Shown: piece after piece, positions 1 to 64,000 of the stretch
How positions within the stretch are numbered: position 1 is the first letter of the stretch
Layout: every line of letters starts with the position of its first letter
From: an uncultured Bacteriovorax sp.
GTDB taxonomy: Bacteria > Bdellovibrionota > Bacteriovoracia > Bacteriovoracales > Bacteriovoracaceae
Direction of reading: 5' to 3'
Length of the DNA: 64,000 nt
Assembly (NCBI GenBank): GCA_964593545.1
Contig: CAZQJK010000009.1
Span: forward strand, 17,505 to 81,504
Translations under genes and position numbers: made by a program
The notes under the pieces: model-generated
What the model was told of the DNA's origin: nothing
What the model saw: the letters and a program-made list of their open reading frames with translations, nothing else
The model's database searches: none

Positions 1-15
1 CTTGAAACAAAGCAA

Positions 16-210
16 TTAGCGTCTTATTGCCGAAGATTCAATTGTTTTAGATTCACTCTTGTTACTATCAGCAAGCATTTGATCAATTTCGGCCATCTCT
101 TTATAGAATCCCTTGTGCAGACATTGTGTGTCGTTACCTTGATCAGTGTTTGACTCGCTTATTGCAAATACATTAACTGTAAGTAAAAGTGCTAGTAATA
201 ATTTTTTCAT
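16..210 (-). CDS. Small secreted peptide A (64 aa)
   Basis: Signal peptide MKKLLLALLLTVNVFA, polar mature part with one Cys, purine-rich SD, sigma54-type promoter 34 nt upstream. Confidence 0.75.
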   Translation of the reverse strand: MKKLLLALLLTVNVFAISESNTDQGNDTQCLHKGFYKEMAEIDQMLADSNKSESKTIESSAIRR

Positions 211-243
211 GCTAAACCCCCGTATTGTTATTATTATTTATAC

Positions 244-260
244 TGCATTGTTCGTGCCAA
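244..260 (-). promoter_or_regulatory. sigma54 (-24/-12) promoter for peptide A
   Basis: Minus strand TTGGCACGAACAATGCA: GG-N10-GC, close to consensus YTGGCACG-N4-TTGCW. Confidence 0.75.
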
Positions 261-317
261 CAGTTCATACAAGTATTCAACAACTTACAATCAACACAAT
301 GAACTTAAATTATACAG

Positions 318-334
318 TGTCTAAAGTTTAGACA
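318..334. promoter_or_regulatory. Perfect palindrome, candidate enhancer-binding-protein site
   Basis: TGTCTAAA-G-TTTAGACA (TGT-N11-ACA), about 60-75 nt upstream of the -24 element. Confidence 0.45.
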
Positions 335-411
335 GCTCTGTATTGTTTTCAATTTAATACGTTCGCTTCCTAGTTTAAGTTAAATTAGAAAAATATCTCA
401 TAGGAGTAGAA

Positions 412-1359
412 ATGAAAGTTGTTAAAATACTTATCGCCCTTATAGCTCTATCTTCATTCGCCCAAGCGAAAGGACAAACAATGTGGGCGTCGATTCCATT
501 TATAAGAGGTGCTGATCTCTGTGCTTACAAGCAAGCTTATTCACAAACCCGCTCAGAATATATGGACGAAATGGTCGGTTTAGCTTCTGATCTTATGCAA
601 GCTGGAGCAAAGGGTAAGGAGGCTTTACAGATGCTTCAAACCTTTGATGCCATGTATGACAAAAACTTACGTATTGCAACTCAGTATAAGTATCTCGATG
701 TAACTTTAGAGAATACATTGAAAGCTTATCTTGATGGTTATTATAGAAGTTTTCCAGTATCGGATAGAAAATTTAGTTTTCGTCACATGAACGATATTAG
801 AAGAATTATCAATAATGCTTCAAACGATAGAAGAACAGGATACTTACCACCGAACTCATCTTCACTCGTTGACTACATCGCCTACGGAACCTATTCTTTT
901 GCACCAAACTGTAAAGGAAATATTCAAGTAACTCTTACAATGGTAGACAAGAATGGAATGACGACATCTTACCAAGGTATTGGCGCCCCAAGTGTTGTGA
1001 TGTCACAAATTGCATCAAGAATTTTTGAAGACTTTCAAGGGACTAAGTTTCCTAATACTATCTACGTTAATGGCTACAATCTTAAACTTGTAGGAACACA
1101 TAATGGATCAGTAGGAAAAGCGACAAGTATGAGACAAGCTGAGAATGCCTGTAAGAATAAACAAGCACGACTACCTTCTGCGAACGAACTTGAGGCAATT
1201 GATGCTTATGGTGACTGGAATGGAGGTGTATCAATTGGTAAAAGCGTTTGGGCGATTAGTGGCGGTATGGTATATCACCCAGGACTTATGAATCCAAGTC
1301 CGGTAAGATCTCCACATTCAATAAATGAAAAAGTATATTCTTATTACTGCGTAAAATAA
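412..1359 (+). CDS. Secreted hypothetical protein, C-terminal DUF1566/C-type-lectin-like motif
   Basis: Signal peptide, SD AGGAG; C-terminal AENACKNKQARLPSANEL...W...YYC pattern. Confidence 0.75.
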   Translation: MKVVKILIALIALSSFAQAKGQTMWASIPFIRGADLCAYKQAYSQTRSEYMDEMVGLASDLMQAGAKGKEALQMLQTFDAMYDKNLRIATQYKYLDVTLENTLKAYLDGYYRSFPVSDRKFSFRHMNDIRRIINNASNDRRTGYLPPNSSSLVDYIAYGTYSFAPNCKGNIQVTLTMVDKNGMTTSYQGIGAPSVVMSQIASRIFEDFQGTKFPNTIYVNGYNLKLVGTHNGSVGKATSMRQAENACKNKQARLPSANELEAIDAYGDWNGGVSIGKSVWAISGGMVYHPGLMNPSPVRSPHSINEKVYSYYCVK

Positions 1360-1363
1360 TGAT

Positions 1364-1387
1364 GGCCCTTAGGGGCCTTTTATTTTT
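1364..1387 (+). terminator. Rho-independent terminator
   Basis: GGCCC-TTAG-GGGCC followed by TTTTATTTTT. Confidence 0.65.
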
Positions 1388-2208
1388 AACTCGATCATTT
1401 TTTTTAGCTCATCTGCTTCCTCAAATCTCCCATGTTTCTCGTAACCGGCCAAAAGAATATTTGATTTTTCTATTAAACTTTCTAATGCCCACTTCTTCTT
1501 TTCTCTAGGAATTTTGAAGTCATCAAGTAAGTCACATATGGATCGTATACGCCAGAAGTCCATTGCAAAAAATCTTGTTGATAGCTGATCATCATGTCCC
1601 CCATGTTTTTCAACTAATGGCTCATCAACGAGATAGACCTCATGATGAAGAGAAATTTTTAGCCAAAGATCGTAATCTTCACAAACGGGATAAGAAATAT
1701 TAAAACGCGAATATTTATCAAGTAATGAACGCCTCATCATCACTGTTGAAGGACCAATAAAGCAAGAGGCAAGACATTCTTTAAAAATGTCTCCACTATA
1801 CTTACCCTGATATTTTTTCTTATTAACAAACTTTCCGTTTCGTATCCATTTTTCATCGGTATAGATAATATCGATGAAATTATTATTTGTGACTTCTAGT
1901 ACCTGCTTCTCTAATTTCTTTGGTAACCATTGATCATCAGAATCAAGAAACGCTAGCCATTCACCACGACTTTGGTCAACTCCAAAATTTCGAGCAAAAC
2001 TAACGCCTTGATTTACAATTTTATAATAGCGAACTTTTTCATTTGATTTCACTAAATTGGCAACTTGCTGGTCAGTGTTATCAGTTGAACCATCATCAAC
2101 AACGATTATCTCATAATCAGTAAATGTTTGTGCTAATACTGATTCGATGGCCTTAAGTACGAAGACTGCTCGGTTATAGGTAGGAATAATAACACTAACT
2201 AATGCCAT
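1369..2208 (-). CDS. Glycosyltransferase family 2
   Basis: VSVIIPTYNR, VVDDGSTD, FLDSDD, EDYDLW motifs. Confidence 0.92.
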   Translation of the reverse strand: MALVSVIIPTYNRAVFVLKAIESVLAQTFTDYEIIVVDDGSTDNTDQQVANLVKSNEKVRYYKIVNQGVSFARNFGVDQSRGEWLAFLDSDDQWLPKKLEKQVLEVTNNNFIDIIYTDEKWIRNGKFVNKKKYQGKYSGDIFKECLASCFIGPSTVMMRRSLLDKYSRFNISYPVCEDYDLWLKISLHHEVYLVDEPLVEKHGGHDDQLSTRFFAMDFWRIRSICDLLDDFKIPREKKKWALESLIEKSNILLAGYEKHGRFEEADELKKMIELKIKGP

Positions 2209-3576
2209 TTATAGATACTTCATGATGTTGCGAATCAGACTGAGTTTTCCCTCATATGGAGGATATCTCAAAGAGTTTTCAAATAAAAAGCTTCTCTTCA
2301 TTACTGATTTCTTATGGCTAAACAAATCAAACGAGTATTCACCGTGATAAGCACCCATACCACTTTCACCAACTCCACCAAATGGTAGTTTCTCATTCGA
2401 GAGGTGTATTAAAGTATCATTGATAACCATTCCACCGGAAGAAATATCACTAACAAAATCATCCTTACATGAATCAGTATCAAAAAAACCATAACTCGCG
2501 AGTGGCTTATCATGGTTCAAAACATAATTTTTTGCAGCTTCATAGTTATCTACAACCAAAACAGGTAAAATAGGGCCAAATATTTCTTCTTTCATTACAA
2601 GGGATTCACGGTTCCCCTCGACAACTGTTGGTTCGATAAAAAGTGTACTTCTATCTGAATCTCCCCCGATCAAGATTGAACTTTCTTCAATGTATTTACT
2701 AAGACGATCAAAGTGTCTTTCATTAATTATTCTTCCATAATTTGGACTTTGAACAACATCTGTAGTGTAAAAATAGTTTATCCACTTCTTCATTTCAGCA
2801 ATAAAAAGATCACGTGATTTTTCTTCAATAAGAATATAATCTGGGGCTACACAAGTTTGACCAGCGTTAAAGAACTTTCCCCACACAATCCTTTTAGCGG
2901 CAAGATTTAATTTATCTGTAAAAACAAGACATGGGCTCTTTCCACCAAGTTCAAGTGTTAATGGAGTCAAAAACTTAGATGCCTTCTCCATAATGATTCG
3001 GCCAACAACACCATTTCCAGTGTAGAAAATATAGTCAAACTTTAAATTAAGCAGTTCTGTCGTTTCTGGAATCCCACCTTCGATACATTTAACTTCACCA
3101 CCAATCGCAAATGCCTTCTCTATTAAGCGGGAAATTACCTTAGATGTATTTGGAGCAAGCTCAGAAGGCTTAATAATAGCTGTATTTCCAGCTGCTAACG
3201 CTCCAATGAGAGGAGCAAGAACAAGTTGAAATGGATAGTTCCATGGACCTATAATCAGCACAGTCCCATAAGGCTCAGGCACGATATAGCTTTTAACAGG
3301 AAAGAACGTAAGAGAGGACTTGACCTTCTTTGGCTTTCTCCACTTATTTATATTTTTAAGGGCAACATCAATTTCATGAATTACAAAGTCAATTTCTGAT
3401 AAATAAGATTCAAATTCACACTTTCCGAGATCGAGCTTTAAAGCATTGGCAATATCTTCGCTTAATTCTTGTATTGTTTGTTTTAGTTTTAATAGAACTA
3501 TTTTTCTCTTACTAGTGTCTTTCAAATTATTTCTCGCCGAAATAACTTGTTGGTAATACTGAGTAATGTCTTGCAT
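2209..3576 (-). CDS. NAD(P)-dependent aldehyde dehydrogenase (ALDH3-like)
   Basis: PWNYP, LELGGKSP, GQTCVAPDY, EEIFGP, PFGGVGESGMG motifs. Confidence 0.95.
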   Translation of the reverse strand: MQDITQYYQQVISARNNLKDTSKRKIVLLKLKQTIQELSEDIANALKLDLGKCEFESYLSEIDFVIHEIDVALKNINKWRKPKKVKSSLTFFPVKSYIVPEPYGTVLIIGPWNYPFQLVLAPLIGALAAGNTAIIKPSELAPNTSKVISRLIEKAFAIGGEVKCIEGGIPETTELLNLKFDYIFYTGNGVVGRIIMEKASKFLTPLTLELGGKSPCLVFTDKLNLAAKRIVWGKFFNAGQTCVAPDYILIEEKSRDLFIAEMKKWINYFYTTDVVQSPNYGRIINERHFDRLSKYIEESSILIGGDSDRSTLFIEPTVVEGNRESLVMKEEIFGPILPVLVVDNYEAAKNYVLNHDKPLASYGFFDTDSCKDDFVSDISSGGMVINDTLIHLSNEKLPFGGVGESGMGAYHGEYSFDLFSHKKSVMKRSFLFENSLRYPPYEGKLSLIRNIMKYL

Positions 3577-3628
3577 GGGATCCCCTAATTCTTTTCTTAA
3601 AGTATAGGGTAATTACAAATTTGAGGAA

Positions 3629-3654
3629 ATAAAAAAGGGCCACAGAAGTGGCCC
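3629..3654 (-). terminator. Rho-independent terminator of peptide B
   Basis: GGGCCAC-N4-GTGGCCC stem followed by a T-run on the minus strand. Confidence 0.85.
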
Positions 3655-3663
3655 AGTATATTC

Positions 3664-3852
3664 TTACTTTGATCTTCCATTTTCGCTTTTGGCAGGCTCA
3701 GCTGTTCTTACATCTCCAGAAGACGGAAGCTGTTCCTGATATGCACTATCATGAACTGTTTTTTCGCAACTAACATCAGATTTCTCATCTAATGCAAATA
3801 CATTTGATACACTACATACTACTAAGATTGTTAAAATTAAAGCTTTCATCAT
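3664..3852 (-). CDS. Small secreted peptide B (62 aa)
   Basis: Signal peptide ending SNVFA, polar mature part with one Cys, SD AGGGGG, own terminator and sigma54-type promoter. Confidence 0.8.
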   Translation of the reverse strand: MMKALILTILVVCSVSNVFALDEKSDVSCEKTVHDSAYQEQLPSSGDVRTAEPAKSENGRSK

Positions 3853-3892
3853 ATCCCCCTGATATTAATGTTAGGTTGTTTGTTATTTATAT

Positions 3893-3909
3893 TGCACAGA
3901 CCATGCCAA
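3893..3909 (-). promoter_or_regulatory. sigma54 (-24/-12) promoter for peptide B
   Basis: Minus strand TTGGCATGGTCTGTGCA: GG-N10-GC. Confidence 0.65.
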
Positions 3910-4026
3910 ATGATTTCACTTCTAGAGAAAGTGATTTTAGATACTTACCATCAAGAAGAGAGAGTAATTCTGTATATTTTTTAGTCACTGAATATTATTT
4001 TTACAGATTTAGCTAGATTAATTGAC

Positions 4027-4055
4027 AAAAAAAAAAGCCCGATATTATCGGGCTT
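4027..4055 (-). terminator. Rho-independent terminator of peptide C / RHS transcript
   Basis: AAGCCCGAT-N3-ATCGGGCTT followed by a long T-run on the minus strand. Confidence 0.88.
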
Positions 4056-4083
4056 AATTATTTAAAATAAATTTTAACAAAAG

Positions 4084-4281
4084 TTATTTCTTTGTTGAGG
4101 TACTTGTTCCAGCACTTTCTGTGGTCGTATCTGTCGCTGTAGTTGACTTACAAGTACCATCCTTACAACCTGAGATATTTGTACAGCTATCTGCACCACT
4201 TTGCTCGCCTACGCTTACGTCAGAAGCAAGAGTAATATTTAATGAGCTTAATATCGTTAGTAGCAATAGTATTTTCTTCAT
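4084..4281 (-). CDS. Small secreted peptide C (65 aa), positional analogue of Bd0108 (hit)
   Basis: Signal peptide, three Cys, Thr/Ser-rich tail, SD AGGAG; directly downstream of the RHS gene. Confidence 0.8.
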   Translation of the reverse strand: MKKILLLLTILSSLNITLASDVSVGEQSGADSCTNISGCKDGTCKSTTATDTTTESAGTSTSTKK

Positions 4282-4384
4282 TTCGATCTCCTATAGAGGG
4301 TATTTTATCATATAATGGTTAATCACCAACAATCACTTAGTATTTCAGCTTTTCAGGGTCTTAACCTGCCACTGAAAGTTGTCA

Positions 4385-6013
4385 CTACATATTTAAGTTA
4401 ACACCTGCAGGCTTAACAATCGATAATAATGACTGAAATGCTTGCGTTACCTGTAATGCCATTTTATGCCCTGCTTTCGATTCTACCTTTAGAATTTCAC
4501 CGTAGTTATCGTATTTAACATTAATTTTTCCGATGTTCTTCATTGAAATCTCAACAGGCTTTCCTTGAGCATTATAAATAAAGCTCAATTCACGCTTTTT
4601 GTTTGTTGATTTATCAAAGTCGTACATATTTGAAATTCGACCTTTTGAATCATAAGTTAAAAGTACTGACATATTTTTTGAATTCTCAGCTCTTTTCAAA
4701 TTACCTTTCTTATCATATTCAAATTTAGTCCAACCATTATTATTCGACACATTTGTAATCTTGTTAAACTCTGGGTGATACTTAAGTTCAACATAGTCTC
4801 CTCTTGAAGAATTTTTCTTAACAAGAAGCCCTTTGCTATTATATTCAAAATTTGTAACGAAGTTACCTCTTTTGATTTGCTTAGGTAATGAACAACACTC
4901 AGTATAGATAGTCTCAGTAGAAACATTATTTACGACAGTTAAAATTCTGTAAGTATAATGTGATCCATCTGGCTTTCTCTTAATTTCATACTCATAACGG
5001 TTTGTTACATCTTTCCCACCAGGGTTTTTCTTAGTAACTAGTGTCCAGTAATGAAACTCTGGGTTCTTTGGATTAGATTCATATTGATAAGCAACTGACT
5101 CACCATTTTTCTTTGTAACTTCTTCAACGAATTGTGTTTTCTTTGTATACTTAATCTTCATTGCTGAACCATCTTTGTAATTGATAGCAAGCATATTATG
5201 ATTGTGATCATAGTCGTACTTAAAAACATTTCCAGCAATATCTTTTGCTTCGATTAAATCGTCTTCTTTGTAAACGTACTCTGTTTTCTTTCCAGCACCA
5301 GATTCTACAGATTTAATTTTTCCATCTGGGTACCACTGAAAGAATATTTGTTTTGCCATTGAATCTTTAATAGATTTAAGGTTATTTCCTGAATAGTTTA
5401 GGTCTACAACGTATCCATTTTTATCTGTAATTTTAGTAAGCTTACCATCGTCGTTGAACAAATGCTCCTTACCATCATTATATTTTCTAGAGTATCCATC
5501 TTTAGTCTTAACAACTTTCTGAAGACCTCTTTCATTTGAATACAATTCTGAACCAACAGCTAATTTTGCAGAAACATCAAATCTCTTTGCATAGGCTTGT
5601 CTTAATTCTGCATCATTTGTCAGTTTTGTAATCAATGAACTTGCAACAGTTTCAGAAATCGAATTCTTTTTTCTCATTGCATCGATAATTTTCTTTGCAG
5701 CAGCTTCAGCATCAACAGACTTATTCGGTACAAATCTTGTTTTAGCTCCAGATCCATTTTCGTGTATCACAACAGAACCATCCGCCGATACATTCAAATA
5801 TGTCTCATAGTCAGATCCCCATCCAAAACCAAACCAACCTTTATCGGGTGATCTTGAGTTATAGGTTCTCTCAATAATGAGATCATGCCCACCACCTGGT
5901 ACAACAATATCCGTATAAGTGATATGGAAGTTACCATTCTTTAGATTAACGCCTGCAAATGCGCTTGATGCAAAAATACATAATAGTACAAAAAATTTAA
6001 AATTCTTCATCAC
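4385..6013 (-). CDS. Secreted YD-repeat/RHS protein with DUF6531-like N-terminus (Bd0109-like)
   Basis: Signal peptide, GVNLKNGNF...RTYNS...FGFGW, repeated YxYD/FEYD strands; no toxin tip. Confidence 0.9.
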   Translation of the reverse strand: MMKNFKFFVLLCIFASSAFAGVNLKNGNFHITYTDIVVPGGGHDLIIERTYNSRSPDKGWFGFGWGSDYETYLNVSADGSVVIHENGSGAKTRFVPNKSVDAEAAAKKIIDAMRKKNSISETVASSLITKLTNDAELRQAYAKRFDVSAKLAVGSELYSNERGLQKVVKTKDGYSRKYNDGKEHLFNDDGKLTKITDKNGYVVDLNYSGNNLKSIKDSMAKQIFFQWYPDGKIKSVESGAGKKTEYVYKEDDLIEAKDIAGNVFKYDYDHNHNMLAINYKDGSAMKIKYTKKTQFVEEVTKKNGESVAYQYESNPKNPEFHYWTLVTKKNPGGKDVTNRYEYEIKRKPDGSHYTYRILTVVNNVSTETIYTECCSLPKQIKRGNFVTNFEYNSKGLLVKKNSSRGDYVELKYHPEFNKITNVSNNNGWTKFEYDKKGNLKRAENSKNMSVLLTYDSKGRISNMYDFDKSTNKKRELSFIYNAQGKPVEISMKNIGKINVKYDNYGEILKVESKAGHKMALQVTQAFQSLLSIVKPAGVNLNM

Positions 6014-6053
6014 TCTCTATCCTTTCGTATGACTTTTCGAGTTCTCTGTTCAC

Positions 6054-6080
6054 TTATCGGGAAAGTCTAAAAAAACCTTA
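6054..6080 (-). promoter_or_regulatory. sigma28 (FliA) promoter for the RHS gene
   Basis: TAAGGTTT-N11-CCCGATAA vs consensus TAAAGTTT-N11-GCCGATAA; overlaps the tadB stop. Confidence 0.75.
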
Positions 6081-6968
6081 ATCTTTAATTTGAACAATTT
6101 TAAAAATTACCATGGTTCCAACAATATCTAGTACTGTAGCCACGATAAAGAGTAGAATTCCCACAGGATGGCTAAACATTCTCTCTATTGCCTCAGGATC
6201 ACTGGAGCCATACATAATCAGTATTCCGTATGGCATTGCGGCCATAATCATACCCTGAAAACGTCCTTGTGCCGTTGCAGTGTCGATCTTCTGTTTTAAT
6301 CTTACACGTTCTCTAATAACATCAACAATTGTATCAAAAACCTCTGCAAGATTTCCCCCTGTTTCCCTTAATATATTAACGGAACTAACGAACATATCGT
6401 TATCCTGAGTAGGGACACGTTTCGCCAAATTCTCGAAACACTCTTCCAAAGGAACACCAATTCTATTTTGCTGTAACATGACATTAAACTCTTGTGATAA
6501 TGGTGCCGGCATTTCATCAACGACCATCCCAATTGACTGAGGGACACTCAATCCTGCACGTAACCCATTTGCTAAAAGAGTAAGGCCATCAACCATTTGT
6601 AATTCGTATTCCTTAACCCTCTTTGCAACGAAGTAATTAATAATTGGTCTCGGTAATTTAAACCCAATAAACGCAAAGATTATTCCGAGAACAAAGCCTA
6701 ATACCCATTTGCCAAGCAAACCGAAGATAATAATTATTATCGCTGCTGAACCAAATGATAATCCAAGTAGCCCATATGTTATTTTTTCTGGGGCAATCTC
6801 AATGAAGAGAAGATCTAATTTCTCTAGAATATATGTTCTTGTTCCCATCGTTTGTTTTTCGATGAAATCGAAAATACCGACCGAGTACTTATAGCAAAAT
6901 GCAAAAAGAACTACTCCAATAAGAATTACGAGACCGTTAAAACCAATAAGGCTAAGAAAAAATGACAT
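6078..6968 (-). CDS. tadB: TadB inner-membrane platform protein (T2SS F family)
   Basis: LANGLRAGLS, QNRIGVP, ETGGNLAEV motifs; follows the Tad ATPase. Confidence 0.88.
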   Translation of the reverse strand: MSFFLSLIGFNGLVILIGVVLFAFCYKYSVGIFDFIEKQTMGTRTYILEKLDLLFIEIAPEKITYGLLGLSFGSAAIIIIIFGLLGKWVLGFVLGIIFAFIGFKLPRPIINYFVAKRVKEYELQMVDGLTLLANGLRAGLSVPQSIGMVVDEMPAPLSQEFNVMLQQNRIGVPLEECFENLAKRVPTQDNDMFVSSVNILRETGGNLAEVFDTIVDVIRERVRLKQKIDTATAQGRFQGMIMAAMPYGILIMYGSSDPEAIERMFSHPVGILLFIVATVLDIVGTMVIFKIVQIKD

Positions 6969-6975
6969 AACTCAT

Positions 6976-9207
6976 TTACTCCTTTTTCACTGGTTTCCCA
7001 GTTGGTCTTTGAGGACGGTTCCCAGGTGGTTGTCCTGGTCTTGTACCGCTTGGTGCTGGCGGTCTCGCCGCTTGTGGTGGTTGAGAAGCCTGAGATGTAT
7101 TACTAAAAAGCCCTCGAGGAACATTGTATCCCTTCTTTTCTAAAGTCTCGATAAACTTAGGAATAAAACCAGTGGCCTGATATTCTCCAACAATTTTTCC
7201 AGATTTATCAATTCCTTTTTGGACATAGAGAAAGATATCTTGCAATGTAACAACCTCTCCTTGTATCCCACCTATTTCAGTGATGTGTGTAATACGTCTT
7301 GATCCATCATCTAATCTCTGTTGCTGTATAATTAAATGAACGGCTGAAGCAATCATTTCTCTAATCGCTTTTGGAGTAAGCCCTGCTCCCGCATATTGCA
7401 CAAGTGTTTCGATACGCCAGATACACTCTCGAGGATTATTTGAGTGAACCGTTGTTAAGGAGCCATCGTGTCCAGTTCCCATTGCTTGTAACATATCAAG
7501 TGTTTCACCACCACGACACTCACCCACAACAATTCTGTCCGGTCTCATTCTTAGACACTGCTTAACTAATAAGCGAATATCAATTTCACCATCTCCCTCA
7601 AGTGATGGTGGTCTTGTTTCAAGCCTAACCACGTGATCTTGAGGAAAATTAAGCTCAGCTGAATCTTCACAAGTAATGATACGTTCATTTGCCTGAATAA
7701 AACTTCCTAGAACATTAATCAAAGTTGTCTTACCTGAACCGGTACCACCAGAGACAATTATATTTCGGTGACCTTCAACAGCAATTCTTAAAAAATCTGC
7801 CATATTCTGTGTCATGGATCCAAACTTGACGAGGTCTTTATAAGTAAGGCGCTCCTCAGGAAATTTTCTAATTGTGATACAACATCCATCGATAGCAGAT
7901 GGAGGAATAATGGCATGAACTCTTGATCCATCATGGAGTCTAGCATCTACGTATGGTGTTTTTTCATCAATTCGTCTTCCAATCGGCGCAACGATTCTTT
8001 CAATAACATTGAGAACCTGACGATCATTTGTAAATATAACTTCAGACTTTCTAATTTTCCCACTTTTCTCAAAATATATTTTATCAGGTCCAACAACCAT
8101 AATTTCAGATACCGTTTTATCTGATAAAAGATCTTCCAAAGGACCAAGTCCTAATGCCTCATCGATAATTTCTTTAACGATCGCATTCATATCTTCTCGT
8201 GAATTTAATATGCCTTTCGTATCCTCTTTTCCGAGCAAATCAACAACAAGCTTCTTTGTTTTTTCTTTTAGAATAATTTTGGCTTTCGGATCATTTTTAT
8301 CATCATCACCGAGATCCATCTCCTCAACCAAACTCTTATGTATCCTAATTTTTAGATCTCGCCATGCATTTGCTGTTCCCTTAGAAGCTGTCGCTCCCGA
8401 GGCATCAGAACCTGTCTTATTAGTTGTTACACCACTTGGTCTATTTAGTGTTGAAAGTTGCTTTAAGATATTAGATTGAATAATCTTTCTTGCTACTTCA
8501 GTTATTCCTTTCGAGAAGTTACTATTTTTAAGTGCGACGAGAGCAGGCTTTCTTTGATTCAGGGCCATTGCACAAGTTTGATCATCTTTTACGATTGTTC
8601 CAAGTAATGGTCGTCCGAGAGTTTTAGAAACAACATCGGGTGTAACAGGATGACCTTTTTGAGCCTGATTCATTACAAAATGTATCATCTCTTTCGGGAA
8701 CATCATTGTTACTAAATCAGAAATCATTCTCTTCGTTTGATTAAGTACTAACAAGTCTGGCGTTACAACGATTAAAATCATTGTCGAGTACTCTAAAGCT
8801 TTTAGAGTTAAAGGACTTAATTCACTTCCCCCGTCAATCACTGTAATTGGAAAAAGTGATGAAAATGCTTTTAAATATTTTCCAGCTGCATCTGGATCTA
8901 ATCCATCAGTCACTGCTGGGTCATTGGGCAAGCCGATATAATTCACACCTGCTGGATGTGGATTTAAAAAAGGTGCTATAGTGCGAGGATCGATATTTCC
9001 GCTAAAAGCAAAAAGATCTTTCATATTTTTTTTCGACTTAATCCCTGTAATTAAATTTTGATCGCCACTTGCTCTTTGATCAAAATCTAAAAGAAGAGTT
9101 TTTCCTCGAGATTCAGCAACAAGTGAAAAAGCAAGGTTTGCAGCGACTTGAGATTTCCCAACCCCGCCTTTAGCACCGATAACTGTTATTATGTGACCTT
9201 CGGCCAT
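6976..9207 (-). CDS. tadA: TadZ/CpaE(MinD-like)-TadA/CpaF fusion ATPase
   Basis: N-terminal GAKGGVGKS deviant Walker A; C-terminal GGTGSGKTT, LRMRPDRIVVGECRG, TGHDGS. Confidence 0.9.
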   Translation of the reverse strand: MAEGHIITVIGAKGGVGKSQVAANLAFSLVAESRGKTLLLDFDQRASGDQNLITGIKSKKNMKDLFAFSGNIDPRTIAPFLNPHPAGVNYIGLPNDPAVTDGLDPDAAGKYLKAFSSLFPITVIDGGSELSPLTLKALEYSTMILIVVTPDLLVLNQTKRMISDLVTMMFPKEMIHFVMNQAQKGHPVTPDVVSKTLGRPLLGTIVKDDQTCAMALNQRKPALVALKNSNFSKGITEVARKIIQSNILKQLSTLNRPSGVTTNKTGSDASGATASKGTANAWRDLKIRIHKSLVEEMDLGDDDKNDPKAKIILKEKTKKLVVDLLGKEDTKGILNSREDMNAIVKEIIDEALGLGPLEDLLSDKTVSEIMVVGPDKIYFEKSGKIRKSEVIFTNDRQVLNVIERIVAPIGRRIDEKTPYVDARLHDGSRVHAIIPPSAIDGCCITIRKFPEERLTYKDLVKFGSMTQNMADFLRIAVEGHRNIIVSGGTGSGKTTLINVLGSFIQANERIITCEDSAELNFPQDHVVRLETRPPSLEGDGEIDIRLLVKQCLRMRPDRIVVGECRGGETLDMLQAMGTGHDGSLTTVHSNNPRECIWRIETLVQYAGAGLTPKAIREMIASAVHLIIQQQRLDDGSRRITHITEIGGIQGEVVTLQDIFLYVQKGIDKSGKIVGEYQATGFIPKFIETLEKKGYNVPRGLFSNTSQASQPPQAARPPAPSGTRPGQPPGNRPQRPTGKPVKKE

Positions 9208-10694
9208 TAAGGACCCCTCTTCCTAAACTTTCGTTTAATTTCTTCTGAACCAGCTGATGCACTATCAATAATCTCTGGTGTAATAAATACAACAAATTGC
9301 TCCTTACTACGGGACAATGACTTTGATTTTATGAAGGAGAACAACGGAAAACCAGAACCTGCTTCAACAGTATCTGCTCCACCAGGAGGATCTTTATCAT
9401 ATTGAGTAGAAGATTTAGTAGATGAAACTCCACCAACGACAGCAGACTCTCTTGTTTTTACAATTATAATCGTATTGATTGTATTCTCTAAAACATCTGT
9501 TCCGGAACCAAAACTAACTCCGAGAGAAATTTCGATATTTACTTTTTCTTCAGGCATGATTGTACCCTTAAGCTTTAAATCAAAACCTGCATCAATTGAT
9601 GTCGGTTGTTGAAACTCTCCAGTACCTAATGTTGTATTCTTCTTTGTCTTTCTTGTTATCGTCCCATTCTCGTTATCTTTAGCAATAATCATTCCGGACT
9701 GAACAATTCTTGCATACCCTGCAGCTTTTGCAGAATTTAACTTTGGAAATAGTTGTGAAATTGTCCCGGACAATGTTCCATCAGAGCTTGTTGATACGCC
9801 CCCCGAAGATGTTCGCCCAAATGAAATGCTTCCACCTTCTCCACCAAGAGTTGGATTCCATTTAAAACCAAATACTTTGTTATAGTCTTTTGTTAACTCA
9901 ACGAACTGTGCCGTAAACTTAATCATTTTAACAGGTTTTGGCGGTGGTTCAGTTTCATTGACGACAATAAAATTTTTAATAATTTCTTGCTCTAGCTTTT
10001 GGACCGAGTCAGTCCTTCTTGCTAAACTCTCAATTCTGTCTGGCAGATAAGTAATTCCAATTTTTGTCGCGAGTTCTTTTTCTTTTTCAGAACCAACGAT
10101 CCCTTCAAGGATATATGAATTATTAAAAAAGCGGACAGTTACATCTTTAAGATTATTTCTTCTCATCCCTTCTTGCATCTCTTTTGCAATTATTTGATAT
10201 GTCTGAGGAGAGACTTCGAGAAGATTTAAAACATCTTTATAGTCATCGAGAAAGAGAACAACTTTACCAATATCACTTGGGACAACAAGACGTCCTCCAA
10301 CAAAAACCTTGCCGCCTTTTATTCCGACCTCAACGCCCTCAATATCACTAAAGAAGTCTTTTAATTCATTAATAACCTTTGTCTTTTCCGTGGCAGTTAC
10401 TGTTACAAAGTATCGTATTGCGATATCTTTTGTTGCATCATTTCGCACTGATATTGATGAGACACCTGGCTTTAAGCCCTTTATTGTAATCTCTCTTTTT
10501 TGAGGAACAAAAGTCATGTCGACAACTGTATTATCTGCGATCTCTTTAATCGTTGTCGGTACAAAATCAAGTCGAATAACTTTATCTATCCCCATAAATA
10601 TTTCAATTCGCTCTTCCCTTGGGTTAACTTGCGCTATCCCATTCAGGCAAAAAAGAAACAAAAGAAATATTTTTACTGTATTTTTATTAATCAT
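9207..10694 (-). CDS. rcpA: Tad secretin RcpA/CpaC
   Basis: Signal peptide, BON-like segment, AQFVEL and VFITPEII secretin motifs, Tad context. Confidence 0.82.
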   Translation of the reverse strand: MINKNTVKIFLLFLFCLNGIAQVNPREERIEIFMGIDKVIRLDFVPTTIKEIADNTVVDMTFVPQKREITIKGLKPGVSSISVRNDATKDIAIRYFVTVTATEKTKVINELKDFFSDIEGVEVGIKGGKVFVGGRLVVPSDIGKVVLFLDDYKDVLNLLEVSPQTYQIIAKEMQEGMRRNNLKDVTVRFFNNSYILEGIVGSEKEKELATKIGITYLPDRIESLARRTDSVQKLEQEIIKNFIVVNETEPPPKPVKMIKFTAQFVELTKDYNKVFGFKWNPTLGGEGGSISFGRTSSGGVSTSSDGTLSGTISQLFPKLNSAKAAGYARIVQSGMIIAKDNENGTITRKTKKNTTLGTGEFQQPTSIDAGFDLKLKGTIMPEEKVNIEISLGVSFGSGTDVLENTINTIIIVKTRESAVVGGVSSTKSSTQYDKDPPGGADTVEAGSGFPLFSFIKSKSLSRSKEQFVVFITPEIIDSASAGSEEIKRKFRKRGP

Positions 10695-11497
10695 CTTTTC
10701 TCGTATTTATCTTGAAAGAATTTCTTAGCTTCAACCTGGTCTTTCTCACCTAGGATGTCATAAAGCCTTGTTCCTTCAATTCGAACTTTTTCTTTATCAT
10801 TAATATTTCTTAAAATTAGATAAGGAGTACTTTCACCATACTGATAAAGCCAAATTAATTTTTGTACTTCAAAAGGATCAAGCTCTAATGTTACAGAGTT
10901 GTAATTACTGTATGTATTTAACTTCATCTGTTTAATTACTTTGGGAGTTTGTACACCGATAACTGGTAAATTATTTGAGATATTTCTTCCTGTAGACAAT
11001 ACTCTTACGTCTTGTAAAATCGTCATAATCTTTTGTCGATCTCTTCGGCCGGAGTAATCGATAGCAGCAAGAACATCTACGCGATCACCTGGTTTGATGA
11101 GTTTTGATACTGATGTTTGGTCAGAAACAGTTATCGAAACCGCTCTCTTATTTACAGAAACTTCTCTTGATAAACCAGTGCTCTCTCCAGGATAAGTTAT
11201 CCTTGGCTTTGTAATTTGTTCATCTTTTAAAATAGGAACAGTTGCGATTGTGTTTTCTACTTCTTTCATCGTCTTAAAACTTCCTGGCGAGACGAAGCGT
11301 TGAGGTACTGAAATTATTGTTACTTTTGAATCATCAATTAATTCATATTCTCCAATATCTTTTTTCGCAACAATAACAGACGTCATTGAGCCGTATCTTT
11401 TTACTAATTCAGTTTTTTGATCTTCTACGTATGTGTGAACCATAAACATCGCAAAGATTGCTATCACAAGTGCTAAGGTAAATGCTCTAGTATTCAT
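10691..11497 (-). CDS. cpaB: Flp pilus assembly protein CpaB/RcpC
   Basis: SAF domain VIVAKKDI; RAVSI, IKPGDRVDVL motifs. Confidence 0.9.
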   Translation of the reverse strand: MNTRAFTLALVIAIFAMFMVHTYVEDQKTELVKRYGSMTSVIVAKKDIGEYELIDDSKVTIISVPQRFVSPGSFKTMKEVENTIATVPILKDEQITKPRITYPGESTGLSREVSVNKRAVSITVSDQTSVSKLIKPGDRVDVLAAIDYSGRRDRQKIMTILQDVRVLSTGRNISNNLPVIGVQTPKVIKQMKLNTYSNYNSVTLELDPFEVQKLIWLYQYGESTPYLILRNINDKEKVRIEGTRLYDILGEKDQVEAKKFFQDKYEKR

Positions 11498-11587
11498 CTT
11501 CTAACCTTATTTAAGATATTATTATCATTAGCATTTTATCAAATTTTAGTGAACCTTAGCTGACTAGGTAAAAAGGGCCACTCACAA

Positions 11588-12109
11588 CTATTTAAAGGCA
11601 CAAATAGACTTAGATGAATATCCGACAGAGTTTCTTGGGTAATCGACTCGAAAAAAAGTATTATCGGTAGACATGCGACTATAGGTTTCACCACATATTC
11701 CATAGAGAGTGAAAATTTTGATACAAGAAGTTTGATTATCTGAAAATTTTTCCAAACAATCCTCAGAAGCACTACCTGCAAATGGAACATTAGGAAGTCT
11801 ATAGTAAGCTCCAAAAGACACTGAACCACTTCCCTCTTCTTTAAATCTCCATCCGATAATGTTCGCACTCACTAAATTTAAATTAGCGAGTTGTCTTAAG
11901 TCTCTTTCAATTAACCCATTGGAATTTCCATTTAAAAGATAATAAGTATATCCTCGCGTAAATTTTTGTTGATTTATTGAAGCGTTGATCGAGTTACCAA
12001 AATTCATAATCAATCCACCAAGATAGATTAAGATTGGAACAAAGAGGACAAGTTCGAACATCGCCTGTCCATCCTCATTTTTATAAATGTCAAAATATTT
12101 CTTTAGCAT
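11588..12109 (-). CDS. TadE-like pseudopilin
   Basis: GQAMFEL plus hydrophobic helix; start moved to MLKKYF. Confidence 0.75.
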   Translation of the reverse strand: MLKKYFDIYKNEDGQAMFELVLFVPILIYLGGLIMNFGNSINASINQQKFTRGYTYYLLNGNSNGLIERDLRQLANLNLVSANIIGWRFKEEGSGSVSFGAYYRLPNVPFAGSASEDCLEKFSDNQTSCIKIFTLYGICGETYSRMSTDNTFFRVDYPRNSVGYSSKSICAFK

Positions 12110-12110
12110 C

Positions 12111-12626
12111 TTAACATCCATTATCAAAAAGTGTTGTGTGATCACTACAGCTACCTACAGATGCCGAAATTGCATCACAAGTTCTTTTCGCACATTCTGT
12201 TCTTGTTGGCTCTTTCCCTAGAAAAGACTCACTTCTAAATTCCATTGGTATTTTTCCACCAACAGTTTTAGTAAATGATAACCTATCTGTATATGTTGCA
12301 TAGGCTCCAACAAAAGCTTTGATGACATTATCAGCGGGGCTATTGAACCTGATCTCTCCATCAAAATTTGGCATAAATTTTGTTATGTAATAAGATTCAA
12401 AAACTTGCTTCCCTATTCCCTCGGCGTAACTAAAAACCTGCGGAGCATTTGCATTATTATTATCAGTAACAAGATACGCTCTCGATGCCATAAACGTTGC
12501 ATACTGGACGAGGTATCCATTGGTATAATTTAGCGCCTGTTTCATAAAAAAGAAAATAAATGCAAATGCAATTGTTATACAACTTAAGAACTCAACTGTA
12601 GATTGACCTTTTTTATTATTGATCAT
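12111..12626 (-). CDS. TadE-like pseudopilin
   Basis: GQSTVEF plus hydrophobic helix; start moved to MINNKK. Confidence 0.75.
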   Translation of the reverse strand: MINNKKGQSTVEFLSCITIAFAFIFFFMKQALNYTNGYLVQYATFMASRAYLVTDNNNANAPQVFSYAEGIGKQVFESYYITKFMPNFDGEIRFNSPADNVIKAFVGAYATYTDRLSFTKTVGGKIPMEFRSESFLGKEPTRTECAKRTCDAISASVGSCSDHTTLFDNGC

Positions 12627-12945
12627 ATGTGGATGTTGGTCCAAAGAACCGTGAGTTACCATTTTCATTCCTATAACTTTGAAGCTCAATATCGTTATAA
12701 TCATTAGAATAATTATCTATATTTTCATTATGCCCGTATCGATACGAGAACTCAATAATTCTTGCCATCTGTTCATACATACCATTACCATTTCCGAGAA
12801 AGTCTTTCATCACGGATGATTTAATTATAAAGTTTGTTAGGCTTGCAAGAACAATAAGTAATAGTATGTACTCTACTGTCCCCTGTCCTTTTTCATTATC
12901 TAGAATAATATTTTCTCCTTGATAATCCACCCAAACCAAATCCAT
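12616..12945 (-). CDS. Flp/TadE-like minor pilin (start uncertain)
   Basis: GQGTVEYILL motif; the only ATG overlaps the peptidase gene by 46 nt. Confidence 0.65.
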   Translation of the reverse strand: MDLVWVDYQGENIILDNEKGQGTVEYILLLIVLASLTNFIIKSSVMKDFLGNGNGMYEQMARIIEFSYRYGHNENIDNYSNDYNDIELQSYRNENGNSRFFGPTSTYDQ

Positions 12946-13406
12946 GAAATAAATATAACTGGCGCAAATGCAAATTTTTTACCAAATATACTACGAACTA
13001 AATTTATGTCTTTATTTCTAAAAGCAATAACAATCAGATCAGCATTTTTTAATATATTCTTTGTAAACACAGATCCTCCCACAAGTGTTGTGGCGATCGC
13101 TAGAGAAAAGAAGGCCTCCTCATGAAACTGAGAGGGTATTAGAAGATAAAAGGATGCGAGATACTTTGAATCCCCTCCACCCATAATTTTCATGAGAAAG
13201 AGGATAAATCCTGCGGCAAAAAAACCTAGCGGCCAGATGAAAGTTTCGATTTGAAATGAATAATAGTCTGGAAATAGCATTGTAAAGAATAAGTAGAATC
13301 CAATATTAATCATTGGCCACTTATTTGATATCTTCTTTGTTTGAAAGTCATGGTAAGCAACAATGAGGATTTGTACCGCGAGGTAGGCATAGACAACAAA
13401 TGGCAT
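12900..13406 (-). CDS. cpaA: A24 prepilin peptidase TadV/CpaA
   Basis: YHDFQTKKISN, MGGGDSKY, FAFAPVI motifs, multi-TM. Confidence 0.85.
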   Translation of the reverse strand: MPFVVYAYLAVQILIVAYHDFQTKKISNKWPMINIGFYLFFTMLFPDYYSFQIETFIWPLGFFAAGFILFLMKIMGGGDSKYLASFYLLIPSQFHEEAFFSLAIATTLVGGSVFTKNILKNADLIVIAFRNKDINLVRSIFGKKFAFAPVIFISWIWFGWIIKEKILF

Positions 13407-13408
13407 AC

Positions 13409-13621
13409 CTACTCCATATTCTCATAAGCGTTATGCCAGCATCCTTGAGCGCATGCTCCAGTAGAAAGCTCCTGAGTTAGGTGGTAAGCAAAATTTTTGA
13501 AGAACCCTTCAGAGAAAACAGCAATACCTTTGGCAGCACTGATAGCTATCAAAGAGAATATTGCAAATACAAATATATATTCAAGCAAAGCCTGACCTTG
13601 AGCATGTTTTGACATACTCAT
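13409..13621 (-). CDS. Flp-like minor pilin
   Basis: GQALLEY plus hydrophobic helix, C-terminal CxxxC. Confidence 0.7.
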   Translation of the reverse strand: MSMSKHAQGQALLEYIFVFAIFSLIAISAAKGIAVFSEGFFKNFAYHLTQELSTGACAQGCWHNAYENME

Positions 13622-13667
13622 AGGTTACTAGAAGCTGTAACTTATATCTAGACAGTGAAAATTATTC

Positions 13668-13850
13668 TTAATCTGCGCTAAAGTCCAGCTTCATTGCTTC
13701 ACCAAATACTTTCTCAGTAAGAGCTTCAATTTGTGGTTCTGCAACCTTTTTAAACTTAAAAACGAGCATCGCCGCAACAGCAACAAGTAGGATATACTCT
13801 GTCGATGTCTGACCCTCTTCGTCTCTAAGAAATTCCATAAACTTCTTCAT
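13668..13850 (-). CDS. flp: Flp major pilin
   Basis: FLRDEEGQTSTEYILL, 60 aa, SD AGGAG. Confidence 0.9.
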   Translation of the reverse strand: MKKFMEFLRDEEGQTSTEYILLVAVAAMLVFKFKKVAEPQIEALTEKVFGEAMKLDFSAD

Positions 13851-13890
13851 ATACTTCTCCTAAAATAAACAGTGCCTGGAAGTTTGTTAC

Positions 13891-13917
13891 TTATCGATGA
13901 ATCAACCAGAAACTTTA
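13891..13917 (-). promoter_or_regulatory. sigma28 promoter for flp/tad operon
   Basis: TAAAGTTT-N11-ATCGATAA, 41 nt upstream of the flp ATG. Confidence 0.8.
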
Positions 13918-14027
13918 GTCATTTAGTTAATATAATCATAACACACAACATCATTTTTTTAAATATTATATTCGTAACCTCTTAATATTTCGTGTCAAGA
14001 TTGAAAATTAGTTGCCATAAATCTTTG

Positions 14028-14057
14028 TTGTGCTGTCTATAAAGTAGGATGTATAAT
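14028..14057 (+). promoter_or_regulatory. sigma70 promoter of the 6S-like RNA
   Basis: TTGTGC-N18-TATAAT ending 6 nt before the RNA terminal stem. Confidence 0.6.
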
Positions 14058-14063
14058 GGTTAT

Positions 14064-14234
14064 GGGTCCTGTAGTTGGCAATAACAAGTTCTTTGCCCTA
14101 CAAATATATGAAAGGAAGCGGTCCCTGATTATGGTGAGCAAGCTCATGTAAATTGAGAAGCCTAAAATGATTAAATACTGCATCCACCTGTCGATTGACG
14201 GGCGGAGACTTTCGAAAAACCAACTATGGGACTC
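14064..14234 (+). ncRNA. ssrS: Probable 6S RNA
   Basis: 171-nt rod: 15-bp closing stem 14064-78/14220-34, stem 14086-98/14200-11, central 15/14-nt bubble, stem 14114-22/14177-85; several G-U pairs. Confidence 0.7.
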
Positions 14235-14238
14235 TTAT

Positions 14239-14778
14239 TTATCTAGCTGACAGCTTGATAAACTCAGCAAGATAATGTCTCGCTAAAGCTTCAATCTCAA
14301 CAGGCTCGTTTGAAAATTTCCACGTAATTTGATTAAAAGGACCGATATGTGCTCTTACCTCATGAACACTTGTCTCGCCATAACCCTGAGACTCACTAAG
14401 TCTAGCGGAGAAAATGTCCTTACCATTGGCCAAGAAGCCAATAGAAATTAAATCATCAGCTCTTCTCGCAAAAATTAATCTGAGAGAATTTCGATAAAGC
14501 ATGAAATCATTTACCGTATTAGCAATTTTGAAGATTTTAATAATACTTCCTGGCGTACCACCACGGAATTCATTGAATTGATGAGTAAAAATCTCGAATA
14601 GATCTCTAAGCTCATTCATAAAATTAATCGAAGATTCTTCAAGAAGATATGCGGGATTCAAATGATCATTAAAGCTAACAATACCTGACTCTTCCATATT
14701 TATTTCTTCTAGGGCTAGATTTTCTATCCACTTAGTTGAAACTTCTTTGCTGTCTTTATTAAATTTTACTATATCCAT
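14239..14778 (-). CDS. Hypothetical protein
   Basis: 179-aa soluble ORF, no recognised motif. Confidence 0.7.
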   Translation of the reverse strand: MDIVKFNKDSKEVSTKWIENLALEEINMEESGIVSFNDHLNPAYLLEESSINFMNELRDLFEIFTHQFNEFRGGTPGSIIKIFKIANTVNDFMLYRNSLRLIFARRADDLISIGFLANGKDIFSARLSESQGYGETSVHEVRAHIGPFNQITWKFSNEPVEIEALARHYLAEFIKLSAR

Positions 14779-14821
14779 AATCTATATGATGCGACATAGC
14801 GCTAAAGTTGTCAAAAGATTA

Positions 14822-15814
14822 TCAAATAAAAGTAATCCCCTGACCTTGATCAGACTTCTTGTTCTCTTTCTTAACACCTTTCAATCTCCTGAATGTAAAT
14901 TCCAGTGACTCTTCAATACTTGGCATTTTTAAATTTAAAAAACCCTCGGCATTTGTTAAGTCCAATTTAAAGTGCAGTTTATTATCAGAAGAAGCTGTCC
15001 CAGCATGAGCCGTTGCCATTACTGGATATGACCATTTTCCCTTTGTAAGATTATGATCTGTTTCTCCAAATACTTTCGCGTAGGTCTTAGCGAACTCATA
15101 ATAGGTCATATTATCAGCGGAGCTAATTTGAAAGAGTCTATTTTGAATACCTTTATCGAGGCACATTTTAATAATCATACCGAGATAGTTAACATCCAAA
15201 AAACCTATATTCACATAATCATCAACAGTCATTGGTTTTCTAAAGTGCGTGTAGTCCTGAAGTTTCTCGAACCAGCCATTTTTCTTGGGACTTATATTTC
15301 TTCCATAGAGCTTACAAGACCTAAAGACTAAGTAATTAAGTGAAGTCTTTTGAATATAGAATTCTGCAGAGGCCTGTGTTCTACCATACACAGTATTTGG
15401 ATCAGGAATGTCCATCTCAAGATAACTCTTATCCTCTCCCGAAAATACGAAGCAGGATGATATATAAATAATTTGAGATTTATATCGCTGGCAATACTCA
15501 ACTACATTAAATAAGCCACTTGTATTTAGGGCATCCGCTCTTCCCTCTTCTAGGGCACAATCAACAATTGAAGACATGCCAGCAGCATAAATTGTGATAT
15601 CTGGCCTTGTTGAGAACATTACAAGTTGTACTTCCTCTTTGGATAAGACACTACATGGAATGGCCATCACACCAGGGATAGAAACAGGCGTATCATTGTA
15701 TGTCCCAACAACTCGAAAATCTTTCTTAAAGAATTCAGCAAGAGAAGATCCCACAAATGAAGAGATTCCAAAAATTAATATAGTCTTACGTCGTAGTACA
15801 GTATTTTCGCTCAT
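14822..15814 (-). CDS. RmlD-like extended SDR, atypical motifs
   Basis: Rossmann start, DALNTSG, IYISS, PNTVYG, LYG motifs. Confidence 0.8.
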   Translation of the reverse strand: MSENTVLRRKTILIFGISSFVGSSLAEFFKKDFRVVGTYNDTPVSIPGVMAIPCSVLSKEEVQLVMFSTRPDITIYAAGMSSIVDCALEEGRADALNTSGLFNVVEYCQRYKSQIIYISSCFVFSGEDKSYLEMDIPDPNTVYGRTQASAEFYIQKTSLNYLVFRSCKLYGRNISPKKNGWFEKLQDYTHFRKPMTVDDYVNIGFLDVNYLGMIIKMCLDKGIQNRLFQISSADNMTYYEFAKTYAKVFGETDHNLTKGKWSYPVMATAHAGTASSDNKLHFKLDLTNAEGFLNLKMPSIEESLEFTFRRLKGVKKENKKSDQGQGITFI

Positions 15815-15839
15815 ATATTAATTTTAGATGATTATGTAG

Positions 15840-15874
15840 AAAAAAGAGAGGAAGGCAACTATGTCCTCCCCCTC
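15840..15874 (-). terminator. Terminator of the efflux operon
   Basis: Minus strand GAGGGGGAGGACA-TAGT-TGCCTTCCTCTC then TTTTTT. Confidence 0.75.
15847..15864 (+). repeat. 18-bp direct repeat copy 1
   Basis: AGAGGAAGGCAACTATGT; 17/18 identical to 21504-21521. Confidence 0.6.
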
Positions 15875-15884
15875 GTACGAGTAT

Positions 15885-18800
15885 TTATTTTGCAAATTTA
15901 AGACTAAACCATTTTTTCATTCGATATGTTAGATAATGAACAATTGGTACCATGAAATATGTAAAAAACATTGAACCTATCATCCCACCTATTACAACAG
16001 CTCCCATCGCTGACTTTAATTTATCGGTATCAAAAAGCTGAGGGAGTGTACCTGCAATAATGGCGATCGAAGTCATAAGAATCGGCTTTAGTTTCTCTTG
16101 AGCTCCAAGCCAAAGGGCTTCTACAATTTCTACACCTTCTTCTAGTTTTTGCTGTGTATACTCAATCCAAAGAATAGCATTATTAACGGCAAGACCAACA
16201 ACCATTACAAACGCCATCATCGAACCGATGTTAATCGTCTGATCAGTAAAGTACATCATCAGAAATGAACCAAGAAAAGATGTTATAATCGATGTCCCGA
16301 TCGAAGCGGGAAAAATGAAAGAGTTTAGAATCGCAACAAGTAACATATAAGTCAAAATAACAGCAAGAACAAATGCCTTACCTAACTCTTTACCTGATTC
16401 GGCCTGATTCTCAGCACTTCCAGTGAAGGCATAAGAAGTCCCCTCGGGAAATTGAACTTCAGTTTTAAAGTTTGCTGTAAGTTCGCCCATCACAACACCT
16501 GGATTTGATTTTGCTAAATAAGCTTGAATCTGAATAATTCGAGACTTATCTCTTCTTTTAAGTGGAGATGTAGCTTCAACCGTTTCAATTTTTCCAAGAC
16601 TTGAGATTGGAATCAAACCATCTTTTCCAAGGACAAGGAACTTATCAAAATCTTCAACGTTTTGCTTGAATTCATCAGCAAGTGTTATATTTATTTTATA
16701 TTCTTCGCCATTCTCTTTATAAACTGCATCATCATTACCATTCACTAGTGATCTGATCACAGATCCAACTTGAGCGTTACTTAGCCCCTGACTAATAACT
16801 TTCTGTGGATCTGGAGTAAACTTGATCTCCATTTTTGGAATTTTATATGAACTCTGAATTGAACTAAAGTAACCAGTTTTCGCCATGACAGCTTTCATTT
16901 TCTCAGCAGTTTTACTCATATCAGAAAAATTTGTTCCTCTTACATCGATAGTCACATCCCCGTCATTACTGGCAGTCCCACTCCCTCCAGAAAGAATAAC
17001 TTCAGCCTCTGGAATTCTAGAAACGGCAGGAAGCAACTCATCCATCAATTGCTTATAACCTCTATCTCTTTCTGCGAAAGGTGTTAAATTAACTGTTAGA
17101 CGTGCTTTCTCTTCACCATCATAACCAATATCAGCAAGTGTACTTTCAACTTCAGGATATTCTTTAACAATACGATCGACAGTTTCAACAACACTTGCTG
17201 TTTTCTTAATTGGAGTTCCATCTGGAAGCTGGATACTGATGTCGATTCTATCTCTGTCTGACTTAGGAACAAACTCTCCACCAAGACGTTTTGCCGGATA
17301 CATAATCGTTAAGAAAAACATTGTTACAATCAGTAAAGATACAAATGGTCTTTTCATCATATGATCAAAGAACCAACGATACTGAATAAGCAACCATCCA
17401 ATTATTTTATCGGTAAATTTAGCAATAACTGGAAATGGTCCCTTCAATGTTCTTGGATCTTTTAATACAAGAGAACAAAGCATTGGAGTCAAAGTAACAG
17501 ACGCGATAATTGAAAATATTGTTGCGTACACAACTGTCATACCAAACTGAAGCATGAACTTTCCAACAATCCCCCCCATGAACGCAAGAGGAGTAAACAC
17601 AACAAGATTTGTTCCAGAAGAGGCCATAACCGCGAGAAGAACTTCTTTCGTTCCATCAATTGATGCAGTTACTGAGTCTTTACCTTCAACTAAATGCTTG
17701 TTTACGTTTTCAATAATAATCAAAGCATTGGCAATTAGAGTACCAAGACAGGTACCAAAAGCCAGAAGAGTCATCATATTGATTGAAAAGTTTGATATAT
17801 CCATCAAAAATAACGTTGAAATTACAGAAGTCGGAATAACGACGGCAGCAATGAGGGCCCCTCTCCAGTCACCAAGGAAAACAATAAGAATAACAACAGT
17901 TAAAACAATACCAAGAAGAATACTATTCACTGTCCCCTTCGTATTACTTAAAGTAATTTCAGTAGCATCAACCGCTAGCTTAAGCTCCATCCCTTGGGGA
18001 AGTTGTGTTTTGATTTTTTCAAGTTGGGTACGAAGTGTCGCAACAATCTTAACAGCATCACCATCAGATAGTTTTTTTACCCCCATCCCAACAATTTCTT
18101 CACCGTTGAAACTAGCCATTGAAGTAACATCTTTTGCTCCATCTGTTACCTTTGCTATATCTTTAAGCTTAAGCTTCTTCCCTTCACGAGATACAATTTC
18201 AAGCTCTCCAATTGATTCAACGTTTGGAAATTCACCAACAAAGCGAATGCTTACTTTAGAGTCACCACGATCGATAGACCCTCCAGGAACGTTGATATTT
18301 TTCCTTGTGATTGTATCGATTACATCTTGGATAGAAAGATAGTTTTGAATAAGTAAGTTATTATCAAGATCAACATTTATTTGTCTCTCTTCTCCACCAA
18401 AAATATCAACAGATGCAACACCATTAATTGCAGTAATCTTAGTCTTTAGCTTTTTATCCGCATACTCATAAAGTTCTTTGGCATCATGCGACTTACTACT
18501 GAGGGCAAGTGTTACGATTGGCTTAACAAGCGGATCGAACTTAGCAATAATAGGTCGATCAGCCCCGTCTGGGAAATCATTTAAGATTGCCTCAACCTTA
18601 TCCTTAACTTCAATTGATTTAATATTAACATCAGCTTCAATTAGAAACTCAATTACAACAACACCGTAACTATCACGTGCTTCAGCAGTAACTTTTTTAA
18701 TTTGAGATATCTCAGAAACAGCATCTTCAATCTTTTTTAGAATCTGTGTTTCAATCTCTTCTGGTGAAGCTCCTCCGTAAACAGTTTGAATAGTTACGAT

Positions 18801-18923
18801 GGGAAATTCAATCTTTGGCGTATCTTCAATAATAAGATTTCCGATCGAAACAAGACCCATAACCATAAATATTGCAATAAATATAATCGTCGTCGCAGGA
18901 CGTTTTACAAATAGTTCTATCAT
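15885..18923 (-). CDS. AcrB/AcrD/AcrF-family RND permease
   Basis: 1012 aa, FVKRP start, PKIEFP, GASPEEIE, PILMT; two large periplasmic loops. Confidence 0.95.
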   Translation of the reverse strand: MIELFVKRPATTIIFIAIFMVMGLVSIGNLIIEDTPKIEFPIVTIQTVYGGASPEEIETQILKKIEDAVSEISQIKKVTAEARDSYGVVVIEFLIEADVNIKSIEVKDKVEAILNDFPDGADRPIIAKFDPLVKPIVTLALSSKSHDAKELYEYADKKLKTKITAINGVASVDIFGGEERQINVDLDNNLLIQNYLSIQDVIDTITRKNINVPGGSIDRGDSKVSIRFVGEFPNVESIGELEIVSREGKKLKLKDIAKVTDGAKDVTSMASFNGEEIVGMGVKKLSDGDAVKIVATLRTQLEKIKTQLPQGMELKLAVDATEITLSNTKGTVNSILLGIVLTVVILIVFLGDWRGALIAAVVIPTSVISTLFLMDISNFSINMMTLLAFGTCLGTLIANALIIIENVNKHLVEGKDSVTASIDGTKEVLLAVMASSGTNLVVFTPLAFMGGIVGKFMLQFGMTVVYATIFSIIASVTLTPMLCSLVLKDPRTLKGPFPVIAKFTDKIIGWLLIQYRWFFDHMMKRPFVSLLIVTMFFLTIMYPAKRLGGEFVPKSDRDRIDISIQLPDGTPIKKTASVVETVDRIVKEYPEVESTLADIGYDGEEKARLTVNLTPFAERDRGYKQLMDELLPAVSRIPEAEVILSGGSGTASNDGDVTIDVRGTNFSDMSKTAEKMKAVMAKTGYFSSIQSSYKIPKMEIKFTPDPQKVISQGLSNAQVGSVIRSLVNGNDDAVYKENGEEYKINITLADEFKQNVEDFDKFLVLGKDGLIPISSLGKIETVEATSPLKRRDKSRIIQIQAYLAKSNPGVVMGELTANFKTEVQFPEGTSYAFTGSAENQAESGKELGKAFVLAVILTYMLLVAILNSFIFPASIGTSIITSFLGSFLMMYFTDQTINIGSMMAFVMVVGLAVNNAILWIEYTQQKLEEGVEIVEALWLGAQEKLKPILMTSIAIIAGTLPQLFDTDKLKSAMGAVVIGGMIGSMFFTYFMVPIVHYLTYRMKKWFSLKFAK

Positions 18924-18935
18924 CTCTTGCTCCCC

Positions 18936-19583
18936 TTACTCGATAACCAAGGCACTGTTGCCATTGACGAGGTACCTTTGGTCACTTACCACAATTTTAT
19001 CCCCAAGACTGACTTGCTTTCCAAGAGCATAAAAATTGTTATTGCGCCCAATAATTTCAACTTCTTTCTTTTTTAAAACACCATTTTCCACTACAAATAA
19101 ATGGGGAGTTCCACCTCTAACGGAGACTGCATCTCGTGTCACGATATTCGCATTTAGCAAACGACCGACTTCGACATGCACAAGAGCTGACTTAGAACTT
19201 GGCTTTGTTCCTTTGAATTTAATTTTAATTTCATGAAGACCAGATAACAGTTGTGGTGTTCGTGTTACAGACTCCACGAAACCTGTGTATGAGTTATCAT
19301 CTTGCACTACTTCTGCTTCTGAATTAACCTTAATTTTTTGAGCAACATCTGGTGAAACATAACAAGTAATGATCCCTTTTTTAGAATTACCCGTAACGAT
19401 TACAGTATCAACCAAGCTACCTTTTATAACACTTGCAACTCTAACAGGTGTTCCATTTTTTTCCCAAAGAGAATAAAGAGTTGGGATATCTTTTTTCTTA
19501 GCTTCTTGGTTTGCTTGATCCTTAACGACCAAACTTGCTCCGTACCCGATAAAAACAACTAATAGGAATATTATTTTTTTCAT
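18936..19583 (-). CDS. Short RND periplasmic adaptor
   Basis: Between tolC and RND; C-terminal VTRDAV...LFVVENG...V.IIG...GDKIVV membrane-proximal motif. Confidence 0.75.
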   Translation of the reverse strand: MKKIIFLLVVFIGYGASLVVKDQANQEAKKKDIPTLYSLWEKNGTPVRVASVIKGSLVDTVIVTGNSKKGIITCYVSPDVAQKIKVNSEAEVVQDDNSYTGFVESVTRTPQLLSGLHEIKIKFKGTKPSSKSALVHVEVGRLLNANIVTRDAVSVRGGTPHLFVVENGVLKKKEVEIIGRNNNFYALGKQVSLGDKIVVSDQRYLVNGNSALVIE

Positions 19584-20881
19584 TTTTCACCTCTTTCGCT
19601 ACCTTCAAAAAGTAAACGGTCAAGATCGGCAATAGTATTAAGTAAGCTTAATCCTGTCCCAGCAAGACTTCTTTTATTATTTGTTAGTAGTAATTCGCTA
19701 TCATTTAACTGTAGTTGCGATATTGCTCCTGTTGAGAAGGCACTAAGAGCAACTTTATATGATGCTTCTGCTAATTTTACAGCTTCGTTTTCAGCTTCTA
19801 ACTTACTAACTAAACTTTCATATCTTCTCGTAAGAATTCTAAAGTTTGACTTTGTATTTCGAAGACCAGATTTTAACTGAAGCTCAGCAATTTTATTTTC
19901 TATCTTCTTTACAGCAACTTCATGATTCTTACTTCCACCAAGGTCCCAATCAAAAGAAAGCATTATTCCAAACTTAGCAGTTTCCTGTTCCTTAATAGCG
20001 TCGTCCATAAAATCGGAACGATATGTTGTAGGAGAATATGAAGCAAAGGCCGACAGTGTTGGAAAACGACCAGCTCTTGCAAACTCAACTGAAGACTCAG
20101 TTAACTTTACTTGCTCTTTCATTATTCTAACATTCGCTAGCTTATCAACTTTTGTGTCATTAAGCGTCTCTTTGTTCCATCTAGGTATTGTCTGAAGATC
20201 ACTAACGGCCTTGATATTTTCTTTACTATCAATTGCTAAGAAGTCGGCTAATTGAATTTTGCTCGCAGCTAAAGAATTTTGAGACTCAATCAACTGAGGT
20301 CTTCTACTTGCTAAATCTGCCTGCATTTTTAAATTGTCATTACGACTAATTCGACCAAAGGCAACTCTCTTTTCTAGTGTCCTCTTATTGAGTTTTGCAT
20401 TTTCAAATGACCCTGAATTAATTTTTACTAGTTCTTCATTATAAAGAACTGCGTAAAACAATTTCTTTGCTGTTTGCTTAACTTCAGCTTCAGTCGCTAG
20501 TTTACTATTTGCCTGGATTTCTCGTGCACTTTTTGCAATGTCAATTCCAGAACTTACTTTACCAAAAGTATAAATTGGCTGATTAAGCTGCAAAACCGCT
20601 CCCTCACTCCAATCATCACCATTTGGCTGTACACTTCCTGTCGCACTTGATTTAGCCAATGTCGCCTGAGCACTAAATGTTGGAAATGCACTTGAGTATG
20701 CTTTAGAAATTGTTTTTTCTGCTATTTCTAATTCTGCCTGACTAATTCCAATCCTTTCATTTCTCTCTAACGCCATTTCAATTACTTTTGCCTCGGTCAA
20801 ATCGAGTGCAAACACAGGAGCTGAAGCAAGAATCGACAGAACGACGATAACTTTAGTTTTTTTCATATTGCCTCTCATCAT
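19580..20881 (-). CDS. tolC: TolC-family outer membrane protein
   Basis: Signal peptide (probable start 20866), LNQPIYTFG, RFPTLS, heptad helices. Confidence 0.88.
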   Translation of the reverse strand: MMRGNMKKTKVIVVLSILASAPVFALDLTEAKVIEMALERNERIGISQAELEIAEKTISKAYSSAFPTFSAQATLAKSSATGSVQPNGDDWSEGAVLQLNQPIYTFGKVSSGIDIAKSAREIQANSKLATEAEVKQTAKKLFYAVLYNEELVKINSGSFENAKLNKRTLEKRVAFGRISRNDNLKMQADLASRRPQLIESQNSLAASKIQLADFLAIDSKENIKAVSDLQTIPRWNKETLNDTKVDKLANVRIMKEQVKLTESSVEFARAGRFPTLSAFASYSPTTYRSDFMDDAIKEQETAKFGIMLSFDWDLGGSKNHEVAVKKIENKIAELQLKSGLRNTKSNFRILTRRYESLVSKLEAENEAVKLAEASYKVALSAFSTGAISQLQLNDSELLLTNNKRSLAGTGLSLLNTIADLDRLLFEGSERGEK

Positions 20882-20882
20882 C

Positions 20883-21353
20883 TTAAAGTTTTTCTCTTAT
20901 ACAACTTTCAATATGCTTAAGTTGCTTCAACAGCATCTCTTTTTCTTCCAAAGAGAAAGGAGAGAGTGTTTTGCGAATTAATTCTGAATAAACAGGGAGT
21001 GAATTTTCCATTAACTCAGAACCTTTCTCAGTAAGCGTAACATTTTTCACTCTGGCATCTTTTGCATCAACAACTGACTTAATTAGCCCCTGAGCGATCA
21101 TGCGATTCATAATTCCTGTCACATTGGCCTTTGATACTGAATTGTTAATTGCGATTTCTGTAACAGTTGTTTTTTTACTTTCTGTGAAATGAATAAAAAC
21201 CATAATATCAAATTGCGGCTTTGATATGCCGTACTGAGCGATTCCCTTCGTTATCAAGTCATCAAATAATTTTGTAGCCCTGATATTGGCCCCTAGAATA
21301 TCGAGATCCAGATCATGTAGTTTGAGTTCTCTTCTTTGCATATATCCTTCCAT
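20883..21353 (-). CDS. MarR-family regulator
   Basis: GISKPQFDIM, VSKANVTGIMNRM, DARVKNVTLTEKG. Confidence 0.92.
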   Translation of the reverse strand: MEGYMQRRELKLHDLDLDILGANIRATKLFDDLITKGIAQYGISKPQFDIMVFIHFTESKKTTVTEIAINNSVSKANVTGIMNRMIAQGLIKSVVDAKDARVKNVTLTEKGSELMENSLPVYSELIRKTLSPFSLEEKEMLLKQLKHIESCIREKL

Positions 21354-21371
21354 TAGTTAACATCCTAACTA
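21354..21371. promoter_or_regulatory. Candidate MarR operator
   Basis: TAGTTA-N6-TAACTA immediately upstream of marR. Confidence 0.55.
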
Positions 21372-21503
21372 CATAATTAACACGCTACCAAAATTCAAAC
21401 AAGCGTTTAATTGAAAGAATTGTGTTAATTTTGCTAAATATTAAGAATATTCACAGCTTAGATGTTTTAAAGATGGAGGTATCTGATTTTACTCAATAGA
21501 AAT

Positions 21504-21521
21504 AGAGGAAGGCAGCTATGT
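21504..21521 (+). repeat. 18-bp direct repeat copy 2
   Basis: AGAGGAAGGCAGCTATGT. Confidence 0.6.
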
Positions 21522-21544
21522 TTCATTCGAAACTATAGCCGCCC
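21511..21544 (-). terminator. Hairpin downstream of flagellin 1
   Basis: GGCGGCTATAGTTTC-GAAT-GAAACATAGCTGCC, weak U-tract. Confidence 0.6.
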
Positions 21545-21555
21545 AAGAGATTGAT

Positions 21556-22392
21556 TTATCCTTTAATTAGCGATAACGCTACATTTGGTGCCTGATTCGC
21601 TTGAGATAATACAGATGCACCCGCTTGCATTAGGATGTTGTTCTTAGTTAACTTTGCAGTCTCATCTGCAACGTCGACATCCCTAATTCGTGAATTTGCT
21701 GCCGATAGGTTCTCATCACTAACGCCAAGATTGTTGACGGTAGATTGTAGCCTATTTTGAAGAGCACCCATACCTGCCCTAACACCGTTGACTTGCACAA
21801 GTGCATCATCCAGTTTTTTAAGAGCGGCCTGAGAGCCTTCTTTAGTGGCAACAGAGTCAGCCGAGAGACCAAGAGATGCAAGCGTAGCATCTGATCCAGT
21901 TCCGTCATAGACAAGTCTATCCAGAATTGGATCATTCTTGATCCCGACTTGGAACTCAAGTCTTCCGCCTGTTCCATCGAGAAGCTTGATTCCGTTAAAT
22001 TCAGCAGATCGAGAGATTCGATCAATTTCTTCTTTAAGATTTTGAAACTCGATGTCTGTAAACTTTCTCTCTTGTGGTCCAAGAGTGTCGTTTGCAGTTT
22101 GTACTGCGAGTTCCCTAAGCCTAATGATGATATTTGATACTTCACTTAATCCACCTTCAGCAGTCTGGATGAGAGAGATAGCATCATTTGCGTTTCTCTT
22201 AGCTTGTCTCATCCCTCTAATCTGAGCTTTCAAATTTTCACTGATCGCCAGACCGGCAGCGTCGTCCCCTGCCCTTGTTATTCTTTCCCCAGAAGCTAAT
22301 TTCCTAAGGTTATCTCCAACATTTTTATTTGTTTGTGCTAATGTTCTTTGCGCCGACAAAGACATAACATTTGTATTTACTCTTAAGCCCAT
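21556..22392 (-). CDS. fliC: Flagellin 1 (short, D0/D1 only)
   Basis: MGLRVNTN, LASGERITRAGDDAAGLAISE, RIRDVDVA; start moved to 22392 with SD AAGGAG. Confidence 0.96.
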   Translation of the reverse strand: MGLRVNTNVMSLSAQRTLAQTNKNVGDNLRKLASGERITRAGDDAAGLAISENLKAQIRGMRQAKRNANDAISLIQTAEGGLSEVSNIIIRLRELAVQTANDTLGPQERKFTDIEFQNLKEEIDRISRSAEFNGIKLLDGTGGRLEFQVGIKNDPILDRLVYDGTGSDATLASLGLSADSVATKEGSQAALKKLDDALVQVNGVRAGMGALQNRLQSTVNNLGVSDENLSAANSRIRDVDVADETAKLTKNNILMQAGASVLSQANQAPNVALSLIKG

Positions 22393-22665
22393 TTTTAATC
22401 TCCTTCGTACATATCCAAACCTCCTGTTTAAGTCCTTGTGCATCCATGCGCAAGTTTGCCTTTTTTGTTAATAATAATTTGTGCTAACTAACAATGGACA
22501 AATCAATCTCTTTTTTTCCTCTTAATCGATTGATAAGCAATTAAAGATTGCAGCCAATAATTGCGTTTTAATATTTATCCGGTTGTCATCAACATACACT
22601 GCTCCATTATAAAAATGCTTTTACTAAAAAGTTCTTTAAGCTTACAAACAAACGTCTTAAGGGGA

Positions 22666-23514
22666 TTACCCTTGAGACGCTGCTTGAATAAGGCTTAAGG
22701 CATTTTTTGTACTTGAGTTCGCTTGAGCTAAAACCGAAGTACCGGCAGTCATTAAAATGTTTTGTTTCGTTAAGTTTGCTGTCTCTGCGGCAATATCAGT
22801 GTCTCTTACACGAGAATTTGCGGCAGAAAGGTTTTCAATACTTGTCGAGATATTGTTAATCGTCGACTGTAATCTGTTTTGAAGGGCACCAAAGTCAGCT
22901 CTAATACCAGAAACAGATACAATTGCCTGGTCAATTGAAGATAACGAGTTCTGTGCAGAAATTTTATCTGCAACTGAAGCAAGGTTAAGTCCAAGTGCTG
23001 CAACGTTAACATCTGCCGAAGAGGCATCGAATGTTAATCTGTCTGATATAGGATCGTTTCGTGTTCCAATTTGGATATCAAAAACCGCACCAGTACCATT
23101 TAAAAGTGGCACTCTGTTAAACTCTGTCGAGTTAGCAATACGATCGACTTCTGATGTTAATTGTTCAAATTCAACGTTAAGAAACTTTCTCTCTGTCGCC
23201 CCGATAGTATCAGAAGCTGCTTGTACAGATAGTTCTCTAAGTCGAATCATAATATTTGATACTTCACCTAGCGCACCTTCAGCAATTTGAACTAAAGAGA
23301 TACCATCTTCGGCATTTCTCTCAGCTTGTCCAAGACCTCTGATTTGTGCTTTTAAATTTTCTGAAATTGCTAAACCTGCGGCATCATCTCCGGCTCTGTT
23401 AATTCTTTGCCCTGATGATAGTTTTTCCAATGATTGTTGCATACCGATTCTTGTCGTACTCAAATTTCTCTGAGCATTTAAAGATGCAACGTTGGTGTTA
23501 ATTCGTAATCCCAT
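22666..23514 (-). CDS. fliC: Flagellin 2 (short, D0/D1 only)
   Basis: MGLRINTN, LSSGQRINRAGDDAAGLAISE, RVRDTDIA. Confidence 0.96.
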   Translation of the reverse strand: MGLRINTNVASLNAQRNLSTTRIGMQQSLEKLSSGQRINRAGDDAAGLAISENLKAQIRGLGQAERNAEDGISLVQIAEGALGEVSNIMIRLRELSVQAASDTIGATERKFLNVEFEQLTSEVDRIANSTEFNRVPLLNGTGAVFDIQIGTRNDPISDRLTFDASSADVNVAALGLNLASVADKISAQNSLSSIDQAIVSVSGIRADFGALQNRLQSTINNISTSIENLSAANSRVRDTDIAAETANLTKQNILMTAGTSVLAQANSSTKNALSLIQAASQG

Positions 23515-23602
23515 GTCATCCTCCTTGATCTTGGGTTCTAGTAAGATTCCTTCTTGACTAGATTTCAGCTATTGACACCGACCAATAGCAGTCACAAGAG
23601 AC

Positions 23603-23629
23603 TTATCGCCCCGATTTTTTCTTTCTTTA
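23603..23629 (-). promoter_or_regulatory. sigma28 promoter for flagellin 2
   Basis: TAAAGAAA-N11-GGCGATAA. Confidence 0.8.
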
Positions 23630-23779
23630 TTTTTTACTGTAAATATTTTAAACGGAATATTTTGCCGACAAGTAACATAACCAACTGAAATAACTAGATA
23701 AATTTACTCATAACACGGCCTCTCTTAATTGGATTAGCAAAAAATGTAAAAATATTATGCATATCTATTAAGGAAAATA

Positions 23780-24802
23780 ATGAAATTAACTCGCTCCACC
23801 CTCGCTAAATCTCCAGAGCTCTATAAAGAAGTTATTAAACTAATTGAGTACTCCTTTAATTATCCAGAAAATCACAACTTCGATAATGATTTCTATACGC
23901 TAATGAATCCGAGTAATCATGATCATTGCCATATTCTCATCAATGAAGAGAAACAAGTTGTAGCGCATATTGGAGTATCTCTTAAACAAATGGGAAAGAA
24001 GTCGATTTACACTCCTGTTGCCTTTATTGGAGGAATTTCTGTTGCACAAGAGTTAAGAGGTCGAGGAATATTTTCTGAATTTTTTAAAGATATAATTAAT
24101 CATTATGAATCAAGATGTGCTTTCTTTATCCTCTGGAGTGAGAAAGATAATCTATATAAGAAGTTTAACTTCATTGAGTTCGGCTCTGTTATACAAACAG
24201 GTATTGAGCAATTACCTGAAAAAATTCTCAACTTTAAAAGAGTTAATTTATCTCGTCTTTCAAAAGAAGATTTTAAAAGAATAAAAGATCTTTATCAAAA
24301 AAGACTTGAACACTATATTCATCCGAAACGTTCGAGTAGCGATTGGGACAATATTGCATCTATTAAAAGCACACAACTCTATGTAGCGAAAGTCGATGAC
24401 ATTATTCAAAACTATTTCTTTATTAATAAGGGTTTTGATTTACCTGGAATAATTCATGAGTGTAGTTTTCTAAATGATGAGGATCTCGTTAACTCATTTA
24501 AGCCATATCGCCTATGGCTCCCAGAAAAACATATTCAATATATCGACAATCATCACGAAATTTATGTTGGACTTATAAAAATCAATAATAATTCACTCTT
24601 TAATAATTTCATTCAAGATGTGTTCAATAATGATCTTATTATAAAGAAGACAACTTCAGACTATATTGAATTTACTTTTTTAAATAAGGCCTACAAAACA
24701 GATCACGCAGAATTTATTCATATGCTTTTTGGGCCTAGGCCTGCGAAAGAACTACTGCCATATTCTAACTTCTTCTATATTCCTGGCCTTGATAGTATTT
24801 AA
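23780..24802 (+). CDS. GNAT acetyltransferase (Eis-like)
   Basis: AFIGGISVAQELRGRGIF, LYKKFNF acetyl-CoA motifs. Confidence 0.82.
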   Translation: MKLTRSTLAKSPELYKEVIKLIEYSFNYPENHNFDNDFYTLMNPSNHDHCHILINEEKQVVAHIGVSLKQMGKKSIYTPVAFIGGISVAQELRGRGIFSEFFKDIINHYESRCAFFILWSEKDNLYKKFNFIEFGSVIQTGIEQLPEKILNFKRVNLSRLSKEDFKRIKDLYQKRLEHYIHPKRSSSDWDNIASIKSTQLYVAKVDDIIQNYFFINKGFDLPGIIHECSFLNDEDLVNSFKPYRLWLPEKHIQYIDNHHEIYVGLIKINNNSLFNNFIQDVFNNDLIIKKTTSDYIEFTFLNKAYKTDHAEFIHMLFGPRPAKELLPYSNFFYIPGLDSI

Positions 24803-24803
24803 C

Positions 24804-26525
24804 TCATCTTGCTTTTGAATATCCGTAGAAGAACATCCCCAAAGAAGCGAACCAAAGAATATAACTTACACTTGGTATACTTCTAATATCAAGAGATTGT
24901 AATGTATCGATATTGACAAGCTGCAAGCCAGACATAAAGAGAATGCAGCTAAAAAGACAAAAGCCGAGAAAGATCAGCGCAGATGATACCTTATCAAACG
25001 ATTTCTCCATTCCCTGATGCTTAACTTCAAATGCATAACCGTTCTTAGACCATTCCTTTAGAAACCATCTTAAATGTCTAGGAACAACTCGAGAGGAATT
25101 AAGGATGTCTTTTCCTAACCAGAAAGCATCTTCCATAAAGTATTCTTTTTGAAAATTCTTTTTAATTATACTATCAATATCATCCTGTAAAAAAGAGAAG
25201 AGATCAAAATCCATCCCTAGAGACTTACCAACACCATCTAAGGTTATTAGCGCACGAAACACAATAAACCACTCTCTTGGTAGAAAGATTTCATGCTCGC
25301 GAAGTGTTTTTGTAATAATTTTAAATACCGCGCTAAAATTTGTCTGCTTTATCGTTAAGCCTATAAAAGGCGCTAAAGCGTAGCGCATGTCGATGACAAG
25401 CTTATCCACATCAGGGATTTTTTCATACTGTGCGACATCTAGAAATTCATTAACTAATGTTTCATAATTGTTGTTTAAGATGGAGTATATAATTGCGACA
25501 AAGTTTTGTCTCCCTTGTCGTGAGAGATTACCAACCAATCCAAAATCAATGAGAGCTATTTTCCCATCATTTGTATAGAAAAAGTTTCCACCATGAAGAT
25601 CGGCGTGAAAGAAACCTTCCCCAAGAAAAGTTTGAATAAATACCTTGATCGACTCATTTAATTTATCTTCTAGCTCTGCAAGCTTTGAGTGTATTCGAAA
25701 ACTATCACTAAAAGGTATTCCATTAATGAGCTCCATCACTAATAAATTCTCTGTTGTAAATTCTCCAAATATTTTTGGAACATAGAAAATACCATTCTCG
25801 TCATATTCAGAAATTATTTTTTGAAGTTTTTCACAATTCATTGCCTCAATATTGAAATTAAATTCATTTTGAAGTGATAATGCAAAATCCTCGATAACTC
25901 GAGAAAGACCTAGGAACTTAACTTCACTTCCAACTTTTTCCGCAGTCGTCGCCATAAAAAGCAAAATAGATAAGTCAGTATCGATTATATCTTCAATTCC
26001 GGGCCTTCTAACTTTCAGTACAACATCTTTTCCAGATAGAAGTTTAGCTTTATAAACAAGACCTATCGAAGCTGTACCAAGAGGACTATCGTCAACACTT
26101 TCAAAAACAGCTTCAATTTTTCTTCCTAAAGAATGCTCAACCTGAGCTCTTACAGCACTAAAAGGAAGTGGACTAACTTGATCCCTAAGAAGCTTCATTT
26201 GATTAATGAAACCTTCATCAAATAAATCTTCTCTTGAAGCAAATAGTTGCCCAAACTTAACAAATGCCGGGCCGAGCTCTTCAAAGCAGAGACGAAGCCT
26301 TAGTCCTATTATTTCAGACCAACCACTCTCTTCAATCTTATCAAGCTCTTCTTTAATTTTTAATTTTGTTGCGCGAGGTAGAACAAATCCAGGGATTTTA
26401 GATATAACACCATGCGGGATAAACTCATCAAATCCATGTCTAGCAAAAATAGATACTATTTCTCTTAGTCGACCAATATTCTTGATCGTTCGAGATACCT
26501 TAAATCCTGTACTTATAATACCCAT
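24804..26525 (-). CDS. ABC1/UbiB family atypical kinase
   Basis: ELGPAFVKFGQ, ASIGLVY, VLKVRRP, FHADLHGGN, IDFG. Confidence 0.93.
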   Translation of the reverse strand: MGIISTGFKVSRTIKNIGRLREIVSIFARHGFDEFIPHGVISKIPGFVLPRATKLKIKEELDKIEESGWSEIIGLRLRLCFEELGPAFVKFGQLFASREDLFDEGFINQMKLLRDQVSPLPFSAVRAQVEHSLGRKIEAVFESVDDSPLGTASIGLVYKAKLLSGKDVVLKVRRPGIEDIIDTDLSILLFMATTAEKVGSEVKFLGLSRVIEDFALSLQNEFNFNIEAMNCEKLQKIISEYDENGIFYVPKIFGEFTTENLLVMELINGIPFSDSFRIHSKLAELEDKLNESIKVFIQTFLGEGFFHADLHGGNFFYTNDGKIALIDFGLVGNLSRQGRQNFVAIIYSILNNNYETLVNEFLDVAQYEKIPDVDKLVIDMRYALAPFIGLTIKQTNFSAVFKIITKTLREHEIFLPREWFIVFRALITLDGVGKSLGMDFDLFSFLQDDIDSIIKKNFQKEYFMEDAFWLGKDILNSSRVVPRHLRWFLKEWSKNGYAFEVKHQGMEKSFDKVSSALIFLGFCLFSCILFMSGLQLVNIDTLQSLDIRSIPSVSYILWFASLGMFFYGYSKAR

Positions 26526-26644
26526 AGTTATTCCATCCGTTGATTTATCAAAAGTGTATCATAAACACGATGCCTCTAAACACATTTTTAAGAAGACCAT
26601 TTCATATTTGGAAATTATCGATATTAATGATAAAAATATGTCTT

Positions 26645-27133
26645 ATGAAATTTTTAATAATCTTTTCAATTCTCTTTTCACACGCAAGTTTCGCAAATGA
26701 AGCATGTAGTCGAATTGCTATTATCAATCAGCAAGAAGTCTTGGTTGACCCAAGTAGCAATAGAAAAGGAGAAGGGCTAAGGTATCACCTTGAAAAAGAT
26801 GAAGTCGCTAAGTTTTATCTTAACGAGTACCAAAACACGATTGAAAGTAACTTAAGACCTGCAATTATTGGAACAGCTGGAACAGGACTTATCTTGAGCG
26901 CATTTATTGCAAATGCCAGTGATAAGAATAGAAAAGTCTTGTTGCTCTCTGGCGTTGCAACGATTCTGATTAATTTTTTAATTGATAAAACAATTGATAG
27001 CTCAAATGAAAAAAACTTCACCAGAGCAATTGAAGAATATAATAAAAGACAGTTTCCAAAAATCTATCTTCAAGACAATGAAAAAACTAATCCTGCTCAA
27101 AGCATTATGCTAGAGAAGAACTGGAGCTTTTAA
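26645..27133 (+). CDS. Exported/membrane hypothetical protein
   Basis: Signal peptide MKFLIIF...FA, two hydrophobic segments; start moved from 26540. Confidence 0.7.
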   Translation: MKFLIIFSILFSHASFANEACSRIAIINQQEVLVDPSSNRKGEGLRYHLEKDEVAKFYLNEYQNTIESNLRPAIIGTAGTGLILSAFIANASDKNRKVLLLSGVATILINFLIDKTIDSSNEKNFTRAIEEYNKRQFPKIYLQDNEKTNPAQSIMLEKNWSF

Positions 27134-27432
27134 TGAATTTGAATGATAAAATTACTTGCTTCAAATGCCAAAAAGCGCTTGATTTAGCCCCCGGAACAAT
27201 TATTCACCGAAGTGAAGAATGCCCTCATTGCTTATCAAGCCTACATTGCTGTAAGATGTGTAACTTCTATGACCCTAAATCATATAATGAGTGCCGAGAA
27301 ACTTCTGCAGACAGAATTGTTGATAAAGAAGTAAATAACTTCTGTGACTATTTTATACTAAAAGGTGCAGGCGATGATGGATCATCAAAAGATGACCTCC
27401 TGGCACAAGCTAATTCACTATTTAAATTTTAA
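27133..27432 (+). CDS. Small Cys-rich probable metal-binding protein
   Basis: CFKC, CPHC, CCKMC and two more Cys; TAATG coupling with upstream gene. Confidence 0.75.
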   Translation: MNLNDKITCFKCQKALDLAPGTIIHRSEECPHCLSSLHCCKMCNFYDPKSYNECRETSADRIVDKEVNNFCDYFILKGAGDDGSSKDDLLAQANSLFKF

Positions 27433-27444
27433 AAGGAAAAAAAA

Positions 27445-27918
27445 ATGAATGAAAGTCCAATAACAAAAGAAGGCTATGACAAAGTTCAGGATGAGTTAAA
27501 TCATCTCATCAAAGTTGTCAGAGAAGAGTTGCGTATTACGATTTCAGAAGCAAGAGAACTTGGTGACCTTAAGGAAAATGCTGAGTATCACGCAGCAAAA
27601 GAAAAGCAATCCCAAGTGGAAGGAAGAATTAGCCAACTCCAAGGAATCATTGCAACCTCTAAGGTTATTGATATTTCCCAAGTAAGTTCTGACAAAATTG
27701 TTTTCGGGGCATCCGTAACAATTTCGAACGTGGACACTGAAGAAGAAGTGACTTACACAATTGTTGGGGAATCTGAATCTAATATGAAAGAAGGCAAGGT
27801 TTCATACTCAAGCCCACTTGGAAAAGCCTTAATAGGAAAAGAAGAGGGCGATACAGTTATAGTCCGTGCCCCAAAAGGTAATATTGAATATGAGGTATTA
27901 AGTATTGAGTATAAGTAA
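27445..27918 (+). CDS. greA: Transcription elongation factor GreA
   Basis: ARELGDLKENAEYHAAKEKQ, SPLGKALIGK. Confidence 0.97.
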   Translation: MNESPITKEGYDKVQDELNHLIKVVREELRITISEARELGDLKENAEYHAAKEKQSQVEGRISQLQGIIATSKVIDISQVSSDKIVFGASVTISNVDTEEEVTYTIVGESESNMKEGKVSYSSPLGKALIGKEEGDTVIVRAPKGNIEYEVLSIEYK

Positions 27919-29989
27919 CCTCAATCTCAAGTCTCCAATATCTTCTTTATATAAGAAGCCCTCTACTACTGTAGAAAAACTACTAAATGCAAATATTATT
28001 TCCTTGGAAGACTTAATGTGGGTATTTCCAAGGAAAATTTTAAAACTCCCTCAGATTACAAAATTTCAAAATGCAAAAATTGACGAATACTTCCGAGGTG
28101 CTGGAAAAGTCTTAAGTGTCCAAGCGAGACCTAACTTTAAGGCCAAAGGCAAGGGCAAAGCAATGCTCTATAATATCTCAGCAACTGTCCAAGACATTAA
28201 TTCATCTCAAATTATTTCTTTAAAATGGTTTAACTGTTACTCTTCAATGCAAAAAAAGATTGGTTCTTGTGAAAGCATTGAGTTCTTAGGCGTTGTCAGT
28301 ATCTTTAATGAACAATTACAAATAGCAAACCCTGAGTTTAGTATCCTCGGTGAAAGTACAATAGCAGAAGGCTTGCGAATCCAGTACCCAACAATTTCTT
28401 CTGTAACTTCAACTAATTTCAAAAAGGTTATTGATAAAATCCCACTCGAGCTATGGGATACTTTGAATGAAATACTTCCAAGCTCAGTCTTAGAAAAAAA
28501 TAATCTGATTCCTCGTTCAGATGCTTTCAAATATATTCATGGGAAAGTTGAGCTTTGCGACTGGGATGAAGATAAATTAAATCAATCTATCTATCGCTTG
28601 AAATATGAGGAATTTTTCCTCGATCAAATTAAAATAAGTATCAGAAAAAAAGCACGAATCGACCAAGAAGGAATTATTATTTCCCCTTCAAGTGAAAATA
28701 TCTCTTCGTTTTTAAAAATGTATCCCTATCCCCTCACACATGATCAAGAGATGGCCGTTAACGATATTATTGTCGACCTCAAATCTGGGCAGCCAATGAT
28801 GAGATTGGTCCAGGGAGATGTCGGGTGCGGTAAAACAACCGTCGCAGTCATTGCATCGGCCCTAGTTATTTCTGCAGGCCTTCAGGTTGCCCTCATGTGT
28901 CCTACTGAAGCACTCGCAACACAGCACTACGCAAGCTTAGTTGAAGTACTGCCAAGTCATATGAGCATTGGAATTCTTCTTGGAAGTACTCCAGTGAAGA
29001 GCAAGAATCAGATTCTCTCTGATCTTAAGTCAGGTAAAATAAATCTTATCATTGGAACTCATTCTCTTTTTCAAGACAGTGTCGAGTTTAGCTCACTTGG
29101 ACTTTCTATAATTGACGAGCAACATAAATTTGGTGTTGAACAACGTTTAAAACTAGTTTCAAAAGGAGTTGGTTCACACTGCCTTATCATGAGTGCCACA
29201 CCAATACCTCGTTCGCTAAGTCTTACTCAGTATGGAGATCTTGATATTTCAGTCATTAAGAATATGCCATCAGGAAGAAAGGGCTCTAAGACAAGAATTG
29301 TTACACCAGAGACCTTTCCCAAATTCCTAAGTTTTTTAAAAACTAGAATTGAAATGGGAGAACAAGCCTATATACTCGTCCCTGCCATTAGTGAGTCACC
29401 GGATCAAAATATAAGAGACCTTGAAAAAACATTCAAAAAATTTAAAGACTTTTTCCCTGAGTGTCGTATTTCTGAACTTCATGGACAAATGAAGTCAGAA
29501 GAAAAGGCTAATGTATTTAGAGCTTTTAAAGATCACGAGATAGATATTCTCGTTGCAACTTCAGTTATTGAGGTTGGTATCAATGTTCTAAATTCAACAA
29601 TTATGGCCATACTTAATCCTGAAAGATTTGGACTTAGTTCACTACATCAGATGAGGGGAAGAGTTGGCCGTGGAGAAAAGCCTGGATTTTGTTTTTTAGT
29701 TACAGAGAGGAAACTTAACCCCGATAGCCTTCACCGCCTACAAGTAATTGAAAACAACACAGATGGATTTCAAATAGCAGAGGAAGATCTTAAAATCCGA
29801 GGAGAGGGCGATCTTTTTGGTCAAGAACAATCGGGTGTAATCACACAAAGAAGGATTGCTAATATTATTACAGACCAACCAATTCTACTTAAGGTCATTA
29901 GTGATTTTGGCGAAATTTCCGATGGCGATGAAGTAAACCTACTTCACGACCAACTTCAGACGGATGAAAAGATTCTCACTACTATTTAA
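27905..29989 (+). CDS. recG: ATP-dependent DNA helicase RecG
   Basis: QGDVGCGKT, IDEQHKFG, MSATPIPR, LHQMRGRVGRG, RGEGD. Confidence 0.95.
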   Translation: MSISNLNLKSPISSLYKKPSTTVEKLLNANIISLEDLMWVFPRKILKLPQITKFQNAKIDEYFRGAGKVLSVQARPNFKAKGKGKAMLYNISATVQDINSSQIISLKWFNCYSSMQKKIGSCESIEFLGVVSIFNEQLQIANPEFSILGESTIAEGLRIQYPTISSVTSTNFKKVIDKIPLELWDTLNEILPSSVLEKNNLIPRSDAFKYIHGKVELCDWDEDKLNQSIYRLKYEEFFLDQIKISIRKKARIDQEGIIISPSSENISSFLKMYPYPLTHDQEMAVNDIIVDLKSGQPMMRLVQGDVGCGKTTVAVIASALVISAGLQVALMCPTEALATQHYASLVEVLPSHMSIGILLGSTPVKSKNQILSDLKSGKINLIIGTHSLFQDSVEFSSLGLSIIDEQHKFGVEQRLKLVSKGVGSHCLIMSATPIPRSLSLTQYGDLDISVIKNMPSGRKGSKTRIVTPETFPKFLSFLKTRIEMGEQAYILVPAISESPDQNIRDLEKTFKKFKDFFPECRISELHGQMKSEEKANVFRAFKDHEIDILVATSVIEVGINVLNSTIMAILNPERFGLSSLHQMRGRVGRGEKPGFCFLVTERKLNPDSLHRLQVIENNTDGFQIAEEDLKIRGEGDLFGQEQSGVITQRRIANIITDQPILLKVISDFGEISDGDEVNLLHDQLQTDEKILTTI

Positions 29990-30014
29990 TTCATTTTCCA
30001 TATAAAATGAATCC

Positions 30015-30452
30015 ATGATTAATTTTAATATAATTGATTCACCTGATTTATTATCGATTGGAAAATATGAATTCAAACTTCATCATATTCGAATTGGTCG
30101 AAATCTTGGCAATACAATCGCAATAAATGATCCATCGATTTCAACTCGAGATAAAATTGTCCTAAGAACAAATAAATCCGGCTTAATTGTCGAAAGTAAC
30201 TGCAATTTTCTAATTAATGGTAAAAAAGTTAATGGCGTCTTGAATATCAAAATTGAAGACCAAATAACATTTGGTAATACTCATATAAAAATAGCTTCAT
30301 TTGACCTGTCTAATATCATTATTGCAGATGCATACTACGATAAGCTTGAGAAAATCAGCAATGATGATCCCAAACTTTCAATCCTTCTCGAAAATATTGA
30401 AGAATTCTATATAAACCTTACTAATGAGAGCCTCGATGATCTGGAAAAGTAA
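30015..30452 (+). CDS. FHA-like domain protein
   Basis: IRIGRN...INDPSIS...FLINGKKV...DQITFG; pThr-binding residues only partly conserved. Confidence 0.65.
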   Translation: MINFNIIDSPDLLSIGKYEFKLHHIRIGRNLGNTIAINDPSISTRDKIVLRTNKSGLIVESNCNFLINGKKVNGVLNIKIEDQITFGNTHIKIASFDLSNIIIADAYYDKLEKISNDDPKLSILLENIEEFYINLTNESLDDLEK

Positions 30453-31329
30453 ATCTAACTTTCTTCAAGTTGACGGGGAAACGACTATTCATTTTCATAC
30501 GAACTTTAAAAAAGATGAGCCTGTAAATGATAGACCAGTAATTATTTTTAACTACGGACTTGTTTGCAATATTGAACATTTCAAATACCAAATTGAATTC
30601 TATGACAAACATGGTTTTAATGTTGTTTTGCATGATTATCGCTGTCATTTTGACTCTATCTGCGACACTGGAATTCAAACCTGCACATTTGAAAATATAT
30701 CTCATGACCTGTGTAAGTTAATGGATCACTTAGGTATTAAGAAGTCCCACATGATTGGTCACAGTATGGGAGTTAATGTCACTCTAGAGTTTGCCCGCCT
30801 CTATCCAAAGAGACTCGCAAGTATGGTCTTGATTTCGGGAACAGTTTTTCCTCCTCAAGATGTAATGTTTGATTCGAATATTGTAGACCTCGCTGAACCA
30901 GCCATTATTGAACTTAGAAAACAACTAGGGCCAATTTATGACAACCTCTGGGTAAATACATATAAGAACCCACTGGCACGATTTATTGTGTGGCAAGGCG
31001 GATTCAATATGAAGAAAACTAAGATTGATTTTGTTGAACATTATATGAAAAAGATCGGAGAACTTTCCCCTGATTTATTTTTTCATCTGCTCTCAGAGAT
31101 GAGAAAACATGACATTATTAATGAACTCGAAGTTATTGAAAACCCAACGTTGTTGATTGGGGGAGATAAAGATAAAATAATTCCAAATTACTTGCAAAGA
31201 GTTTTAAAGAAATACCTACAAAATTCCAGTCTCTATATTGTCAAAGATGGAAGCCATGTTCCCCAGATAGACTTCCCTGAGTTTATCAATCAGAGGAGCT
31301 TAAACTTTATCAACAAAAATTTAAATTAA
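30436..31329 (+). CDS. Alpha/beta hydrolase
   Basis: GHSMG nucleophile elbow, GDKD, GSH triad residues. Confidence 0.9.
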   Translation: MIWKSKSNFLQVDGETTIHFHTNFKKDEPVNDRPVIIFNYGLVCNIEHFKYQIEFYDKHGFNVVLHDYRCHFDSICDTGIQTCTFENISHDLCKLMDHLGIKKSHMIGHSMGVNVTLEFARLYPKRLASMVLISGTVFPPQDVMFDSNIVDLAEPAIIELRKQLGPIYDNLWVNTYKNPLARFIVWQGGFNMKKTKIDFVEHYMKKIGELSPDLFFHLLSEMRKHDIINELEVIENPTLLIGGDKDKIIPNYLQRVLKKYLQNSSLYIVKDGSHVPQIDFPEFINQRSLNFINKNLN

Positions 31330-32550
31330 ATTCTTATAGGCTAAGAGTTCTTTAAAAACTCTCTTCATCGCAGACCTTCTCTGAGCCTTCTTATATTCGA
31401 TGTGTGAAGCTTCTCCCTGAGTATTTTGATTATGAGACAAATCATCCACAACTTGAACTTCGTACGGATAGAAAAATCTAACATCTCTTGCAATTAAAGA
31501 AGTATCAAGATTCATAATTCTCTGAGATATTGGACTATCGGCATCTTTTTTTGCTTCTTTTCTAATACTTAAAAACTCAGTTAAAAATGGGTTCTTATAT
31601 TTGATTAACTGTCTGCAAGTAAACTGTATCGACTGATAATTTTTTGAGGTATGAGCATTTCTCTCACTCTCTGTTCCTTCAAAGAAAGAACATTCATTAA
31701 TTTCACGATTAACTGCCGCTAAGAAACGCTCCTCCGACAGGTTATTCCTAATTGCCATTTTTACTATACCAGAGTATTTCTTTTTAAATTTCTCGAGATC
31801 AATAATCGTATTCACCGAACGACTTGGCTTAATATTATGAGGGATTACAACATTCTTTTCGATGAGAAATTTGACGACATTAATACAATCAAACTTACTT
31901 TTAGTTACAAAGCGAATTCCAACTCTATCAAACAGTTCCTCTGCAACATTTTCAGCCTTATGAAGAAGTTTGATAATGACACTGTCTCTAGTTTTCTTAG
32001 ATTTGGTTTCAAAATCTATAAGTGGAATATTGTACTCACCATGTTTCAAAAAAAGATTATTATCACTATCTCGATGTAAGTATTTATAGAAGCGATCGAA
32101 GATTTGAGTTTGAATAATATTAAAATAATTAGATCTTAGGTCTTTATCAGCGTGTAAAATTGTGTGCATAACCTTCAATACAATTTCGGCCCACAATCTT
32201 TCCTCATGCTCCGACTCAGAATTTCCAGTCGCCATTAAAAAAAGATCTCTTACATCTGTAATCATATATAAAGAATTTGGAATTTTCATGTCCAATCCCT
32301 CAGGATCACCTTCTTTCAAAAAATATCTTCTTATAAATTGCATTGCTTCTTGAAAGTTTCCAAAAAGTTCGGCACGACTAACGGGATCATTAGGGTCAAG
32401 GCCGTAACCTTTCAAGAAACTATTAACCTGCTCAACATTGTATATTTGAGAAATTAAGAACCTTGAATCCAAAGCTGATTTTCCACCTACTACGACGTTG
32501 AATAGATCCCAATCAAAAATATATTTATTTAAATAGTCTGGTCTCGACAT
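31321..32550 (-). CDS. TIGR04552-type protein with RelA/SpoT-like nucleotidyltransferase motifs
   Basis: KTRDSVIIKL, FDRVGIRFVT, YQSIQ, YEVQV, HIEYK. Confidence 0.75.
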   Translation of the reverse strand: MSRPDYLNKYIFDWDLFNVVVGGKSALDSRFLISQIYNVEQVNSFLKGYGLDPNDPVSRAELFGNFQEAMQFIRRYFLKEGDPEGLDMKIPNSLYMITDVRDLFLMATGNSESEHEERLWAEIVLKVMHTILHADKDLRSNYFNIIQTQIFDRFYKYLHRDSDNNLFLKHGEYNIPLIDFETKSKKTRDSVIIKLLHKAENVAEELFDRVGIRFVTKSKFDCINVVKFLIEKNVVIPHNIKPSRSVNTIIDLEKFKKKYSGIVKMAIRNNLSEERFLAAVNREINECSFFEGTESERNAHTSKNYQSIQFTCRQLIKYKNPFLTEFLSIRKEAKKDADSPISQRIMNLDTSLIARDVRFFYPYEVQVVDDLSHNQNTQGEASHIEYKKAQRRSAMKRVFKELLAYKNLI

Positions 32551-32594
32551 TTGTTTTTCCAAATTAAAAAGATTACGTTACAATTTTCTACAAG

Positions 32595-33086
32595 ATGTTA
32601 AAAGAAAATAAACCACCACTCAATGATCCTGCAATATTATTCTTAACTTGTCTTGGAGCTGGTTATTCACCATATTTCCCAGGAACAGTAGGAAGCTTAG
32701 TTATTCTACTTCCCCTTTATTTTCTTGGTCAAATGAGCCCACCTTTTTTCCTCTTTATACCATTTATATCAATTTTATCTCTAATGAGTATTTACATTAT
32801 TGATATAGTTGAGAAAAAACATAAAATTCATGATCCAGGCTGGATCGTCATTGATGAAGTTGTCGGAATGTGGATCACATGCCTATTTCTACAATCGCAC
32901 GACGCTATTCACTACTTCGTCGCCTTCATCTGGTTTCGTGTCTTTGACATACTTAAGCCTTGGCCAGTCAGCTATTTCGACAATCTCCAAAGCGCCTTCG
33001 GTACACTATTTGATGATGTCGTTGCTGGACTCATGGGCGGCGCAGCATATCTTCTTACATTTAAATTGTTAGAAGTTTTATCTTGA
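32595..33086 (+). CDS. pgpA: Phosphatidylglycerophosphatase A
   Basis: PGTVGS, HDPGWIVIDEVVG, FRVFDILKPWP, DDVVAG. Confidence 0.95.
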   Translation: MLKENKPPLNDPAILFLTCLGAGYSPYFPGTVGSLVILLPLYFLGQMSPPFFLFIPFISILSLMSIYIIDIVEKKHKIHDPGWIVIDEVVGMWITCLFLQSHDAIHYFVAFIWFRVFDILKPWPVSYFDNLQSAFGTLFDDVVAGLMGGAAYLLTFKLLEVLS

Positions 33087-33268
33087 CTTACGCAAAACTT
33101 ACGCTAAAAATATACCTACTGAAGTTCAATTATTGAATTTTGCAAAAATGCAAACCTGATAAATCATAATGTTAGACAAATGAGAACGGGACGCTACTTT
33201 GCAATGGAAGAACAGTAATAGATTTGCTAACTTTCTAAAAGAAATATAATTTCAAAGGGGACACCACA

Positions 33269-34399
33269 ATGACTAGCACTAATCAAACAGATGTAAAAAA
33301 CAAGGCGAAGGCATTAGACCTAGCACTTTCTACAATTGAAAAACAATTTGGTAAAGGCGCAATAATGAGACTTGATGGTTCTAAACCACAAGTAAAAACT
33401 CCGGTTATCCCAACAGGATGTCTAGGACTAGACTTAGCACTTGGAGTAGGTGGAATTCCAAAAGGTCGAATCGTAGAAATCTACGGACCAGAATCATCAG
33501 GTAAAACAACTCTTACACTTCATATCGCTGCTCAGTGCCAACAACAAGGTGGAACGGTAGCTTTCGTTGATGCTGAACATGCACTTGATACAGGATATGC
33601 ATCAAAACTAGGTGTTGATATCCCTAATACTCTTATTTCTCAACCAGATAGTGGTGAGCAGGCCCTAGAAATTACAGACATGCTTGTACGTTCTGGTGCT
33701 GTTGATCTACTTATTGTTGACTCAGTTGCTGCACTCACACCAAGGGCAGAACTCGAAGGAGATATGGGAGACTCACACATGGGTCTACAAGCAAGACTTA
33801 TGTCTCAAGCATTAAGAAAACTTACAGGGTCAATCTCTCGCTCAAACTGTACTGTAATTTTCATTAACCAACTTAGAATGAAAATTGGTGTTATGTTTGG
33901 AAATCCTGAAACAACAACAGGTGGAAACGCACTTAAGTTCTACTCTTCAGTAAGACTAGATATCAGAAGAATTGGAGCGATCAAATCAACTGATGCGGTT
34001 ATTGGAAATAGAACAAGAGTTAAGGTTGTAAAAAACAAAGTAGCTCCTCCATTTAGAGAAGTTGAATTTGATATTATGTATGGTGAAGGTATATCTAAAG
34101 AAGGTGACCTATTAGATCTTGCTGTTCACAATAAAATAGTTGATAAAGCAGGTGCTTGGTTCTCATATAAAGATGCTAAAATTGGACAAGGTAGAGAGAA
34201 TTCAAAAGTTTTCTTAACTGAAAATCCAGAGATAGCGGAAGAGATCAAGACAAAAGTACTAAGCCTATATGGATTAGCTGAAGGTGTTGATGAAGTTATC
34301 GTAGATCAAAGCACTGGTGAAATTATTGAAGAAGAGATTTCTGAAGATGATACTGCAACAAAGTCTAAAGCAAAGAAAGCAAAGAAAACAGTTCAATAA
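33269..34399 (+). CDS. recA: Recombinase A
   Basis: [40 protein letters not shown]. Confidence 0.99.
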
Positions 34400-34407
34400 A
34401 ACATAAT

Positions 34408-34464
34408 GATGCTTTTGGCTTGAGCTCACTGATGAATATCAGGAACAAAATAGCCAAGAGCATC
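34408..34464 (+). other. recA-recX intergenic hairpin
   Basis: GATGCTTTTGGCT / AGCCAAGAGCATC 13-bp stem with nested CTGAT/ATCAG hairpin. Confidence 0.6.
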
Positions 34465-34479
34465 TTCCAATAAACCGAT

Positions 34480-34995
34480 ATGACTAATAATCAGACCACA
34501 TCTGAAGAATTTCAAAGAGCATATTCATATACAATCCGAATCCTTTCAAAAAGAGACTATTCCATACATAAGCTTTCTCAAAAGCTCAAAGAGCGAGGTT
34601 TTGATCAAGTAACGATTGATACTGTTATTGACGAACTTGTAGTAAAGAAGTTTGTGAATGAAGAAAATTATGCGGAGTCTAAAATTAAGGGATGGATGCA
34701 AAAAGGTCACTCTCAAGATCTTATTTCTCAAAAACTCGAGTTAGAAAATATTTATGTTGATGATATATTCATTCAATCCGTATTTGATGAATACAAAATC
34801 AGTGAGGACTCGCAACTAAAACAACTCGTTGAAAAAAAATGTCGCTCAATCAAATCAAAAGAGATGTTAGATTTTAATTTCAAGAAAAAACTGATACGCT
34901 ATTTAATGTCAAAAGGACATTCATTTGATCTGGCACAACAGGCCATTGATAGTTACATCAGGAGACTTGATGAAGAAGAAATTGAGCATTATTAA
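34480..34995 (+). CDS. recX: Regulatory protein RecX
   Basis: Follows recA; LSKRDYS, VNEENYA, KLIRYLMSKGHS. Confidence 0.88.
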   Translation: MTNNQTTSEEFQRAYSYTIRILSKRDYSIHKLSQKLKERGFDQVTIDTVIDELVVKKFVNEENYAESKIKGWMQKGHSQDLISQKLELENIYVDDIFIQSVFDEYKISEDSQLKQLVEKKCRSIKSKEMLDFNFKKKLIRYLMSKGHSFDLAQQAIDSYIRRLDEEEIEHY

Positions 34996-36715
34996 AATCG
35001 TTTCATTTATATTCATAATCATGACTTTAAGCTCATGCTTAAAATCAAAAACAACAAATCATAAATCTCTTAATTTTCCACTATCAGGGGAAATATCTAC
35101 TCTTGATCCTGCCAACTCCTTTGATACAGTTTCATTATCAATTGTATATCAAGGCTATGAGCAATTATTTGAATACCATTACCTACTTAGACCATACAAA
35201 ATAACACCCCTACTAGCAGCAGATATGCCCAAAATTGAAAACCAAGGAAAGAGATATATAATTTCTCTTAAAAAGAACATTCCTTATCATGACGATCCTG
35301 CTTTTCAAGGGCAAAAACGCTTTGTGAAAGCTGAAGATTTTATAAACCAAATTAAAAGATTAGCATTTATTCCTCTTAGAAGTAATGGTTGGTGGCTGTT
35401 TGAAGGACGTATCAAAGGGCTTAATAAATTTAGAGATGAAGTTCAAGATGATTATAAGAAGTTACTTGAATATAAAGTTGAAGGATTAACGGCTCTAGAT
35501 GATCACACACTAGTCATCGAACTCGAACAACCATATCCACAAATGATGAATGCTCTATCAATGAGTTTTACTTCACCTATTCCTAGGGAAGCTATTTTAC
35601 ACTACAAGAATATGCTTGATCATGTCATTATCGGTACAGGTGCCTATAAGCTTGACAACTGGGAACGTGGCTCTAAATTAACAATGAGTAAATTTGATGA
35701 GTATCATACGTCCTTCTATCCGGCGCAAGGTGACAGATTAGCACACAGCCGAAAACTACTTGTCGATGCAGGAAAGAGATTACCATTCATTGAAAAAATA
35801 AATTTCCATATCATTAAAGAATCACAAACAAGATGGCTACAGTTTATGTCTGGAAATCTAGATTTTCTTCGAGTACCTAAAGATAATTATCAAAGTCTAG
35901 TAACTCCAAGCGGAGAACTTACTGATGAATTTAAAGAAAAGAATGTAACACTTGAAATTTTTTCGACTCTAACTTTTTGGTGGATATCTTTCAATATGAA
36001 TGACTCTATTCTAGGGAAAAACTTAGATCTTAGAAAAGCAATTGCACACGCTATTAATGTTGATAAGTATATTGAAACATTTACAAATAATATTGGACTA
36101 AAAGCAAACTCAATATTTCCACCAGGAATACCTGGATACGACCCAACAAAAATTCTTCCTTATTCTTTTAATCTTGATAAAGCTAAGGAATACTTAGTGA
36201 AGGCGGGTTTTCCAGGCGGAAAAGGCTTACCAGAGCTGATCTATGACACGAGAGGTACATCAACAACCCAAAGACAGAGGGCAGAGTTTATTAAAGTCGA
36301 ACTCCAAAAAATTGGGATTAAACTAAAAGTACAAACAAATACTTTTCCTGGATTCTTAAAGAAAGCAAAGGAAGGGCAACTACAGTTATGGCTTGATGGA
36401 TGGTCACTTGATTACCCTGATGCTGAAAATGTTCTCCAACTTTTAATTTCTAAAAATCATCCCCCTGGGCCTAATGCTACAACATATGACAACAAAAAAT
36501 TTGATGCACTTTTTGAAAAATTAAAATTACTTCAAAATGGTCCTGAGAAGTTTGCTATTATGAAAGAAATGGAAAAGATGGCAATTGACGATCTTCCATG
36601 GGCCCTTCTCTTTTATGCTCGAGACTATATTGTTTATCATAACAGACTAAAAAACTTCAGATATAGTGATCTCATTACAAATAAAGTTAAATACTTAAGT
36701 ACATCTGAAGACTAA
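34970..36715 (+). CDS. Family 5 (OppA/DppA-like) solute-binding lipoprotein
   Basis: Lipobox LSSC, TLDPA, IGTGAY, WSLDYPDAEN; start moved to 34970 (SD AGGAG). Confidence 0.9.
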   Translation: MKKKLSIIKIVSFIFIIMTLSSCLKSKTTNHKSLNFPLSGEISTLDPANSFDTVSLSIVYQGYEQLFEYHYLLRPYKITPLLAADMPKIENQGKRYIISLKKNIPYHDDPAFQGQKRFVKAEDFINQIKRLAFIPLRSNGWWLFEGRIKGLNKFRDEVQDDYKKLLEYKVEGLTALDDHTLVIELEQPYPQMMNALSMSFTSPIPREAILHYKNMLDHVIIGTGAYKLDNWERGSKLTMSKFDEYHTSFYPAQGDRLAHSRKLLVDAGKRLPFIEKINFHIIKESQTRWLQFMSGNLDFLRVPKDNYQSLVTPSGELTDEFKEKNVTLEIFSTLTFWWISFNMNDSILGKNLDLRKAIAHAINVDKYIETFTNNIGLKANSIFPPGIPGYDPTKILPYSFNLDKAKEYLVKAGFPGGKGLPELIYDTRGTSTTQRQRAEFIKVELQKIGIKLKVQTNTFPGFLKKAKEGQLQLWLDGWSLDYPDAENVLQLLISKNHPPGPNATTYDNKKFDALFEKLKLLQNGPEKFAIMKEMEKMAIDDLPWALLFYARDYIVYHNRLKNFRYSDLITNKVKYLSTSED

Positions 36716-36729
36716 AGTCATCAAAAACT

Positions 36730-36756
36730 AAGGGCATATTTTACCTACGTGCCCTT
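36730..36756 (+). terminator. Hairpin after the solute-binding protein gene
   Basis: AAGGGCAT...GTGCCCTT stem, no U-tract. Confidence 0.4.
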
Positions 36757-36771
36757 CAGTCCTTAGTCTAG

Positions 36772-36798
36772 GCAAGTTTTTCTCTACTTTGTCGATAT
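36772..36798 (+). promoter_or_regulatory. sigma28-like promoter
   Basis: GCAAGTTT-N11-GTCGATAT. Confidence 0.55.
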
Positions 36799-36841
36799 GT
36801 TCAGTAGAGACAATTGCTCTTACTGCAACAAAGGACAAACA

Positions 36842-37237
36842 ATGACTCTTGCACGAAAATTTCTATTTGTTTATTTATTCCTCTCAAATATTATATTTGC
36901 TCGAGAATACTTCATCTTTAGCGTGGAGCACGACCTGCCAATGGGCATGGAAGAAGAGGTTCTAAGAAAGAATTACTTTATCAATATTGGAGAAAAACAA
37001 GGTGTAACAGTCGGAACAACATTAGATGTTTTTAGAACTGTTGATCAAAATGATCCCTATGAAACGAAGAAAAGATATTCCTATGATATCAAAGTTGGTG
37101 AATTAGAAGTCATTCACCAAGACAGAGATGCCTCGATTGCTGTATCAAAAAACATCAGAGAAGGTGAGAAGATACCGATTCTAGAAGTACCAAATTTTAT
37201 GGTCGGTGATGCAGTTAAATTAAAGTTAGCTCAATAA
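36842..37237 (+). CDS. Exported protein, FlgT C-terminal-like domain
   Basis: Signal peptide; YFINIGEKQGVTVGTTLDVFR...VGELEV; SD AAGGA. Confidence 0.65.
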   Translation: MTLARKFLFVYLFLSNIIFAREYFIFSVEHDLPMGMEEEVLRKNYFINIGEKQGVTVGTTLDVFRTVDQNDPYETKKRYSYDIKVGELEVIHQDRDASIAVSKNIREGEKIPILEVPNFMVGDAVKLKLAQ

Positions 37238-37241
37238 TAAG

Positions 37242-37478
37242 TTAAGATCTCTGATGCAAAACTGTTCTGCGCTCTTTAATCATTTGAACTTGATTATTGA
37301 GTGCATTCAAAGCCTTTTCTTGCCTCTCAATAATTTTTGGCTCAAGTCCTTCAACTTCACGAAGATTTTTAAGGACGATATTAACCATACCTTGAGCGAC
37401 AACGATATGGTTGCTTATATCATGCAGGAATTTTCTCTCTTCAAGAGCAAGGTCCTGTACTGTTAATTCATCACTCAT
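37242..37478 (-). CDS. Stand-alone HisKA/DHp-like small protein
   Basis: ERKFLHDISNHIVVAQG H-box-like helix; 78 aa, no CA domain. Confidence 0.65.
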   Translation of the reverse strand: MSDELTVQDLALEERKFLHDISNHIVVAQGMVNIVLKNLREVEGLEPKIIERQEKALNALNNQVQMIKERRTVLHQRS

Positions 37479-37491
37479 TTTTGATAGCCTT

Positions 37492-37737
37492 TTAAAGAAA
37501 TTTGATAGACTCTAATGTACCAATAATTTCTGTTTTTTCAACCTGGTAAATTATTATTTTACACAAACAAGGCGTTGGCCGACTTACCTTCTTTAGTAAT
37601 AATTTCGTTCTAAGCCTGACTGTTTTAACAACACTTCCCTTATATACGCCATTAAAACCCATCACCAATTCACAGAAATTTTTATTAAAATTAATTTTCT
37701 TTGGTTCAAGATAAGAAATTAGATAAACTGACTTCAT
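37492..37737 (-). CDS. Small hypothetical protein
   Basis: SD GGAGGA before MKSVYL; fills the gap between genes. Confidence 0.5.
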   Translation of the reverse strand: MKSVYLISYLEPKKINFNKNFCELVMGFNGVYKGSVVKTVRLRTKLLLKKVSRPTPCLCKIIIYQVEKTEIIGTLESIKFL

Positions 37738-37847
37738 TTTTCCTCCAGTAATGACCATTATTGCAAGGTGATTATTGGAGCAAGTTCATAAATAGCTATA
37801 ATTAGAAGATAAAATAGATGAAGAATAAACTTTCTGAACTGGCTACT

Positions 37848-37876
37848 TTGACATATAATGATTTTTCAAATATAAA
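37848..37876 (+). promoter_or_regulatory. sigma70 promoter of rpoZ
   Basis: TTGACA-N17-TATAAA. Confidence 0.8.
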
Positions 37877-37917
37877 ATAATTTTGAATTATCATAGTCTA
37901 AATGACGGAGCGCAACA

Positions 37918-38130
37918 ATGGCAAGAATTACGATCGAAGATTGTCTTGAAAAAGTAGAAAACAGATACGAATTAGTACACCTTTGTGTAAAAAGAGTGAA
38001 ACAATTAAGAGAAGGCGCTGACCCACTAGTAAAAAGCAAAAACAAAGAAGTGGTAACAGCACTAAGAGAAATTGCAGCTGGAAAAGTTAAGCATGCTCCA
38101 ATGAGTGAATACGATTCTGACGAATTTTAA
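37918..38130 (+). CDS. rpoZ: RNA polymerase omega subunit
   Basis: [10 protein letters not shown]...NRYELV...ALREIAAGK. Confidence 0.95.
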
Positions 38131-38151
38131 TTTTTTATTTAAATTTAATAT

Positions 38152-38182
38152 AAAAAAAAGGACCCTTTCGGGTCCTTTTTTT
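38152..38182. terminator. Bidirectional terminator rpoZ/lon
   Basis: A-run GGACCC-TTTC-GGGTCC T-run. Confidence 0.9.
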
Positions 38183-40685
38183 ATCTCTTCTTTCTTGGCA
38201 TTGCCAACTTTAAAACTTCATCAAAATGTGCAACTGGAAAAAACTTCATTCCCTTTCTATGTCTTTCAGGAACTTCTTTTAAGTCTTTCTCATTTTCTTT
38301 TGGAAGAATGATATTTGAAATACCAGCTCTTTTTGCAGCAAGAACTTTTTCCTTGATACCACCAACAGGTAATACTTTACCTGTCAAAGAGAGTTCTCCC
38401 GTCATTGCAAGGTTGCTTTTAATTTTTATACCATTAGCTAAAGAATAAAGCGCAAGTGCCATTGTTATACCAGCACTTGGTCCATCTTTTGGTGTCGCTC
38501 CAGCTGGTAAGTGAAGATGTATTTCATGATCAGAAAGAAAGTCTTCTTCAAGTTCCTCTTCGGCTTCTACTTCATCTGACTTCTTTTTAGTTTTTGTTTT
38601 TTTCTTCTTTTGATTTGCTAGGTACTCTTCTTCTATTTCTTCTTGAAGAAGTTTTTTAACATAACTGTAGGCTATGTTTGCAGACTCACTCATAACTTCA
38701 CCAATTTGCCCAGTGAGTTTAAATCCGCCTTTCCCAACAAGTGGAATTGTTTCAATATAGAGAATTTCTCCACCATATGAAGTCCATGCTAGACCAGTAG
38801 ACATACCTGGCATTAAATCTTTTAGTGCTTTCTCACTTGTAAATCTTGGTGGCCCTAAATAGTCTTCAAGCTGAGCAATTGTTGGTGTAAATTTTTTCTT
38901 TCTCTTTGCTGTTACTTTCTCTAATGCTGCTCTTCTACAAAGTTTCGCAATTGTTTGTTCCATCACACGAACACCAGGCTCTCTTGCATAATCCTCGATA
39001 AGTTTATGGAGCAGTTTATTATTTAACGCCATATCATCTTTCTTAAGTCCGTGCTTCTCTAATTGCTTAGGAATTACCCACTTACTTGCAATCGACACTT
39101 TCTCTTCCATCGAGTAACCACTCAACTCAATTACTTCCATTCTGTCCAAGAGTGCCTCTGGAATATCAGCTAAGTAGTTTGCTGTTGCAATGAAAAGAAC
39201 TTTTGATAAATCAAAAGGAACATCCAAATAATGATCAATGAAATTATGATTTTGTTCTGGATCTAAGACTTCAAGTAGGGCCGATGCTGGATCACCTTGG
39301 TATGATTGTCCTAATTTATCAATTTCATCGAGCATAATAACAGGATTATTTACTTCAACTCTCTTTAGTGCCTGAACAATACGTCCTGGCATTGCTCCAA
39401 CATAGGTTCTTCTATGTCCCTTAATTTCAGCTTCATCTCTCATACCACCAAGAGAGAATCGATAAAACTTTCTTCCAAGAGCTTCAGCGATACTTCTTCC
39501 CATCGATGTCTTACCAACACCAGGAGGTCCTGATAAACATAGAATTGTTCCATCATATTTTGGCTTGAGTTTACGAACAGCTAGGAACTCAAGAATTCTC
39601 TCTTTCGCTTTCTCTAAACCATAGTGATCTTTCTCTAGAATTTTTTTCGCCTTAATCATATCAACTGATTCAGTTGTAGCTTTTGACCATGGTAGATCAA
39701 GAATCCAATTCAAATATGTTCTTGTAACGTTATACTCAGGTGATGAGTCTGGAATAACTTCTAAGCGTTCGATTTCATCTTCAACAGATTTCATCACTTC
39801 TTCTGGTAAATTTGCTTCAAGTATTTTTTCTCTGATCTTATTCATATCACGAGACTTATCATCATCTTCCATTCCAAGTTCGCTTCTAATTACTTTTAGT
39901 TGCTCTCTTAGAAAATATTCTCTTTGATACTTATTTACTTTATCATTAACCTCATCAGAAATTTTCTTCTGAATATCAGCGACGTCTTTTTCTCTTCTTA
40001 AATAAACGAGAAGCTTTCCAAATCTCTTTTTTACAACTAGTGTCTCAAGAAAATCTTGAGCCTCAGGAATATCAAGAGAAAGTGCAAAAGCAACTAAGTC
40101 AGCGAGGGCCCCAGGCGATGGCGAGTTAATCATCGCAAGTTTCATCTCTTCGTTAAAGTATGCGTTTATTTCACTAAGTTTCTTTACTTGGTTAATAACA
40201 GATCTTGTATATGCATCTAATTCTTCATCCTCTTCAAGAATATCATCAAACACTTCATACTTTGCTTTTAAAAGAGGTGCGCTTTCAATGATCTGAGAAG
40301 CTCTAAATCTCTTGATCCCATGAACCAAAATATTTACTGACCCATCAGGAAGTTTAAGTCTTTTTACTACCTTACAAAGAACTCCAACTTTATAAATATC
40401 CCCTGGTTTAATCTCTCTGTTTTCAAGATCATTTTGAATATCCGGGTCTATTTCGCCTTCTTCATTTTTTAAATCATACTTAACAAGGTTAAGTGCTAAA
40501 TATCCATTCTTGATAAGATATTGATCAAGATCTGATGTATACTTATCTTCAGTTAAAACAATTGGCGCAATCATTCCAGGAAAGATCGGGCTATTCATAA
40601 TTGGAATAATTACAACTTCATCAGGAAAATTTTCTTCTCCATTTGATTCTTGAATCTGTACTTTATATTCTTCGATTTCGCTCAT
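38181..40685 (-). CDS. lon: Lon protease
   Basis: GPPGVGKTS, RRTYVGAMPG, PKDGPSAG, GGIKEK. Confidence 0.98.
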   Translation of the reverse strand: MSEIEEYKVQIQESNGEENFPDEVVIIPIMNSPIFPGMIAPIVLTEDKYTSDLDQYLIKNGYLALNLVKYDLKNEEGEIDPDIQNDLENREIKPGDIYKVGVLCKVVKRLKLPDGSVNILVHGIKRFRASQIIESAPLLKAKYEVFDDILEEDEELDAYTRSVINQVKKLSEINAYFNEEMKLAMINSPSPGALADLVAFALSLDIPEAQDFLETLVVKKRFGKLLVYLRREKDVADIQKKISDEVNDKVNKYQREYFLREQLKVIRSELGMEDDDKSRDMNKIREKILEANLPEEVMKSVEDEIERLEVIPDSSPEYNVTRTYLNWILDLPWSKATTESVDMIKAKKILEKDHYGLEKAKERILEFLAVRKLKPKYDGTILCLSGPPGVGKTSMGRSIAEALGRKFYRFSLGGMRDEAEIKGHRRTYVGAMPGRIVQALKRVEVNNPVIMLDEIDKLGQSYQGDPASALLEVLDPEQNHNFIDHYLDVPFDLSKVLFIATANYLADIPEALLDRMEVIELSGYSMEEKVSIASKWVIPKQLEKHGLKKDDMALNNKLLHKLIEDYAREPGVRVMEQTIAKLCRRAALEKVTAKRKKKFTPTIAQLEDYLGPPRFTSEKALKDLMPGMSTGLAWTSYGGEILYIETIPLVGKGGFKLTGQIGEVMSESANIAYSYVKKLLQEEIEEEYLANQKKKKTKTKKKSDEVEAEEELEEDFLSDHEIHLHLPAGATPKDGPSAGITMALALYSLANGIKIKSNLAMTGELSLTGKVLPVGGIKEKVLAAKRAGISNIILPKENEKDLKEVPERHRKGMKFFPVAHFDEVLKLAMPRKKR

Positions 40686-40704
40686 ATGTCCTCTTTATTA
40701 GTTA

Positions 40705-41187
40705 TTAATTTTTTATATCGATCACTAGTCTTCCAGGATTTGTTAAATAGAAAATATCAATTGAATAATCTGCTTTTAATATAACTTCAGTTGATAAAGA
40801 CTCATCACCAACAGGATAGAACTCTATTTTATCTACATACTTAGAATTACCGAATGACCCTATACCACTACCTATTGTCGTATTAAAAAAATCGATGAAT
40901 ATTTTTTTATTTTTTTCTGACTTGTACCCGTAAACTCTTGGAGTACTTGCGGTATCAAAATCAAAGACCAATCTTTCATAACCATTCGCAGGTTGATATC
41001 CGTGGCGTATCGATTTCAAAACTGATCCACTGATGTTATTTGTACTGTGAAAAATTCCACCTTTAAAATAGATTGATCTTTTCTTATCACTGATTTTTCG
41101 AATTCTTTCACTCATTAAATCTTGAGCGCTCGAAACTTGAACGAATAGAACAGAGAGAAATAAAACTAGTATTTTTAAATTAAACAT
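40705..41187 (-). CDS. Exported AMIN-like domain protein
   Basis: Signal peptide, YERLVFDF, PGRLVIDI. Confidence 0.7.
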   Translation of the reverse strand: MFNLKILVLFLSVLFVQVSSAQDLMSERIRKISDKKRSIYFKGGIFHSTNNISGSVLKSIRHGYQPANGYERLVFDFDTASTPRVYGYKSEKNKKIFIDFFNTTIGSGIGSFGNSKYVDKIEFYPVGDESLSTEVILKADYSIDIFYLTNPGRLVIDIKN

Positions 41188-41256
41188 TAAAACCCTTCCA
41201 TGGTCATTAATTATATCTCTATTATTTTACGTGATTGTGAACAAAAAAAGAAGATT

Positions 41257-41940
41257 TTACTTCCAAGTTTTAACTCGACGCATACGCATGGCGCCAATAA
41301 CTCCAAATAAAACCGAAAACCAGAGAATATTTACACTTGTTCCATCTGCTGACTTTTCTTCATCATAAGATGCAATCGCTCTTCCAACCTCTTTTCTCTT
41401 AACTTCATAGACGAATTTATCAGTGTGGTAGTTTGTCAGGTAGTCACCAAATGTAGTTCTCACCCAAATATCGAAAGAACGATATGGAATTTTTCCTAAA
41501 TTTGGATGATCTGGAAACGCCATTGAGATCAATCTAAACTGATCTCCTCTCCCTTCATAATCATACACTCCGAGCTTGTCGTAGTAAGGTCTAAAGCCGA
41601 AGCTATCTCTTTGAACGAGAATTATATACTGTGAACTTAAGGCAAACTCTGGAGCATTTGGATTCTCATAGATGAGCTCCTGCCACTCTCCGCCTTCATA
41701 GTGAATGGTAAAAACATTTTTATTAACGAGGTATCGATTTCCAATACCAGCACTTTTTAAAATTTTAAATGAGGCCTCGGTAAGAATTTTACCCTCGTGA
41801 TCCTTCTTGTATACCTGCCCTAAGTATTCACCTAAGATTACACCATCAGCTTCATTCAGCTGCTTCTTCATTGGTATAGGGAAGATCTGAGCAGCCAAGC
41901 TCGTCATTGTAATTATGGATAGTAGTAAGAGTTTCTTCAT
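41257..41940 (-). CDS. Exported protein with C-terminal membrane anchor
   Basis: Signal peptide MKKLLLL, C-terminal TM plus basic tail RMRRVK. Confidence 0.75.
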   Translation of the reverse strand: MKKLLLLSIITMTSLAAQIFPIPMKKQLNEADGVILGEYLGQVYKKDHEGKILTEASFKILKSAGIGNRYLVNKNVFTIHYEGGEWQELIYENPNAPEFALSSQYIILVQRDSFGFRPYYDKLGVYDYEGRGDQFRLISMAFPDHPNLGKIPYRSFDIWVRTTFGDYLTNYHTDKFVYEVKRKEVGRAIASYDEEKSADGTSVNILWFSVLFGVIGAMRMRRVKTWK

Positions 41941-41967
41941 TAAGAGCCCAGTCATAGATTCAATGAC

Positions 41968-41994
41968 TCATCGGCGACTTTTCTGAATACTTTA
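41968..41994 (-). promoter_or_regulatory. sigma28 promoter
   Basis: TAAAGTAT-N11-GCCGATGA. Confidence 0.75.
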
Positions 41995-41999
41995 GCTTT

Positions 42000-44564
42000 T
42001 TAGTCGGAGACTTCAATATTTATGACATCAAAGTCACTAAATATCGGGTGGTTATCTATTACGATGAGGGTATTTCCTTTACTTGATAACCCAATCATAA
42101 GATCCCGTATTCGTACTAATTCCTTTATTGAGAGACCATAAGAAATATCGGTAAATATGAGTAGAGAATTCTCTAAATCTTTTTGCAAAGTATTTAAAAA
42201 CTTAACTCTCAATCTCTCTCCTCCCGATAGTGAAGGAAGTGTACGGTCCAAAGTAAGATAGCCTAAGTTAAGAAGCTTTAGATACTCCACAATTCTTTTT
42301 AATTTGGGTGTTGATCTAATGTGTTCAAAAAGTTCAACGACTGGAGTGTTATAAGCCTCAACAATTGTATACTTACCATCTGAAATATTTGAATAGAACT
42401 TATTAAGCTTCTTTCCCTCGCAATCCTCACATGGAAAGCTAACATCTTCTAAAAATTGCATATCGATTTCGATAATACCTTTTCCTTCACATGTAGGGCA
42501 TTTTCCTAAATCTGAGTTTGATGAGAAGTGACCATCTTTGAGACCTAAGCTTTTTGAAACAGGAAGAGTTGCATAATATTTTCTGACAAATGGAGAGATT
42601 CCAAGCATCGTACCAACTGTTGATCGTCCTGAGGCTCTTTCAATATTTGTTTCGTAAACAATTATATTTTCAAAATTAGTATACTTAGAATACTTTCTAA
42701 TTTTATATTTAACATCGTAATTCTTTTTTTCGTCGAAGTGTCTTGAATTAAGATCATTGGCAACTACATCGATAATAAATCTTTTCGAAAAAGACTCTCT
42801 AAATGATTTTACAGTCGAGACAACACCGACAGGAATTGAAAGTTTCTTAATTTTTTTGTGCTCAAACTCGATATCCGACAATTCAATAAATGACTTCGCC
42901 TTCTCCGGTACATATTTTGGAGATTTCTCAATTGCTTTTTTCTTATACGGCCCCTGATAGATGATATCACCACCGAGATGTCCTGCTCCTGGCCCAACTT
43001 CAATTATCCAATCAGAAGCTTTTTGAACTTCTCGAGCATGATCGACAAGAACAAGTGTATTATTTGTAGCTAACCTTTTTAAATACTTCACAAGAGTTAA
43101 TTGTTCATTTTTATTTAAACCTAGACTTGGCTCATCTAAAATAAAAAGAGAACCCGATCCTTGATAACTTAAGTAGCGGACAAGTAAAGACTTTTGATAT
43201 TCGTTAGACTCCAGCTCTTTAATTTTTTTAGTAATTTGAAATGATCCTAAACCAAACTCTAGAGCAAGATTAAGTTTTGAAACAATTCTATCAATAATAA
43301 CTTCTTTCCCTGATATTTTAAGATCACTTAGCAGCTGACTTAATTCAGAGATATTCATTTTAAGTAGTTCACCATATTTGGGAAGGCCAGAATTACTCTT
43401 ATACAAAGCTGATTTCTCGCTTATACGGGTTCCATCACATAATGAGCAGATTGAATCAGTTTGAATTGATCTTAGAAATATTCTAACACTTCTCTTATAG
43501 CGTTTCTCCTCCATCCAAGATAGCATTTCCAGAATGCCAGGGAAGCTGCCTTCACCACCCAGAAGAATTGGGAATACTTTCTTCTCAACTTCAAAAAATG
43601 GAACAGTTAATGAGATATTCTTCTTTTTCAATATCGCTTTAAATGATTTCTCATATTGATTAAATTTACTATATGAAAGAATTGAAATGGCCCCGTCATT
43701 AATTGATTTTGCGGGATACTTAACTAACTTATCTCGACTATAGTTAAGTACGGAACCGTAACCCTTACACTCGATACAAGCTCCAACGCCATTAAAGGGT
43801 AGAAGTTCACCAATTTCTCTAACAGGGCTTATGCCTTCTTGTTTACACTCAAAGCATATTCTTTCCGACTCAATTTTTATATAATCATATTCTCTTCGAG
43901 TTTCATTAAAAACCAAGAGCATCGCACCTATCTTACCAAGGAATGGAAATTCTAGAAGCTTTTTACCAACAGAAGAAATTGATTTCCCCTTAATCCTAAA
44001 AAGTTCCCAATATTGATGGTCACTATCAAATTCAGAAATACCATGGTCATCTGTTTTATAACTTCTAAGTGGCAGACCACTAATATTCTCAGTGTAAATA
44101 TTCTTGTCTATTAAAATATGAATAATATCACTATCGCTTGTAACTAAGTGTGAGCATTGCTCGACGAAGTAATCCACTCCTTCCTGATATTTTTCTCCAT
44201 GAATTGGACATTTCAAGGGATAGTCATCAAAATATAATTTAGCGATATCCATCGTTAGTTCAAACTGATCTGATAAATTTAACCTTGAGCCAACAATTGG
44301 ATTATGTTGAGGAAGTATCCAAACTGGCAACACTGGAGATATCGAATCGACATCAGCACTCTGTGGTACACGGTCAAAGAAAGTAACACTTGATGGAAGA
44401 GAGTTCAAGAATCGCCTCTTTGATTCATTTGCAAGAGTATGAAATACCAATGATGACTTTCCAGAGCCCGAAGGACCAACCACACATGTGATTTTATCCA
44501 TAGGAAAATCTACTGAAATATTTTTAAGATTATTTGTTTTACATCCGCGTATACTTATCTTCAC
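42000..44564 (-). CDS. UvrA-like ABC ATPase, one site degenerate
   Basis: [17 protein letters not shown], Zn fingers, [15 protein letters not shown]. Confidence 0.85.
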
Positions 44565-44616
44565 AGATAGAACATACCAGATATTTTTAGAATGTAACTA
44601 GACGAATTCCATACAT

Positions 44617-44645
44617 AAAAAAAAAGGTCCAACAACGTTGGACCT
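44617..44645 (-). terminator. Terminator of rplM-rpsI
   Basis: AGGTCCAAC-N3-GTTGGACCT followed by a T-run on the minus strand. Confidence 0.9.
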
Positions 44646-44674
44646 CTTTAATATTTTCAAAAATAAAAAATAAA

Positions 44675-45079
44675 TTATCTTTTTGAGAATTGGTACTTTG
44701 CTCTTGCACCACGTAGACCAGCTTTTTGTCTTTCAACTTTTCTTGGGTCACGAGTGATAAATCCAGCAGCTTTTAATTCTGGTCTTAAAGAAGCATCTAA
44801 TTTTAGAATTGCTCTTGTAATACCAAGTCTTGAAGCACCAGCTTGACCAGTAGTTCCACCACCACAAACATTAATTTTAATGTCATACTTATCACCTAAC
44901 TTAGTTAGATTAAGTGGTTGGTTAACAACATATCTATCAGTTCCCTTTGGGAAGTAATCTTTGATATCTCTATTATTGATTGTAATTTTACCTGAACCTT
45001 CAGCAACATATACTCTAGCAACAGAAGATTTTCTTCTACCTACAGCTTGAGAGTTCCAAGTTTTTCCTTTTGCAGCCAT
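44675..45079 (-). CDS. rpsI: 30S ribosomal protein S9
   Basis: [33 protein letters not shown]. Confidence 0.98.
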
Positions 45080-45092
45080 TATCTACCTCTTC

Positions 45093-45530
45093 CTAGAATT
45101 TATATACTTCTGGTTGTTGAGCACTGTGTGCGTGTTCTGTACCAGCGAATACTTTAAGTTTTGTTAATTGCTTTCTTCCTAAAGAATTCTTTGGAAGCAT
45201 ACCCTTAACAGCATTTAAAAGAATAAGATCTGGTCTTTTAGCAAGTTGCTCTTTTGCAGTTCTTTCTTTTAAACCACCAACATAACCAGAGTGCTTATAA
45301 TAAATTTTCTGATCCCACTTGTTTCCAGTGAATTTTACTTTATCAGCGTTTACAACAACTACAAAGTCACCAGAATCAGTGTGTGGAGTATATTTCGGAT
45401 TGTTTTTTCCTCTTAATACGTTAGCAATCTCTGTCGCTAATCTACCAACAACCATATCTTCAGCATCGATCAAGTACCACTTTTTCGCAGCTTCAGCAGG
45501 TTTTAAAACAAAAGATTTTTCAGTGTACAT
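45093..45530 (-). CDS. rplM: 50S ribosomal protein L13
   Basis: WYLIDA, GRLAT, YTPHTDSGD, VKGMLPK. Confidence 0.98.
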   Translation of the reverse strand: MYTEKSFVLKPAEAAKKWYLIDAEDMVVGRLATEIANVLRGKNNPKYTPHTDSGDFVVVVNADKVKFTGNKWDQKIYYKHSGYVGGLKERTAKEQLAKRPDLILLNAVKGMLPKNSLGRKQLTKLKVFAGTEHAHSAQQPEVYKF

Positions 45531-45593
45531 AACCAACCTTCTTCAACTAAATAAAAATTAAACATATGTCTCAAGTAAAGACAGATGAGGAAA

Positions 45594-45623
45594 CTTATAT
45601 AGGATTATTGGGCCTCTCGTCAA
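45594..45623 (-). promoter_or_regulatory. sigma70 promoter of rplM
   Basis: TTGACG-N18-TATAAG. Confidence 0.6.
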
Positions 45624-45745
45624 GGGCCATCTTTATTAAAAGGTAATAATATTTGATTTCTTTTAAAATTAATAGATTAATATGAAAAATTTGCACTATA
45701 TAAGAGTTTATCGGCACTTTGCGCACTACAGCACGGCAATATTTA

Positions 45746-48595
45746 CTAGAATTGGCCAATAGTTACGTGAAATCTTCCAAAGTTTTCTCTATTGCCGTCA
45801 CTTCTTTCCCTTTTAAGTTTAACACCGTAGTCAAAGTCGAGTGATCCAACTGGTGTTAAAAGTTTAAAGCTGACACCTGTTGACGTTCTAAGTTCATTAA
45901 GGTCGACGTTATCAATATAGACACGGCCCGCATCCACAAAAAGAGCAACGACTGAAGAATCATCTATATAGTAACGACCTTCAACCTTAAAGTTTACAAG
46001 ATAAGCACTGTCTCTAATAATGACATCAGAGAGGTCTGTTCCGTCTACGAGCTTGTTACTTTCATTATCTGAGAAACCTCTTAGTAGATCTATTCCAGAC
46101 AGTCTAAAGGCCTTTAAGCTTGGGATATATCCCCTTGTGTTCTGCTTACCTGATTCTGCATCTAAAGATGGTGTCCCATCATCATTATAAACAAGCTCAT
46201 TTGCAAAGTTTTTTTCTGCACCAACAGTGACTGAACTAGCTAAGGTCATTTTACCAATTGGAATATAGAAATAACTCCTTAGCACGGCTCTATTATAATT
46301 TATTGTAAGATCTTTATCGTTTTGCGATCCAAAATAGGGATTAGCAAATTCCCATGAAAAATTAAACCATGCACCAGATCTCGTTACTGTCGGATTATCT
46401 CTAAAATCAAGCGTAAAGGATGGAGTTATCGCACCAATTCTGTAACGGTCATTATCGATGTCGAGTGTTGCATCAAACTGTCTAATTACATCGAGTTCAT
46501 ATCTAACATTATATTGAAAATATTTATTGACCGTCTTACTAAGACTTGGTGAAACAGAGAAAATGTCTGCATCAAAAGAATTATATCTCTTCCGTTGAAA
46601 TTTTGCTGTCGTTCTCCACTCTAATGGACTATCAAAAAATCCATATAGGAGGTACGGCTCGATATATTGAATCTGAGCAATACCTTCGAGTAGATGCTTA
46701 TCTGCCAATCTTCTTTCTTCATCGAGATCCGATAAGGAGGTTCTATAGTTAGCTTGTAGTTTTGTAATCCAACTTCGATTCATCCCTTTATAGTTATTAT
46801 ATGATGTCGTGAATGAAACTTTATAGCCGAGATCTGTACGATACCCTGGAGCGACTTCCCCTCGACCAAAATCTTTTTCTCTAACCTTAATAATAAAATT
46901 CAGATCAACTGAGTTATCATCGCGTTTTTTTCCAACAAAAGGAGTTATATTCACAGAAGAGAACAGGCCTAAACCTCTTAAACGATTTACAAAATCATTC
47001 ATCGCAGATGGAGTGACGATCTCACCTTTTTTAATCCTTAGCTCTCTTTCGACGACGATATCTTGTGTCTCTTGATTACCAGTTATGAGAACATCTCCAA
47101 AATAAGATTTTTTTCCCGACTCGAATACTAAGTTCATTACTACAGTTTTATCTGCATTATTAATGACAATTATATCCTTTGGATTTTTAACCTTATATGA
47201 AGCAAAGTAGTAACCTTCTTGCTTAACAATATCGAGGGCTTTTTTTAGATCGTTATCAACCTCTGTAACATTGAAAGATAGTTTCTCCTTATTTACTAAT
47301 TCATTAATAATCTTTGCTTTCGCATCACTGTTAGAGATACCTTGAATATTAATATTTGAGACTTTATAAAGGTTGTTTTCATTTATTTTATAAGTCACAA
47401 AAGCGGATTTCTCATCTTCAGAGAAAGCAATTAAAGGTGATTCAATTGATGAGAATACATATCCATGGGAAACATAATACTCCCTAATATTGTTTGTTAT
47501 TTTTTCTAGTGCCTGTACATCAAGATAGCTTTTCTTGAGAAGATCAGATGACTTATCATTGTAGATGTCTTCCAATATATTATTATCAACATCTTGATTT
47601 CCAGAAAAGATAACTTCATCAAGTTTAATTTTTCGCCCCTCCTTCACATCAACAAAGAAGAAGTAATAGTCACCTTTCGAGTCTAAGCCTGTTTCTTTTC
47701 TAATTTGAAAGTCGGAATAGAAAACACCACGATTCTTATATAATTGAGACAAAGTATGAATAATTACCGAATCAGTTAGAATATCTCTATTTCCACGAAC
47801 AATTTTCTTCACTTCTCTCGATAAGTACTGGTGGTCAAAATAGGTTGAGCCATAAAAATTCAAACCGTACCTTGGCCCAAGTGAAACTGACATTTTTACA
47901 TTAACATGTGTCTTTTGATTATCTATTTCATCTTTTATCGAGACTTGCCAGTAACCTAATTTTTCAAGACGTGCTCTATATTCGTCCAAATGCTTACTAT
48001 AAGTTACTTTATCCCATGCACGATTTTGAATCTGCTGCCAAAAGGATTTACTATTCTGCTCGATCTCACCTCTTATACCTGTGATATAGACATTTTTAAA
48101 TTTTCTGATCCCCACTTCACTTACTGCAATATTTATGTCAATCCCATCTTCAGAATCATCAATTTCATAAGAAATAGCGTTTGTAATATCTGAAAAGTAT
48201 AATTGCTGGATTCTGAGTAAGCCCTCTTGCAGTTTCGTGTCATCAAAATAATCACCTTTTCTCAATGAAAAGATTTCACTTAAGCGACTCTGAAGACTTG
48301 AGTCTTTAACTTCAAAATTTATGCCAATAATTTTCTTTTTTATTTTAACATCAAGAGTAAGTGTAGATTTCTCAATGGAAAAAAAGAATGTCTTATAATA
48401 CTGCTTATCAACTTCAAAGTTAAAGAAAGAATATATTTGCTCTTCGGTGAGGTTTTTATTTTTTAACTCATTAAACTTCTGCGTAATTTGATCACATTCA
48501 ATACTGCTATCACATTTCACGACAACTTCTTTCACTTCGAAAGAGAATGCACTTAATGCAACTATTAATATTATTAAAATTCTTAGTATGACCAT
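45746..48595 (-). CDS. Omp85/TamA-like outer membrane protein with POTRA domains
   Basis: ITGNQETQDIVVEREL POTRA, LRGF, FVDAG, DFDYG, terminal F. Confidence 0.88.
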   Translation of the reverse strand: MVILRILIILIVALSAFSFEVKEVVVKCDSSIECDQITQKFNELKNKNLTEEQIYSFFNFEVDKQYYKTFFFSIEKSTLTLDVKIKKKIIGINFEVKDSSLQSRLSEIFSLRKGDYFDDTKLQEGLLRIQQLYFSDITNAISYEIDDSEDGIDINIAVSEVGIRKFKNVYITGIRGEIEQNSKSFWQQIQNRAWDKVTYSKHLDEYRARLEKLGYWQVSIKDEIDNQKTHVNVKMSVSLGPRYGLNFYGSTYFDHQYLSREVKKIVRGNRDILTDSVIIHTLSQLYKNRGVFYSDFQIRKETGLDSKGDYYFFFVDVKEGRKIKLDEVIFSGNQDVDNNILEDIYNDKSSDLLKKSYLDVQALEKITNNIREYYVSHGYVFSSIESPLIAFSEDEKSAFVTYKINENNLYKVSNINIQGISNSDAKAKIINELVNKEKLSFNVTEVDNDLKKALDIVKQEGYYFASYKVKNPKDIIVINNADKTVVMNLVFESGKKSYFGDVLITGNQETQDIVVERELRIKKGEIVTPSAMNDFVNRLRGLGLFSSVNITPFVGKKRDDNSVDLNFIIKVREKDFGRGEVAPGYRTDLGYKVSFTTSYNNYKGMNRSWITKLQANYRTSLSDLDEERRLADKHLLEGIAQIQYIEPYLLYGFFDSPLEWRTTAKFQRKRYNSFDADIFSVSPSLSKTVNKYFQYNVRYELDVIRQFDATLDIDNDRYRIGAITPSFTLDFRDNPTVTRSGAWFNFSWEFANPYFGSQNDKDLTINYNRAVLRSYFYIPIGKMTLASSVTVGAEKNFANELVYNDDGTPSLDAESGKQNTRGYIPSLKAFRLSGIDLLRGFSDNESNKLVDGTDLSDVIIRDSAYLVNFKVEGRYYIDDSSVVALFVDAGRVYIDNVDLNELRTSTGVSFKLLTPVGSLDFDYGVKLKRERSDGNRENFGRFHVTIGQF

Positions 48596-51500
48596 CGATA
48601 TTTGACATCAGCTCCTACCGAGCCACTATCTCCTTCCTTATTTTCATTACTTGTTCCTGTGCCCGTTTCAAATACTCCTTGAATAGACCAGTTATCATTT
48701 AGGTTTAAATCAATATTCATTTCTTGCTTTTGCCCCTCTTCATTTCCAAATGTGTTCGAAAAAGTAACGCCAACATTATCTGTAACTTTTTTCTGAATTT
48801 TCAACTTTGTAGCCGTCTTTCCTCGAGTTGCAGATTCATTTTTAGAAGCTTGTATAGGAGTATCATCGCTTTCACTGATCTCTGGTAAAACAGATAATTT
48901 TAACCCAAGAGTTGAATCCAGACCATCATTAATTTTTAGTTGATCTACTATTAAAGTTCCCAAACCGATTGTAGTCAATGAAGCACGATCCTTTTCTTCC
49001 AAATTTTTTGTAAAGTCTGATGTCACTCCAAGAGCGAGTAGTGAAAAGATGTCTTCCTTTGATAGCGAAGGATTTGACTCCATATTGATTTTTAAATCAT
49101 CTTCACTACCAACAACATCCATCTTGATATCATATTGATTGATTTTCGCTTCAGAAGTAAAATTAACATTTAAAACGTTTGTATTGCTATTTACATCATA
49201 AGTTACGACGCCTTCATTTATGATGAATTCATTTCCTTTAAATTTGAATTTACTAAATGCAGGAATAACATTTAAGACAGCTTTGACATCTGGAGCCATG
49301 GGATTACCCTTGATATTAGCACTTGCTTTGACAAGAATATCCGACAATCTATTTTTGATATGGATATTGTCTTTTGTTAACGCACTAATATTAAGTTTTA
49401 TGATATCTGGGAGCCCACGCTTTTGTACATCGATATATTTGTCAATACTCTTTAAATAACCACTACTACCTGTAAAAGCTGTAAATTCATCTTCAACAAT
49501 CCCACTATTTATAATTGCACTTCCTCTCAATGAATATGGAAACTGTGAACCAACAAGGTCAAACACACCACCTATATTTATACGTGAATTTTCAGCAATC
49601 GGATAAGTAACTTCATCTAGCTTAAGAGTAAGATTCACAACAGGATAAGGAATTTTAAATCCAATTCGACCTTTTCCGAATATTTTCCCACCACCTAAGT
49701 AGCCACTTAATTCTTTCAGCTCCCAATAGTCCGTCGTTAAGACTGATTGCATTTCAACATTATTAAGAGACACAGGAACATCTTTAACAAAAACAGTTAA
49801 ATCATTCGCATCTATTTCGTGAGAATTATCGAAACTCTCTGCATTTCCAGTAAAAACACCTTTTCCACTAATTGTCCCATTTGCTCTCTCAATTTTATCA
49901 CTCAATAAGTGCAAGTAAGTTAGGTCAAAACTAAAACTTTCCTCTAGCTTTGCAAGCTTATTAAAATCGCCCACCCCTGTAAGTTGATAATTCCCCCCAG
50001 AGCCTTCTAATCCTATATCCATTGTACTGATTTTGGATTTTTCAACTTCAATTCGATTAAGAGATTCCTCACTGAGCCTTACTTCTTTGTTAAATTTTTT
50101 CAAGTAGAATTTATCTAACTTGAGTTTTGCATCAATATGTTTTAAGTCATCCATCCTTGCACCTAATGTAAGTTGCCCTTTTACCTCTCCGGCCAATTCA
50201 GAATCATAGATATTGTGTAATGATAGAATTCCTAAAAGTAATCTTAGGTCTGATATATCGACATTTGTATTAAATCGAGAGTACTCTTTCTTTCTTTCAC
50301 CAAGAAATACTTTAGAGTCAAATTTAACACGCGATCCTAGTAGAGCTCCTGAAGTGATTAGCTCATTATTATCAATACTAAACATGATACTTGAAGGTTT
50401 AATCTTCTTTCGTCCAACACTTGAACCTAGAAGCAATAATTGACCTCCACCTTTAAAACCATTTCTAACTTTTTCTAATTTCACTTCTCCATTAAGACTA
50501 CCATCATACCCGAGCCCTAATTTACGATAAAAAATAAAATCATTTAAGTTCATTCCCTCAAAGTCAAAGTCGACAAGTTTAACACCCTCTTTAAAACCAA
50601 GCTGAAATTTTCCATTTATATTACCGTTATCTCTTAAAATTTTAACTCTATTCAATTTAAGATCGTCTTGGTCAATAATTAAAGAAAAGGAGATACTTTT
50701 CAATGTTTCATTCATGATGCTAAATTTTTCAGATTTTAAATTATTTTCAATTCTTATATTTTTAAAATTTCCACTTAAGGTACTTCTTCCAGACAACCAT
50801 CCATCGAAGTATTCAGTAATATCTTTTATCTCATCCCAGATAGGTGTAATGATACTGCGAAGCCCCTGTATTTGAATTTTATCAGAATCAATTACAAGAT
50901 TTAAGTTTTCCTTTTTTAAATCTACCGACCCTGTAATTCCAAGAAGGTTACTATTTGCTGTTTTTATTTTCTTCACTTGTATTTCTTCTTGCTCAAATGA
51001 ATAAGCAAGAGAGACAATTGAATCATCAGGAATTTCATATCCTAGCACGGCGAGATTAATAATCTTTCCCGAGCTTAAATGAACATTTACGTCAGGACTT
51101 ATGCCTTCAAAATTAGCCTCCACATCCCCATGTCCCTCAACAATATTTCCAATTTCTCCCCCAAGGGATTTAAAATCTAAATCTTTGGCATCAAGCTTAA
51201 TTGCCAACTTTTCGCCAATCGTACCTTGAACGTTTATCGCACTTTCGTTAAGTAGACCCTTGGCCTTTAAATATACCGTGTCGCCGGCCTCGAGGTAGAA
51301 TTCGGGGAGATTAATCATACTTATATTTAATACATTATCTTGGTTTCCAACTCTAACGTCTTTTAGGTTAAGCGGAGAAAGACCAGTAATTTTAAAAACA
51401 CCTTTATCGAAGTTAACTGCTGCGTCGACACTTATATTTGTTTTTAAAACTTTGAAATCTTCCCCTAGAAAATATAGAAGATCATGCGAGAACATATTTT

Positions 51501-52524
51501 TGACACTCGCTCTGACTTCACCAACTGAAGATTTATTCAAATCAATGTTAACGTCCTGAGTTAGCTTAACGGAACCAGATCCTTTAGAGATATTTAACTT
51601 ATTTATATTAATCTGCTTTTTTGAAAAACTTCCTCTAAATTCAAGCTCGTCTGCATCAACATACATATTTTTGAATTTTTCCAATTTTCCACGAAATTGA
51701 ATATTAGGACTCTGAACGGCTCCTTCAATACTTAAAAGGCATGAAGCAATTCCAGACTCAGCATACTTTTGCAAATCTGTGTTATACAAAATTTCCCCGA
51801 TATCTCCGCTATAATCTACTTCGAGATTAACAGGATAATCTTTCTGTATAAAAATTTCGCCAATAAGTTTTCCCTCAGCCGTGTTCTTACTTATATAAGC
51901 TTCAGTTATTCTTATTTTCTCGTTAAGAATTTCACCTCGGACTTTAATTTGATCAATTTCATATTTTTCAACTTCCAAGTTAGAAATTTCAAACTCAAAG
52001 TCTAGTGAGCTTTGATATATTTTCAGGTTAAACTCTTTAACAGGGATTAAATTTTGATCTTTAAAAATATCTACATTTATGAGTTCGAACTCACCAAGAC
52101 CAAAAGGCAACCTAGGAAGAACCTGTTGAGATATGATTTTAAATGGATTAACCAGTTCATCTCCATCATCTTTTTCTGTCGGGAATATTTTAACGTATCC
52201 ATTTTCAAAGAGGATTTTTGAAATACGCAAGTCACTTCTAAACATGTCCCAAAATGATAGTTCAACTCCTAATGTACCAAATGAAGCATCGACAACCCCA
52301 GGAATAGTTCCCTTTATATTTTCTAAACTTGTTCTTAGCGGAAACAGAGAAAATGAAATTTTTTCTATTTCTATTTGTGCATCTGTAATTTGAGAAATCC
52401 TGTAATTTACTTGATTAGATACTATTGTTCCGAAATAGGAGCTTTGTATAAAATTTACGATCGCTGCAAAAAAAATAACAATAACAAAAATAAAAAGTAC
52501 AAGAAACTTATTAATTCTTCTCAT
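48583..52524 (-). CDS. tamB: TamB (translocation and assembly module)
   Basis: N-terminal TM, long beta-taenia region, C-terminal S.PSLSKEDIFSLL...KYRWSY. Confidence 0.85.
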   Translation of the reverse strand: MRRINKFLVLFIFVIVIFFAAIVNFIQSSYFGTIVSNQVNYRISQITDAQIEIEKISFSLFPLRTSLENIKGTIPGVVDASFGTLGVELSFWDMFRSDLRISKILFENGYVKIFPTEKDDGDELVNPFKIISQQVLPRLPFGLGEFELINVDIFKDQNLIPVKEFNLKIYQSSLDFEFEISNLEVEKYEIDQIKVRGEILNEKIRITEAYISKNTAEGKLIGEIFIQKDYPVNLEVDYSGDIGEILYNTDLQKYAESGIASCLLSIEGAVQSPNIQFRGKLEKFKNMYVDADELEFRGSFSKKQININKLNISKGSGSVKLTQDVNIDLNKSSVGEVRASVKNMFSHDLLYFLGEDFKVLKTNISVDAAVNFDKGVFKITGLSPLNLKDVRVGNQDNVLNISMINLPEFYLEAGDTVYLKAKGLLNESAINVQGTIGEKLAIKLDAKDLDFKSLGGEIGNIVEGHGDVEANFEGISPDVNVHLSSGKIINLAVLGYEIPDDSIVSLAYSFEQEEIQVKKIKTANSNLLGITGSVDLKKENLNLVIDSDKIQIQGLRSIITPIWDEIKDITEYFDGWLSGRSTLSGNFKNIRIENNLKSEKFSIMNETLKSISFSLIIDQDDLKLNRVKILRDNGNINGKFQLGFKEGVKLVDFDFEGMNLNDFIFYRKLGLGYDGSLNGEVKLEKVRNGFKGGGQLLLLGSSVGRKKIKPSSIMFSIDNNELITSGALLGSRVKFDSKVFLGERKKEYSRFNTNVDISDLRLLLGILSLHNIYDSELAGEVKGQLTLGARMDDLKHIDAKLKLDKFYLKKFNKEVRLSEESLNRIEVEKSKISTMDIGLEGSGGNYQLTGVGDFNKLAKLEESFSFDLTYLHLLSDKIERANGTISGKGVFTGNAESFDNSHEIDANDLTVFVKDVPVSLNNVEMQSVLTTDYWELKELSGYLGGGKIFGKGRIGFKIPYPVVNLTLKLDEVTYPIAENSRINIGGVFDLVGSQFPYSLRGSAIINSGIVEDEFTAFTGSSGYLKSIDKYIDVQKRGLPDIIKLNISALTKDNIHIKNRLSDILVKASANIKGNPMAPDVKAVLNVIPAFSKFKFKGNEFIINEGVVTYDVNSNTNVLNVNFTSEAKINQYDIKMDVVGSEDDLKINMESNPSLSKEDIFSLLALGVTSDFTKNLEEKDRASLTTIGLGTLIVDQLKINDGLDSTLGLKLSVLPEISESDDTPIQASKNESATRGKTATKLKIQKKVTDNVGVTFSNTFGNEEGQKQEMNIDLNLNDNWSIQGVFETGTGTSNENKEGDSGSVGADVKYRWSY

Positions 52525-53465
52525 TTTATGTCACTCCACTGTGACTTTATTTTTCTGTCTCTTATTCTATTTTGAAGTGATTCATATTTCTTAGTTTCAC
52601 CAAGCTGTAAGTATTTATTTGCGATTTTATCAACTAACATGAAGTAGATTTCTGAAGTAATTCCATCCTCATAAAGTGACTCTCTAGCACTTGCCAGCTC
52701 GACTAGGATGTCGTTACAACTGCCGCGAGGTCCATAGTTAATTTGTTCAGACGATCTTCTCTCATCAATTGCTTCTAACTTTGTCTCATACTCTACTTCT
52801 GATTTTATACTTTTTAATTCTCTTTCTAGCTTTGGGTACACTTCAAGCAATAGCTCTTTTAACTTAAAGCTATTACTTTCTTGCGCAAGAATCACTACCT
52901 CATCCAAGAGATCATCGGCTTGTGAGATTTCACTTAAGCCAACGAGGAAAGCTCCAAGAATTTTGTGCAAAGGATAGACTTCGGCACACTTAAAAAACTC
53001 TCTTCTCAAATCTTTATTTTGAAAATATATATTTGCATTATCTATTATTGAATTAAAGTCGTAATCTAAACTTTCTGTTCTAATGTCACCTGTTCTTAAT
53101 TTTACAGTTTCAAGATATTTTAAATTTTCAAACTTAGGAATATTCAAGAGTTCAATTACTTTTGTCAGTTGAATAATTCTTGTGTACCTTTTTGATTTTA
53201 ATAAACTTTCAAAGATAACTTTAATTTCTTTTTTATAAAGATTTACTTTACCGACTCTAAAATATGATAAAACGAGAATAATATTTTCAAAAAATCCATT
53301 ATCTTCTCTCGTATATTGTTTTATAAAATTACGACACTCATCATCTGAAAGTTCTTTATAATCATAGAAAAATTGGAAAAAGGAATCATCACTCTTATAT
53401 AAAGAGAGCTGTTGATTTCCATCTTCAAACCAATTTTTCACAAATGTTTCTATAGTGGATGACAA
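52521..53465 (-). CDS. Hypothetical helical protein
   Basis: 314-aa ORF, 4-nt overlap with tamB start. Confidence 0.7.
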   Translation of the reverse strand: MSSTIETFVKNWFEDGNQQLSLYKSDDSFFQFFYDYKELSDDECRNFIKQYTREDNGFFENIILVLSYFRVGKVNLYKKEIKVIFESLLKSKRYTRIIQLTKVIELLNIPKFENLKYLETVKLRTGDIRTESLDYDFNSIIDNANIYFQNKDLRREFFKCAEVYPLHKILGAFLVGLSEISQADDLLDEVVILAQESNSFKLKELLLEVYPKLERELKSIKSEVEYETKLEAIDERRSSEQINYGPRGSCNDILVELASARESLYEDGITSEIYFMLVDKIANKYLQLGETKKYESLQNRIRDRKIKSQWSDIK

Positions 53466-53566
53466 TGCATCACCATCATAAATTTCATACTTACATTATA
53501 CCCTAAGTGCCTATTAATACAGACAAAGAGCAGTTCTTTCCTAAGTAAGATATATCTTTTTTTGAG

Positions 53567-53592
53567 AAAAAAAAGGCCTCAAGAATGAGGCC
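53567..53592 (-). terminator. Terminator after efp
   Basis: GGCCTC-N6-GAGGCC followed by a T-run on the minus strand. Confidence 0.85.
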
Positions 53593-53599
53593 ATTAAGA

Positions 53600-54172
53600 T
53601 TATTTATTTACTCTTTCTACGTAATCACCAGTTCTCGTATCTATTTTAAGAATCTCACCTTCTTTAATAAATAATGGAACGTTTACTTGAAGACCTGTAT
53701 CCATAATTGCCTTCTTTAGTCCACCTTGAGCAGTATCACCTTTTAGGCCTGGATCTGTTTCCTTAACTTCAAGCTCAACAAAATTTGGTAATTCAATTGA
53801 GATTGGCTTGTTGTTATAATAAAGAACAAATAATTTTATCCCTTCCTGAAGGTAATTGGCCGCATCACCAACATAATCTGTAGCAACATGAATAGTTTCA
53901 AAGTTTGACTGATCCATGAAGTTAAATCCATCAAGATCACCATACATATATTCAACTTCTCTTTCAAGAAGATCTGGCTTTAAGATGCCTGTACCTACAC
54001 CTGATTTATATGTTCTCTCTAAGAGAGTTCCAGTCTCCAAGTTTTTCATTTTAAGTTTATAGAAGGCTGAGCCTTTTCCTGGATTAGTGAAATCACACTT
54101 AATTACTAGGTATGGTTTACCATCCACTTCAACTTTTAAACCTTTTCTAAAATCTGTAGTTTGAATTTCCAT
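53600..54172 (-). CDS. efp: Elongation factor P
   Basis: PGKGSAF, PGLKGDTA, VPLFI, IDTRTG. Confidence 0.97.
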   Translation of the reverse strand: MEIQTTDFRKGLKVEVDGKPYLVIKCDFTNPGKGSAFYKLKMKNLETGTLLERTYKSGVGTGILKPDLLEREVEYMYGDLDGFNFMDQSNFETIHVATDYVGDAANYLQEGIKLFVLYYNNKPISIELPNFVELEVKETDPGLKGDTAQGGLKKAIMDTGLQVNVPLFIKEGEILKIDTRTGDYVERVNK

Positions 54173-54184
54173 GAGATCTTCCTT

Positions 54185-54619
54185 TTAATCAATTAACGAT
54201 ATTACTGCGAGATAATAAACTTTTTTTCCTAAACCTTCTATCATACCAGTTGAGGATTGGGCAGTAATTTTTGTCTTTCTGAAGTCTTCTCTTCTATTTG
54301 TATTGGATAAATGTACTTCAATGATAGGAATTTTCAGCATACTTAAAGCATCTAAGATAGCTATACTTGTATGCGAGAAAGCTCCAGGATTAATAATTAA
54401 ACCACTGAAATCACTGCTAAACGTATCATGAATCTTTTCAATTATCTCTTCTTCACTATTTGACTGGTACCAACTTGTTTCAACAGTTTTTCCAAGTTTT
54501 TTTAACTCATCATTTGTATATTTCTCAATATCGGACAAGCTATCTTTACCATATATTTCAGGCTCACGCTTTCCTAACATATTGAGATTTGGTCCATTGA
54601 TAATCAAAAACTTTTTCAC
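54185..54619 (-). CDS. aroQ: Type II 3-dehydroquinate dehydratase
   Basis: NGPNLNMLGKREPEIYG, INPGAFSHTS, EVHLSN. Confidence 0.96.
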   Translation of the reverse strand: MKKFLIINGPNLNMLGKREPEIYGKDSLSDIEKYTNDELKKLGKTVETSWYQSNSEEEIIEKIHDTFSSDFSGLIINPGAFSHTSIAILDALSMLKIPIIEVHLSNTNRREDFRKTKITAQSSTGMIEGLGKKVYYLAVISLID

Positions 54620-55485
54620 TTTAAAACAACCTCTTGGGCACGACTTTGAATTTTTGCAAGAAATAACTCATATGCCATTTTTAATTTGCCCGAATTATCT
54701 TCCTCGGCTTCGACAATTTTAGATGCTTTTTGGTCGAAGATCTTCATTAAGTCATCATGTCCAGAGCTAGCTGACAACTGTTCACGAATTTCGACTATCC
54801 GACTAGCGACTTTCGTATCATCTGGGTTTAACTCAAGGGCCTTTTCAAGAATCTCAAGCGCCTTATCCTTTGCACCTTGTTTTAAATAGAGATCGACAAG
54901 TGTGTGACTAAAGAATGGTGACTCATTATCACTATCTTTTTCATCATACACCTCTTCACTTTCTTCTTCGGCCGGAACACTTTCTTCAACTAAGCTGAGT
55001 TGTGTCCATTCATCTAAAACTTCATTTTCAAGTGAGTCAACTTCAAACTGGACAACATCTTTACGAATTACTGATGTATTTAAATCTTCATATTTAGCAA
55101 CAAACTCTGAAGCATACTGATCTTTAGGATTAAAAAATAGAATTGTCTTATTATATTTAAGAGCGTTTTCAATATCAGAGGTCTGTTCAGCACAAGTCGC
55201 AATATTTTTTAAGAATTTTATATTATCGCCACTAATACGAATTAAAGGCTTAAGTACCGAATATGCTTTTTTATAATCTCCGGTATCGATCAAGCAAGAT
55301 GAGTATCCAATTATACCTAGGCTGTATCCTGGATTGTACTTAAGACCAGTTTCATAAGCCCCCAGTGCCTTATCAATCAATCCTAGTTTTCTGTATATTT
55401 CACCTAAAGGAGCAAAGACCCTTGATTGAGGGTCTTGCTTTAATGTTTGAATATATTTTTCTATTAAGTTTGAGTAGTCTGACAT
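54616..55485 (-). CDS. TPR protein with FimV-like C-terminal motif
   Basis: TPR pattern; HTLVDLYLKQGAKDKALEIL. Confidence 0.8.
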   Translation of the reverse strand: MSDYSNLIEKYIQTLKQDPQSRVFAPLGEIYRKLGLIDKALGAYETGLKYNPGYSLGIIGYSSCLIDTGDYKKAYSVLKPLIRISGDNIKFLKNIATCAEQTSDIENALKYNKTILFFNPKDQYASEFVAKYEDLNTSVIRKDVVQFEVDSLENEVLDEWTQLSLVEESVPAEEESEEVYDEKDSDNESPFFSHTLVDLYLKQGAKDKALEILEKALELNPDDTKVASRIVEIREQLSASSGHDDLMKIFDQKASKIVEAEEDNSGKLKMAYELFLAKIQSRAQEVVLK

Positions 55486-55488
55486 AAT

Positions 55489-57294
55489 TTACATTGTATT
55501 TACTAATCCAGCTTTTTCTTGATTTATAATTCGAGGTGTAATAAAAATTACAAGCTCTTGTTTACTAGTCGAAGGATTATATGGCGATCTAAATAACCAA
55601 CCAACCAATGGAATATCTTTTAAAAAAGGTATCCCTGAATGATTTTCTCTCTGAGTATAATTATAAAGACCCCCGAGAACAATTGTCGATCCATTATCGA
55701 CTAAAACACTAGTATTAATTTTTCGAGTAGTTATATCTGGAGGTGCTCCAACTTGTGGTGTTGTTCCAAATTGCTCTTTAGATAATTCAATTTGTAGATC
55801 AATTGAGCCATCATTTGTTACTAGTGGTGTTACTGTTAAATCTAATGTTGCACTAATTGGTTCAAATGATGATGTTGCACTATCTCCAGTACCTTCAGTC
55901 TTAACATATGAAGTCTGCTCTTTCGAGATCAATTGAGCTTTCACGTTGTGCTTAGTTACAACTCTTGGAGAGGCAACAACCTTACCTTTAGATTCAGATT
56001 CTAATAGCTGCAATTTAAAGTCTAGGTTAAAGAGTCTTCCAAATCTTCCAATTGTTAACTCCATCGCATTAGTTACTCCAGTAGGAGCTGTGGAGAAACT
56101 AAAACCTGGTCCACCATTATTTGAAGCTCCCGATGCGGTTCCAACAATAGAGCGGCTCGATGAGCTTCTGCCTACTGGATCATAACCAAAGCCAACCCCT
56201 TGCTTAAGACCAATCTCTCTTGCGTAACTCTCAAAAACTTCTACAATTTTTGATTCAATTAAGACCTGAGGTGTTTGTGTATCTAAGAATTCTAAGACTT
56301 TTGACATTTTTTCGATATTAGATTGAGTATCTTTGACGATAACAGAGTTTGTCCTTTCATCTATCGAAAGGGCCCCTCGATCCTTAGTTAAGTAATCTTT
56401 AAAAATAGTAGAAACATCTTTAGCTTTAGAGTAACTAATTGGAAATATTTTTGTTACAAGTACTTCAGCTTTAACTTTAACATTTTGAGCAGCTTCTTTT
56501 GCGAGTCTCTCTTCTGTTGCTTTTGCTAAAGTTTTTATCGTTAGAATTGATCCATTTTTTTCGGCCACAAGATCATTTAGTTTAAGAACGGTATCAAGTA
56601 CTTGATCCCATGGGATCTTAACGAGATTTAGAGAAGCTTTTGGCAATGTCGTTACATCCTCAGATTGAATAATGTTAAATCCTGAGGCATCAGCGATCAT
56701 ATCAAGAATACTTGATACGGGAAGGTTTTTAACATTTAGAGTAATTTTCTTTCCGATATATTTCTTACGACCAGATAAGGTTAAATTTTCAAGGATATCC
56801 TCTAGACTCTCTGATTTAGGCACATTTACTCTTACCGCTTTTTCTTCTTGAATAGTTTTAGCGCTTAGATTTTCGCCTTGCTTGAGATCTCGCTGAGCAA
56901 ATACCCCAAAACGATTCTCAATTTGAAGAACAGCTCTTTTTCCATTAATTGCAATTTTAGATCTGACGTTATCACGAAGTTGTATCACAACACGTATTGC
57001 TTCATTATCGTCAGGCTTCCTGTATGCAGAAACAAAAACAACACTACCAGAAAACTCTGATGTATCAAAGGCTCGAAGGACCCTTTGTGAAGCTTCAACG
57101 CCTGTAATGTCGACGATAATCTGCTTATCATCAGTGACATGAAATTTTCTTACGTTCACATTTTCTTTGTCAAAAACAAAGTCAAGAAAACTAATTTCAT
57201 CTTTCTGTTGAAAATTGATGGCCACTATATTCGTTGCGAATGTTGAAAATGAAATAACACCCAAGAATATAAATAGAATAATTCCTTTAATCAT
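55489..57294 (-). CDS. pilQ: Type IVa pilus secretin PilQ
   Basis: AMIN, PWDQVLD, DERTNSVIV, QVLIESKIVE, PFLKDIPLVGWLF, LVIFITPRII. Confidence 0.95.
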   Translation of the reverse strand: MIKGIILFIFLGVISFSTFATNIVAINFQQKDEISFLDFVFDKENVNVRKFHVTDDKQIIVDITGVEASQRVLRAFDTSEFSGSVVFVSAYRKPDDNEAIRVVIQLRDNVRSKIAINGKRAVLQIENRFGVFAQRDLKQGENLSAKTIQEEKAVRVNVPKSESLEDILENLTLSGRKKYIGKKITLNVKNLPVSSILDMIADASGFNIIQSEDVTTLPKASLNLVKIPWDQVLDTVLKLNDLVAEKNGSILTIKTLAKATEERLAKEAAQNVKVKAEVLVTKIFPISYSKAKDVSTIFKDYLTKDRGALSIDERTNSVIVKDTQSNIEKMSKVLEFLDTQTPQVLIESKIVEVFESYAREIGLKQGVGFGYDPVGRSSSSRSIVGTASGASNNGGPGFSFSTAPTGVTNAMELTIGRFGRLFNLDFKLQLLESESKGKVVASPRVVTKHNVKAQLISKEQTSYVKTEGTGDSATSSFEPISATLDLTVTPLVTNDGSIDLQIELSKEQFGTTPQVGAPPDITTRKINTSVLVDNGSTIVLGGLYNYTQRENHSGIPFLKDIPLVGWLFRSPYNPSTSKQELVIFITPRIINQEKAGLVNTM

Positions 57295-57379
57295 AATTTA
57301 CTCTTCCATAAGTAAAATTGTTACTAATAATATAATAACACACTTTTTAATTTCACAAAGTTATATATAACTGAGATTT

Positions 57380-57805
57380 TTACTCTGATACAGGAATAAC
57401 TGTTTCCAGATACTCTTCTTCATCATAAACATTTAAGATTTTTTCGACGAGAACAATTCCACCAGGAAGGATCGCCTTTACTTCAATGGCGTCTGGACCA
57501 AGCTTCATTCCTTCTTTAATAATGAAAGGCTCAGGGTCTTGAGTATTAGTTGAGTCGACAGCTAATGCACGCCTTTCTTTCCCAAGGTACACTCCTGTGA
57601 CCTTCAAATTTTCAATAGGAATATTTTGCGGATTTATTCTATTTGAGAAATAAGTTTTTAACTCTTTTCTTTTTTGATCCTTATTACTCGAACGATAAAC
57701 ATTACGCTTAAATGGATCTCTGTAATTTTGAAGCCTTGATTTTATTACTGGGCTAATAGCAAGGGCATTAGTCGTCAAAAGCAACAATAGAATATTCTTT
57801 ATCAC
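57380..57805 (-). CDS. pilP: PilP
   Basis: YRDPF, LKVTGV, position in pilMNOPQ. Confidence 0.85.
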   Translation of the reverse strand: MIKNILLLLLTTNALAISPVIKSRLQNYRDPFKRNVYRSSNKDQKRKELKTYFSNRINPQNIPIENLKVTGVYLGKERRALAVDSTNTQDPEPFIIKEGMKLGPDAIEVKAILPGGIVLVEKILNVYDEEEYLETVIPVSE

Positions 57806-58455
57806 GATTTCCCCCTCTTTTTCTTATTTTGAGGTTTTGCCTTAGCTTTTTCTTCGAACTTTTTTTCAATCTCTTCAATACCACGACTTTCTCTATAAGC
57901 TGGATTATAGCGGTAACTTTCAATAATAGCTGATATCTTAATGATTTCGTAACGTCCTTTACTTTGAGAGCTATTTCTTTCGATTTTAATATTCTTAACA
58001 TTAAGAATTCTCTCTGAATCTGAAAGATTTTCTAATAAAAGAAGAAACTGTAAGTATGTACCTGTCGCTTCAATTTCGTAGCTCTTCGCATAGTAGAAAC
58101 CTTTATCAGTTTCCTCTGAAGGATTAACTCTAATATCTCTTATTTTTAACTTATCAGCTATACTTCTCAACTTACCGACTGTCTCTGAATCTGATAACTC
58201 TTGCGGTAACTTAGCCTGAAGCTTTTCAACTTGAAGGGCTACCTCTTCGACTTCTGCCTTCTTAATTTCGATATTCTTTAAAAAGTCATCAATTCTTTTT
58301 TTCTCGCGTTTGCTCTTTGCTAACTGTGCAGTTACAGAGCTTATCTGATTATTGATATTATCTTTTTCAACTTCAACTTCTTCATATCTCTCATAGAGCC
58401 CCCAGAGACTTAGAAAAACAATGATTAAATAGGATTTATTAATTATATTTATCAT
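57802..58455 (-). CDS. pilO: PilO
   Basis: TM plus coiled coil, KLP, GTYLQFLLLLENLS..ERIL. Confidence 0.88.
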   Translation of the reverse strand: MINIINKSYLIIVFLSLWGLYERYEEVEVEKDNINNQISSVTAQLAKSKREKKRIDDFLKNIEIKKAEVEEVALQVEKLQAKLPQELSDSETVGKLRSIADKLKIRDIRVNPSEETDKGFYYAKSYEIEATGTYLQFLLLLENLSDSERILNVKNIKIERNSSQSKGRYEIIKISAIIESYRYNPAYRESRGIEEIEKKFEEKAKAKPQNKKKRGKS

Positions 58456-59066
58456 TACTCTAGTACACCATATGATGTTACTTTACCCTCAAGGGTGTAA
58501 CTTTGAACTCGATACTGAGAAGAATTTATTGTTATTTCTTTTGTAACTGAGTTTCTAATGAGAATAGAACCGCCAAAGAACTCTAGTTCATTTGCTTTCG
58601 TTATAAACTCGCCAACACTACGGTAAGAGATTGCTCCCCCCTCAATTTTAACATCATTTTTTTGATTAATTTCAAAAGAGTCAAACCACATATCTTCTGG
58701 AATAATTTTAGTTATTGCAGAAACAATATTTTTGGGATTAGTTCTAAGATCAATAATCGTCTTTACCTGTTTCTCTCTATCTTTAAGCTTTTCAATCTGC
58801 TTACCAAATTCAAGTAACATATCGGCGAGACTTTTATTCTTATTTAAAAAAGATTTTATTCCTCGATTTTGACTATTTAACGTCTCAAGCTGATTTTTTA
58901 AAACTTCGAGATCGCCACCAATAGCAGGACGAACATAAGCATCAATTATTATCGTCAAAAGATATGCAATAACAATTGGCTTGATATTAACTTCGTTAAG
59001 ATCGACACCAAGAACAACTGGAAGCTTAAATGGTTTTCTCTTTTCGAGAAGGTTAATCTCAATCAT
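58455..59066 (-). CDS. pilN: PilN
   Basis: MIEINLL, IPEDMWF, position after pilM. Confidence 0.88.
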   Translation of the reverse strand: MIEINLLEKRKPFKLPVVLGVDLNEVNIKPIVIAYLLTIIIDAYVRPAIGGDLEVLKNQLETLNSQNRGIKSFLNKNKSLADMLLEFGKQIEKLKDREKQVKTIIDLRTNPKNIVSAITKIIPEDMWFDSFEINQKNDVKIEGGAISYRSVGEFITKANELEFFGGSILIRNSVTKEITINSSQYRVQSYTLEGKVTSYGVLE

Positions 59067-60172
59067 TACTTAACCTGCCTCATCCCCAAGCCTATTGCGA
59101 TACAGCCCGTGTATGCAATTTCACTCAACTCTTCTTCACTGAAGCTCTTGTCGACTTCCAAAACTCGAAAAGGATTTAAAATACTTACATCGATTCCAAG
59201 ACTTTCGGTAATCCCCTCAAGAATCCCAGGCAACTGCACCGAACCACCTGTCACATAGCAACCAATTAACGAATCATCTGATGTTGAAGTTACATAGAAT
59301 TCTATTACTTTTTTTATTTCACTAATAAATTTTGTTGAAAGGTCACGAATGATCGTACTTATCTCCTCAGGGAGATTTCCATTTTCATCAACGATAGTTT
59401 TTAAATCCTCAGCTTCTTGATAGTTTACTCCAAGCTGTCTTTGGATCTCCTCAGTGATCATCACTCCACCAATTTGTATCTCCTTAATAAACATAGGCAT
59501 CCCATCTTTATAAATAATACAAATTGTTTTCTGTGCACCTAAATCGAGAATTAACCATGAAGAATTCTCATTAGCCTGAATTTCATCTGCCATTGTAAAT
59601 TCGAAAATATTGCTTAGAGCGATAGCCGAGAGATCAACAATCTTAACCTTAGCACCAGCATCTTCAACAAGGCCCTTATATGTGAGCAACATATCTTGCC
59701 TGGCAGCTCCGACGACAACATCAACACCACCACCAGCATTTTCCCCGATAATGTACTGATCAATATTACTTTCATCAACCGGAAATGGAAGGTACTGTTC
59801 AGCTTCCCAAAGTACTTGATCTTCGATTTCTTCTTCTGATCCACCAGGAAGTTGAATTTTTCTAACAACTGAATTTGGACCAAATAGACCTAAGCATATC
59901 TGTTTATTCTTACCATCGATCTCTTCAAGACAATTAACAATAGTTTGCTTTAGTTCTTCTTCTTTCTGAATTTCATCTTCAATTAATGTAGCCTCAGGAA
60001 GAGGTAGTGCAACGTATCGAGTTAACTTGTAGCCATTGCCTGTAGGTATTACATTTGCCATTTTCACTTGGCTAAGTCCTATATCAAGTCCTAGAACTTG
60101 GGTATTCTTCACCCCGACTAATCCCTTGATTAGTTCGATAATTTCATCACCCTTTATTGAATTAAGACTCAA
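59066..60172 (-). CDS. pilM: PilM
   Basis: LGLDIG, EAEQYLPF, LDLGA, VTGGS, NPF, GLGMR. Confidence 0.93.
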   Translation of the reverse strand: MSLNSIKGDEIIELIKGLVGVKNTQVLGLDIGLSQVKMANVIPTGNGYKLTRYVALPLPEATLIEDEIQKEEELKQTIVNCLEEIDGKNKQICLGLFGPNSVVRKIQLPGGSEEEIEDQVLWEAEQYLPFPVDESNIDQYIIGENAGGGVDVVVGAARQDMLLTYKGLVEDAGAKVKIVDLSAIALSNIFEFTMADEIQANENSSWLILDLGAQKTICIIYKDGMPMFIKEIQIGGVMITEEIQRQLGVNYQEAEDLKTIVDENGNLPEEISTIIRDLSTKFISEIKKVIEFYVTSTSDDSLIGCYVTGGSVQLPGILEGITESLGIDVSILNPFRVLEVDKSFSEEELSEIAYTGCIAIGLGMRQVK

Positions 60173-60251
60173 TACCTTCTTCCTTGAACTTGATGCTTCT
60201 CATTATAGTATAACTTGCAACTTCTCCTTCTTTCAAGAAGTTATTACAATT

Positions 60252-61025
60252 TTAGAAAATTAATGAAACAAAACGATGAAAGAGCTCGGGAAAATAGATT
60301 TGAAAAATTGATATCACGATAATAAACGGTCCAAATGGGACGGCCGTCTTACGATCAATTATTTTAAACAAAATTAAAGGCAATCCTACTAATGAACCCA
60401 AAATACAACTAAAGAGAATGTTATGAATGATACCAATAGGCCCAAGATAAAGTCCTAGAACACCAAATAACTTTATATCTCCTCCACCTAGACCAACCTG
60501 ATTTCTCAAAAGGTAGAAAAGATACGTGACTCCAAGTGGAAATAAGAATCCTATAGCGCCGCCAATGAGCCAATGCGTGTAGTGATAACGAGTAACTGCT
60601 AGAACAAAGAAACATACTCCTAGATATATATTAATACCATCAGGAAGAATCTTGTGCTTTAAGTCGATAAAAAAGTGTACAAGCAGAGCGGAAAATATCG
60701 AAAAGTATAATAATGATGCTGCTATATAAGAATAGGAAAGAACCTTGGGAAATAAAAAATATGCTGCTGCTCCTGTTATTAATTCAACAATAGGATACCT
60801 AGGACTTATCGCAACCTTACAGTTACGACACTTTCCGAGCAAGAAGACGTAACTAATCACAGGGAGATTCTCATACCACTTAATTAATGTCTGGCACTTT
60901 GGGCATCGAGAACGATCAATAACAAAATTTTCACCAATGGGGATACGATGAATCAATACATTCAAAAAGGAACCTATTAATAAACCAAATATTGTCGCGA
61001 AGACTTTAAAAAATACGACTTCCAT
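60252..61025 (-). CDS. pilD: Prepilin peptidase PilD
   Basis: GSFLNV, RSRCPKC, GKCRNC, GGGDIKL, PFGPF. Confidence 0.95.
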   Translation of the reverse strand: MEVVFFKVFATIFGLLIGSFLNVLIHRIPIGENFVIDRSRCPKCQTLIKWYENLPVISYVFLLGKCRNCKVAISPRYPIVELITGAAAYFLFPKVLSYSYIAASLLYFSIFSALLVHFFIDLKHKILPDGINIYLGVCFFVLAVTRYHYTHWLIGGAIGFLFPLGVTYLFYLLRNQVGLGGGDIKLFGVLGLYLGPIGIIHNILFSCILGSLVGLPLILFKIIDRKTAVPFGPFIIVISIFQIYFPELFHRFVSLIF

Positions 61026-61792
61026 TAGTTTAATTCCTTTTTATTAAAGATCAAAATGCTTAAAAATATAAGAAATAGAATATAAAAGGTCGAATACAAA
61101 GTGGCATTAACGATAAGGTCACTGTTTGAAAAATTAGTAAGTATAATTTGATTTTTAACATTTATTTTATCAAGATTGGGAATAAAATATGTCGATAGCT
61201 TAAGCATACTTTCAAGCTCAGGACGATTTTTTATAAAATTTAGATTTAGTGAAGTTGGTATAGCATGTCCTAAGACAAATATTGCTAAAGTGTTTATGAT
61301 ACTAATAACTTTATTCGATATTAATGAAAAGTTAAGAACAACCATCAAAAGAATAATCGCCTCTAAAAGAGAAAATAAGATGCTCCATAGTATTGAGAAA
61401 TGAAATATTCCTCCAACTCCGACGTAACAAAGTAGTGCGACACTAGATATTAAAAATGTATTTAAAAAAAGAAAGATACTTGTTCCCAATATTTTCCCTA
61501 AAATAAATGCCATTCTTGATACGGGTCTTGAAAGTGTGATATAAGCTGTTCTATTTTCAATTTCATTTGAAAGTAAAGATGCACCAATAAATATTGCAAT
61601 GAAACTTGTTGCCAGAGAAGAAAGGGATAAACCAAAATCAAGAGCAACCTTACTAACGTTCCCATAAGAGAATTCAGACGTTACATATGTCAAAAGAAGA
61701 ACACCAAGAGATACCCATATAACATTTATCATTAGTTTACTACGTAGGGTATCTCTAAAAGAATACTTTGCAATTAGTAATATTTTATTCAT
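61025..61792 (-). CDS. pilI: ABC permease (PilI-like)
   Basis: Multi-TM, EIENRT...LSRPVSR..FILGK. Confidence 0.8.
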   Translation of the reverse strand: MNKILLIAKYSFRDTLRSKLMINVIWVSLGVLLLTYVTSEFSYGNVSKVALDFGLSLSSLATSFIAIFIGASLLSNEIENRTAYITLSRPVSRMAFILGKILGTSIFLFLNTFLISSVALLCYVGVGGIFHFSILWSILFSLLEAIILLMVVLNFSLISNKVISIINTLAIFVLGHAIPTSLNLNFIKNRPELESMLKLSTYFIPNLDKINVKNQIILTNFSNSDLIVNATLYSTFYILFLIFLSILIFNKKELN

Positions 61793-62706
61793 TTCTTATC
61801 TCTTAATTTATAAATAACTTCTTCAAGTGTTTTTCTTTCTCTTGTTAAAGATATCACTTCTCCACCAAACTCAACACAGTCCCTAAGGAAATTATTTTTT
61901 TGATCAATTGCGATCGAGAACCTCACTCCTTCAGCATTTCTCTGCTGAGCAAAAGATGAGTACTTTTCCTCAACACTTGTATTTGAGGCGACAGTAATTA
62001 AAAAGGAATCCTCGCTATTATCTGAAATAATTTTCTTTATTTCACCGGAAAATATTAGTTCACCTTGCTGTAGTACCACGACGTGACGACAAACTTCCTC
62101 AACGTCGGATACAATATGCGAACTAAAGAAAACTGTCACACCTCTTTTATTGAGTTCGACAAGAATATCCTTAAAGTCTTTTCGCCCAATTGGATCGAGT
62201 CCAGAGAGTGGCTCATCAAGAATTATTAATTCCGGATCATGTAATAATGCCGAAGAAAAACCAAGTCTTTGTAACATACCTTTTGAATACGATGATATTT
62301 TTCGATCTAAAGCATGGTCAATCTTTAGGATCTTAGTCCATTTCTTAATTTGCTCATCTAGTTTTTTAGCACTTAAGTTATTTAACTGACCACAATACTC
62401 AAGAAATTCAAGACCGCTGAGATTTCCATAATAATAAGGTCTCTCTGGCATATATCCGATTTTTTCAAATGGACTCTTAAGCTTCGAAAGACTTGAATCA
62501 AAAATTATTTCGCCTTGGGTGGGTGTAATAAAACCTAATATTATTTTTAAAAGAGTTGTCTTTCCCGCACCATTCGCCCCAAGAAAGCCAACAATGTCAC
62601 CTTTTTCAACTCTAAACGACACTCGATCTAATGCCGTAAAATCACTTTTCCAAAAATCTGGTTTAAATTTCTTTGAAATATTTCTAACTTCAAACACTCT
62701 TTCCAC
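61789..62706 (-). CDS. pilH: ABC ATP-binding protein (PilH-like)
   Basis: GANGAGKTT, YSKGMLQR, ILDEPLSGLDP. Confidence 0.88.
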   Translation of the reverse strand: MERVFEVRNISKKFKPDFWKSDFTALDRVSFRVEKGDIVGFLGANGAGKTTLLKIILGFITPTQGEIIFDSSLSKLKSPFEKIGYMPERPYYYGNLSGLEFLEYCGQLNNLSAKKLDEQIKKWTKILKIDHALDRKISSYSKGMLQRLGFSSALLHDPELIILDEPLSGLDPIGRKDFKDILVELNKRGVTVFFSSHIVSDVEEVCRHVVVLQQGELIFSGEIKKIISDNSEDSFLITVASNTSVEEKYSSFAQQRNAEGVRFSIAIDQKNNFLRDCVEFGGEVISLTRERKTLEEVIYKLRDKK

Positions 62707-62735
62707 CTTTATATTTTATATATATAATTATTAAC

Positions 62736-63551
62736 ATGATAAAACTAAAACACAATACAATCCAAATTATTTTGATCACAGCAATTGTTTTGTCTTTTAC
62801 CATATTCAACATTCTTAATAATTCTTTTTCAAGTGAAAGAAAAATTAGCGATGAGAAACCAATTACGATTGATGCTAATATTGTTCGTGCTCTCTCTCTC
62901 GGAAACCCTAAGCTTATTTCATCCTATTTATGGACATTAACAATGCTTCAGTCCGATATTGACCACACTAAAAAAGAAAGAAGCTGGATGTTTTATCGAT
63001 TCCAATCAATCTCTACTCTTGATCCTCTTTTCTTTGAAAATTATCTCTATGGTGGTCTCTATCTCTCAATTATTAAGGATGACTTAAGAGGAGCTGAAGA
63101 ACACTACCAGAGAGGTCTTGATTTTTTTCCAGACTCTATTGATCTTCTCTGGAATGCAGGATTTAACTTATGTTTTGAGCTAAAAGAATGTAATAAAGCT
63201 ATTCCTTATTTCCAAAAGCTCCTTTCTATCGACAAGGGCAAGCGATTTAAATACCTCTCTCAAATTCTCTCAAAAATTTTAGCCAATGAAAATAGTGATG
63301 AACTGGCCTACAACATATTACTTACTTCATATACTCAAATGCCTTCAGGTTCTGTAAAAGAGCGTATTCATAAAACTCTTTATTCCTTGAAGGCAAAAAT
63401 AGACCTTAAATGCTTAAATAGTCAAAATAGTAATATGTGTAATAAGTATGATTTCGAAGGAAATCTCTACTATAAACAAGACGGAATATTTAGAAGTAAA
63501 TTTGAAAATATTGATAAGTATTTAAAATTAAAAAATGGAAGAGAGAACTAG
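62736..63551 (+). CDS. PilG-like membrane-anchored TPR protein
   Basis: N-terminal TM; LDPLFFENY, GLDFFP...WNAGF TPR-like repeats; sits between pilin and pilH. Confidence 0.65.
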   Translation: MIKLKHNTIQIILITAIVLSFTIFNILNNSFSSERKISDEKPITIDANIVRALSLGNPKLISSYLWTLTMLQSDIDHTKKERSWMFYRFQSISTLDPLFFENYLYGGLYLSIIKDDLRGAEEHYQRGLDFFPDSIDLLWNAGFNLCFELKECNKAIPYFQKLLSIDKGKRFKYLSQILSKILANENSDELAYNILLTSYTQMPSGSVKERIHKTLYSLKAKIDLKCLNSQNSNMCNKYDFEGNLYYKQDGIFRSKFENIDKYLKLKNGREN

Positions 63552-63562
63552 TCTCTCTTCCA
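63529..63562 (-). terminator. Terminator after pilin, overlapping the pilG-like stop
   Basis: TGGAAGAGAGA-N5-TCTCTCTTCCA perfect 11-bp stem, T-run on the minus strand. Confidence 0.8.
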
Positions 63563-63573
63563 CTGATTATATC

Positions 63574-64000
63574 TTAGTAACCTACTTGTTCTGGAACGAG
63601 AGATTTGTCTTGATTAATTGACCATACATCATCTCCTGCAATCGTTGCTGCAGTATCTGCAGATATTGATCCCCTTGCGGCAGCTTGAAAGATATTTCCA
63701 ATTGCCGGAGGAAGAACGTTATCCCCTGCTTCGATAGCTGCAACTTTACGAGCCTTTGCTCCACGAGATGCATCATACTTGAAAGTACTTGCACATGTAC
63801 CACCATTACCCGTGATATTTCCATTCGCTGCACCAGCAGCTGAAAAACCAATCGCGTAATAATTTGTTCCTGTACCACCATTACCTGGATCAGAATATCC
63901 AATATCATTTAGACATGTTCCGAAACTATCAAAATCAGACATTGCTGCTGTTTCAGCAGTATAGAGAGAAGACAATTGAAGCTTCGCTTCAGACGTCTTT
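63574..64000 (-). CDS. Type IVa pilin, 5' end outside window
   Basis: Frame open to the edge: KTSEAKLQLSSLYTAE; two Cys; DVWSINQDK. Confidence 0.85.
   Translation of the reverse strand, partial: KTSEAKLQLSSLYTAETAAMSDFDSFGTCLNDIGYSDPGNGGTGTNYYAIGFSAAGAANGNITGNGGTCASTFKYDASRGAKARKVAAIEAGDNVLPPAIGNIFQAAARGSISADTAATIAGDDVWSINQDKSLVPEQVGY

Follow-up and report, generated by a model that had tools for sequence, protein, structure and literature searches.

Two genes for small exported peptides with sigma-54-type promoters and a shared upstream dyad in the hit-type locus of Halobacteriovorax

The window, that is, the whole stretch of 64,000 nucleotides analysed here, from a marine predatory bacterium (Halobacteriovorax), begins with genes for small exported peptides, denoted A, B and C, an aldehyde dehydrogenase (ALDH) gene, and genes for an exported mini-RHS protein and a Tad/Flp pilus. 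The features relevant to the two genes under study, A and B, are the following.

16-210, reverse strand: gene of peptide A (64 aa), an ORF whose Sec signal peptide has its predicted cleavage site after NVFA
217-221, reverse strand: Shine-Dalgarno sequence of A, GGGGG, read in the sequence, the G-rich block being conserved in the alignment
244-259, reverse strand: putative sigma-54 promoter of A, TGGCACGAACAATGCA (pattern match, conservation, PWM score 23.2 bits)
258-257 and 246-245, reverse strand: -24 GG and -12 GC of promoter A, with the predicted transcription start at about 233
318-334, no strand assigned: perfect dyad TGTCTAAA-N-TTTAGACA, a candidate enhancer (UAS), its centre 67 nt upstream of the TGG of A
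2209-3576, reverse strand: ALDH gene, with B and A on either side in every genus examined
3637-3654, reverse strand: intrinsic terminator of B, GGGCCACTTCTGTGGCCC plus a T-run (7-bp GC-rich stem, then TTTTTTATTT)
3664-3852, reverse strand: gene of peptide B (62 aa, or 61 aa from the second ATG at 3849), an ORF with a Sec signal peptide ending in NVFA
3893-3908, reverse strand: putative sigma-54 promoter of B, TGGCATGGTCTGTGCA (pattern match, conservation, PWM score 22.7 bits)
3907-3906 and 3895-3894, reverse strand: -24 GG and -12 GC of promoter B, with the predicted transcription start at about 3882
3971-3987, no strand assigned: degenerate copy of the dyad, TGACTAAAAAATATACA (12 of 16 positions), its centre 71 nt upstream of the TGG of B
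4035-4055, reverse strand: terminator of peptide C, separating C from the regulatory region of B
4084-4281, reverse strand: gene of peptide C (65 aa, exported, 3 Cys), without a sigma-54 motif (ORF, motif scan)
4385-6013, reverse strand: gene of the counterpart of Bd0109, an exported mini-RHS protein, located where the Tad/Flp pilus operon ends (Pfam)
6078-13850: Tad/Flp pilus operon

As originally predicted, the signal peptides of A and B both end in NVFA (...TVNVFA/ISE and ...VSNVFA/LDE, respectively, with the slash marking the cleavage site). Mature A, of about 47 aa, contains one invariant Cys and one predicted helix, which spans residues 34-61 in the AlphaFold2 model (mean pLDDT 60, reaching about 82 over residues 41-50). 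Mature B, of about 41 aa and acidic, likewise carries a single invariant Cys; disorder is predicted for it, with no secondary structure past the signal peptide and block-mean pLDDT of 44-52 from residue 21. Neither peptide matched a family in the Pfam search, and no similarity is detectable between mature A and mature B in this genome, the A-B match being confined to the signal peptide. Exactly one Cys is found in every mature A-type and B-type peptide, including the counterparts in other genera. Each gene has orthologues in nine congeners (64-70 aa in the case of A), with dN/dS values of 0.06-0.32 for A and 0.13-0.40 for B. Judged from their sequences, both A and B are genuine genes, evolve under purifying selection and encode small peptides exported by the Sec route. 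The original prediction had suspected that annotation often misses such peptides, which does not apply here: the exact sequences of both are present in NCBI-derived collections, and the orthologues in congeners are annotated as 'hypothetical protein'. The separate terminator ascribed to B is indeed there. A has no room for one; its stop codon (16-18) shares sequence with the tail of a convergent ORF, whose last nucleotide is window position 19.

Ahead of each gene lies a sigma-54-like motif, originally read as TTGGCACGAACAATGCA at 260-244 (A) and TTGGCATGGTCTGTGCA at 3909-3893 (B), both on the reverse strand. These readings hold, and the two sites are the only matches to TGGCAY-N6-TGCW in the whole 64 kb window; shuffled windows contain 0.23 matches on average, with at least two matches in 2 of 100 shuffles. 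The end of the motif is separated from the ATG by 33 nt in A (ATG at 210) and 40 nt in B (ATG at 3852), in agreement with the 34 and 41 nt given previously, and downstream of each motif there is, again as described, an AT-rich leader and then a Shine-Dalgarno sequence, GGGGG. Both sites fit the -24 GG/-12 GC geometry TGGCAC-N5-TTGC, with 10 nt from GG to GC. The base ahead of TGC departs from the consensus T, being A in the promoter of peptide A and G in that of peptide B, and the resulting -12 elements, ATGC and GTGC as opposed to TTGC, count against the sigma-54 reading.

Among the nine congener loci of each gene, TGGCAY-N6-TGC is invariant, with variable spacer bases, and the distance from the motif to the ATG stays within 28-44 nt in all. 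In the whole genome, the correct N6 spacing yields 31 non-coding and 9 coding matches, compared with 0-2 non-coding matches apiece for the control patterns (spacings N4, N5, N7 and N8, a reversed pattern and a swapped pattern), and the matches face start codons that follow after 24-50 nt in most cases (range 24-115). The motif scan of Halobacteriovorax marinus SJ gave 31 matches against 2 with the reversed control. The genome encodes RpoN (G000:C5:87999-88475, E = 1.8e-65), which is represented in all 41 of the 41 related genomes, as well as eight bEBPs (PF00158, E <= 3e-20) with C-terminal HTH regions. These observations also bear on a different reading, namely, that TTGGCA is a sigma-70 -35 element paired with the AT-rich TATAAATAAT as the -10 element, the sigma-54 resemblance being coincidental or the promoters dual. 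The A region does reach 10/12 in a consensus scan (TTGGCA, 16 nt, AATAAT), and the A orthologues retain a TATAGT- or AATAGT-like hexamer 16 nt past TTGGCA, but the B hexamers mostly end in C (AATAAC, AATAGC, TATTAC), so that the key T of the -10 box is missing. Moreover, the fourth-position G of TTGGCA mismatches the TTGACA consensus and yet is invariant, the TGC located exactly N6 from TGGCAY has no sigma-70 role and yet is invariant in all orthologues, and the non-coding enrichment is limited to the N6 spacing (31 vs 0-2), all of which makes the sigma-70 reading improbable. Conservation of the GG and TGC elements and of the distance between them, a genome-wide signal that depends on this distance and the presence of genes for RpoN and bEBPs lead us to conclude that, at the sequence level, the A and B motifs behave as true sigma-54 (RpoN) promoters with the predicted start sites given above. 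By sequence and comparison, A and B are separate transcription units, each preceded by a predicted sigma-54 -24/-12 promoter.

The predicted sigma-54 promoters of this genome number about 35-40. A genome-wide PWM scan had been proposed with small signal-peptide genes in mind; at a threshold of at least 16 bits, it does recover promoters (35 non-coding vs 2 coding matches), but these are not restricted to small-peptide genes. Signal-peptide proteins make up 20 of the 29 downstream genes (69%, vs a background of 24%, p = 5e-7), are of all sizes and include S8, trypsin-like and zincin-like peptidases. The top-scoring sigma-54 promoter of the genome, on contig C1, has a terminator about 85 nt further on and no ORF in between, so that the genome probably specifies small RNAs under sigma-54 control. 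Such a role for A and B themselves, with untranslated ORFs and promoters that drive small non-coding RNAs, would be compatible with this precedent and with the short transcripts expected from these genes, but appears highly implausible given that dN/dS is far under 1, that the Shine-Dalgarno sequence, start codon, signal peptide and single Cys are conserved, with ORFs of 60-70 aa in ten genomes, and that there is no Rfam match at threshold.

The two promoters further share the upstream dyad. Among congeners, the dyad of the A promoter keeps 11-16 of its 16 positions and lies at -50 to -79, and that of the B promoter has better copies, with up to 14/16, mostly at -67. The dyad centre is found at -67 to -79 ahead of A and B in 17 of 20 congener loci, with outliers at -50 and -60, and the same dyad occurs also in other genera, at one locus there with 62% GC. 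Relative to the predicted transcription start, the dyad is located at about -92 to -104 and is phase-locked; the expectation used for the test was that a sigma-54 UAS is bound by a bEBP, typically 80-150 bp upstream. Dyads that score at least 12/16 are found upstream of 15 of the 39 sigma-54 promoters compared with 105 of 2725 control regions, an approximately 10-fold enrichment, and their positions ahead of sigma-54 promoters cluster at -67, -78 and -88, that is, on successive helical turns. H. marinus SJ has near-perfect dyads at -67, -68, -69 and -79 from four strict sigma-54 promoters, and a 49-aa peptide gene (contig C11) and its orthologue in genome G005 have each retained the promoter together with a dyad at -78. 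Strong dyads also precede signal-peptide genes that have no sigma-54 motif, so the protein that binds the dyad need not be a bEBP; a search for a matching activator found none that could be assigned to the dyad in particular. Because this conserved site is common to both promoters, is enriched at sigma-54 promoters and shows the same phasing in SJ, co-regulation of A and B via the candidate dyad is plausible. Thus, of the co-regulated sigma-54 mini-regulon that was originally proposed, the co-regulation gains support from the conserved dyad in the same helical phase, whereas the closed two-gene set gives way to some 35-40 promoters, about 10 of them with the dyad.

The promoters of A and B have the same canonical -24 GG/-12 GC spacing as the NtrC/NifA-type sigma-54 promoters, and the 17-bp AT-rich inverted repeat about 100 bp upstream adds to the likeness. 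The NifA site is TGT-N10-ACA, whereas the dyad here is TGT-N11-ACA, and the sigma-54 targets are mostly exported proteins and peptides, in contrast to the nitrogen or flagellar genes of the NtrC/NifA/FleQ type. The dyad core, GTC-TAAA-N-TTTA-GAC, resembles the FleQ box GTCaNTAAAtTGAC, with which it shares the occurrence at non-sigma-54 promoters, although the FleQ box is 14 bp long and the dyad 17 bp (PMC6120874, PMC8125075); we treat this resemblance as a lead. In Bdellovibrio, sigma-28 is the global attack-phase regulator that controls flagellar genes among many others (PMC3627812).

By their genomic neighbourhood, A and B belong to the locus that in Halobacteriovorax corresponds to the hit locus of Bdellovibrio. 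The mini-RHS gene and the pilus operon yield Pfam matches to RHS_repeat, DUF6531, T2SSF, T2SSE, Secretin, RcpC and Flp1_like, and this context is present in 37 of the 41 related genomes. The hit-locus context (Tad pilus, Bd0109-like RHS, small exported proteins) is absent from the original prediction. Peptide C is encoded by the first small gene after the RHS gene, that is, at the position of Bd0108 and BMS0183, and is the only one of the peptides in the full Bd0108-family position, adjoining a Bd0109-type RHS gene where the tad operon ends. C is followed directly by B, and A comes after ALDH, an order that at least 8 genera share; the distance from B to A is 3.6 kb, with metabolic genes intervening, and ALDH, GT2 and one further gene stand between A and the locus. 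The succession of RHS, a small peptide, a sigma-54 peptide, ALDH and another sigma-54 peptide recurs elsewhere in the family, in no fewer than 7 further genera, H. marinus SJ included (genomes G015 (SJ), G021, G023, G020, G018, G013 and G022), always with ALDH between the two copies. The ancestral order is RHS-C-B-ALDH-A. The mature parts of the two sigma-54 peptides show significant paralogy in sister genera (7e-19, 1.7e-7, 9e-6 and 0.006), and over at least 8 genera the gene order is constant while the peptide sequences diverge almost beyond recognition. By these comparisons, the gene, the predicted promoter and the position of A and B are conserved throughout the genus Halobacteriovorax, and their conserved equivalents in the other genera of the family are positional counterparts.

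Bd0108 is a binding partner of Bd0109 that modulates both the extrusion of pili and the switch between predatory and prey-independent growth (PMC3818213, PMC4267844). The likeness to Bd0108/Bd0109 lies in the pairing of a gene for a small Sec-exported, Cys-containing protein with one for an exported toxin-less RHS/YD protein where a Tad/Flp operon ends; moreover, Bd0108 is largely disordered, as is predicted for mature B, with A having its one predicted helix. The differences are equally clear: A and B are about 60 aa long compared with 101 aa for Bd0108; they have one Cys each instead of a CxxC pair, and the CxxC disulfide motif of the Bd0108 family, which sits in a weakly helical core, occurs in none of the A-type and B-type peptides or their counterparts in other genera; they are encoded by the third and second small genes, respectively, rather than the first; and each has its own predicted sigma-54 promoter, with no paper found in the literature that describes sigma-54 control at the hit locus. 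Profile comparison of the mature sigma-54-type and C-type peptides revealed no similarity (probability 0.1%). For H. marinus SJ, Crossman et al. 2013 (PMC3526173) described BMS0183/BMS0184 as a tandem duplication of hit in which the similarity is found mainly in the first 18 residues, that is, the signal peptide. The literature disagrees on these peptides, with 'limited similarity' to Bd0108 in that paper and no significant homology according to Prehna et al. (PMC4267844). The gene order in SJ is RHS, a 67-aa peptide, another 67-aa peptide, ALDH and a 62-aa peptide, so that BMS0183 is the positional counterpart of C in the window and BMS0184 that of B; the third copy after ALDH (the counterpart of A), the sigma-54 promoters and the dyad are not mentioned by Crossman et al. 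The two sigma-54 peptides of SJ are still recognisable as paralogues (1.7e-7), whereas A and B have diverged beyond detection.

The sigma-54 promoters could be real and the peptides nevertheless unrelated to RHS and Tad: A and B would be ordinary members of a large sigma-54 secretome, their location near a hit-type locus historical and the dyad a site for a general regulator of exported genes, such that the activators of A and B may differ. Compatible with this are the many sigma-54 promoters ahead of diverse signal-peptide genes, those of the peptidases included, the strong dyads at promoters that lack a sigma-54 motif, the lack of detectable homology among mature A, B and C in this genome, and the three genes between A and the locus. 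Such a scenario deserves consideration but is unlikely, because the arrangement around RHS and ALDH is kept over at least 8 genera despite the divergence of the peptides, the dyad stands at a fixed helical phase to the -24 element in two independently analysed genomes, and every mature sigma-54 peptide has exactly one Cys.

The explanation that we favour, and consider likely overall, combines sigma-54-driven, exported A and B, a dyad-bound activator, joint switching and action on the RHS/pilus system. Under this model, the sigma-54 RNA polymerase would remain closed on both promoters until opened by an enhancer-binding ATPase, with the activator bound to the candidate dyad, one fixed helical phase upstream. 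Since this activator would be common to both promoters, one signal would turn on A and B together, along with about eight further dyad-bearing sigma-54 promoters, including those of the 49-aa peptide gene and of an S8 protease gene, all as part of the wider putative sigma-54 regulon of mostly exported proteins. In the most speculative step, the exported A and B would, like Bd0108 in Bdellovibrio, affect the neighbouring Bd0109-like mini-RHS protein and Tad pilus from the periplasm or the cell surface. This link is drawn from conserved synteny and analogy because the sigma-54-type peptides show no profile similarity to C-type peptides and Prehna et al. saw no significant homology to Bd0108 in those of SJ; we infer that the function of A and B is probably modulation of the RHS/pilus system. 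With a conserved sigma-54 promoter at each gene and a shared upstream site, a signal-gated switch, so far undescribed, probably controls A and B, and the RHS/pilus system would thereby gain signal-dependent partner peptides besides C, which has no sigma-54 motif.

Three independent lines of sequence evidence, namely a spacing control, a phylogenetic footprint and replication in H. marinus SJ, argue that the motifs in front of the two Sec-exported peptide genes A and B are real sigma-54 promoters. The features on which the analysis centers are as follows.

16-210, minus strand: peptide A gene, 64 aa; N-terminus MKKLLLALLLTVNVFA/ISESNTDQGNDTQC...
259-244, minus strand: predicted sigma-54 promoter of A, TGGCACGAACAATGCA, 33 nt upstream of the ATG
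318-334: perfect inverted repeat (dyad) upstream of A, TGTCTAAACTTTAGACA; center 67 nt before TGG
3664-3852, minus strand: peptide B gene, 62 aa; N-terminus MMKALILTILVVCSVSNVFA/LDEKSDVSC...
3654-3637, minus strand: strong terminator of B
3908-3893, minus strand: predicted sigma-54 promoter of B, TGGCATGGTCTGTGCA, 40 nt upstream of the ATG
3987-3971: weaker copy of the dyad upstream of B, centered at -71
4084-4281, minus strand: peptide C gene, 65 aa, exported, 3 Cys; own terminator, no sigma-54 motif
4385-6013, minus strand: gene for a Bd0109-like protein (mini-RHS), 542 aa, exported, without toxin domain

The two sigma-54 motifs of the original prediction are present, and each is followed by an AT-rich stretch and then by a GGGGG Shine-Dalgarno sequence. 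Beyond A and B, the pattern TGGCAY-N6-TGCW has no matches in the 64-kb window (0.23 expected from shuffles). Genome-wide, the N6 spacing yields 31 non-coding and 9 coding matches, with the non-coding share of the genome amounting to about 11% by a crude ORF mask, and the N4, N5, N7, N8, reversed and swapped patterns yield just 0-2 non-coding matches each. A position weight matrix (PWM) derived from the N6 sites, applied in the genome-wide scan that had been proposed as a check, retrieves 35 non-coding versus 2 coding sites at at least 16 bits; the sites are oriented towards start codons, with a motif-to-start mode of 33-41 nt. Syntenic orthologues of A and B are found in ten genomes of the same genus, and TGGCA[CT]-N6-TGC lies 28-44 nt before the ATG at every congener locus compared, with spacer and flanks varying freely. 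H. marinus SJ contains 31 motif matches versus 2 for the reversed control. On paper, the region upstream of A can also be read as a sigma-70 promoter (TTGGCA, 16 nt, AATAAT), which scores 10/12 against the consensus; this reading, however, accounts for neither the invariant TGC nor the spacing dependence, and the hexamers at the corresponding position of B mostly lack the final T. As to the sigma-54 machinery itself, the source genome (3.67 Mb, 35.8% GC; the window is C9:17505-81504) encodes rpoN and eight clear AAA+ activators of sigma-54 promoters (bEBPs), and rpoN is present in all 41 related genomes searched. Because even the genome that has no strong bEBP matches (G024) retains rpoN, there is no natural sigma-54-less control among the genomes searched.

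The coding status and the export signals of A and B are supported by sequence comparison, with dN/dS values of 0.06-0.32 for A and 0.13-0.40 for B and with conservation, among the orthologues, of an ORF length of 60-70 aa, the signal peptide and the lone Cys of the mature peptide. AlphaFold2 models both peptides at low confidence, mature A as one helix (34-61) and mature B without secondary structure. Pfam contains no family for A, B, C or a 49-aa exported peptide encoded elsewhere in the genome, and Rfam detects nothing above threshold in window positions 1-4500. The exact A and B sequences are present in NCBI-derived collections, where the orthologues are labeled 'hypothetical protein', so that annotation has not missed these genes, contrary to the original expectation that pipelines often overlook such peptides; proteins identical to the orthologues come from Halobacteriovorax sp. 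(GFR7, DA5, XZX-3) and Bacteriovorax sp. BAL6_X. B ends in a terminator of its own, as had been noted. A has none, given that its stop codon and the end of a convergent 111-aa ORF (window 1-19; G000:C9:14265-17523) overlap; this ORF is translationally coupled to a gene for a CheY-like single-domain response regulator, downstream of lon. The A transcript would extend antisense into this operon; lon neighbors the locus in other genera as well.

Gene order places A and B in synteny with a Tad/RHS locus. A Tad/Flp pilus operon, encoding a Flp-like pilin, prepilin peptidase, RcpC/CpaB, secretin, TadZ-TadA and TadB, lies upstream on the same strand and is followed by mini-RHS, C with its terminator, and B. 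This Tad/RHS/small-peptide layout is the arrangement of the host-interaction (hit) locus of B. bacteriovorus, in which Bd0108, a small disordered exported protein, is a binding partner of the RHS protein Bd0109 and influences both the extrusion of pili and the life-style switch (PMC3818213, PMC4267844). In SJ, the genes after the RHS gene are, in order, those for an exported peptide of 67 aa without a sigma-54 motif, for a second one of 67 aa with TGGCATGATTTGTGCT 32 nt upstream, for aldehyde dehydrogenase (ALDH) and for an exported peptide of 62 aa, which has TGGCACGATGAATGCA 40 nt upstream. The first two of these peptides evidently represent BMS0183 and BMS0184, called a tandem duplication of hit by Crossman et al. 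(PMC3526173); Prehna et al. reported no significant homology of the two to Bd0108 (PMC4267844). Neither paper mentions sigma-54 or the third SJ copy, and no description of such control was found in the full-text literature searched for sigma-54 (RpoN) in Bdellovibrio, Bacteriovorax or Halobacteriovorax.

Mini-RHS is found in 37 of the 41 related genomes. Downstream of it, two sigma-54-preceded small signal-peptide ORFs are present in SJ, G021, G023 and G020, one in G018, G013 and G022, and a weaker case in G030, from outside the family; two further genomes (G032 and G040) encode, after the RHS gene, a small protein containing CxxC, a motif described for Bd0108 (PMC4267844), with no sigma-54 motif there. 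ALDH separates the two sigma-54 peptide copies in SJ, G021, G023 and the congeners, and accordingly, in the window, where ALDH (2209-3576) is located between B and A, B is the copy beside C and A is the copy after ALDH. Between ALDH and A lie two genes, one for a GT2 glycosyltransferase (1369-2208, minus strand) and one for a 315-aa exported protein (412-1359, plus strand), which occur at this spot only in this species and its closest relative, with A directly after ALDH elsewhere; judged by gene order, this pair is an insertion between ALDH and A.

In sister genera, the two sigma-54 peptides are significantly alike in their mature parts (7e-19, 1.7e-7, 9e-6 and 0.006, computed at a nominal 1-Mb database size). 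In the genome analyzed here, a phmmer search of the mature peptides against the 446 small signal-peptide ORFs returns only self matches, and the hhalign alignment of A and B is limited to the signal peptide and 3-4 residues. As far as sequence goes, A and B have diverged in this genus, and we make no sequence claim of paralogy in this genome; our case for paralogy is limited to position and to the clear paralogy of the sister-genus counterparts. Profile similarity between the sigma-54-type and the C-type peptides is absent, and we therefore do not claim common ancestry with the peptide in the Bd0108 position.

The dyad suggests how A and B might be regulated together. Congeners carry a dyad-like element before both promoters, mostly at -67 or -77/-79, one helical turn apart, and the dyad also precedes the counterpart promoters in other genera, including a locus with 62% GC. 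In the source genome, a copy matching at least 12/16 positions occurs within 200 nt upstream of 15 of the 39 sigma-54 promoters versus 105 of 2725 control regions, good copies concentrate at -67, -77/-79 and -88/-89, and the genome-wide distribution of dyad scores has a tail far heavier than the decay of the lower scores predicts. In SJ, four strict promoters have a dyad with at most 3 mismatches, at -67, -68, -69 and -79; two of these dyads contain just one mismatch. By these positional data, the dyad is phase-locked to sigma-54 promoters and looks like a candidate enhancer for one bEBP. The dyad-bearing set includes A, B, the 49-aa exported single-locus peptide on contig C11, the promoter and dyad (at -78) of which are kept in the closest relative, small exported proteins (88 and 96 aa), an S8 subtilase, and two larger proteins (325 and 1509 aa). 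Two other assignments of the dyad were rejected: it contains TAAAGTTT but has no CCGATA-like -10 element at the right distance for a sigma-28 promoter, and the congeners that lack the divergent gene 412-1359 keep the dyad before A, so that it does not serve that gene only.

As a caveat to the enhancer reading, equally good dyads are located 57-106 nt before the ATGs of many signal-peptide genes without a sigma-54 motif, and the dyad looks like a putative operator for a regulator that serves exported-protein genes in combination with more than one sigma factor. As an analogy, FleQ provides a precedent for a bEBP acting at sigma-70 promoters too, and the FleQ box GTCaNTAAAtTGAC is similar in type (PMC6120874, PMC8125075). 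The form TGTCTAAA-N-TTTAGACA occurs before such genes without a sigma-54 motif at C51:28628, C64:19479, C35:6311, C59:1717, C3:73381, C2:105870, C15:58370 and others.

Among the eight bEBP genes, seven have no convincing dyad, and the one on contig C68 has three dyad-like elements upstream. This pattern did not single out an activator: for the cross-genus element TGCCGAAAAGTTTGACA of the C68 gene, the -10 part of a sigma-28-type promoter (TTAAG-N16-CCGAAA) is the better reading, and the better dyads of this gene are not kept in all congeners. The C68 bEBP (G000:C68:10057-11625, minus strand), the N-terminal sensor domain of which is unassigned, is full-length in 35 of 40 related genomes, at 50-97% identity, covering most of the phylum sample, and the sequence upstream of it matches the sigma-28 attack-phase promoter consensus of Bdellovibrio (PMC3627812), which suggests a possible cascade from sigma-28 to sigma-54 via the promoter of this gene.

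The sigma-54 regulon extends well beyond the hit-type locus. A signal-peptide-like N-terminus is found downstream of 20 of the 29 sigma-54 promoters (at least 16 bits) with an identifiable gene, against a background of 24% of 2445 ORFs under the same crude rule (p = 5e-7). Hence A and B belong to a sigma-54-controlled secretome, and the original prediction is borne out only in part: the co-regulation of A and B is made plausible by the shared, phase-locked dyad, whereas the closed two-gene mini-regulon gives way to this wider set. Identified targets include an S8 subtilase, a trypsin-like protein, zincin-type peptidases (HExxH) and a DksA-like protein, and most others are orphans. Sigma-54 promoters on C34, C55, C1 and C13 precede the S8 subtilase, the trypsin-like protein and two paralogous exported zincin-type (HExxH) proteins, and secreted hydrolases thus appear, from promoter predictions, to be under sigma-54 control in this predator. 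More generally, sigma-54 appears to control mainly exported proteins, proteases included, in these predators, a role apparently comparable to that of sigma-28, the global attack-phase regulator in Bdellovibrio (PMC3627812); no description of such a role of sigma-54 was found in the searched literature.

Some of the predicted sigma-54 promoters lack a conventional target. The best sigma-54 promoter in the genome, TTGGCATGGGTCTTGCTTATATAA (30.8 bits; C1:668-1067, minus strand), is followed by about 85 nt without an ORF and then by a strong terminator, GCCCGCTAATTTTTAGCGGG, and a T-run, which makes it a candidate promoter of a sigma-54-dependent small RNA. Another high-scoring promoter without an ORF is at G000:C8:63387-63786 (minus strand). 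At G000:C74:6960-7359, a sigma-54 promoter and Shine-Dalgarno sequence precede a signal-peptide ORF that stops after 12 codons, beyond which another frame runs on through Cys-rich sequence, CSVGGSQCIFDNDCCSDNC...; a frameshifted gene, or an error in sequencing the gene of a small Cys-rich exported protein, may explain this.

What A and B might do can be sketched from established sigma-54 biology and from the Bd0108/Bd0109 pair. The closed sigma-54 complex would wait for an upstream-bound, ATP-hydrolysing activator, with expression switched off or on by a signal; prey contact or the bdelloplast stage might provide this signal, switching on a bEBP at the TGT-N11-ACA dyad. By analogy with Bd0108 and Bd0109, the exported A and B would act on mini-RHS and the pilus system. 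In a more far-reaching reading, the single-Cys peptides would displace or join C on mini-RHS, possibly via a mixed disulfide with its adjacent Cys-Cys pair (residues 373-374), altering Tad pilus activity and the state of the predatory life cycle. We consider it rather unlikely that A and B are such activator-gated, exchangeable partner peptides of mini-RHS with all these steps included. Every mature sigma-54 peptide contains exactly one Cys, as do the small peptides of G030, and the two adjacent Cys (ECCS) are the only ones in the mature mini-RHS of the window. The Cys-Cys pair is the sole Cys content in most of the mature family RHS proteins examined. Of the 15 RHS proteins compared across the family and G030, 14 have the pair, the exception, in G024, having two non-adjacent Cys; the pair is missing in the RHS proteins of G032 and G040, in which the small peptide following the RHS gene has CxxC. 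Given this pattern of single-Cys peptides, Cys-Cys pair and its absence, a disulfide-mediated partnership between A/B and mini-RHS is conceivable, if speculative.

Overall, the initial observation is confirmed and its interpretation partly supported. The hit locus and the published SJ duplicates are already known; the predicted sigma-54 regulation and the candidate enhancer site appear new, as no description of them was found in the literature searched. For the choice between attack, invasion, growth and prey-independent life in Bdellovibrio-like predators, the best genetic entry point is the hit locus, with Bd0108/Bd0109 and the Tad pilus. Within the marine family, at least two regulatory classes of small exported proteins can be told apart at this locus: one protein has no sigma-54 promoter, and one or two others lie behind predicted enhancer-dependent sigma-54 promoters that share a conserved candidate regulator site. 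This offers a reporter-ready promoter, a DNA site usable as bait in the search for the activator and its signal, and about 10 putatively co-regulated targets. If the partner-peptide reading is true, the hit-type switch would consist of peptide ligands partitioned by sigma factor.

What the first reader, a model, noticed from the sequence alone, without database searches (positions are those of the whole stretch)
4385..6013. RHS protein ends with a copy of its own mature N-terminus (AGVNL) and has no toxin
Signal cleavage region AFA-GVNLKNG (5956-5942) recurs as KPAGVNLNM-stop (4408-4394). Codons differ at synonymous sites (GGC/GGT, AAT/AAC, CTA/TTA), so any conservation is at protein level. 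At about 520 aa the mature chain is well under half a classical Rhs core and lacks the DPxG cleavage motif and toxin tip. Inference: the tail, on an amphipathic helix, may compete with the N-terminal plug strand (self-gating) or swap strands to build an oligomeric shell.
Basis: partly seen in the sequence, partly recalled or inferred. Interest (0 to 1): 0.72.

Follow-up and report, generated by a model that had tools for sequence, protein, structure and literature searches.

The report
Toxin-less mini-RHS with conserved end motifs
This gene encodes the marine-predator version of Bd0109, a small exported RHS "cup" protein without a toxin that sits at the end of the predatory Tad pilus operon; both of its chain ends carry strongly conserved short motifs that look alike (GVNL), but the evidence says the front one is an ordinary structural strand and the back one a separate flexible docking tail, not a proven self-copy.

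Summary
The ORF 4385..6013(-) reads AFA|GVNLKNGN after its signal peptide and ends KPAGVNLNM-stop, with the stated synonymous codon differences. The mature overlap is only GVNL, because the Ala is the -1 residue of the signal peptide.

Both ends are under protein-level purifying selection. 119 of 120 close homologues keep both. About half of the 30-50% identical relatives keep the tail, and nearly all keep the N motif.

The protein is a full-length homologue (33% identity) of the Bdellovibrio bacteriovorus hit-locus RHS protein family (Bd0109), in the same operon position. That Bd0109 lacks protease and toxin was published in 2014.

The N motif is the first strand of the DUF6531 plug. It lies in the register of the classical Rhs N-terminal autocleavage site x/PVxxxxGE, and here signal peptidase makes that end. 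It docks in the AlphaFold model of the mature chain and covaries strongly with core residues.

The tail stays disordered in the monomer model and covaries with nothing. It is kept in non-Tad gene contexts. In B. bacteriovorus it reads PATAELYL while the N end reads LVDMKNAN.

Self-gating or strand swapping is therefore not supported, though not excluded. A weak same-class concordance at position 3 exists (P about 0.01).

The parts
4385..6013 (-). Whole ORF: exported toxin-less mini-RHS protein. It is 542 aa from GTG 6013, or 541 aa from ATG 6010 (= P0001). Residue numbers below use the 541-aa form.
   Evidence: Full-length 33% identity (E 3e-100) to the B. bacteriovorus rhs-family protein P0476.
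5954..6010 (-). Sec signal peptide (residues 1-19, MKNFKFFVLLCIFASSAFA), with an AxA cleavage site directly before G20.
   Evidence: Read from the sequence. A small -1/-3 pattern sits directly before the motif in 115/120 close and 128/136 distant homologues. No signal-peptide predictor was available.
5927..5953 (-). N-terminal motif GVNLKNGNF: the first strand and turn of the plug domain, and the new N-terminus after signal-peptidase cleavage.
   Evidence: V21, K24, N25, G26 and N27 are invariant in 67 sequences. It is in the register of E. coli RhsA GH|PVNPLLGAK and of x/PVxxxxGE (PMC11461821). It is ordered only in the mature-chain model. Covariation with columns 65, 85 and 323 reaches z 8-10.
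5726..5953 (-). DUF6531 N-terminal plug domain (residues 20-95).
   Evidence: Pfam PF20148, E 1.7e-14. In Tse5 this domain is the N-terminal plug and starts at the autocleavage site (PMC10684867).
5582..5710 (-). Three-helix insert between plug and shell (residues 101-143).
   Evidence: AlphaFold secondary structure: H101-115, H120-131, H134-143, pLDDT about 90.
4478..5548 (-). YD/RHS-repeat beta shell of about 28 strands, i.e. 14 hairpins (residues 155-511). This is about one layer of a classical three-layer cocoon.
   Evidence: Pfam RHS_repeat and TIGR01643. AlphaFold strands. Foldseek top hits are all Rhs, teneurin or Tc cocoons at E 1e-22 to 1e-10, but with TM only 0.2-0.4.
4415..4468 (-). 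Amphipathic C-terminal helix (residues 515-532, HKMALQVTQAFQSLLSIV).
   Evidence: AlphaFold H515-532, pLDDT about 75-79. It covaries with the last shell strands (449, 488, 505-509).
4388..4414 (-). C-terminal tail KPAGVNLNM-COOH. Family consensus: (K/R)-P-A-G-V-(N/S/D)-L-(N/S/G)-(M/L/F/I)-stop. The stop codon is 4385-4387.
   Evidence: P534, A535, G536 and V537 are invariant in 67 sequences. The exact pattern ending the chain is found in 119/120 close and 62/136 distant homologues. pLDDT is below 50 in both models. Synonymous sites vary freely.
6078..11497 (-). Upstream genes of the same operon: a single TadB/C-type platform protein (6078-6968), a CpaE/TadZ-CpaF fusion ATPase (6976-9207), the secretin (9207-10694) and RcpC/CpaB (10691-11497).
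   Evidence: Pfam. The same order is seen in 24/24 related Bacteriovoracia loci and in Bdellovibrionales loci L026-L028.
3637..4281 (-). Two small Sec-signal, Cys-containing, low-complexity peptides downstream (4084-4281, 65 aa; 3664-3852, 62 aa). Each is followed by an intrinsic terminator (4055-4035 and 3654-3637). They are positional analogues of Bd0108.
   Evidence: One to three such peptides lie downstream of the RHS gene in nearly all related loci, and a 92-aa ORF does so in Bdellovibrionales loci. No sequence homology to Bd0108 was tested.

Best explanation
The gene encodes the Halobacteriovorax/Bacteriovoracia orthologue of the Bd0109 family. This is a Sec-exported, toxin-less, single-layer RHS 'cup' encoded as the last large gene of the predatory Tad (hit/Kil-like) pilus operon, followed by small secreted Cys-containing peptides.

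Anatomy: signal peptide, DUF6531 plug, three-helix insert, about 14 YD hairpins, an amphipathic helix, and a 9-residue tail.

The two look-alike ends have different jobs.

(1) N motif. GVNLKNGN is the canonical first strand of the plug. It lies in the same register as the N-terminal autocleavage site of T6SS Rhs proteins (x/PVxxxxGE), with the catalytic Glu replaced by Asn. In this family signal peptidase I, not autoproteolysis, creates the free N-terminus, which then tucks into the fold. The register, the docking in the model and the strong intramolecular covariation are shown. Cleavage by signal peptidase is inferred.

(2) Tail. (K/R)PAGVxLx-hydrophobic-COOH is an independently conserved short linear motif. 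It has alternating hydrophobic residues at a fixed distance from the free carboxylate, and it is flexible in the isolated monomer. It most likely works as a beta-strand docking peptide that adds to a partner surface. Because the tail is kept where the gene is not next to Tad genes, the partner is more likely intrinsic to the family (another copy of the protein) or a general envelope component than a Tad-specific protein. This step is inferred.

The four-residue identity between the ends is real in this clade. It is best read as two constrained V-polar-L strands rather than a demonstrated self-mimic.
For: Identity and context:
- Pfam DUF6531 and RHS repeats only.
- 945 homologues of constant length, about 541 aa.
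- 33% identity over the full length to the B. bacteriovorus rhs-family protein.
- RcpC-secretin-CpaE/F-TadB-RHS-small peptides in 24/24 loci and in Bdellovibrionales.
- No DPxG.

N motif:
- RhsA PVNPLLG..TDIALPG against GVNLKNG..TDIVVPG.
- The classical cleavage register is given in PMC11461821, and the plug starts at the cleavage site in PMC10684867.
- pLDDT rises from below 50 (with signal peptide) to 85 (mature chain).
- Covariation z is 8-10 with columns 65, 85 and 323.
- The signal-peptidase-like site lies exactly one residue before the Val in 243/256 homologues.

Tail:
- It is invariant in close relatives, and the chain ends exactly four residues after the Val.
- Selection acts at protein level.
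- pLDDT is below 50 in both models.
- No covariation exceeds z 4, and none is with the N-motif pocket.
- The tail is retained next to nSTAND/WD40/caspase-type genes without Tad genes.
Against: - No partner was identified, and no oligomer or complex prediction could be run, so the docking role is inference from conservation plus disorder.
- About half of the distant relatives lack the exact tail, so it is not essential to the fold.
- The tail window is the best match in the whole profile to the N window. Position 3 shows same-class residues in three clades (N/N, S/S-T, D/D-E) with a tree-simulation P about 0.01. A Pro at N-motif position 4 goes with loss of the tail (2/19 against 168/197). These points fit a real functional link between the ends better than pure coincidence.
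- Signal-peptide cleavage was not predicted with a dedicated tool.
Confidence: 0.5

Rival explanations
1. One reading: the tail is a functional mimic or partner of the N-terminal strand. Either it competes with that strand for the same groove (self-gating of the cup), or the two ends zip together in trans so that several half- or third-size cups assemble into a closed shell.
For: - The tail is the top-scoring match to the N window in the family profile (z 4.4).
- Both motifs sit at fixed distances from the free chain ends.
- Position 3 shows class concordance across three clades, and three same-branch N-to-S changes occur at both ends (P about 0.01).
- Pro at N-motif position 4 is associated with tail loss.
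- The tail is kept in unrelated gene contexts, which points to an intrinsic role.
- V. parahaemolyticus RhsP is deposited in a dimeric post-autoproteolysis form according to the PDB entry names of 8h8a/8h8c.
Against: - AlphaFold docks the N strand intramolecularly and leaves the tail disordered.
- There is no covariation between the motifs beyond clade structure (22-538 z -0.4, rank 195/540).
- The tail does not covary with the pocket columns that track the N motif.
- B. bacteriovorus proteins read LVDM.. at the N end and ..PATAELYL at the C end.
- Pro at position 4 arose only about five times, with mixed tail outcomes.
Confidence: 0.2
2. The tail is a recognition peptide for general envelope machinery. 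Candidates are a class-II PDZ-type ligand (hydrophobic-x-hydrophobic-COOH) for a periplasmic PDZ protease or sensor, or a beta-signal-like strand (Gly at -5, hydrophobic residues at -2 and 0) that adds to an outer-membrane barrel such as the secretin or BamA. The likeness to the N end is then coincidental.
For: - The pattern G-V-x-L-x-(M/L/F/I)-COOH has a strictly terminal position.
- The terminal residue is Phe in the Myxococcota-type clade (GVSLSF).
- The tail is disordered in the monomer.
- It is retained across gene contexts.
- The comparison with PDZ and beta-signal consensus rests on my own knowledge of those motifs, not on a test.
Against: - No PDZ protein or barrel partner is conserved next to the gene.
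- The terminal residue in this clade is Met or Leu, not aromatic.
- Pro rather than a polar residue sits at -7.
- Nothing was tested directly.
Confidence: 0.15
3. The tail is an evolutionary vestige of the junction to the lost C-terminal plug of classical Rhs proteins. It could correspond to the R-(L/F)-P-G-Q start of the RHS-associated core, or to a degenerate DPxGL cleavage site with Lys or Arg replacing the catalytic Asp. It would be kept only because it caps the last helix.
For: - hhalign places ..SLLSIVKPAGVNLNM on RhsA ..QLIRLPGQQYDE.
- KPAGV is the only xPxG[LVI] in the protein, and the chain stops four residues later.
- The spacing of 23 residues from the conserved (D/E)510 to K533 equals the D1141-D1164 spacing of Tse5 (PMC10684867). 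This is my own count on the sequence.
Against: - The hhalign match is weak (probability 1.3%, E 0.04) and is anchored on a generic YD repeat.
- A family C-terminal profile finds only YD repeats in solved Rhs structures, not their C-plugs.
- NCBIfam finds no RHS-associated core.
- A mere vestige would not keep the last four residues and the exact chain end under such strict selection.
Confidence: 0.1

Closest known systems
Bd0109 of the Bdellovibrio bacteriovorus hit (host-interaction) locus (Capeness et al. 2013, PMC3818213; Prehna et al. 2014, PMC4267844)
   Same: - Signal peptide, then an N-terminal domain, then about 13-14 YD repeats, about 550 aa, with no protease or toxin.
- Last large gene of a Tad-type pilus cluster, followed by a small secreted protein.
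- 33% identity over the full length to the B. bacteriovorus rhs-family protein P0476.
- Identical gene order in Bdellovibrionales loci.
   Different: - The B. bacteriovorus proteins start LVDMKNAN and end PATAELYL, so the literal GVNL repeat is specific to Bacteriovoracia and some other clades.
- The downstream peptides here (65 and 62 aa) show no detected similarity to Bd0108.
- That P0476 is Bd0109 itself is inferred from its organism, length and 'rhs family' name, not verified.
Classical Rhs/YD polymorphic toxins (T6SS Rhs such as Tse5, RhsA, Rhs1, Tse15, RhsP; Tc toxin TcB/TcC; WapA)
   Same: - DUF6531 N-terminal plug.
- YD-hairpin spiral sheet.
- A free N-terminus one residue before a conserved Val or Ile, with Gly five residues later (x/PVxxxxGE register).
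   Different: - About 14 hairpins instead of about 40.
- No DPxGx18-19DPxG aspartyl-protease plug, no C-terminal toxin and no immunity gene.
- The N-terminus is made by signal peptidase, with Asn in place of the catalytic Glu.
- It ends in a helix plus a conserved 9-residue tail.
Terminal beta-strand docking systems (donor-strand complementation in chaperone-usher pili, 'velcro' closure of beta-propellers, C-terminal PDZ ligands, OMP beta-signals)
   Same: A short, strictly terminal peptide with alternating hydrophobic residues that is unstructured on its own and conserved.
   Different: This is a resemblance only. No partner, groove or strand insertion has been shown for this family.

Membership tests
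Bd0109-type toxin-less mini-RHS (hit-locus RHS) | Sec signal peptide, DUF6531, YD repeats, about 540-550 aa, chain ends without protease or toxin | tested here: met
   The family length is constant over 270 or more homologues.
Bd0109-type toxin-less mini-RHS (hit-locus RHS) | Full-length sequence homology to the B. bacteriovorus protein | tested here: met
   BLASTP against P0476 (B. bacteriovorus 'rhs family', 551 aa): 33% identity over 552 columns, E 3e-100. The identity of P0476 with Bd0109 is inferred.
Bd0109-type toxin-less mini-RHS (hit-locus RHS) | Encoded directly after the Tad/Flp pilus genes and followed by a small secreted protein | tested here: met
   Window. 24/24 Bacteriovoracia loci. 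Bdellovibrionales loci L026-L028.
Bd0109-type toxin-less mini-RHS (hit-locus RHS) | Binds the small disordered partner (Bd0108) and is essential for viability | not testable with these tools
   Literature only (PMC3818213, PMC4267844). Those experiments used C-terminally His-tagged or mTFP-fused Bd0109, which masks the conserved tail.
Classical Rhs polymorphic toxin | DUF6531 N-terminal plug and YD-repeat shell | tested here: met
   Pfam. Foldseek hits to Rhs cocoons at E 1e-22. The shell is only about one third of full length.
Classical Rhs polymorphic toxin | C-terminal aspartyl-protease plug DPxGx18-19DPxG (RHS-associated core) | tested here: not met
   No DPxG in the protein. No TIGR03696 or PF03527 hit. 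The C-terminal profile does not hit C-plugs of solved Rhs structures.
Classical Rhs polymorphic toxin | Variable C-terminal toxin domain with a downstream immunity gene | tested here: not met
   The chain ends nine residues after the last helix. The downstream ORFs are small secreted peptides.
Classical Rhs polymorphic toxin | N-terminal autocleavage at x/PVxxxxGE with a catalytic Glu | tested here: not met
   The register is kept (A|GVNLKNGN), but Glu is replaced by Asn (N27, 96%) and the site coincides with a signal-peptidase site. The motif definition is taken from PMC11461821.
C-terminal PDZ ligand / OMP beta-signal | Hydrophobic-x-hydrophobic-COOH at the very end, with Gly at -5 and an aromatic last residue for beta-signals | tested here: inconclusive
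   The pattern is present (G-V-x-L-x-M/L/F/I-COOH). The last residue is aromatic only in some clades. No partner was tested.

The most novel reading that the evidence does not exclude
The two ends are a matched pair. The free C-terminal strand of one cup zips onto the free N-terminal strand (V-N-L against V-N-L) of another. Several one-layer RHS cups would then assemble into a closed, toxin-less cage that holds or releases the small disordered hit-locus peptides as a signal, giving a multi-subunit Rhs container used for signalling rather than toxin delivery.
Probability: 0.12. Interest if true: 0.8.

Novelty: new member of a known kind. Interest (0 to 1): 0.42.

Why it matters
Bd0109 appears essential in Bdellovibrio: attempts to delete it failed (PMC3818213). 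It sits at the centre of the long-unsolved hit-locus switch between predatory and prey-independent growth, yet its mechanism and structure are unknown.

Three points from this work are directly usable.
- The mature N-terminus is the exact counterpart of the end made by autocleavage in classical Rhs proteins. Constructs must therefore start at that residue.
- The family carries a strictly terminal, strongly conserved C-terminal tail. The published binding work used C-terminal tags (LEHHHHHH, mTFP) that would mask it. This may bear on the weak affinity reported (45 uM).
- The same mini-RHS, with both motifs, occurs outside predators' pilus operons, next to STAND/WD40/caspase-type genes. This argues for a general extracytoplasmic receptor or container role rather than a pilus-only role.

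If the ends really pair, this would be a new way of building Rhs shells.

Tried and rejected
- Direct coevolution of the two motifs. MI with APC on 254 and then 374 full-length homologues (Neff 188 and 245) gave z -0.65 and -0.39 for the position-3 pair, with at most z 2.6-2.8 for other pairs. Rejected as evidence.
- Shared pocket. The tail columns do not covary with columns 65, 85, 323, 294 or 304, which track the N motif.
- Apparent tail couplings to 276, 407, 451 and 488 turned out to be markers of the Bdellovibrio clade. They do not differ between tail-bearing and tail-less proteins.
- Vestige of the classical C-plug. The family C-terminal profile against PDB sequences hit only YD repeats. 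hhalign against an enterobacterial Rhs C-plug alignment gave probability 1.3%. That alignment has low diversity because the search returned mostly E. coli and Salmonella fragments.
- DNA-level explanation (repeat for recombination, RNA element). Rejected, because synonymous sites are saturated while the residues are fixed.
- Lipoprotein. Cys12 is not in a lipobox and is not conserved.
- Tad-specific partner for the tail. Weakened by retention of the tail in non-Tad contexts.
- A shuffle test in Python timed out and was replaced by an analytic estimate.
- Model coordinates are not returned by the tools, so contacts of the termini in the models could not be measured.
Full report
**What is in the sequence**

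The ORF 4385..6013 on the minus strand encodes 542 aa from GTG 6013, or 541 aa from ATG 6010. Residue numbers below use the 541-aa form. After a typical signal peptide (MKNFKFFVLLCIFASSAFA) the chain continues GVNLKNGNFHITYTD. It ends ...QAFQSLLSIVKPAGVNLNM-stop.

The Ala at the N end is the -1 residue of the AxA signal-peptidase site. The mature protein therefore shares four residues with the tail, GVNL, not five.

For a single protein, a shared 4-mer between the first and last ten residues is expected about once in a thousand. On its own this is weak after multiple testing over a whole window.

**Conservation**

A search of 5.8 billion proteins gave 945 homologues. The best 120 have 59-82% identity and nearly all are 540-545 aa. 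They come from Halobacteriovorax, Bacteriovoracaceae and other Bdellovibrionota.
- 119 of the 120 end in P-[AS]-G-[VIL]-x-hydrophobic-x-hydrophobic-stop. The exception is a truncated entry.
- All 120 carry x-V-x4-G-N directly after a signal-peptidase-like site.

Among 136 full-length cluster representatives at 30-50% identity:
- 130 keep the N motif, 128 of them directly after an AxA-like site.
- 62 keep the exact tail and 85 keep a looser version.

In 24+ related loci the third codon positions of both motifs vary freely while the residues stay fixed. Selection therefore acts on the protein, not on a DNA or RNA element.

In a weighted family profile, the tail window 536-539 is the best match in the entire protein to the N-terminal window. 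Its score is 8.08 against 3.31 for the next best, z 4.4.

**What the protein is**

Pfam finds DUF6531 (residues 22-90) and RHS repeats. NCBIfam finds YD repeats and only a fragmentary match to the RHS core. There is no DPxG motif and no C-terminal domain.

AlphaFold2 with a 67-sequence alignment gives a confident model (pLDDT 87). It shows a plug domain, three helices (101-143), about 28 strands or 14 hairpins (155-511), a helix (515-532) and a tail. Foldseek matches only Rhs, teneurin and Tc cocoons (E down to 2e-22), but with TM scores of 0.2-0.4, as expected for a shell about one third the length of a classical one. Tse5 has 40 hairpins (PMC10684867).

The gene is the last large gene of a Tad-type operon: RcpC, secretin, a CpaE/TadZ-CpaF fusion ATPase, a single TadB/C platform protein, then the RHS gene. 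The same order occurs in 24 of 24 related Bacteriovoracia loci and in Bdellovibrionales loci, where Flp pilin and prepilin peptidase genes are also seen upstream.

One to three small Sec-signal, Cys-containing, low-complexity peptides follow the RHS gene almost everywhere. In the window these are 4084-4281 and 3664-3852. Each is followed by an intrinsic terminator, and there is none between the RHS stop and the first peptide.

This is the architecture of the Bdellovibrio hit locus (bd0108/bd0109; PMC3818213). The window protein is 33% identical over its full length (E 3e-100) to the B. bacteriovorus 'rhs family' protein P0476. That Bd0109 lacks the protease and the variable toxin domain was stated by Prehna et al. 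2014 (PMC4267844). The 'no toxin' half of the finding is therefore already known.

**The N-terminal motif**

E. coli RhsA reads ...GH PVNPLLGAKVLPGETDIALPG..., which lines up with A|GVNLKNGNFHITYTDIVVPG. Val, Asn, the Gly five residues later and the TDI..PG block all correspond.

In T6SS Rhs proteins the N-terminal autocleavage occurs at x/PVxxxxGE, or at x/(S/N)Ix4G(T/A)E in Acinetobacter, with a required Glu (PMC11461821). In Tse5 the DUF6531 plug begins exactly at the cleavage site K47|P48 (PMC10684867).

Here the signal-peptidase site falls in that same register, and the Glu position is Asn (96% conserved). So in this family signal peptidase appears to make the free N-terminus that classical Rhs proteins make by autoproteolysis.

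Two results show that this end is a structural part of the fold:
- With the signal peptide attached, residues 12-23 have pLDDT below 50. In the mature-chain model the first ten residues average pLDDT 85 and Val2 forms a beta bridge.
- Columns 20, 22 and 23 covary with core columns 65, 85, 323, 294, 304 and 409 at z 6-10. These are among the strongest pairs in the protein.

**The C-terminal tail**

In both models the last seven residues have pLDDT below 50, with block means of 27-31. No tail column covaries with anything above z 4. The few couplings seen (276, 407, 451, 488) are markers of the Bdellovibrio clade and do not differ between tail-bearing and tail-less proteins. The helix before the tail covaries with the last shell strands.

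The chain ends exactly four residues after the conserved Val in most members, and the last residue is Met, Leu, Phe or Ile. A conserved, strictly terminal peptide that is flexible on its own and has alternating hydrophobic residues is what one expects of a docking strand.

One rare relative (P0152, 838 aa) carries a degenerate tail internally, followed by extra domains.

**Is the tail a copy of the N end in a functional sense?**

Against:
- The position-3 pair (22-538) has MI-APC z of -0.65 (254 sequences) and -0.39 (374 sequences).
- Column 538 ranks only 195th of 540 among partners of column 22, so about a third of all columns track the N motif better.
- The tail does not covary with the pocket columns of the N motif.
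- B. bacteriovorus proteins read A|LVDMKNANY and ...IIAPATAELYL, so the literal copy is absent in the type organism.

For:
- Residues at position 3 fall in the same class in three clades: N with N in 131/184, S with S/T in 19/38, and D with D/E in 89/123.
- A rough tree-based simulation gives P about 0.01, and three N-to-S changes occur on the same branches at both ends.
- Pro at N-motif position 4 goes with loss of the canonical tail (2/19 against 168/197). However, there are only about five origins, with mixed outcomes.

I conclude that a functional link between the ends is possible but not shown.

**Where else the family occurs**

Members from Myxococcota-type and other bacteria keep both motifs, for example A|NVSLKNGNFF with ...RPAGVSLSF, and GVNLKNGNFY with ...KPAGVNLSM. 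Yet they lie next to nSTAND1/WD40/TPR giants, caspase-like C14 peptidases and, in L039, a CHASE2 gene.

A clade with N motif GVNPKNGN has a decayed tail and lies beside OmpA-like, CHAT/CHASE2 or uncharacterised genes.

Retention of the tail without adjacent Tad genes argues against a strictly Tad-specific partner. These organisms may still have Tad/Kil systems elsewhere in the genome.

**Origin of the tail**

A profile of the family's last 75 residues hits only YD repeats in solved Rhs structures. hhalign against an alignment of enterobacterial Rhs C-plugs places ...SLLSIVKPAGVNLNM on ...QLIRLPGQQYDE, the start of the RHS-associated core. The probability is only 1.3% and the match is anchored on a generic YD repeat. 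A vestigial origin can be neither shown nor excluded.

**Literature check**

Full-text searches for Bd0109, DUF6531 and PVxxxxGE found no description of the terminal motifs. Attempts to delete bd0109 failed, and the authors propose that it is essential. The recombinant Bd0109 used for binding studies carried a C-terminal LEHHHHHH tag, and the localisation construct a C-terminal mTFP. Both would mask the conserved tail.

**Verdict**

The gene is a new member of the known Bd0109 kind. The 'no toxin' point is already published.

The N motif is explained: it is the plug's first strand, with signal peptidase taking the place of autocleavage. The tail is a newly noticed, conserved terminal motif of unknown partner. 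The self-gating or strand-swap idea is not supported by the tests available here, but it remains testable.

Noticed in passing
window 4084-4281(-) and 3664-3852(-); terminators 4055-4035 and 3654-3637(-): Two small Sec-signal peptides (65 and 62 aa) with Cys motifs and low-complexity polar tails lie downstream of the RHS gene. Each is followed by an intrinsic terminator. Related loci carry 1-3 such peptides, with recurring motifs such as G-E-x-G-E-D-x-K-G-D-C..S.Q.SR and C-G..S-T-C-G-E-C. They look like positional analogues of the disordered switch protein Bd0108.
   Followed up: partly
window 6976-9207(-) and 6078-6968(-): The pilus ATPase is a fusion of a ParA/MinD-like (CpaE/TadZ-type) domain with CpaF/TadA. 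It has a Pro/Gln-rich C-terminal tail. Only one T2SSF platform gene is present instead of the usual TadB plus TadC pair. The fusion is conserved in all related loci (710-743 aa).
   Followed up: partly
window 4892-4897(-) (Cys372-Cys373 of the 541-aa protein, YTECCSLP): A vicinal Cys-Cys pair is invariant in 67/67 sequences aligned from the close homologue set, but occurs in only about 21 of 134 distant relatives. It could form a vicinal disulfide or exchange with the Cys motifs of the downstream peptides. Published Bd0108-Bd0109 binding was measured in reducing buffer.
   Followed up: partly
loci L025, L029/L030, L037/L038, L039/L040, L041/L042: Outside Bdellovibrionota the same mini-RHS family lies next to nSTAND1/WD40/TPR giant proteins, Ser/Thr kinase, caspase-like C14 peptidases, CHAT and CHASE2 genes. 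The loci with the canonical tail are L025, L029/L030, L039/L040 and L041/L042. In the CHAT/CHASE2 locus L037/L038 the tail is decayed. This is a second, unexplained gene context of conflict or signalling type.
   Followed up: partly
P0033: A 67% identical homologue is labelled as a protein of the alga Chrysoparadoxa australica, on a 3.2-kb contig. This is most likely bacterial contamination of a eukaryotic assembly.
   Followed up: no
L021 3688-5321 (Bacteriovorax sp. DB6_IX) and L020 3960-5618: In these two loci the RHS gene is split into two ORFs. This is either a frameshift or pseudogene, or an assembly error.
   Followed up: no
window 4350-4378: A 7-bp inverted repeat (CTTTCAG ... CTGAAAG, 15-nt loop) lies just after the RHS stop codon, without a T-run. 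It could be a processing or attenuation hairpin between the RHS gene and the first small peptide.
   Followed up: no

Follow-up and report, generated by a model that had tools for sequence, protein, structure and literature searches.

Gram-negative bacteria rely mainly on RND pumps for efflux, and the energy coupling of these pumps is taught as the protonation of carboxylates in transmembrane helix 4 (TM4). A leading review describes at least one acidic residue as remaining central to the membrane part of every RND transporter (PMC8277102). The RND gene described here lies in a 64,000-nucleotide stretch of DNA from an uncultured Bacteriovorax sp. (the window), and it raises the question of how such a pump could be driven when its relay carries no acid at all. 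A first-pass annotation, made from the sequence alone, had called ordinary H+ antiport doubtful and had offered another coupling ion, a passive conduit, a sensor and a partner in a heteromer as options. Three features reported below lie beyond that annotation: a very large, essentially monophyletic clade, covariation of TM4 with TM10, and a BesA-like adaptor of 215 aa that lacks a hairpin. The features of the locus are collected in Table 1.

Table 1. Genes of the operon and key residues of the permease, in window coordinates.
Feature	Position	Strand	Evidence
MarR-family regulator, operon's first gene	20883..21353	-	Pfam MarR_2, MarR, SarA/Rot
TolC-like outer-membrane factor (OMF), 433 aa	19580..20881	-	Pfam OEP, two stretches, E 5.8e-41
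Periplasmic adaptor (MFP), 215 aa, hairpin-less	18936..19583	-	RND_mfp partial match, AF2, Foldseek
RND permease, acid-less relay class	15885..18923	-	1012 aa; ACR_tran 706 bits, AF2, Foldseek
A398-N399 (GCC AAT), TM4, = AcrB D407-D408	17727..17732	-	phmmer, MAFFT
E405, cytoplasmic third of TM4, = AcrB E414	17709..17711	-	E in 119/120
N439, TM5, = AcrB L449, class-specific Asn	17607..17609	-	class-wise columns
E846, periplasmic N-terminus of TM8, = AcrB Q872	16386..16388	-	class-wise columns
T858, TM8, = AcrB V884, class-specific polar	16350..16352	-	class-wise columns
N898, start of TM10, = AcrB D924	16230..16232	-	N in 120/120 near clade
N914-N915 (AAT AAT), TM10, = AcrB K940-N941	16179..16184	-	phmmer, MAFFT
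K944-L945-K946, TM11, = AcrB R971-L972-R973	16086..16094	-	alignment
T951, TM11, = AcrB T978	16071..16073	-	T in 116/120 near clade

The permease and its relay residues

The gene encodes a full-length AcrB-type RND permease. Residues 1-998 match positions 1-1019 of the 1021 in the Pfam model ACR_tran (PF00873) with 706.3 bits (E 7.7e-212; gathering cut-off 28 bits), and the open reading frame, at 1012 aa, is indeed full length, as had been reported. The AF2 model (pLDDT 81, pTM 0.71) has 12 transmembrane helices, two large periplasmic loops and an AcrB-like fold; Foldseek gives TMq values of 0.92-0.94 to AcrD, AcrB and CmeB. Fold and length are those of AcrB and MdtB, and AcrB chains superpose with TM-scores of 0.86-0.92 at 22% identity. 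The model is nearer to O-state protomers, which may only reflect monomer prediction. By score, the permease is outside the NCBIfam multidrug RND subfamilies NF033617, NF000282 and TIGR00915, whose curated cut-offs it misses with 627.8 of 1250, 504.8 of 1250 and 431.6 of 940 bits, respectively.

Residues were mapped by MAFFT alignment with E. coli AcrB, MdtB, MdtC and CusA and by phmmer against the PDB. Opposite MdtB (9lyq), phmmer places GTLIANAL against GFVVDDAI and GLAVNNAIL against GIVKKNAIM. The absence of Asp407/Asp408 from TM4, first noticed with the codons GCC AAT at 17732-17727, was confirmed by phmmer, MAFFT and a codon check; the alignment also confirms that GLAVNNAIL of TM10 puts N914 at Lys940, and MAFFT that KLKP stands for RLRP (R971 to K944, R973 to K946). 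Relative to AcrB, the permease has D407 changed to A, D408 to N, K940 to N, D924 to N, R971 to K and R973 to K, and it keeps G403, E414, N415, S481 (here S471), N941 and T978. Within the TM11 pair of HAE-1, the change of R971 is conservative, with Arg in 16 of 120 relatives, and T978 is retained. The permease further differs from AcrB in new polar residues in TM5 (N439) and TM8 (T858), in a shorter switch loop and in the distal-pocket aromatics F136, Y327, F610, F617 and F628, which are mostly replaced.

An alignment artefact was ruled out, the same mapping being returned by phmmer against the PDB, by MAFFT with the four E. coli references and by three independent alignments. On this mapping, the titratable TM4 Asp pair and TM10 Lys of HAE-1, the AcrB paradigm, are absent from the permease. 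The doubt about ordinary H+ antiport was well founded: with D407, D408 and K940 gone, the relay cannot operate as described for AcrB.

A clade of acid-less permeases

Of the 120 nearest homologues, at identities down to 48%, 119-120 carry the same relay residues. For a broader view, an unbiased full-length search covered 1.84 billion representatives, and relay classes (TM4 pair/TM10 residue) were counted in the best 150 together with references. This set contains 84 DD/K, 45 xN/N and 9 DN/N sequences, where the x of the acid-less TM4 is a variable small, polar or hydrophobic residue and the Asn that follows is invariant. TM4 and TM10 co-vary, DD going with K and xN with N; neither DD with N nor xN with K was seen in the same set.

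N399 is conserved in 120/120 close homologues, 45/45 acid-less representatives and 78/78 related loci, and N914 in 119/120 of the near clade and 45/45 acid-less representatives. The D924 position, N898 here, varies (N/S/G/D) even among DD-type pumps. At the R971 position, Arg is found in 84/84 DD-type pumps, and the acid-less class is split between Arg (22) and Lys (21); among the 120 near homologues, Lys prevails (103, with 16 Arg). E405 and K/R944 are kept in every relay class. T951 is T, A, S or M in the wider acid-less class. The two new polar positions are class-specific: position 439 is Asn in 98% of acid-less sequences, where DD-type pumps have I/D/L, and position 858 is Thr in 91%, against I/V/M.

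In a neighbor-joining (NJ) tree built without the relay columns, all 40 full-length xN/N representatives fall within one clade of 44 tips; the acid-less sequences are essentially a single clade. In three rare members (P0157, P0127 and P0142), one of the 407, 408 and 940 positions is Asp, which points to the relay pocket as the place where charge can still be accommodated.

The clade is broad. A pattern scan of a one-genome-per-species collection yielded at least 594 confirmed related loci, and lineages represented include Bdellovibrionota, Omnitrophota, Elusimicrobiota, gut Alphaproteobacteria, Ignavibacteria, Gemmatimonadota and Cloacimonadota, among others. In a homologue search with a Bacteroidota-type acid-less member, the matches came from uncultured Ignavibacteria, Melioribacteraceae and Bacteroidota under generic names, with no characterised pump among them. 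When a TN-type TM4-TM6 segment was compared with the PDB, no solved structure of the class was found: the five best alignments carried VVDDAIVV, and the other matches listed were named as AcrB-, Mex-, Ade-, Cme- or Mdt-type. Full-text literature searches returned no description of RND pumps without relay carboxylates, and this branch of the family appears to be undescribed.

Search for compensating acids

The first-pass annotation had allowed for an Asp or Glu that compensates for the missing pair. We looked for one in column statistics computed per relay class and in a complete list of the charged residues of the modelled helices. Alignment-based mapping found no compensating carboxylate in the membrane core of the permease, only residues at helix ends. 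Just two carboxylates lie at least 7 residues inside the modelled TM4 or TM10 helices, E405 (AcrB E414) and E921 (AcrB E947), and both are universal; apart from these there is E846, the sole acid enriched in the acid-less class. The near clade has Glu there in 120/120 sequences; among the representatives, an acid occupies the position in 62% of the acid-less class and 15% of the DD class, and 63 of the 78 acid-less loci also have one. Two other candidates were rejected: E943, which adjoins K944, is acidic in 56 of 120 near relatives and non-acidic in distant ones, and the change of E893 to N867 is not class-specific.

Operon context, selection and transcription

The operon was described earlier as intact, and it is: the four genes run in the order MarR, TolC-like channel, adaptor, RND, with a 1-nt gap between MarR and OMF, a 4-nt overlap of OMF and MFP, and a 12-nt gap before the RND gene. 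NCBIfam TolC/NodT matches to the OMF stay under curated cut-offs. The tripartite layout, in which the genes for adaptor, outer-membrane factor and RND permease go together as for AcrB, recurs in most related loci. Where the contig is long enough, the OMF gene mostly precedes those for the adaptor and the permease, and a MarR gene lies upstream of it in many related loci and in L084 and L085. A promoter and terminator scan gave fewer matches than shuffled sequence and was uninformative.

The RND gene is the best conserved of the operon, at 84% identity versus 52-62%. Its dN/dS is 0.02 for L084 versus L085, an unsaturated pair (dS 0.33), and about 0.06 in comparison with the window. The target gene is acid-less in all 78 related loci, where the Asn at the D408 position is encoded by AAT in 41 and by AAC in 37. 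From either codon, an Asp codon is one transition away. In an aquifer metatranscriptome, identical contigs were found across all four operon genes, and none for the adjacent RmlD-like gene.

Relaxed selection, which the first-pass annotation had named as a possible sign of decay, is contradicted by the dN/dS of 0.02 and by an invariant Asn whose codon alternates; low dN/dS and conservation together rule out a pseudogene. We regard it as almost certain that the acid-less sequences constitute a functional, conserved clade. The RND gene encodes the inner-membrane part of a tripartite exporter, functional and under strong constraint, and the operon content suggests that the class exports drugs or metabolites.

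The clade offers a natural, strongly selected counter-example to the statement that every RND transporter relies on a transmembrane acid, accompanied by covariation rules and by natural intermediates (D-N with N, or a single Asp elsewhere in the pocket). Through it one can ask directly what the coupling of an ion gradient to the RND conformational cycle minimally requires, and whether the cycle can run on other ions. Annotation is affected too: in candidate phyla, predatory bacteria and gut Alphaproteobacteria, proteins of this kind are labelled 'multidrug efflux RND permease', a name without functional basis.

Comparison with known relays

Departures from the DD/K triad are known. CusA of E. 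coli has D405, A406 and E939 at the relay positions, and the 9 DN/N sequences among the best representatives combine D-N in TM4 with N in TM10, so the triad is not obligatory. In both, one carboxylate or more remains at the site, whereas the acid-less class has none there. BesB of Borrelia burgdorferi, with TM4 'GMVVDCSIVVIDN' and TM10 'GVVVNTGIV' (Text S1 of PMC2279261), shares with the permease an Asn at the K940 position; however, it retains Asp at the D407 position (VVDCS, against LIANA in the permease) and was ruled out as an acid-less precedent.

How the permease might be driven

The reading that we favor, with a probability of about 0.4, is H+ coupling via a relocated site. The permease would still cycle through AcrB-like conformations, driven by an ion gradient, with its switch moved. 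The N399-N914 pair, together with N915, N898, S471 and T951, would form a hydrogen-bonded polar core in place of the D408-K940 salt bridge, with possible room for a chain of water. Of the residues that link the two transmembrane repeats, E405 and K944 would be the sole titratable pair remaining, and protonation and deprotonation of E405 would engage and disengage the repeats. H+ would reach this pair along an Asn-lined polar path, perhaps aided by E846, which lies at the periplasmic end of TM8 and could serve as an entry or antenna site. In AcrB, R971 lies close to E414/N415 and this contact breaks in the O state (Eicher et al., 2014; PMC4359379), and TM8 packs on TM5 in the T-to-O step (PMC4359379).

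Some of these roles are bounded by conservation. In the wider class, about half of the members have Arg in place of K944, which suits a fixed counter-charge rather than a titratable partner. An obligatory role for E846 is excluded, since only about 62-81% of the class has an acid there. Protons are not carried by Asn, and a path lined by Asn alone would depend on ordered water. The position of AcrB E414 near the cytoplasmic end of TM4 speaks against E405 as a proton carrier, and we know of no periplasmic access to E414.

It is possible, if rather doubtful, that the branch is powered through an all-amide/hydroxyl site by Na+ or an anion (e.g. Cl-), or by coupling chemistry new to the RND superfamily; the N399-N914 pair would then be the hallmark of that mode. 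Taken by itself, Na+ or another metal cation seems unlikely. It would bind at a neutral site of Asn, Thr and Ser oxygens, putatively N399, N439, N898, N914, N915, T858, T951 and S471, and replace protonation as the conformational switch. The specific retention of an invariant Asn instead of Asp fits such a site, as do the presence of the window sequence in seawater, estuary and aquifer metagenomes and the marine Halobacteriovorax relatives found by homologue search. In a published phylogeny, RND clades G and H are over-represented in saline habitats; they include VexEF, which reportedly requires Na+, and Na+ use is proposed there as a family trait (PMC10872679). Genome-level counts place the acid-less pumps of Ignavibacteria probably in clade G. 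The class may resemble VexEF of Vibrio cholerae and the proposed HAE-4 (clades G/H), marine-enriched and outside HAE-1 proper; Halobacteriovorax marinus has 5 RND genes of clade H and 2 unclassified ones, and relay residues are not a subject of that phylogeny. However, soil, gut and groundwater lineages also contain the acid-less class, and the nearby Lys/Arg (K944) disfavors a cation. To our knowledge, a Na+ site in the middle of the membrane almost always has a carboxylate, and the permease site has none.

A permease with no intrinsic ion coupling is less probable still. It would be a passive or partner-driven conduit, whether by downhill export of a periplasmic or outer-leaflet product, as part of a heterotrimer with a canonical RND protein, or energised by another protein. 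The classical site does lack a titratable residue, one locus (L046) carries a DD/K-type operon beside the acid-less one, and Halobacteriovorax marinus has other RND genes, 9 in all (PMC10872679, Table S1). Yet the second RND genes of L046 and L066 each have their own adaptor, and no mdtBC-like tandem of RND genes sharing one adaptor was found in 80 related loci. A heteromer of the MdtBC or MuxBC type, one of the options first proposed, is disfavored because the operon holds no second RND gene (there is a single one in the window), and we rejected it on the absence of tandem RND genes that share an adaptor from the window and the 80 loci. The gaps of 12 and 70 nt that flank the RND gene leave no room for a small conserved ORF. 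Finally, if the core were idle, it would be difficult to account for buried Asn residues and an E405/K944 pair that stay invariant under strong purifying selection. With an invariant polar core and a conserved OMF-MFP-RND operon, neither the sensor nor the passive conduit of the first-pass annotation finds support.

Anion coupling (Cl- or OH-) would be a distinctly improbable solution, suggested by analogy: Asp-to-Thr/Asn changes turn proton-pumping rhodopsins into chloride pumps. Loss of the carboxylates, the kept TM11 cation and the amide and hydroxyl donors could have turned the relay pocket into an anion site. Compared with AcrB, it has lost two Asp and one Lys and kept K/R944, a shift of +1 in net charge; it is rich in Asn, Ser, Thr and Lys/Arg, which are typical anion ligands, and the source habitats include saline water. 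Nevertheless, the charge of K944 may already be cancelled by E405 nearby, habitats low in chloride also harbor the class widely, and we know of no precedent for anion coupling in the RND superfamily.

There is next to no chance that the gene is decaying, non-functional or a signalling receptor without transport, since the absence of residues essential in AcrB is all that favors this, against a dN/dS of 0.02-0.06, a full-length ORF in hundreds of species, a confident fold model, transcription, and linkage to an outer-membrane channel and adaptor in most related loci.

A reduced adaptor

The adaptor matches RND_mfp only through its residues 98-209, at model positions 202-317. Its AF2 model (pLDDT 85) consists of a membrane helix at residues 2-30 followed by strands only, with no alpha-hairpin. 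The best Foldseek match is BesA of Borrelia (4KKU/4KKT/4KKS; E 1.4e-11, TMq 0.65); by sequence, the adaptor has only marginal MacA matches in the PDB, and the link to BesA comes from the fold search. A homologue search returned 6 matches only, and adaptors of 220-243 aa at 45% identity or more are present in 14 related loci.

Like BesABC, the system encodes its three components in one operon and has an adaptor without an alpha-hairpin. The BesABC operon is co-transcribed and its disruption lowers MICs (PMC2279261, PMC3807786), which indicates that hairpin-less pumps can work. The window adaptor differs from BesA in being even shorter (BesA has about 317 aa in the published alignment) and in being helix-anchored, with no cysteine for a lipid anchor. 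At 215 aa, it shows how far the adaptor of a three-component pump may be reduced.

Relay residues of the permease

Every structural test places the permease among RND permeases, but the feature that marks the AcrB paradigm mechanistically is missing from it. The Pfam profile covers it end to end (706 bits in the profile search), and against the NCBIfam RND subfamilies it falls far under every curated cut-off (628 vs 1250). Its closest named relatives, from Halobacteriovorax, are 72-75% identical. Two residue mappings, by phmmer against MdtB and by MAFFT against E. coli AcrB, MdtB, MdtC and CusA, agree. AcrB D407 and D408 correspond to A398 and N399, D924 to N898, K940 to N914, N941 to N915, R971 to K944, R973 to K946, T978 to T951, E414 to E405 and S481 to S471. 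The first-pass annotation had proposed that the canonical relay residues are absent; A398/N399 and N914 confirm this, and the codons GCC AAT are read exactly where it placed them (17732-17727).

Every charged residue was catalogued across the twelve helices of a confident AlphaFold model of the permease (m80791c35f895; pLDDT 81, pTM 0.71). Within TM4 and TM10, which carry the relay in AcrB, this model has only two carboxylates at a depth of seven or more residues within the helix: E405, in the cytoplasmic third of TM4, and its pseudo-symmetric mate E921 in TM10, both universal in RND pumps. Others at equal depth, E427 (TM5), E846 (TM8) and E943 (TM11), sit where long modelled helices overrun the membrane by AcrB numbering. 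A compensating core Asp or Glu was sought in this listing and in a column-by-column comparison of the acid-less class (a non-acidic residue and Asn in TM4, Asn in TM10) with the AcrB-type DD/K class; none has been gained. A database protein given as 100% identical (P0001) differs from the window translation at two residues, G424V and E427D.

Coordinates of the RND operon and of other features in the window
Feature	Position	Strand	Remarks
MarR-family regulator	20883-21353	-	co-oriented and tightly packed with the next three genes
TolC-like outer-membrane factor	19580-20881	-	two OEP repeats
Adaptor-like protein	18936-19583	-	215 aa
RND permease	15885-18923	-	1012 aa; Pfam ACR_tran
Antisense ORF	17554-18342	+	262 aa, within the RND gene; probably a chance ORF of a low-G+C genome
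Tad/Flp pilus locus	6976-13406		downstream of the RND operon
Prepilin peptidase	12900-13406		Tad/Flp pilus locus
RcpC/CpaB	10691-11497		Tad/Flp pilus locus
Secretin	9207-10694		Tad/Flp pilus locus
Flagellin gene	21556-22443		
RHS/DUF6531 protein	4385-6013		542 aa, RHS repeats and DUF6531; possibly of polymorphic-toxin type

Distribution of the acid-less class

Judged from alignments and a tree, the neutral relay is a clade signature rather than an accident, shared by a large and conserved group of RND permeases. Ala-Asn in TM4 with Asn in TM10 is kept in 119-120 of the 120 closest homologues, at identities down to 48%, from Halobacteriovoraceae, Bacteriovoracaceae, Elusimicrobiota, Endomicrobiales and Oligoflexus. 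We then searched 1.84 billion cluster representatives without a word index and aligned the best 150 proteins (28-53% identity) with references. Reading TM4 first and TM10 second, this set holds 84 sequences with DD and K, 45 with a non-acidic residue plus N and N, and nine with D-N and N, and neither DD with N nor xN with K occurs in it. In a neighbour-joining tree built with the relay columns left out, one clade of 44 tips contains all 40 full-length acid-less representatives. Its four exceptions carry a single Asp at the 407 (P0157), 408 (P0127) or 940 (P0142) position, or S-G in TM4 (P0190); these natural variants of one pocket could serve as a mutational series.

A pattern scan with one genome per species matched at least 600 stretches, with at least 594 confirmed relatives. 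The best 80 of these come from Bacteriovoracaceae, Bdellovibrionales, Omnitrophota (including Velamenicoccus archaeovorus), Elusimicrobia, gut 'Candidatus Enterousia' and other Alphaproteobacteria, Rickettsiales, Deferribacterales, Planctomycetales, Calditrichaceae, Ignavibacteria, Gemmatimonadota, Bacteroidota, Cloacimonadota, Aminicenantes, Krumholzibacteriia and Poribacteria; an acid-less relay was read in every one of the 78 target genes of sufficient length. Two of the three patterns included the TM10 'VNN' and TM5 'TN' motifs, which leaves TM4 as the one position unaffected by ascertainment bias in this set; the representative search has no such bias. A Bacteroidota-type acid-less query matched only uncultured Ignavibacteria, Melioribacteraceae and Bacteroidota, all under generic names.

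In one Bacteriovoracaceae MAG (L046, 2228-13042), both relay types share a genome neighbourhood, where a canonical DD/K operon and an acid-less A-N/N operon, with adaptors of 368 and 366 aa respectively, stand back to back. In Ca. Enterousia and other gut Alphaproteobacteria (L019-L042, L075; 38-41% identity), TM10 reads 'VNNN' and TM11 'K-K-N-M' instead of 'R-x-R-P', with loss of the second basic residue and the Pro.

Class-specific residues

Only seven positions discriminate the acid-less from the DD/K class: N399, N914, V913, L346, P704 (porter domain), N439 and T858. Two are new polar residues, N439 in TM5 (AcrB L449; Asn in 98% of the acid-less class) and T858 in TM8 (AcrB V884; Thr in 91%). 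The AcrB R971 position is Arg in 84/84 DD/K sequences, and R or K about equally in the acid-less class. The sole class-enriched carboxylate lies at the periplasmic N-terminus of TM8, at AcrB Q872 (E846 here), where an acid is found in 120/120 near relatives, 63/78 loci, and 62% of acid-less vs 15% of DD/K representatives.

In AcrB, as described by Eicher et al. 2014 (PMC4359379), the links between the transmembrane repeats are K940 inserted between D407 and D408, the D407-T978 contact and, on the cytoplasmic side, R971 with E414/N415. S481 is bonded by D408, water has a cytoplasmic channel between TM5 and TM10, and TM8 packs on TM5 in the T-to-O transition. By alignment, the first two links are absent from the permease and E405-K944 is the sole predicted ionic link; N439 and T858 lie on the helices, TM5 and TM8, that line the water path and transmit movement.

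A minimal adaptor

The intergenic spacings of the operon, in the order MarR, channel, adaptor and RND, are a 1 nt gap, a 4-nt overlap and a 12 nt gap. The adaptor-profile match is confined to the C-terminal half of the adaptor. In its model (pLDDT 85), a membrane helix at the N-terminus (2-30) and a short helix precede a remainder made up of beta strands alone; the protein lacks both a hairpin and a lipobox cysteine. Among known structures it matches best to BesA of Borrelia burgdorferi, likewise hairpin-less (E 1.4e-11, TMq 0.65). The adaptor evolves much faster than its RND partner (55-57% vs 83-84% identity to the same relatives), with Y14, K21, K29 and K31 invariant in the N-terminal helix. 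Adaptors of 220-243 aa, at least 45% identical, stand beside the RND gene in 14 of the best 80 loci; in the Enterousia group none was detected by sequence, although the RND gene is still separated from the channel gene by ~600 nt.

Adaptors are ordinary (~345-372 aa) in distant acid-less members (33-35% identity), so the mini-adaptor and the acid-less relay are separable traits; here a neutral-relay RND clade is combined with a minimal adaptor. BesB retains Asp at the D407 position ('VVDCS') with N-T in TM10 (Text S1 of PMC2279261), and thus the only characterised hairpin-less pump is of the single-Asp type, unlike the acid-less permease.

Comparison with the literature

For all RND transporters, a major review maintains that one or more acidic residues stay central within the transmembrane domains (PMC8277102, section 5.1.5), and we found no description of an acid-less class in the full-text literature searched. 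The class also appears to be without a solved structure, as judged from a TN-type TM4-TM6 segment compared with the PDB, where the five best-match alignments shown read 'VVDDAIVV'. A broad RND phylogeny makes no mention of protons, motifs or aspartates; its genome table leaves unclassified 6/7 RND genes of Bdellovibrio bacteriovorus and the sole one of Elusimicrobium minutum, lists for Halobacteriovorax marinus five clade H and two unclassified non-HME genes, and places in clade G the sole non-HME gene of Melioribacter roseus and four genes of Ignavibacterium album (PMC10872679). These genome counts suggest an 'unclassified' status there for the near clade, and clade G membership for the distant acid-less members.

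Coupling mechanism and selection

We conclude that the permease is probably a working exporter with a remodelled switch. The most economical reading, to which we give a probability of roughly 0.4, is that the proton-motive force is retained. On this reading, a hydrogen-bonded core, probably with water in it, would be built from the Asn pair and its neighbours, E405 against K/R944 would be the titratable element, and E846 might be the periplasmic entry point. The predicted monomer is closest to O-state AcrB protomers (4DX7 chain C, 9FDP; TMq 0.92, rmsd ~3.0), ahead of T-state (0.89, ~3.9) and L-state (0.86-0.87, ~4.4) protomers. A 'permanently protonated' mimic would be expected to show this, but prediction of an isolated monomer may by itself yield the same result, and the resemblance carries no weight in our reading.

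Coupling to Na+ at a neutral oxygen cluster is an unlikely alternative, supported mainly by habitat and by a published proposal of Na+ use in RND clades G and H, which are marine-enriched and include the Na+-requiring VexEF (PMC10872679). We consider it less probable again that the permease has no intrinsic coupling or is driven by a partner. The annotation had also offered a heteromer; this is unlikely because the window has a single RND gene and none of the best 80 of at least 594 related loci has tandem RND genes sharing one adaptor. Coupling to an anion, conceivable only by analogy, would be a long shot.

Decay or a sensor role is the least credible option. Relaxed selection was named in the annotation as what would overturn its proposal; instead, dN/dS of the RND gene is 0.02 between two close, unsaturated relatives (L084 and L085, dS 0.33) and ~0.06 against the window, where dS is saturated. 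Within the operon, conservation is highest in the permease, at 84% amino acid identity; the channel has 62%, the adaptor 55% and MarR 52%. The D408 position is Asn in 78/78 species, encoded by AAT in 41 and AAC in 37. A change from Asn to Asp takes a single A-to-G transition, and the use of both codons with Asp so close argues that Asn is selected for and not merely tolerated. Overall, the neutral relay of a large, conserved and uncharacterised RND clade is confirmed, and its interpretation is partly supported.

Identical contigs from an aquifer metatranscriptome cover the four genes of the operon and leave the adjacent RmlD-like gene uncovered, which argues, as weak evidence from contigs, for transcription over DNA carry-over.

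Other features of the window

The window has a G+C content of ~35%, and its sequence is present in aquifer, seawater and estuary metagenomes. The 743-aa ATPase of the Tad/Flp locus has a MinD/ParA/CbiA-like P-loop domain fused ahead of its T2SSE (TadA-type) domain. One metatranscriptome contig lacks 156 nt of the flagellin gene in frame, running directly from 21999 to 22156; this would reflect a shorter population variant of the central region or a deletion allele.
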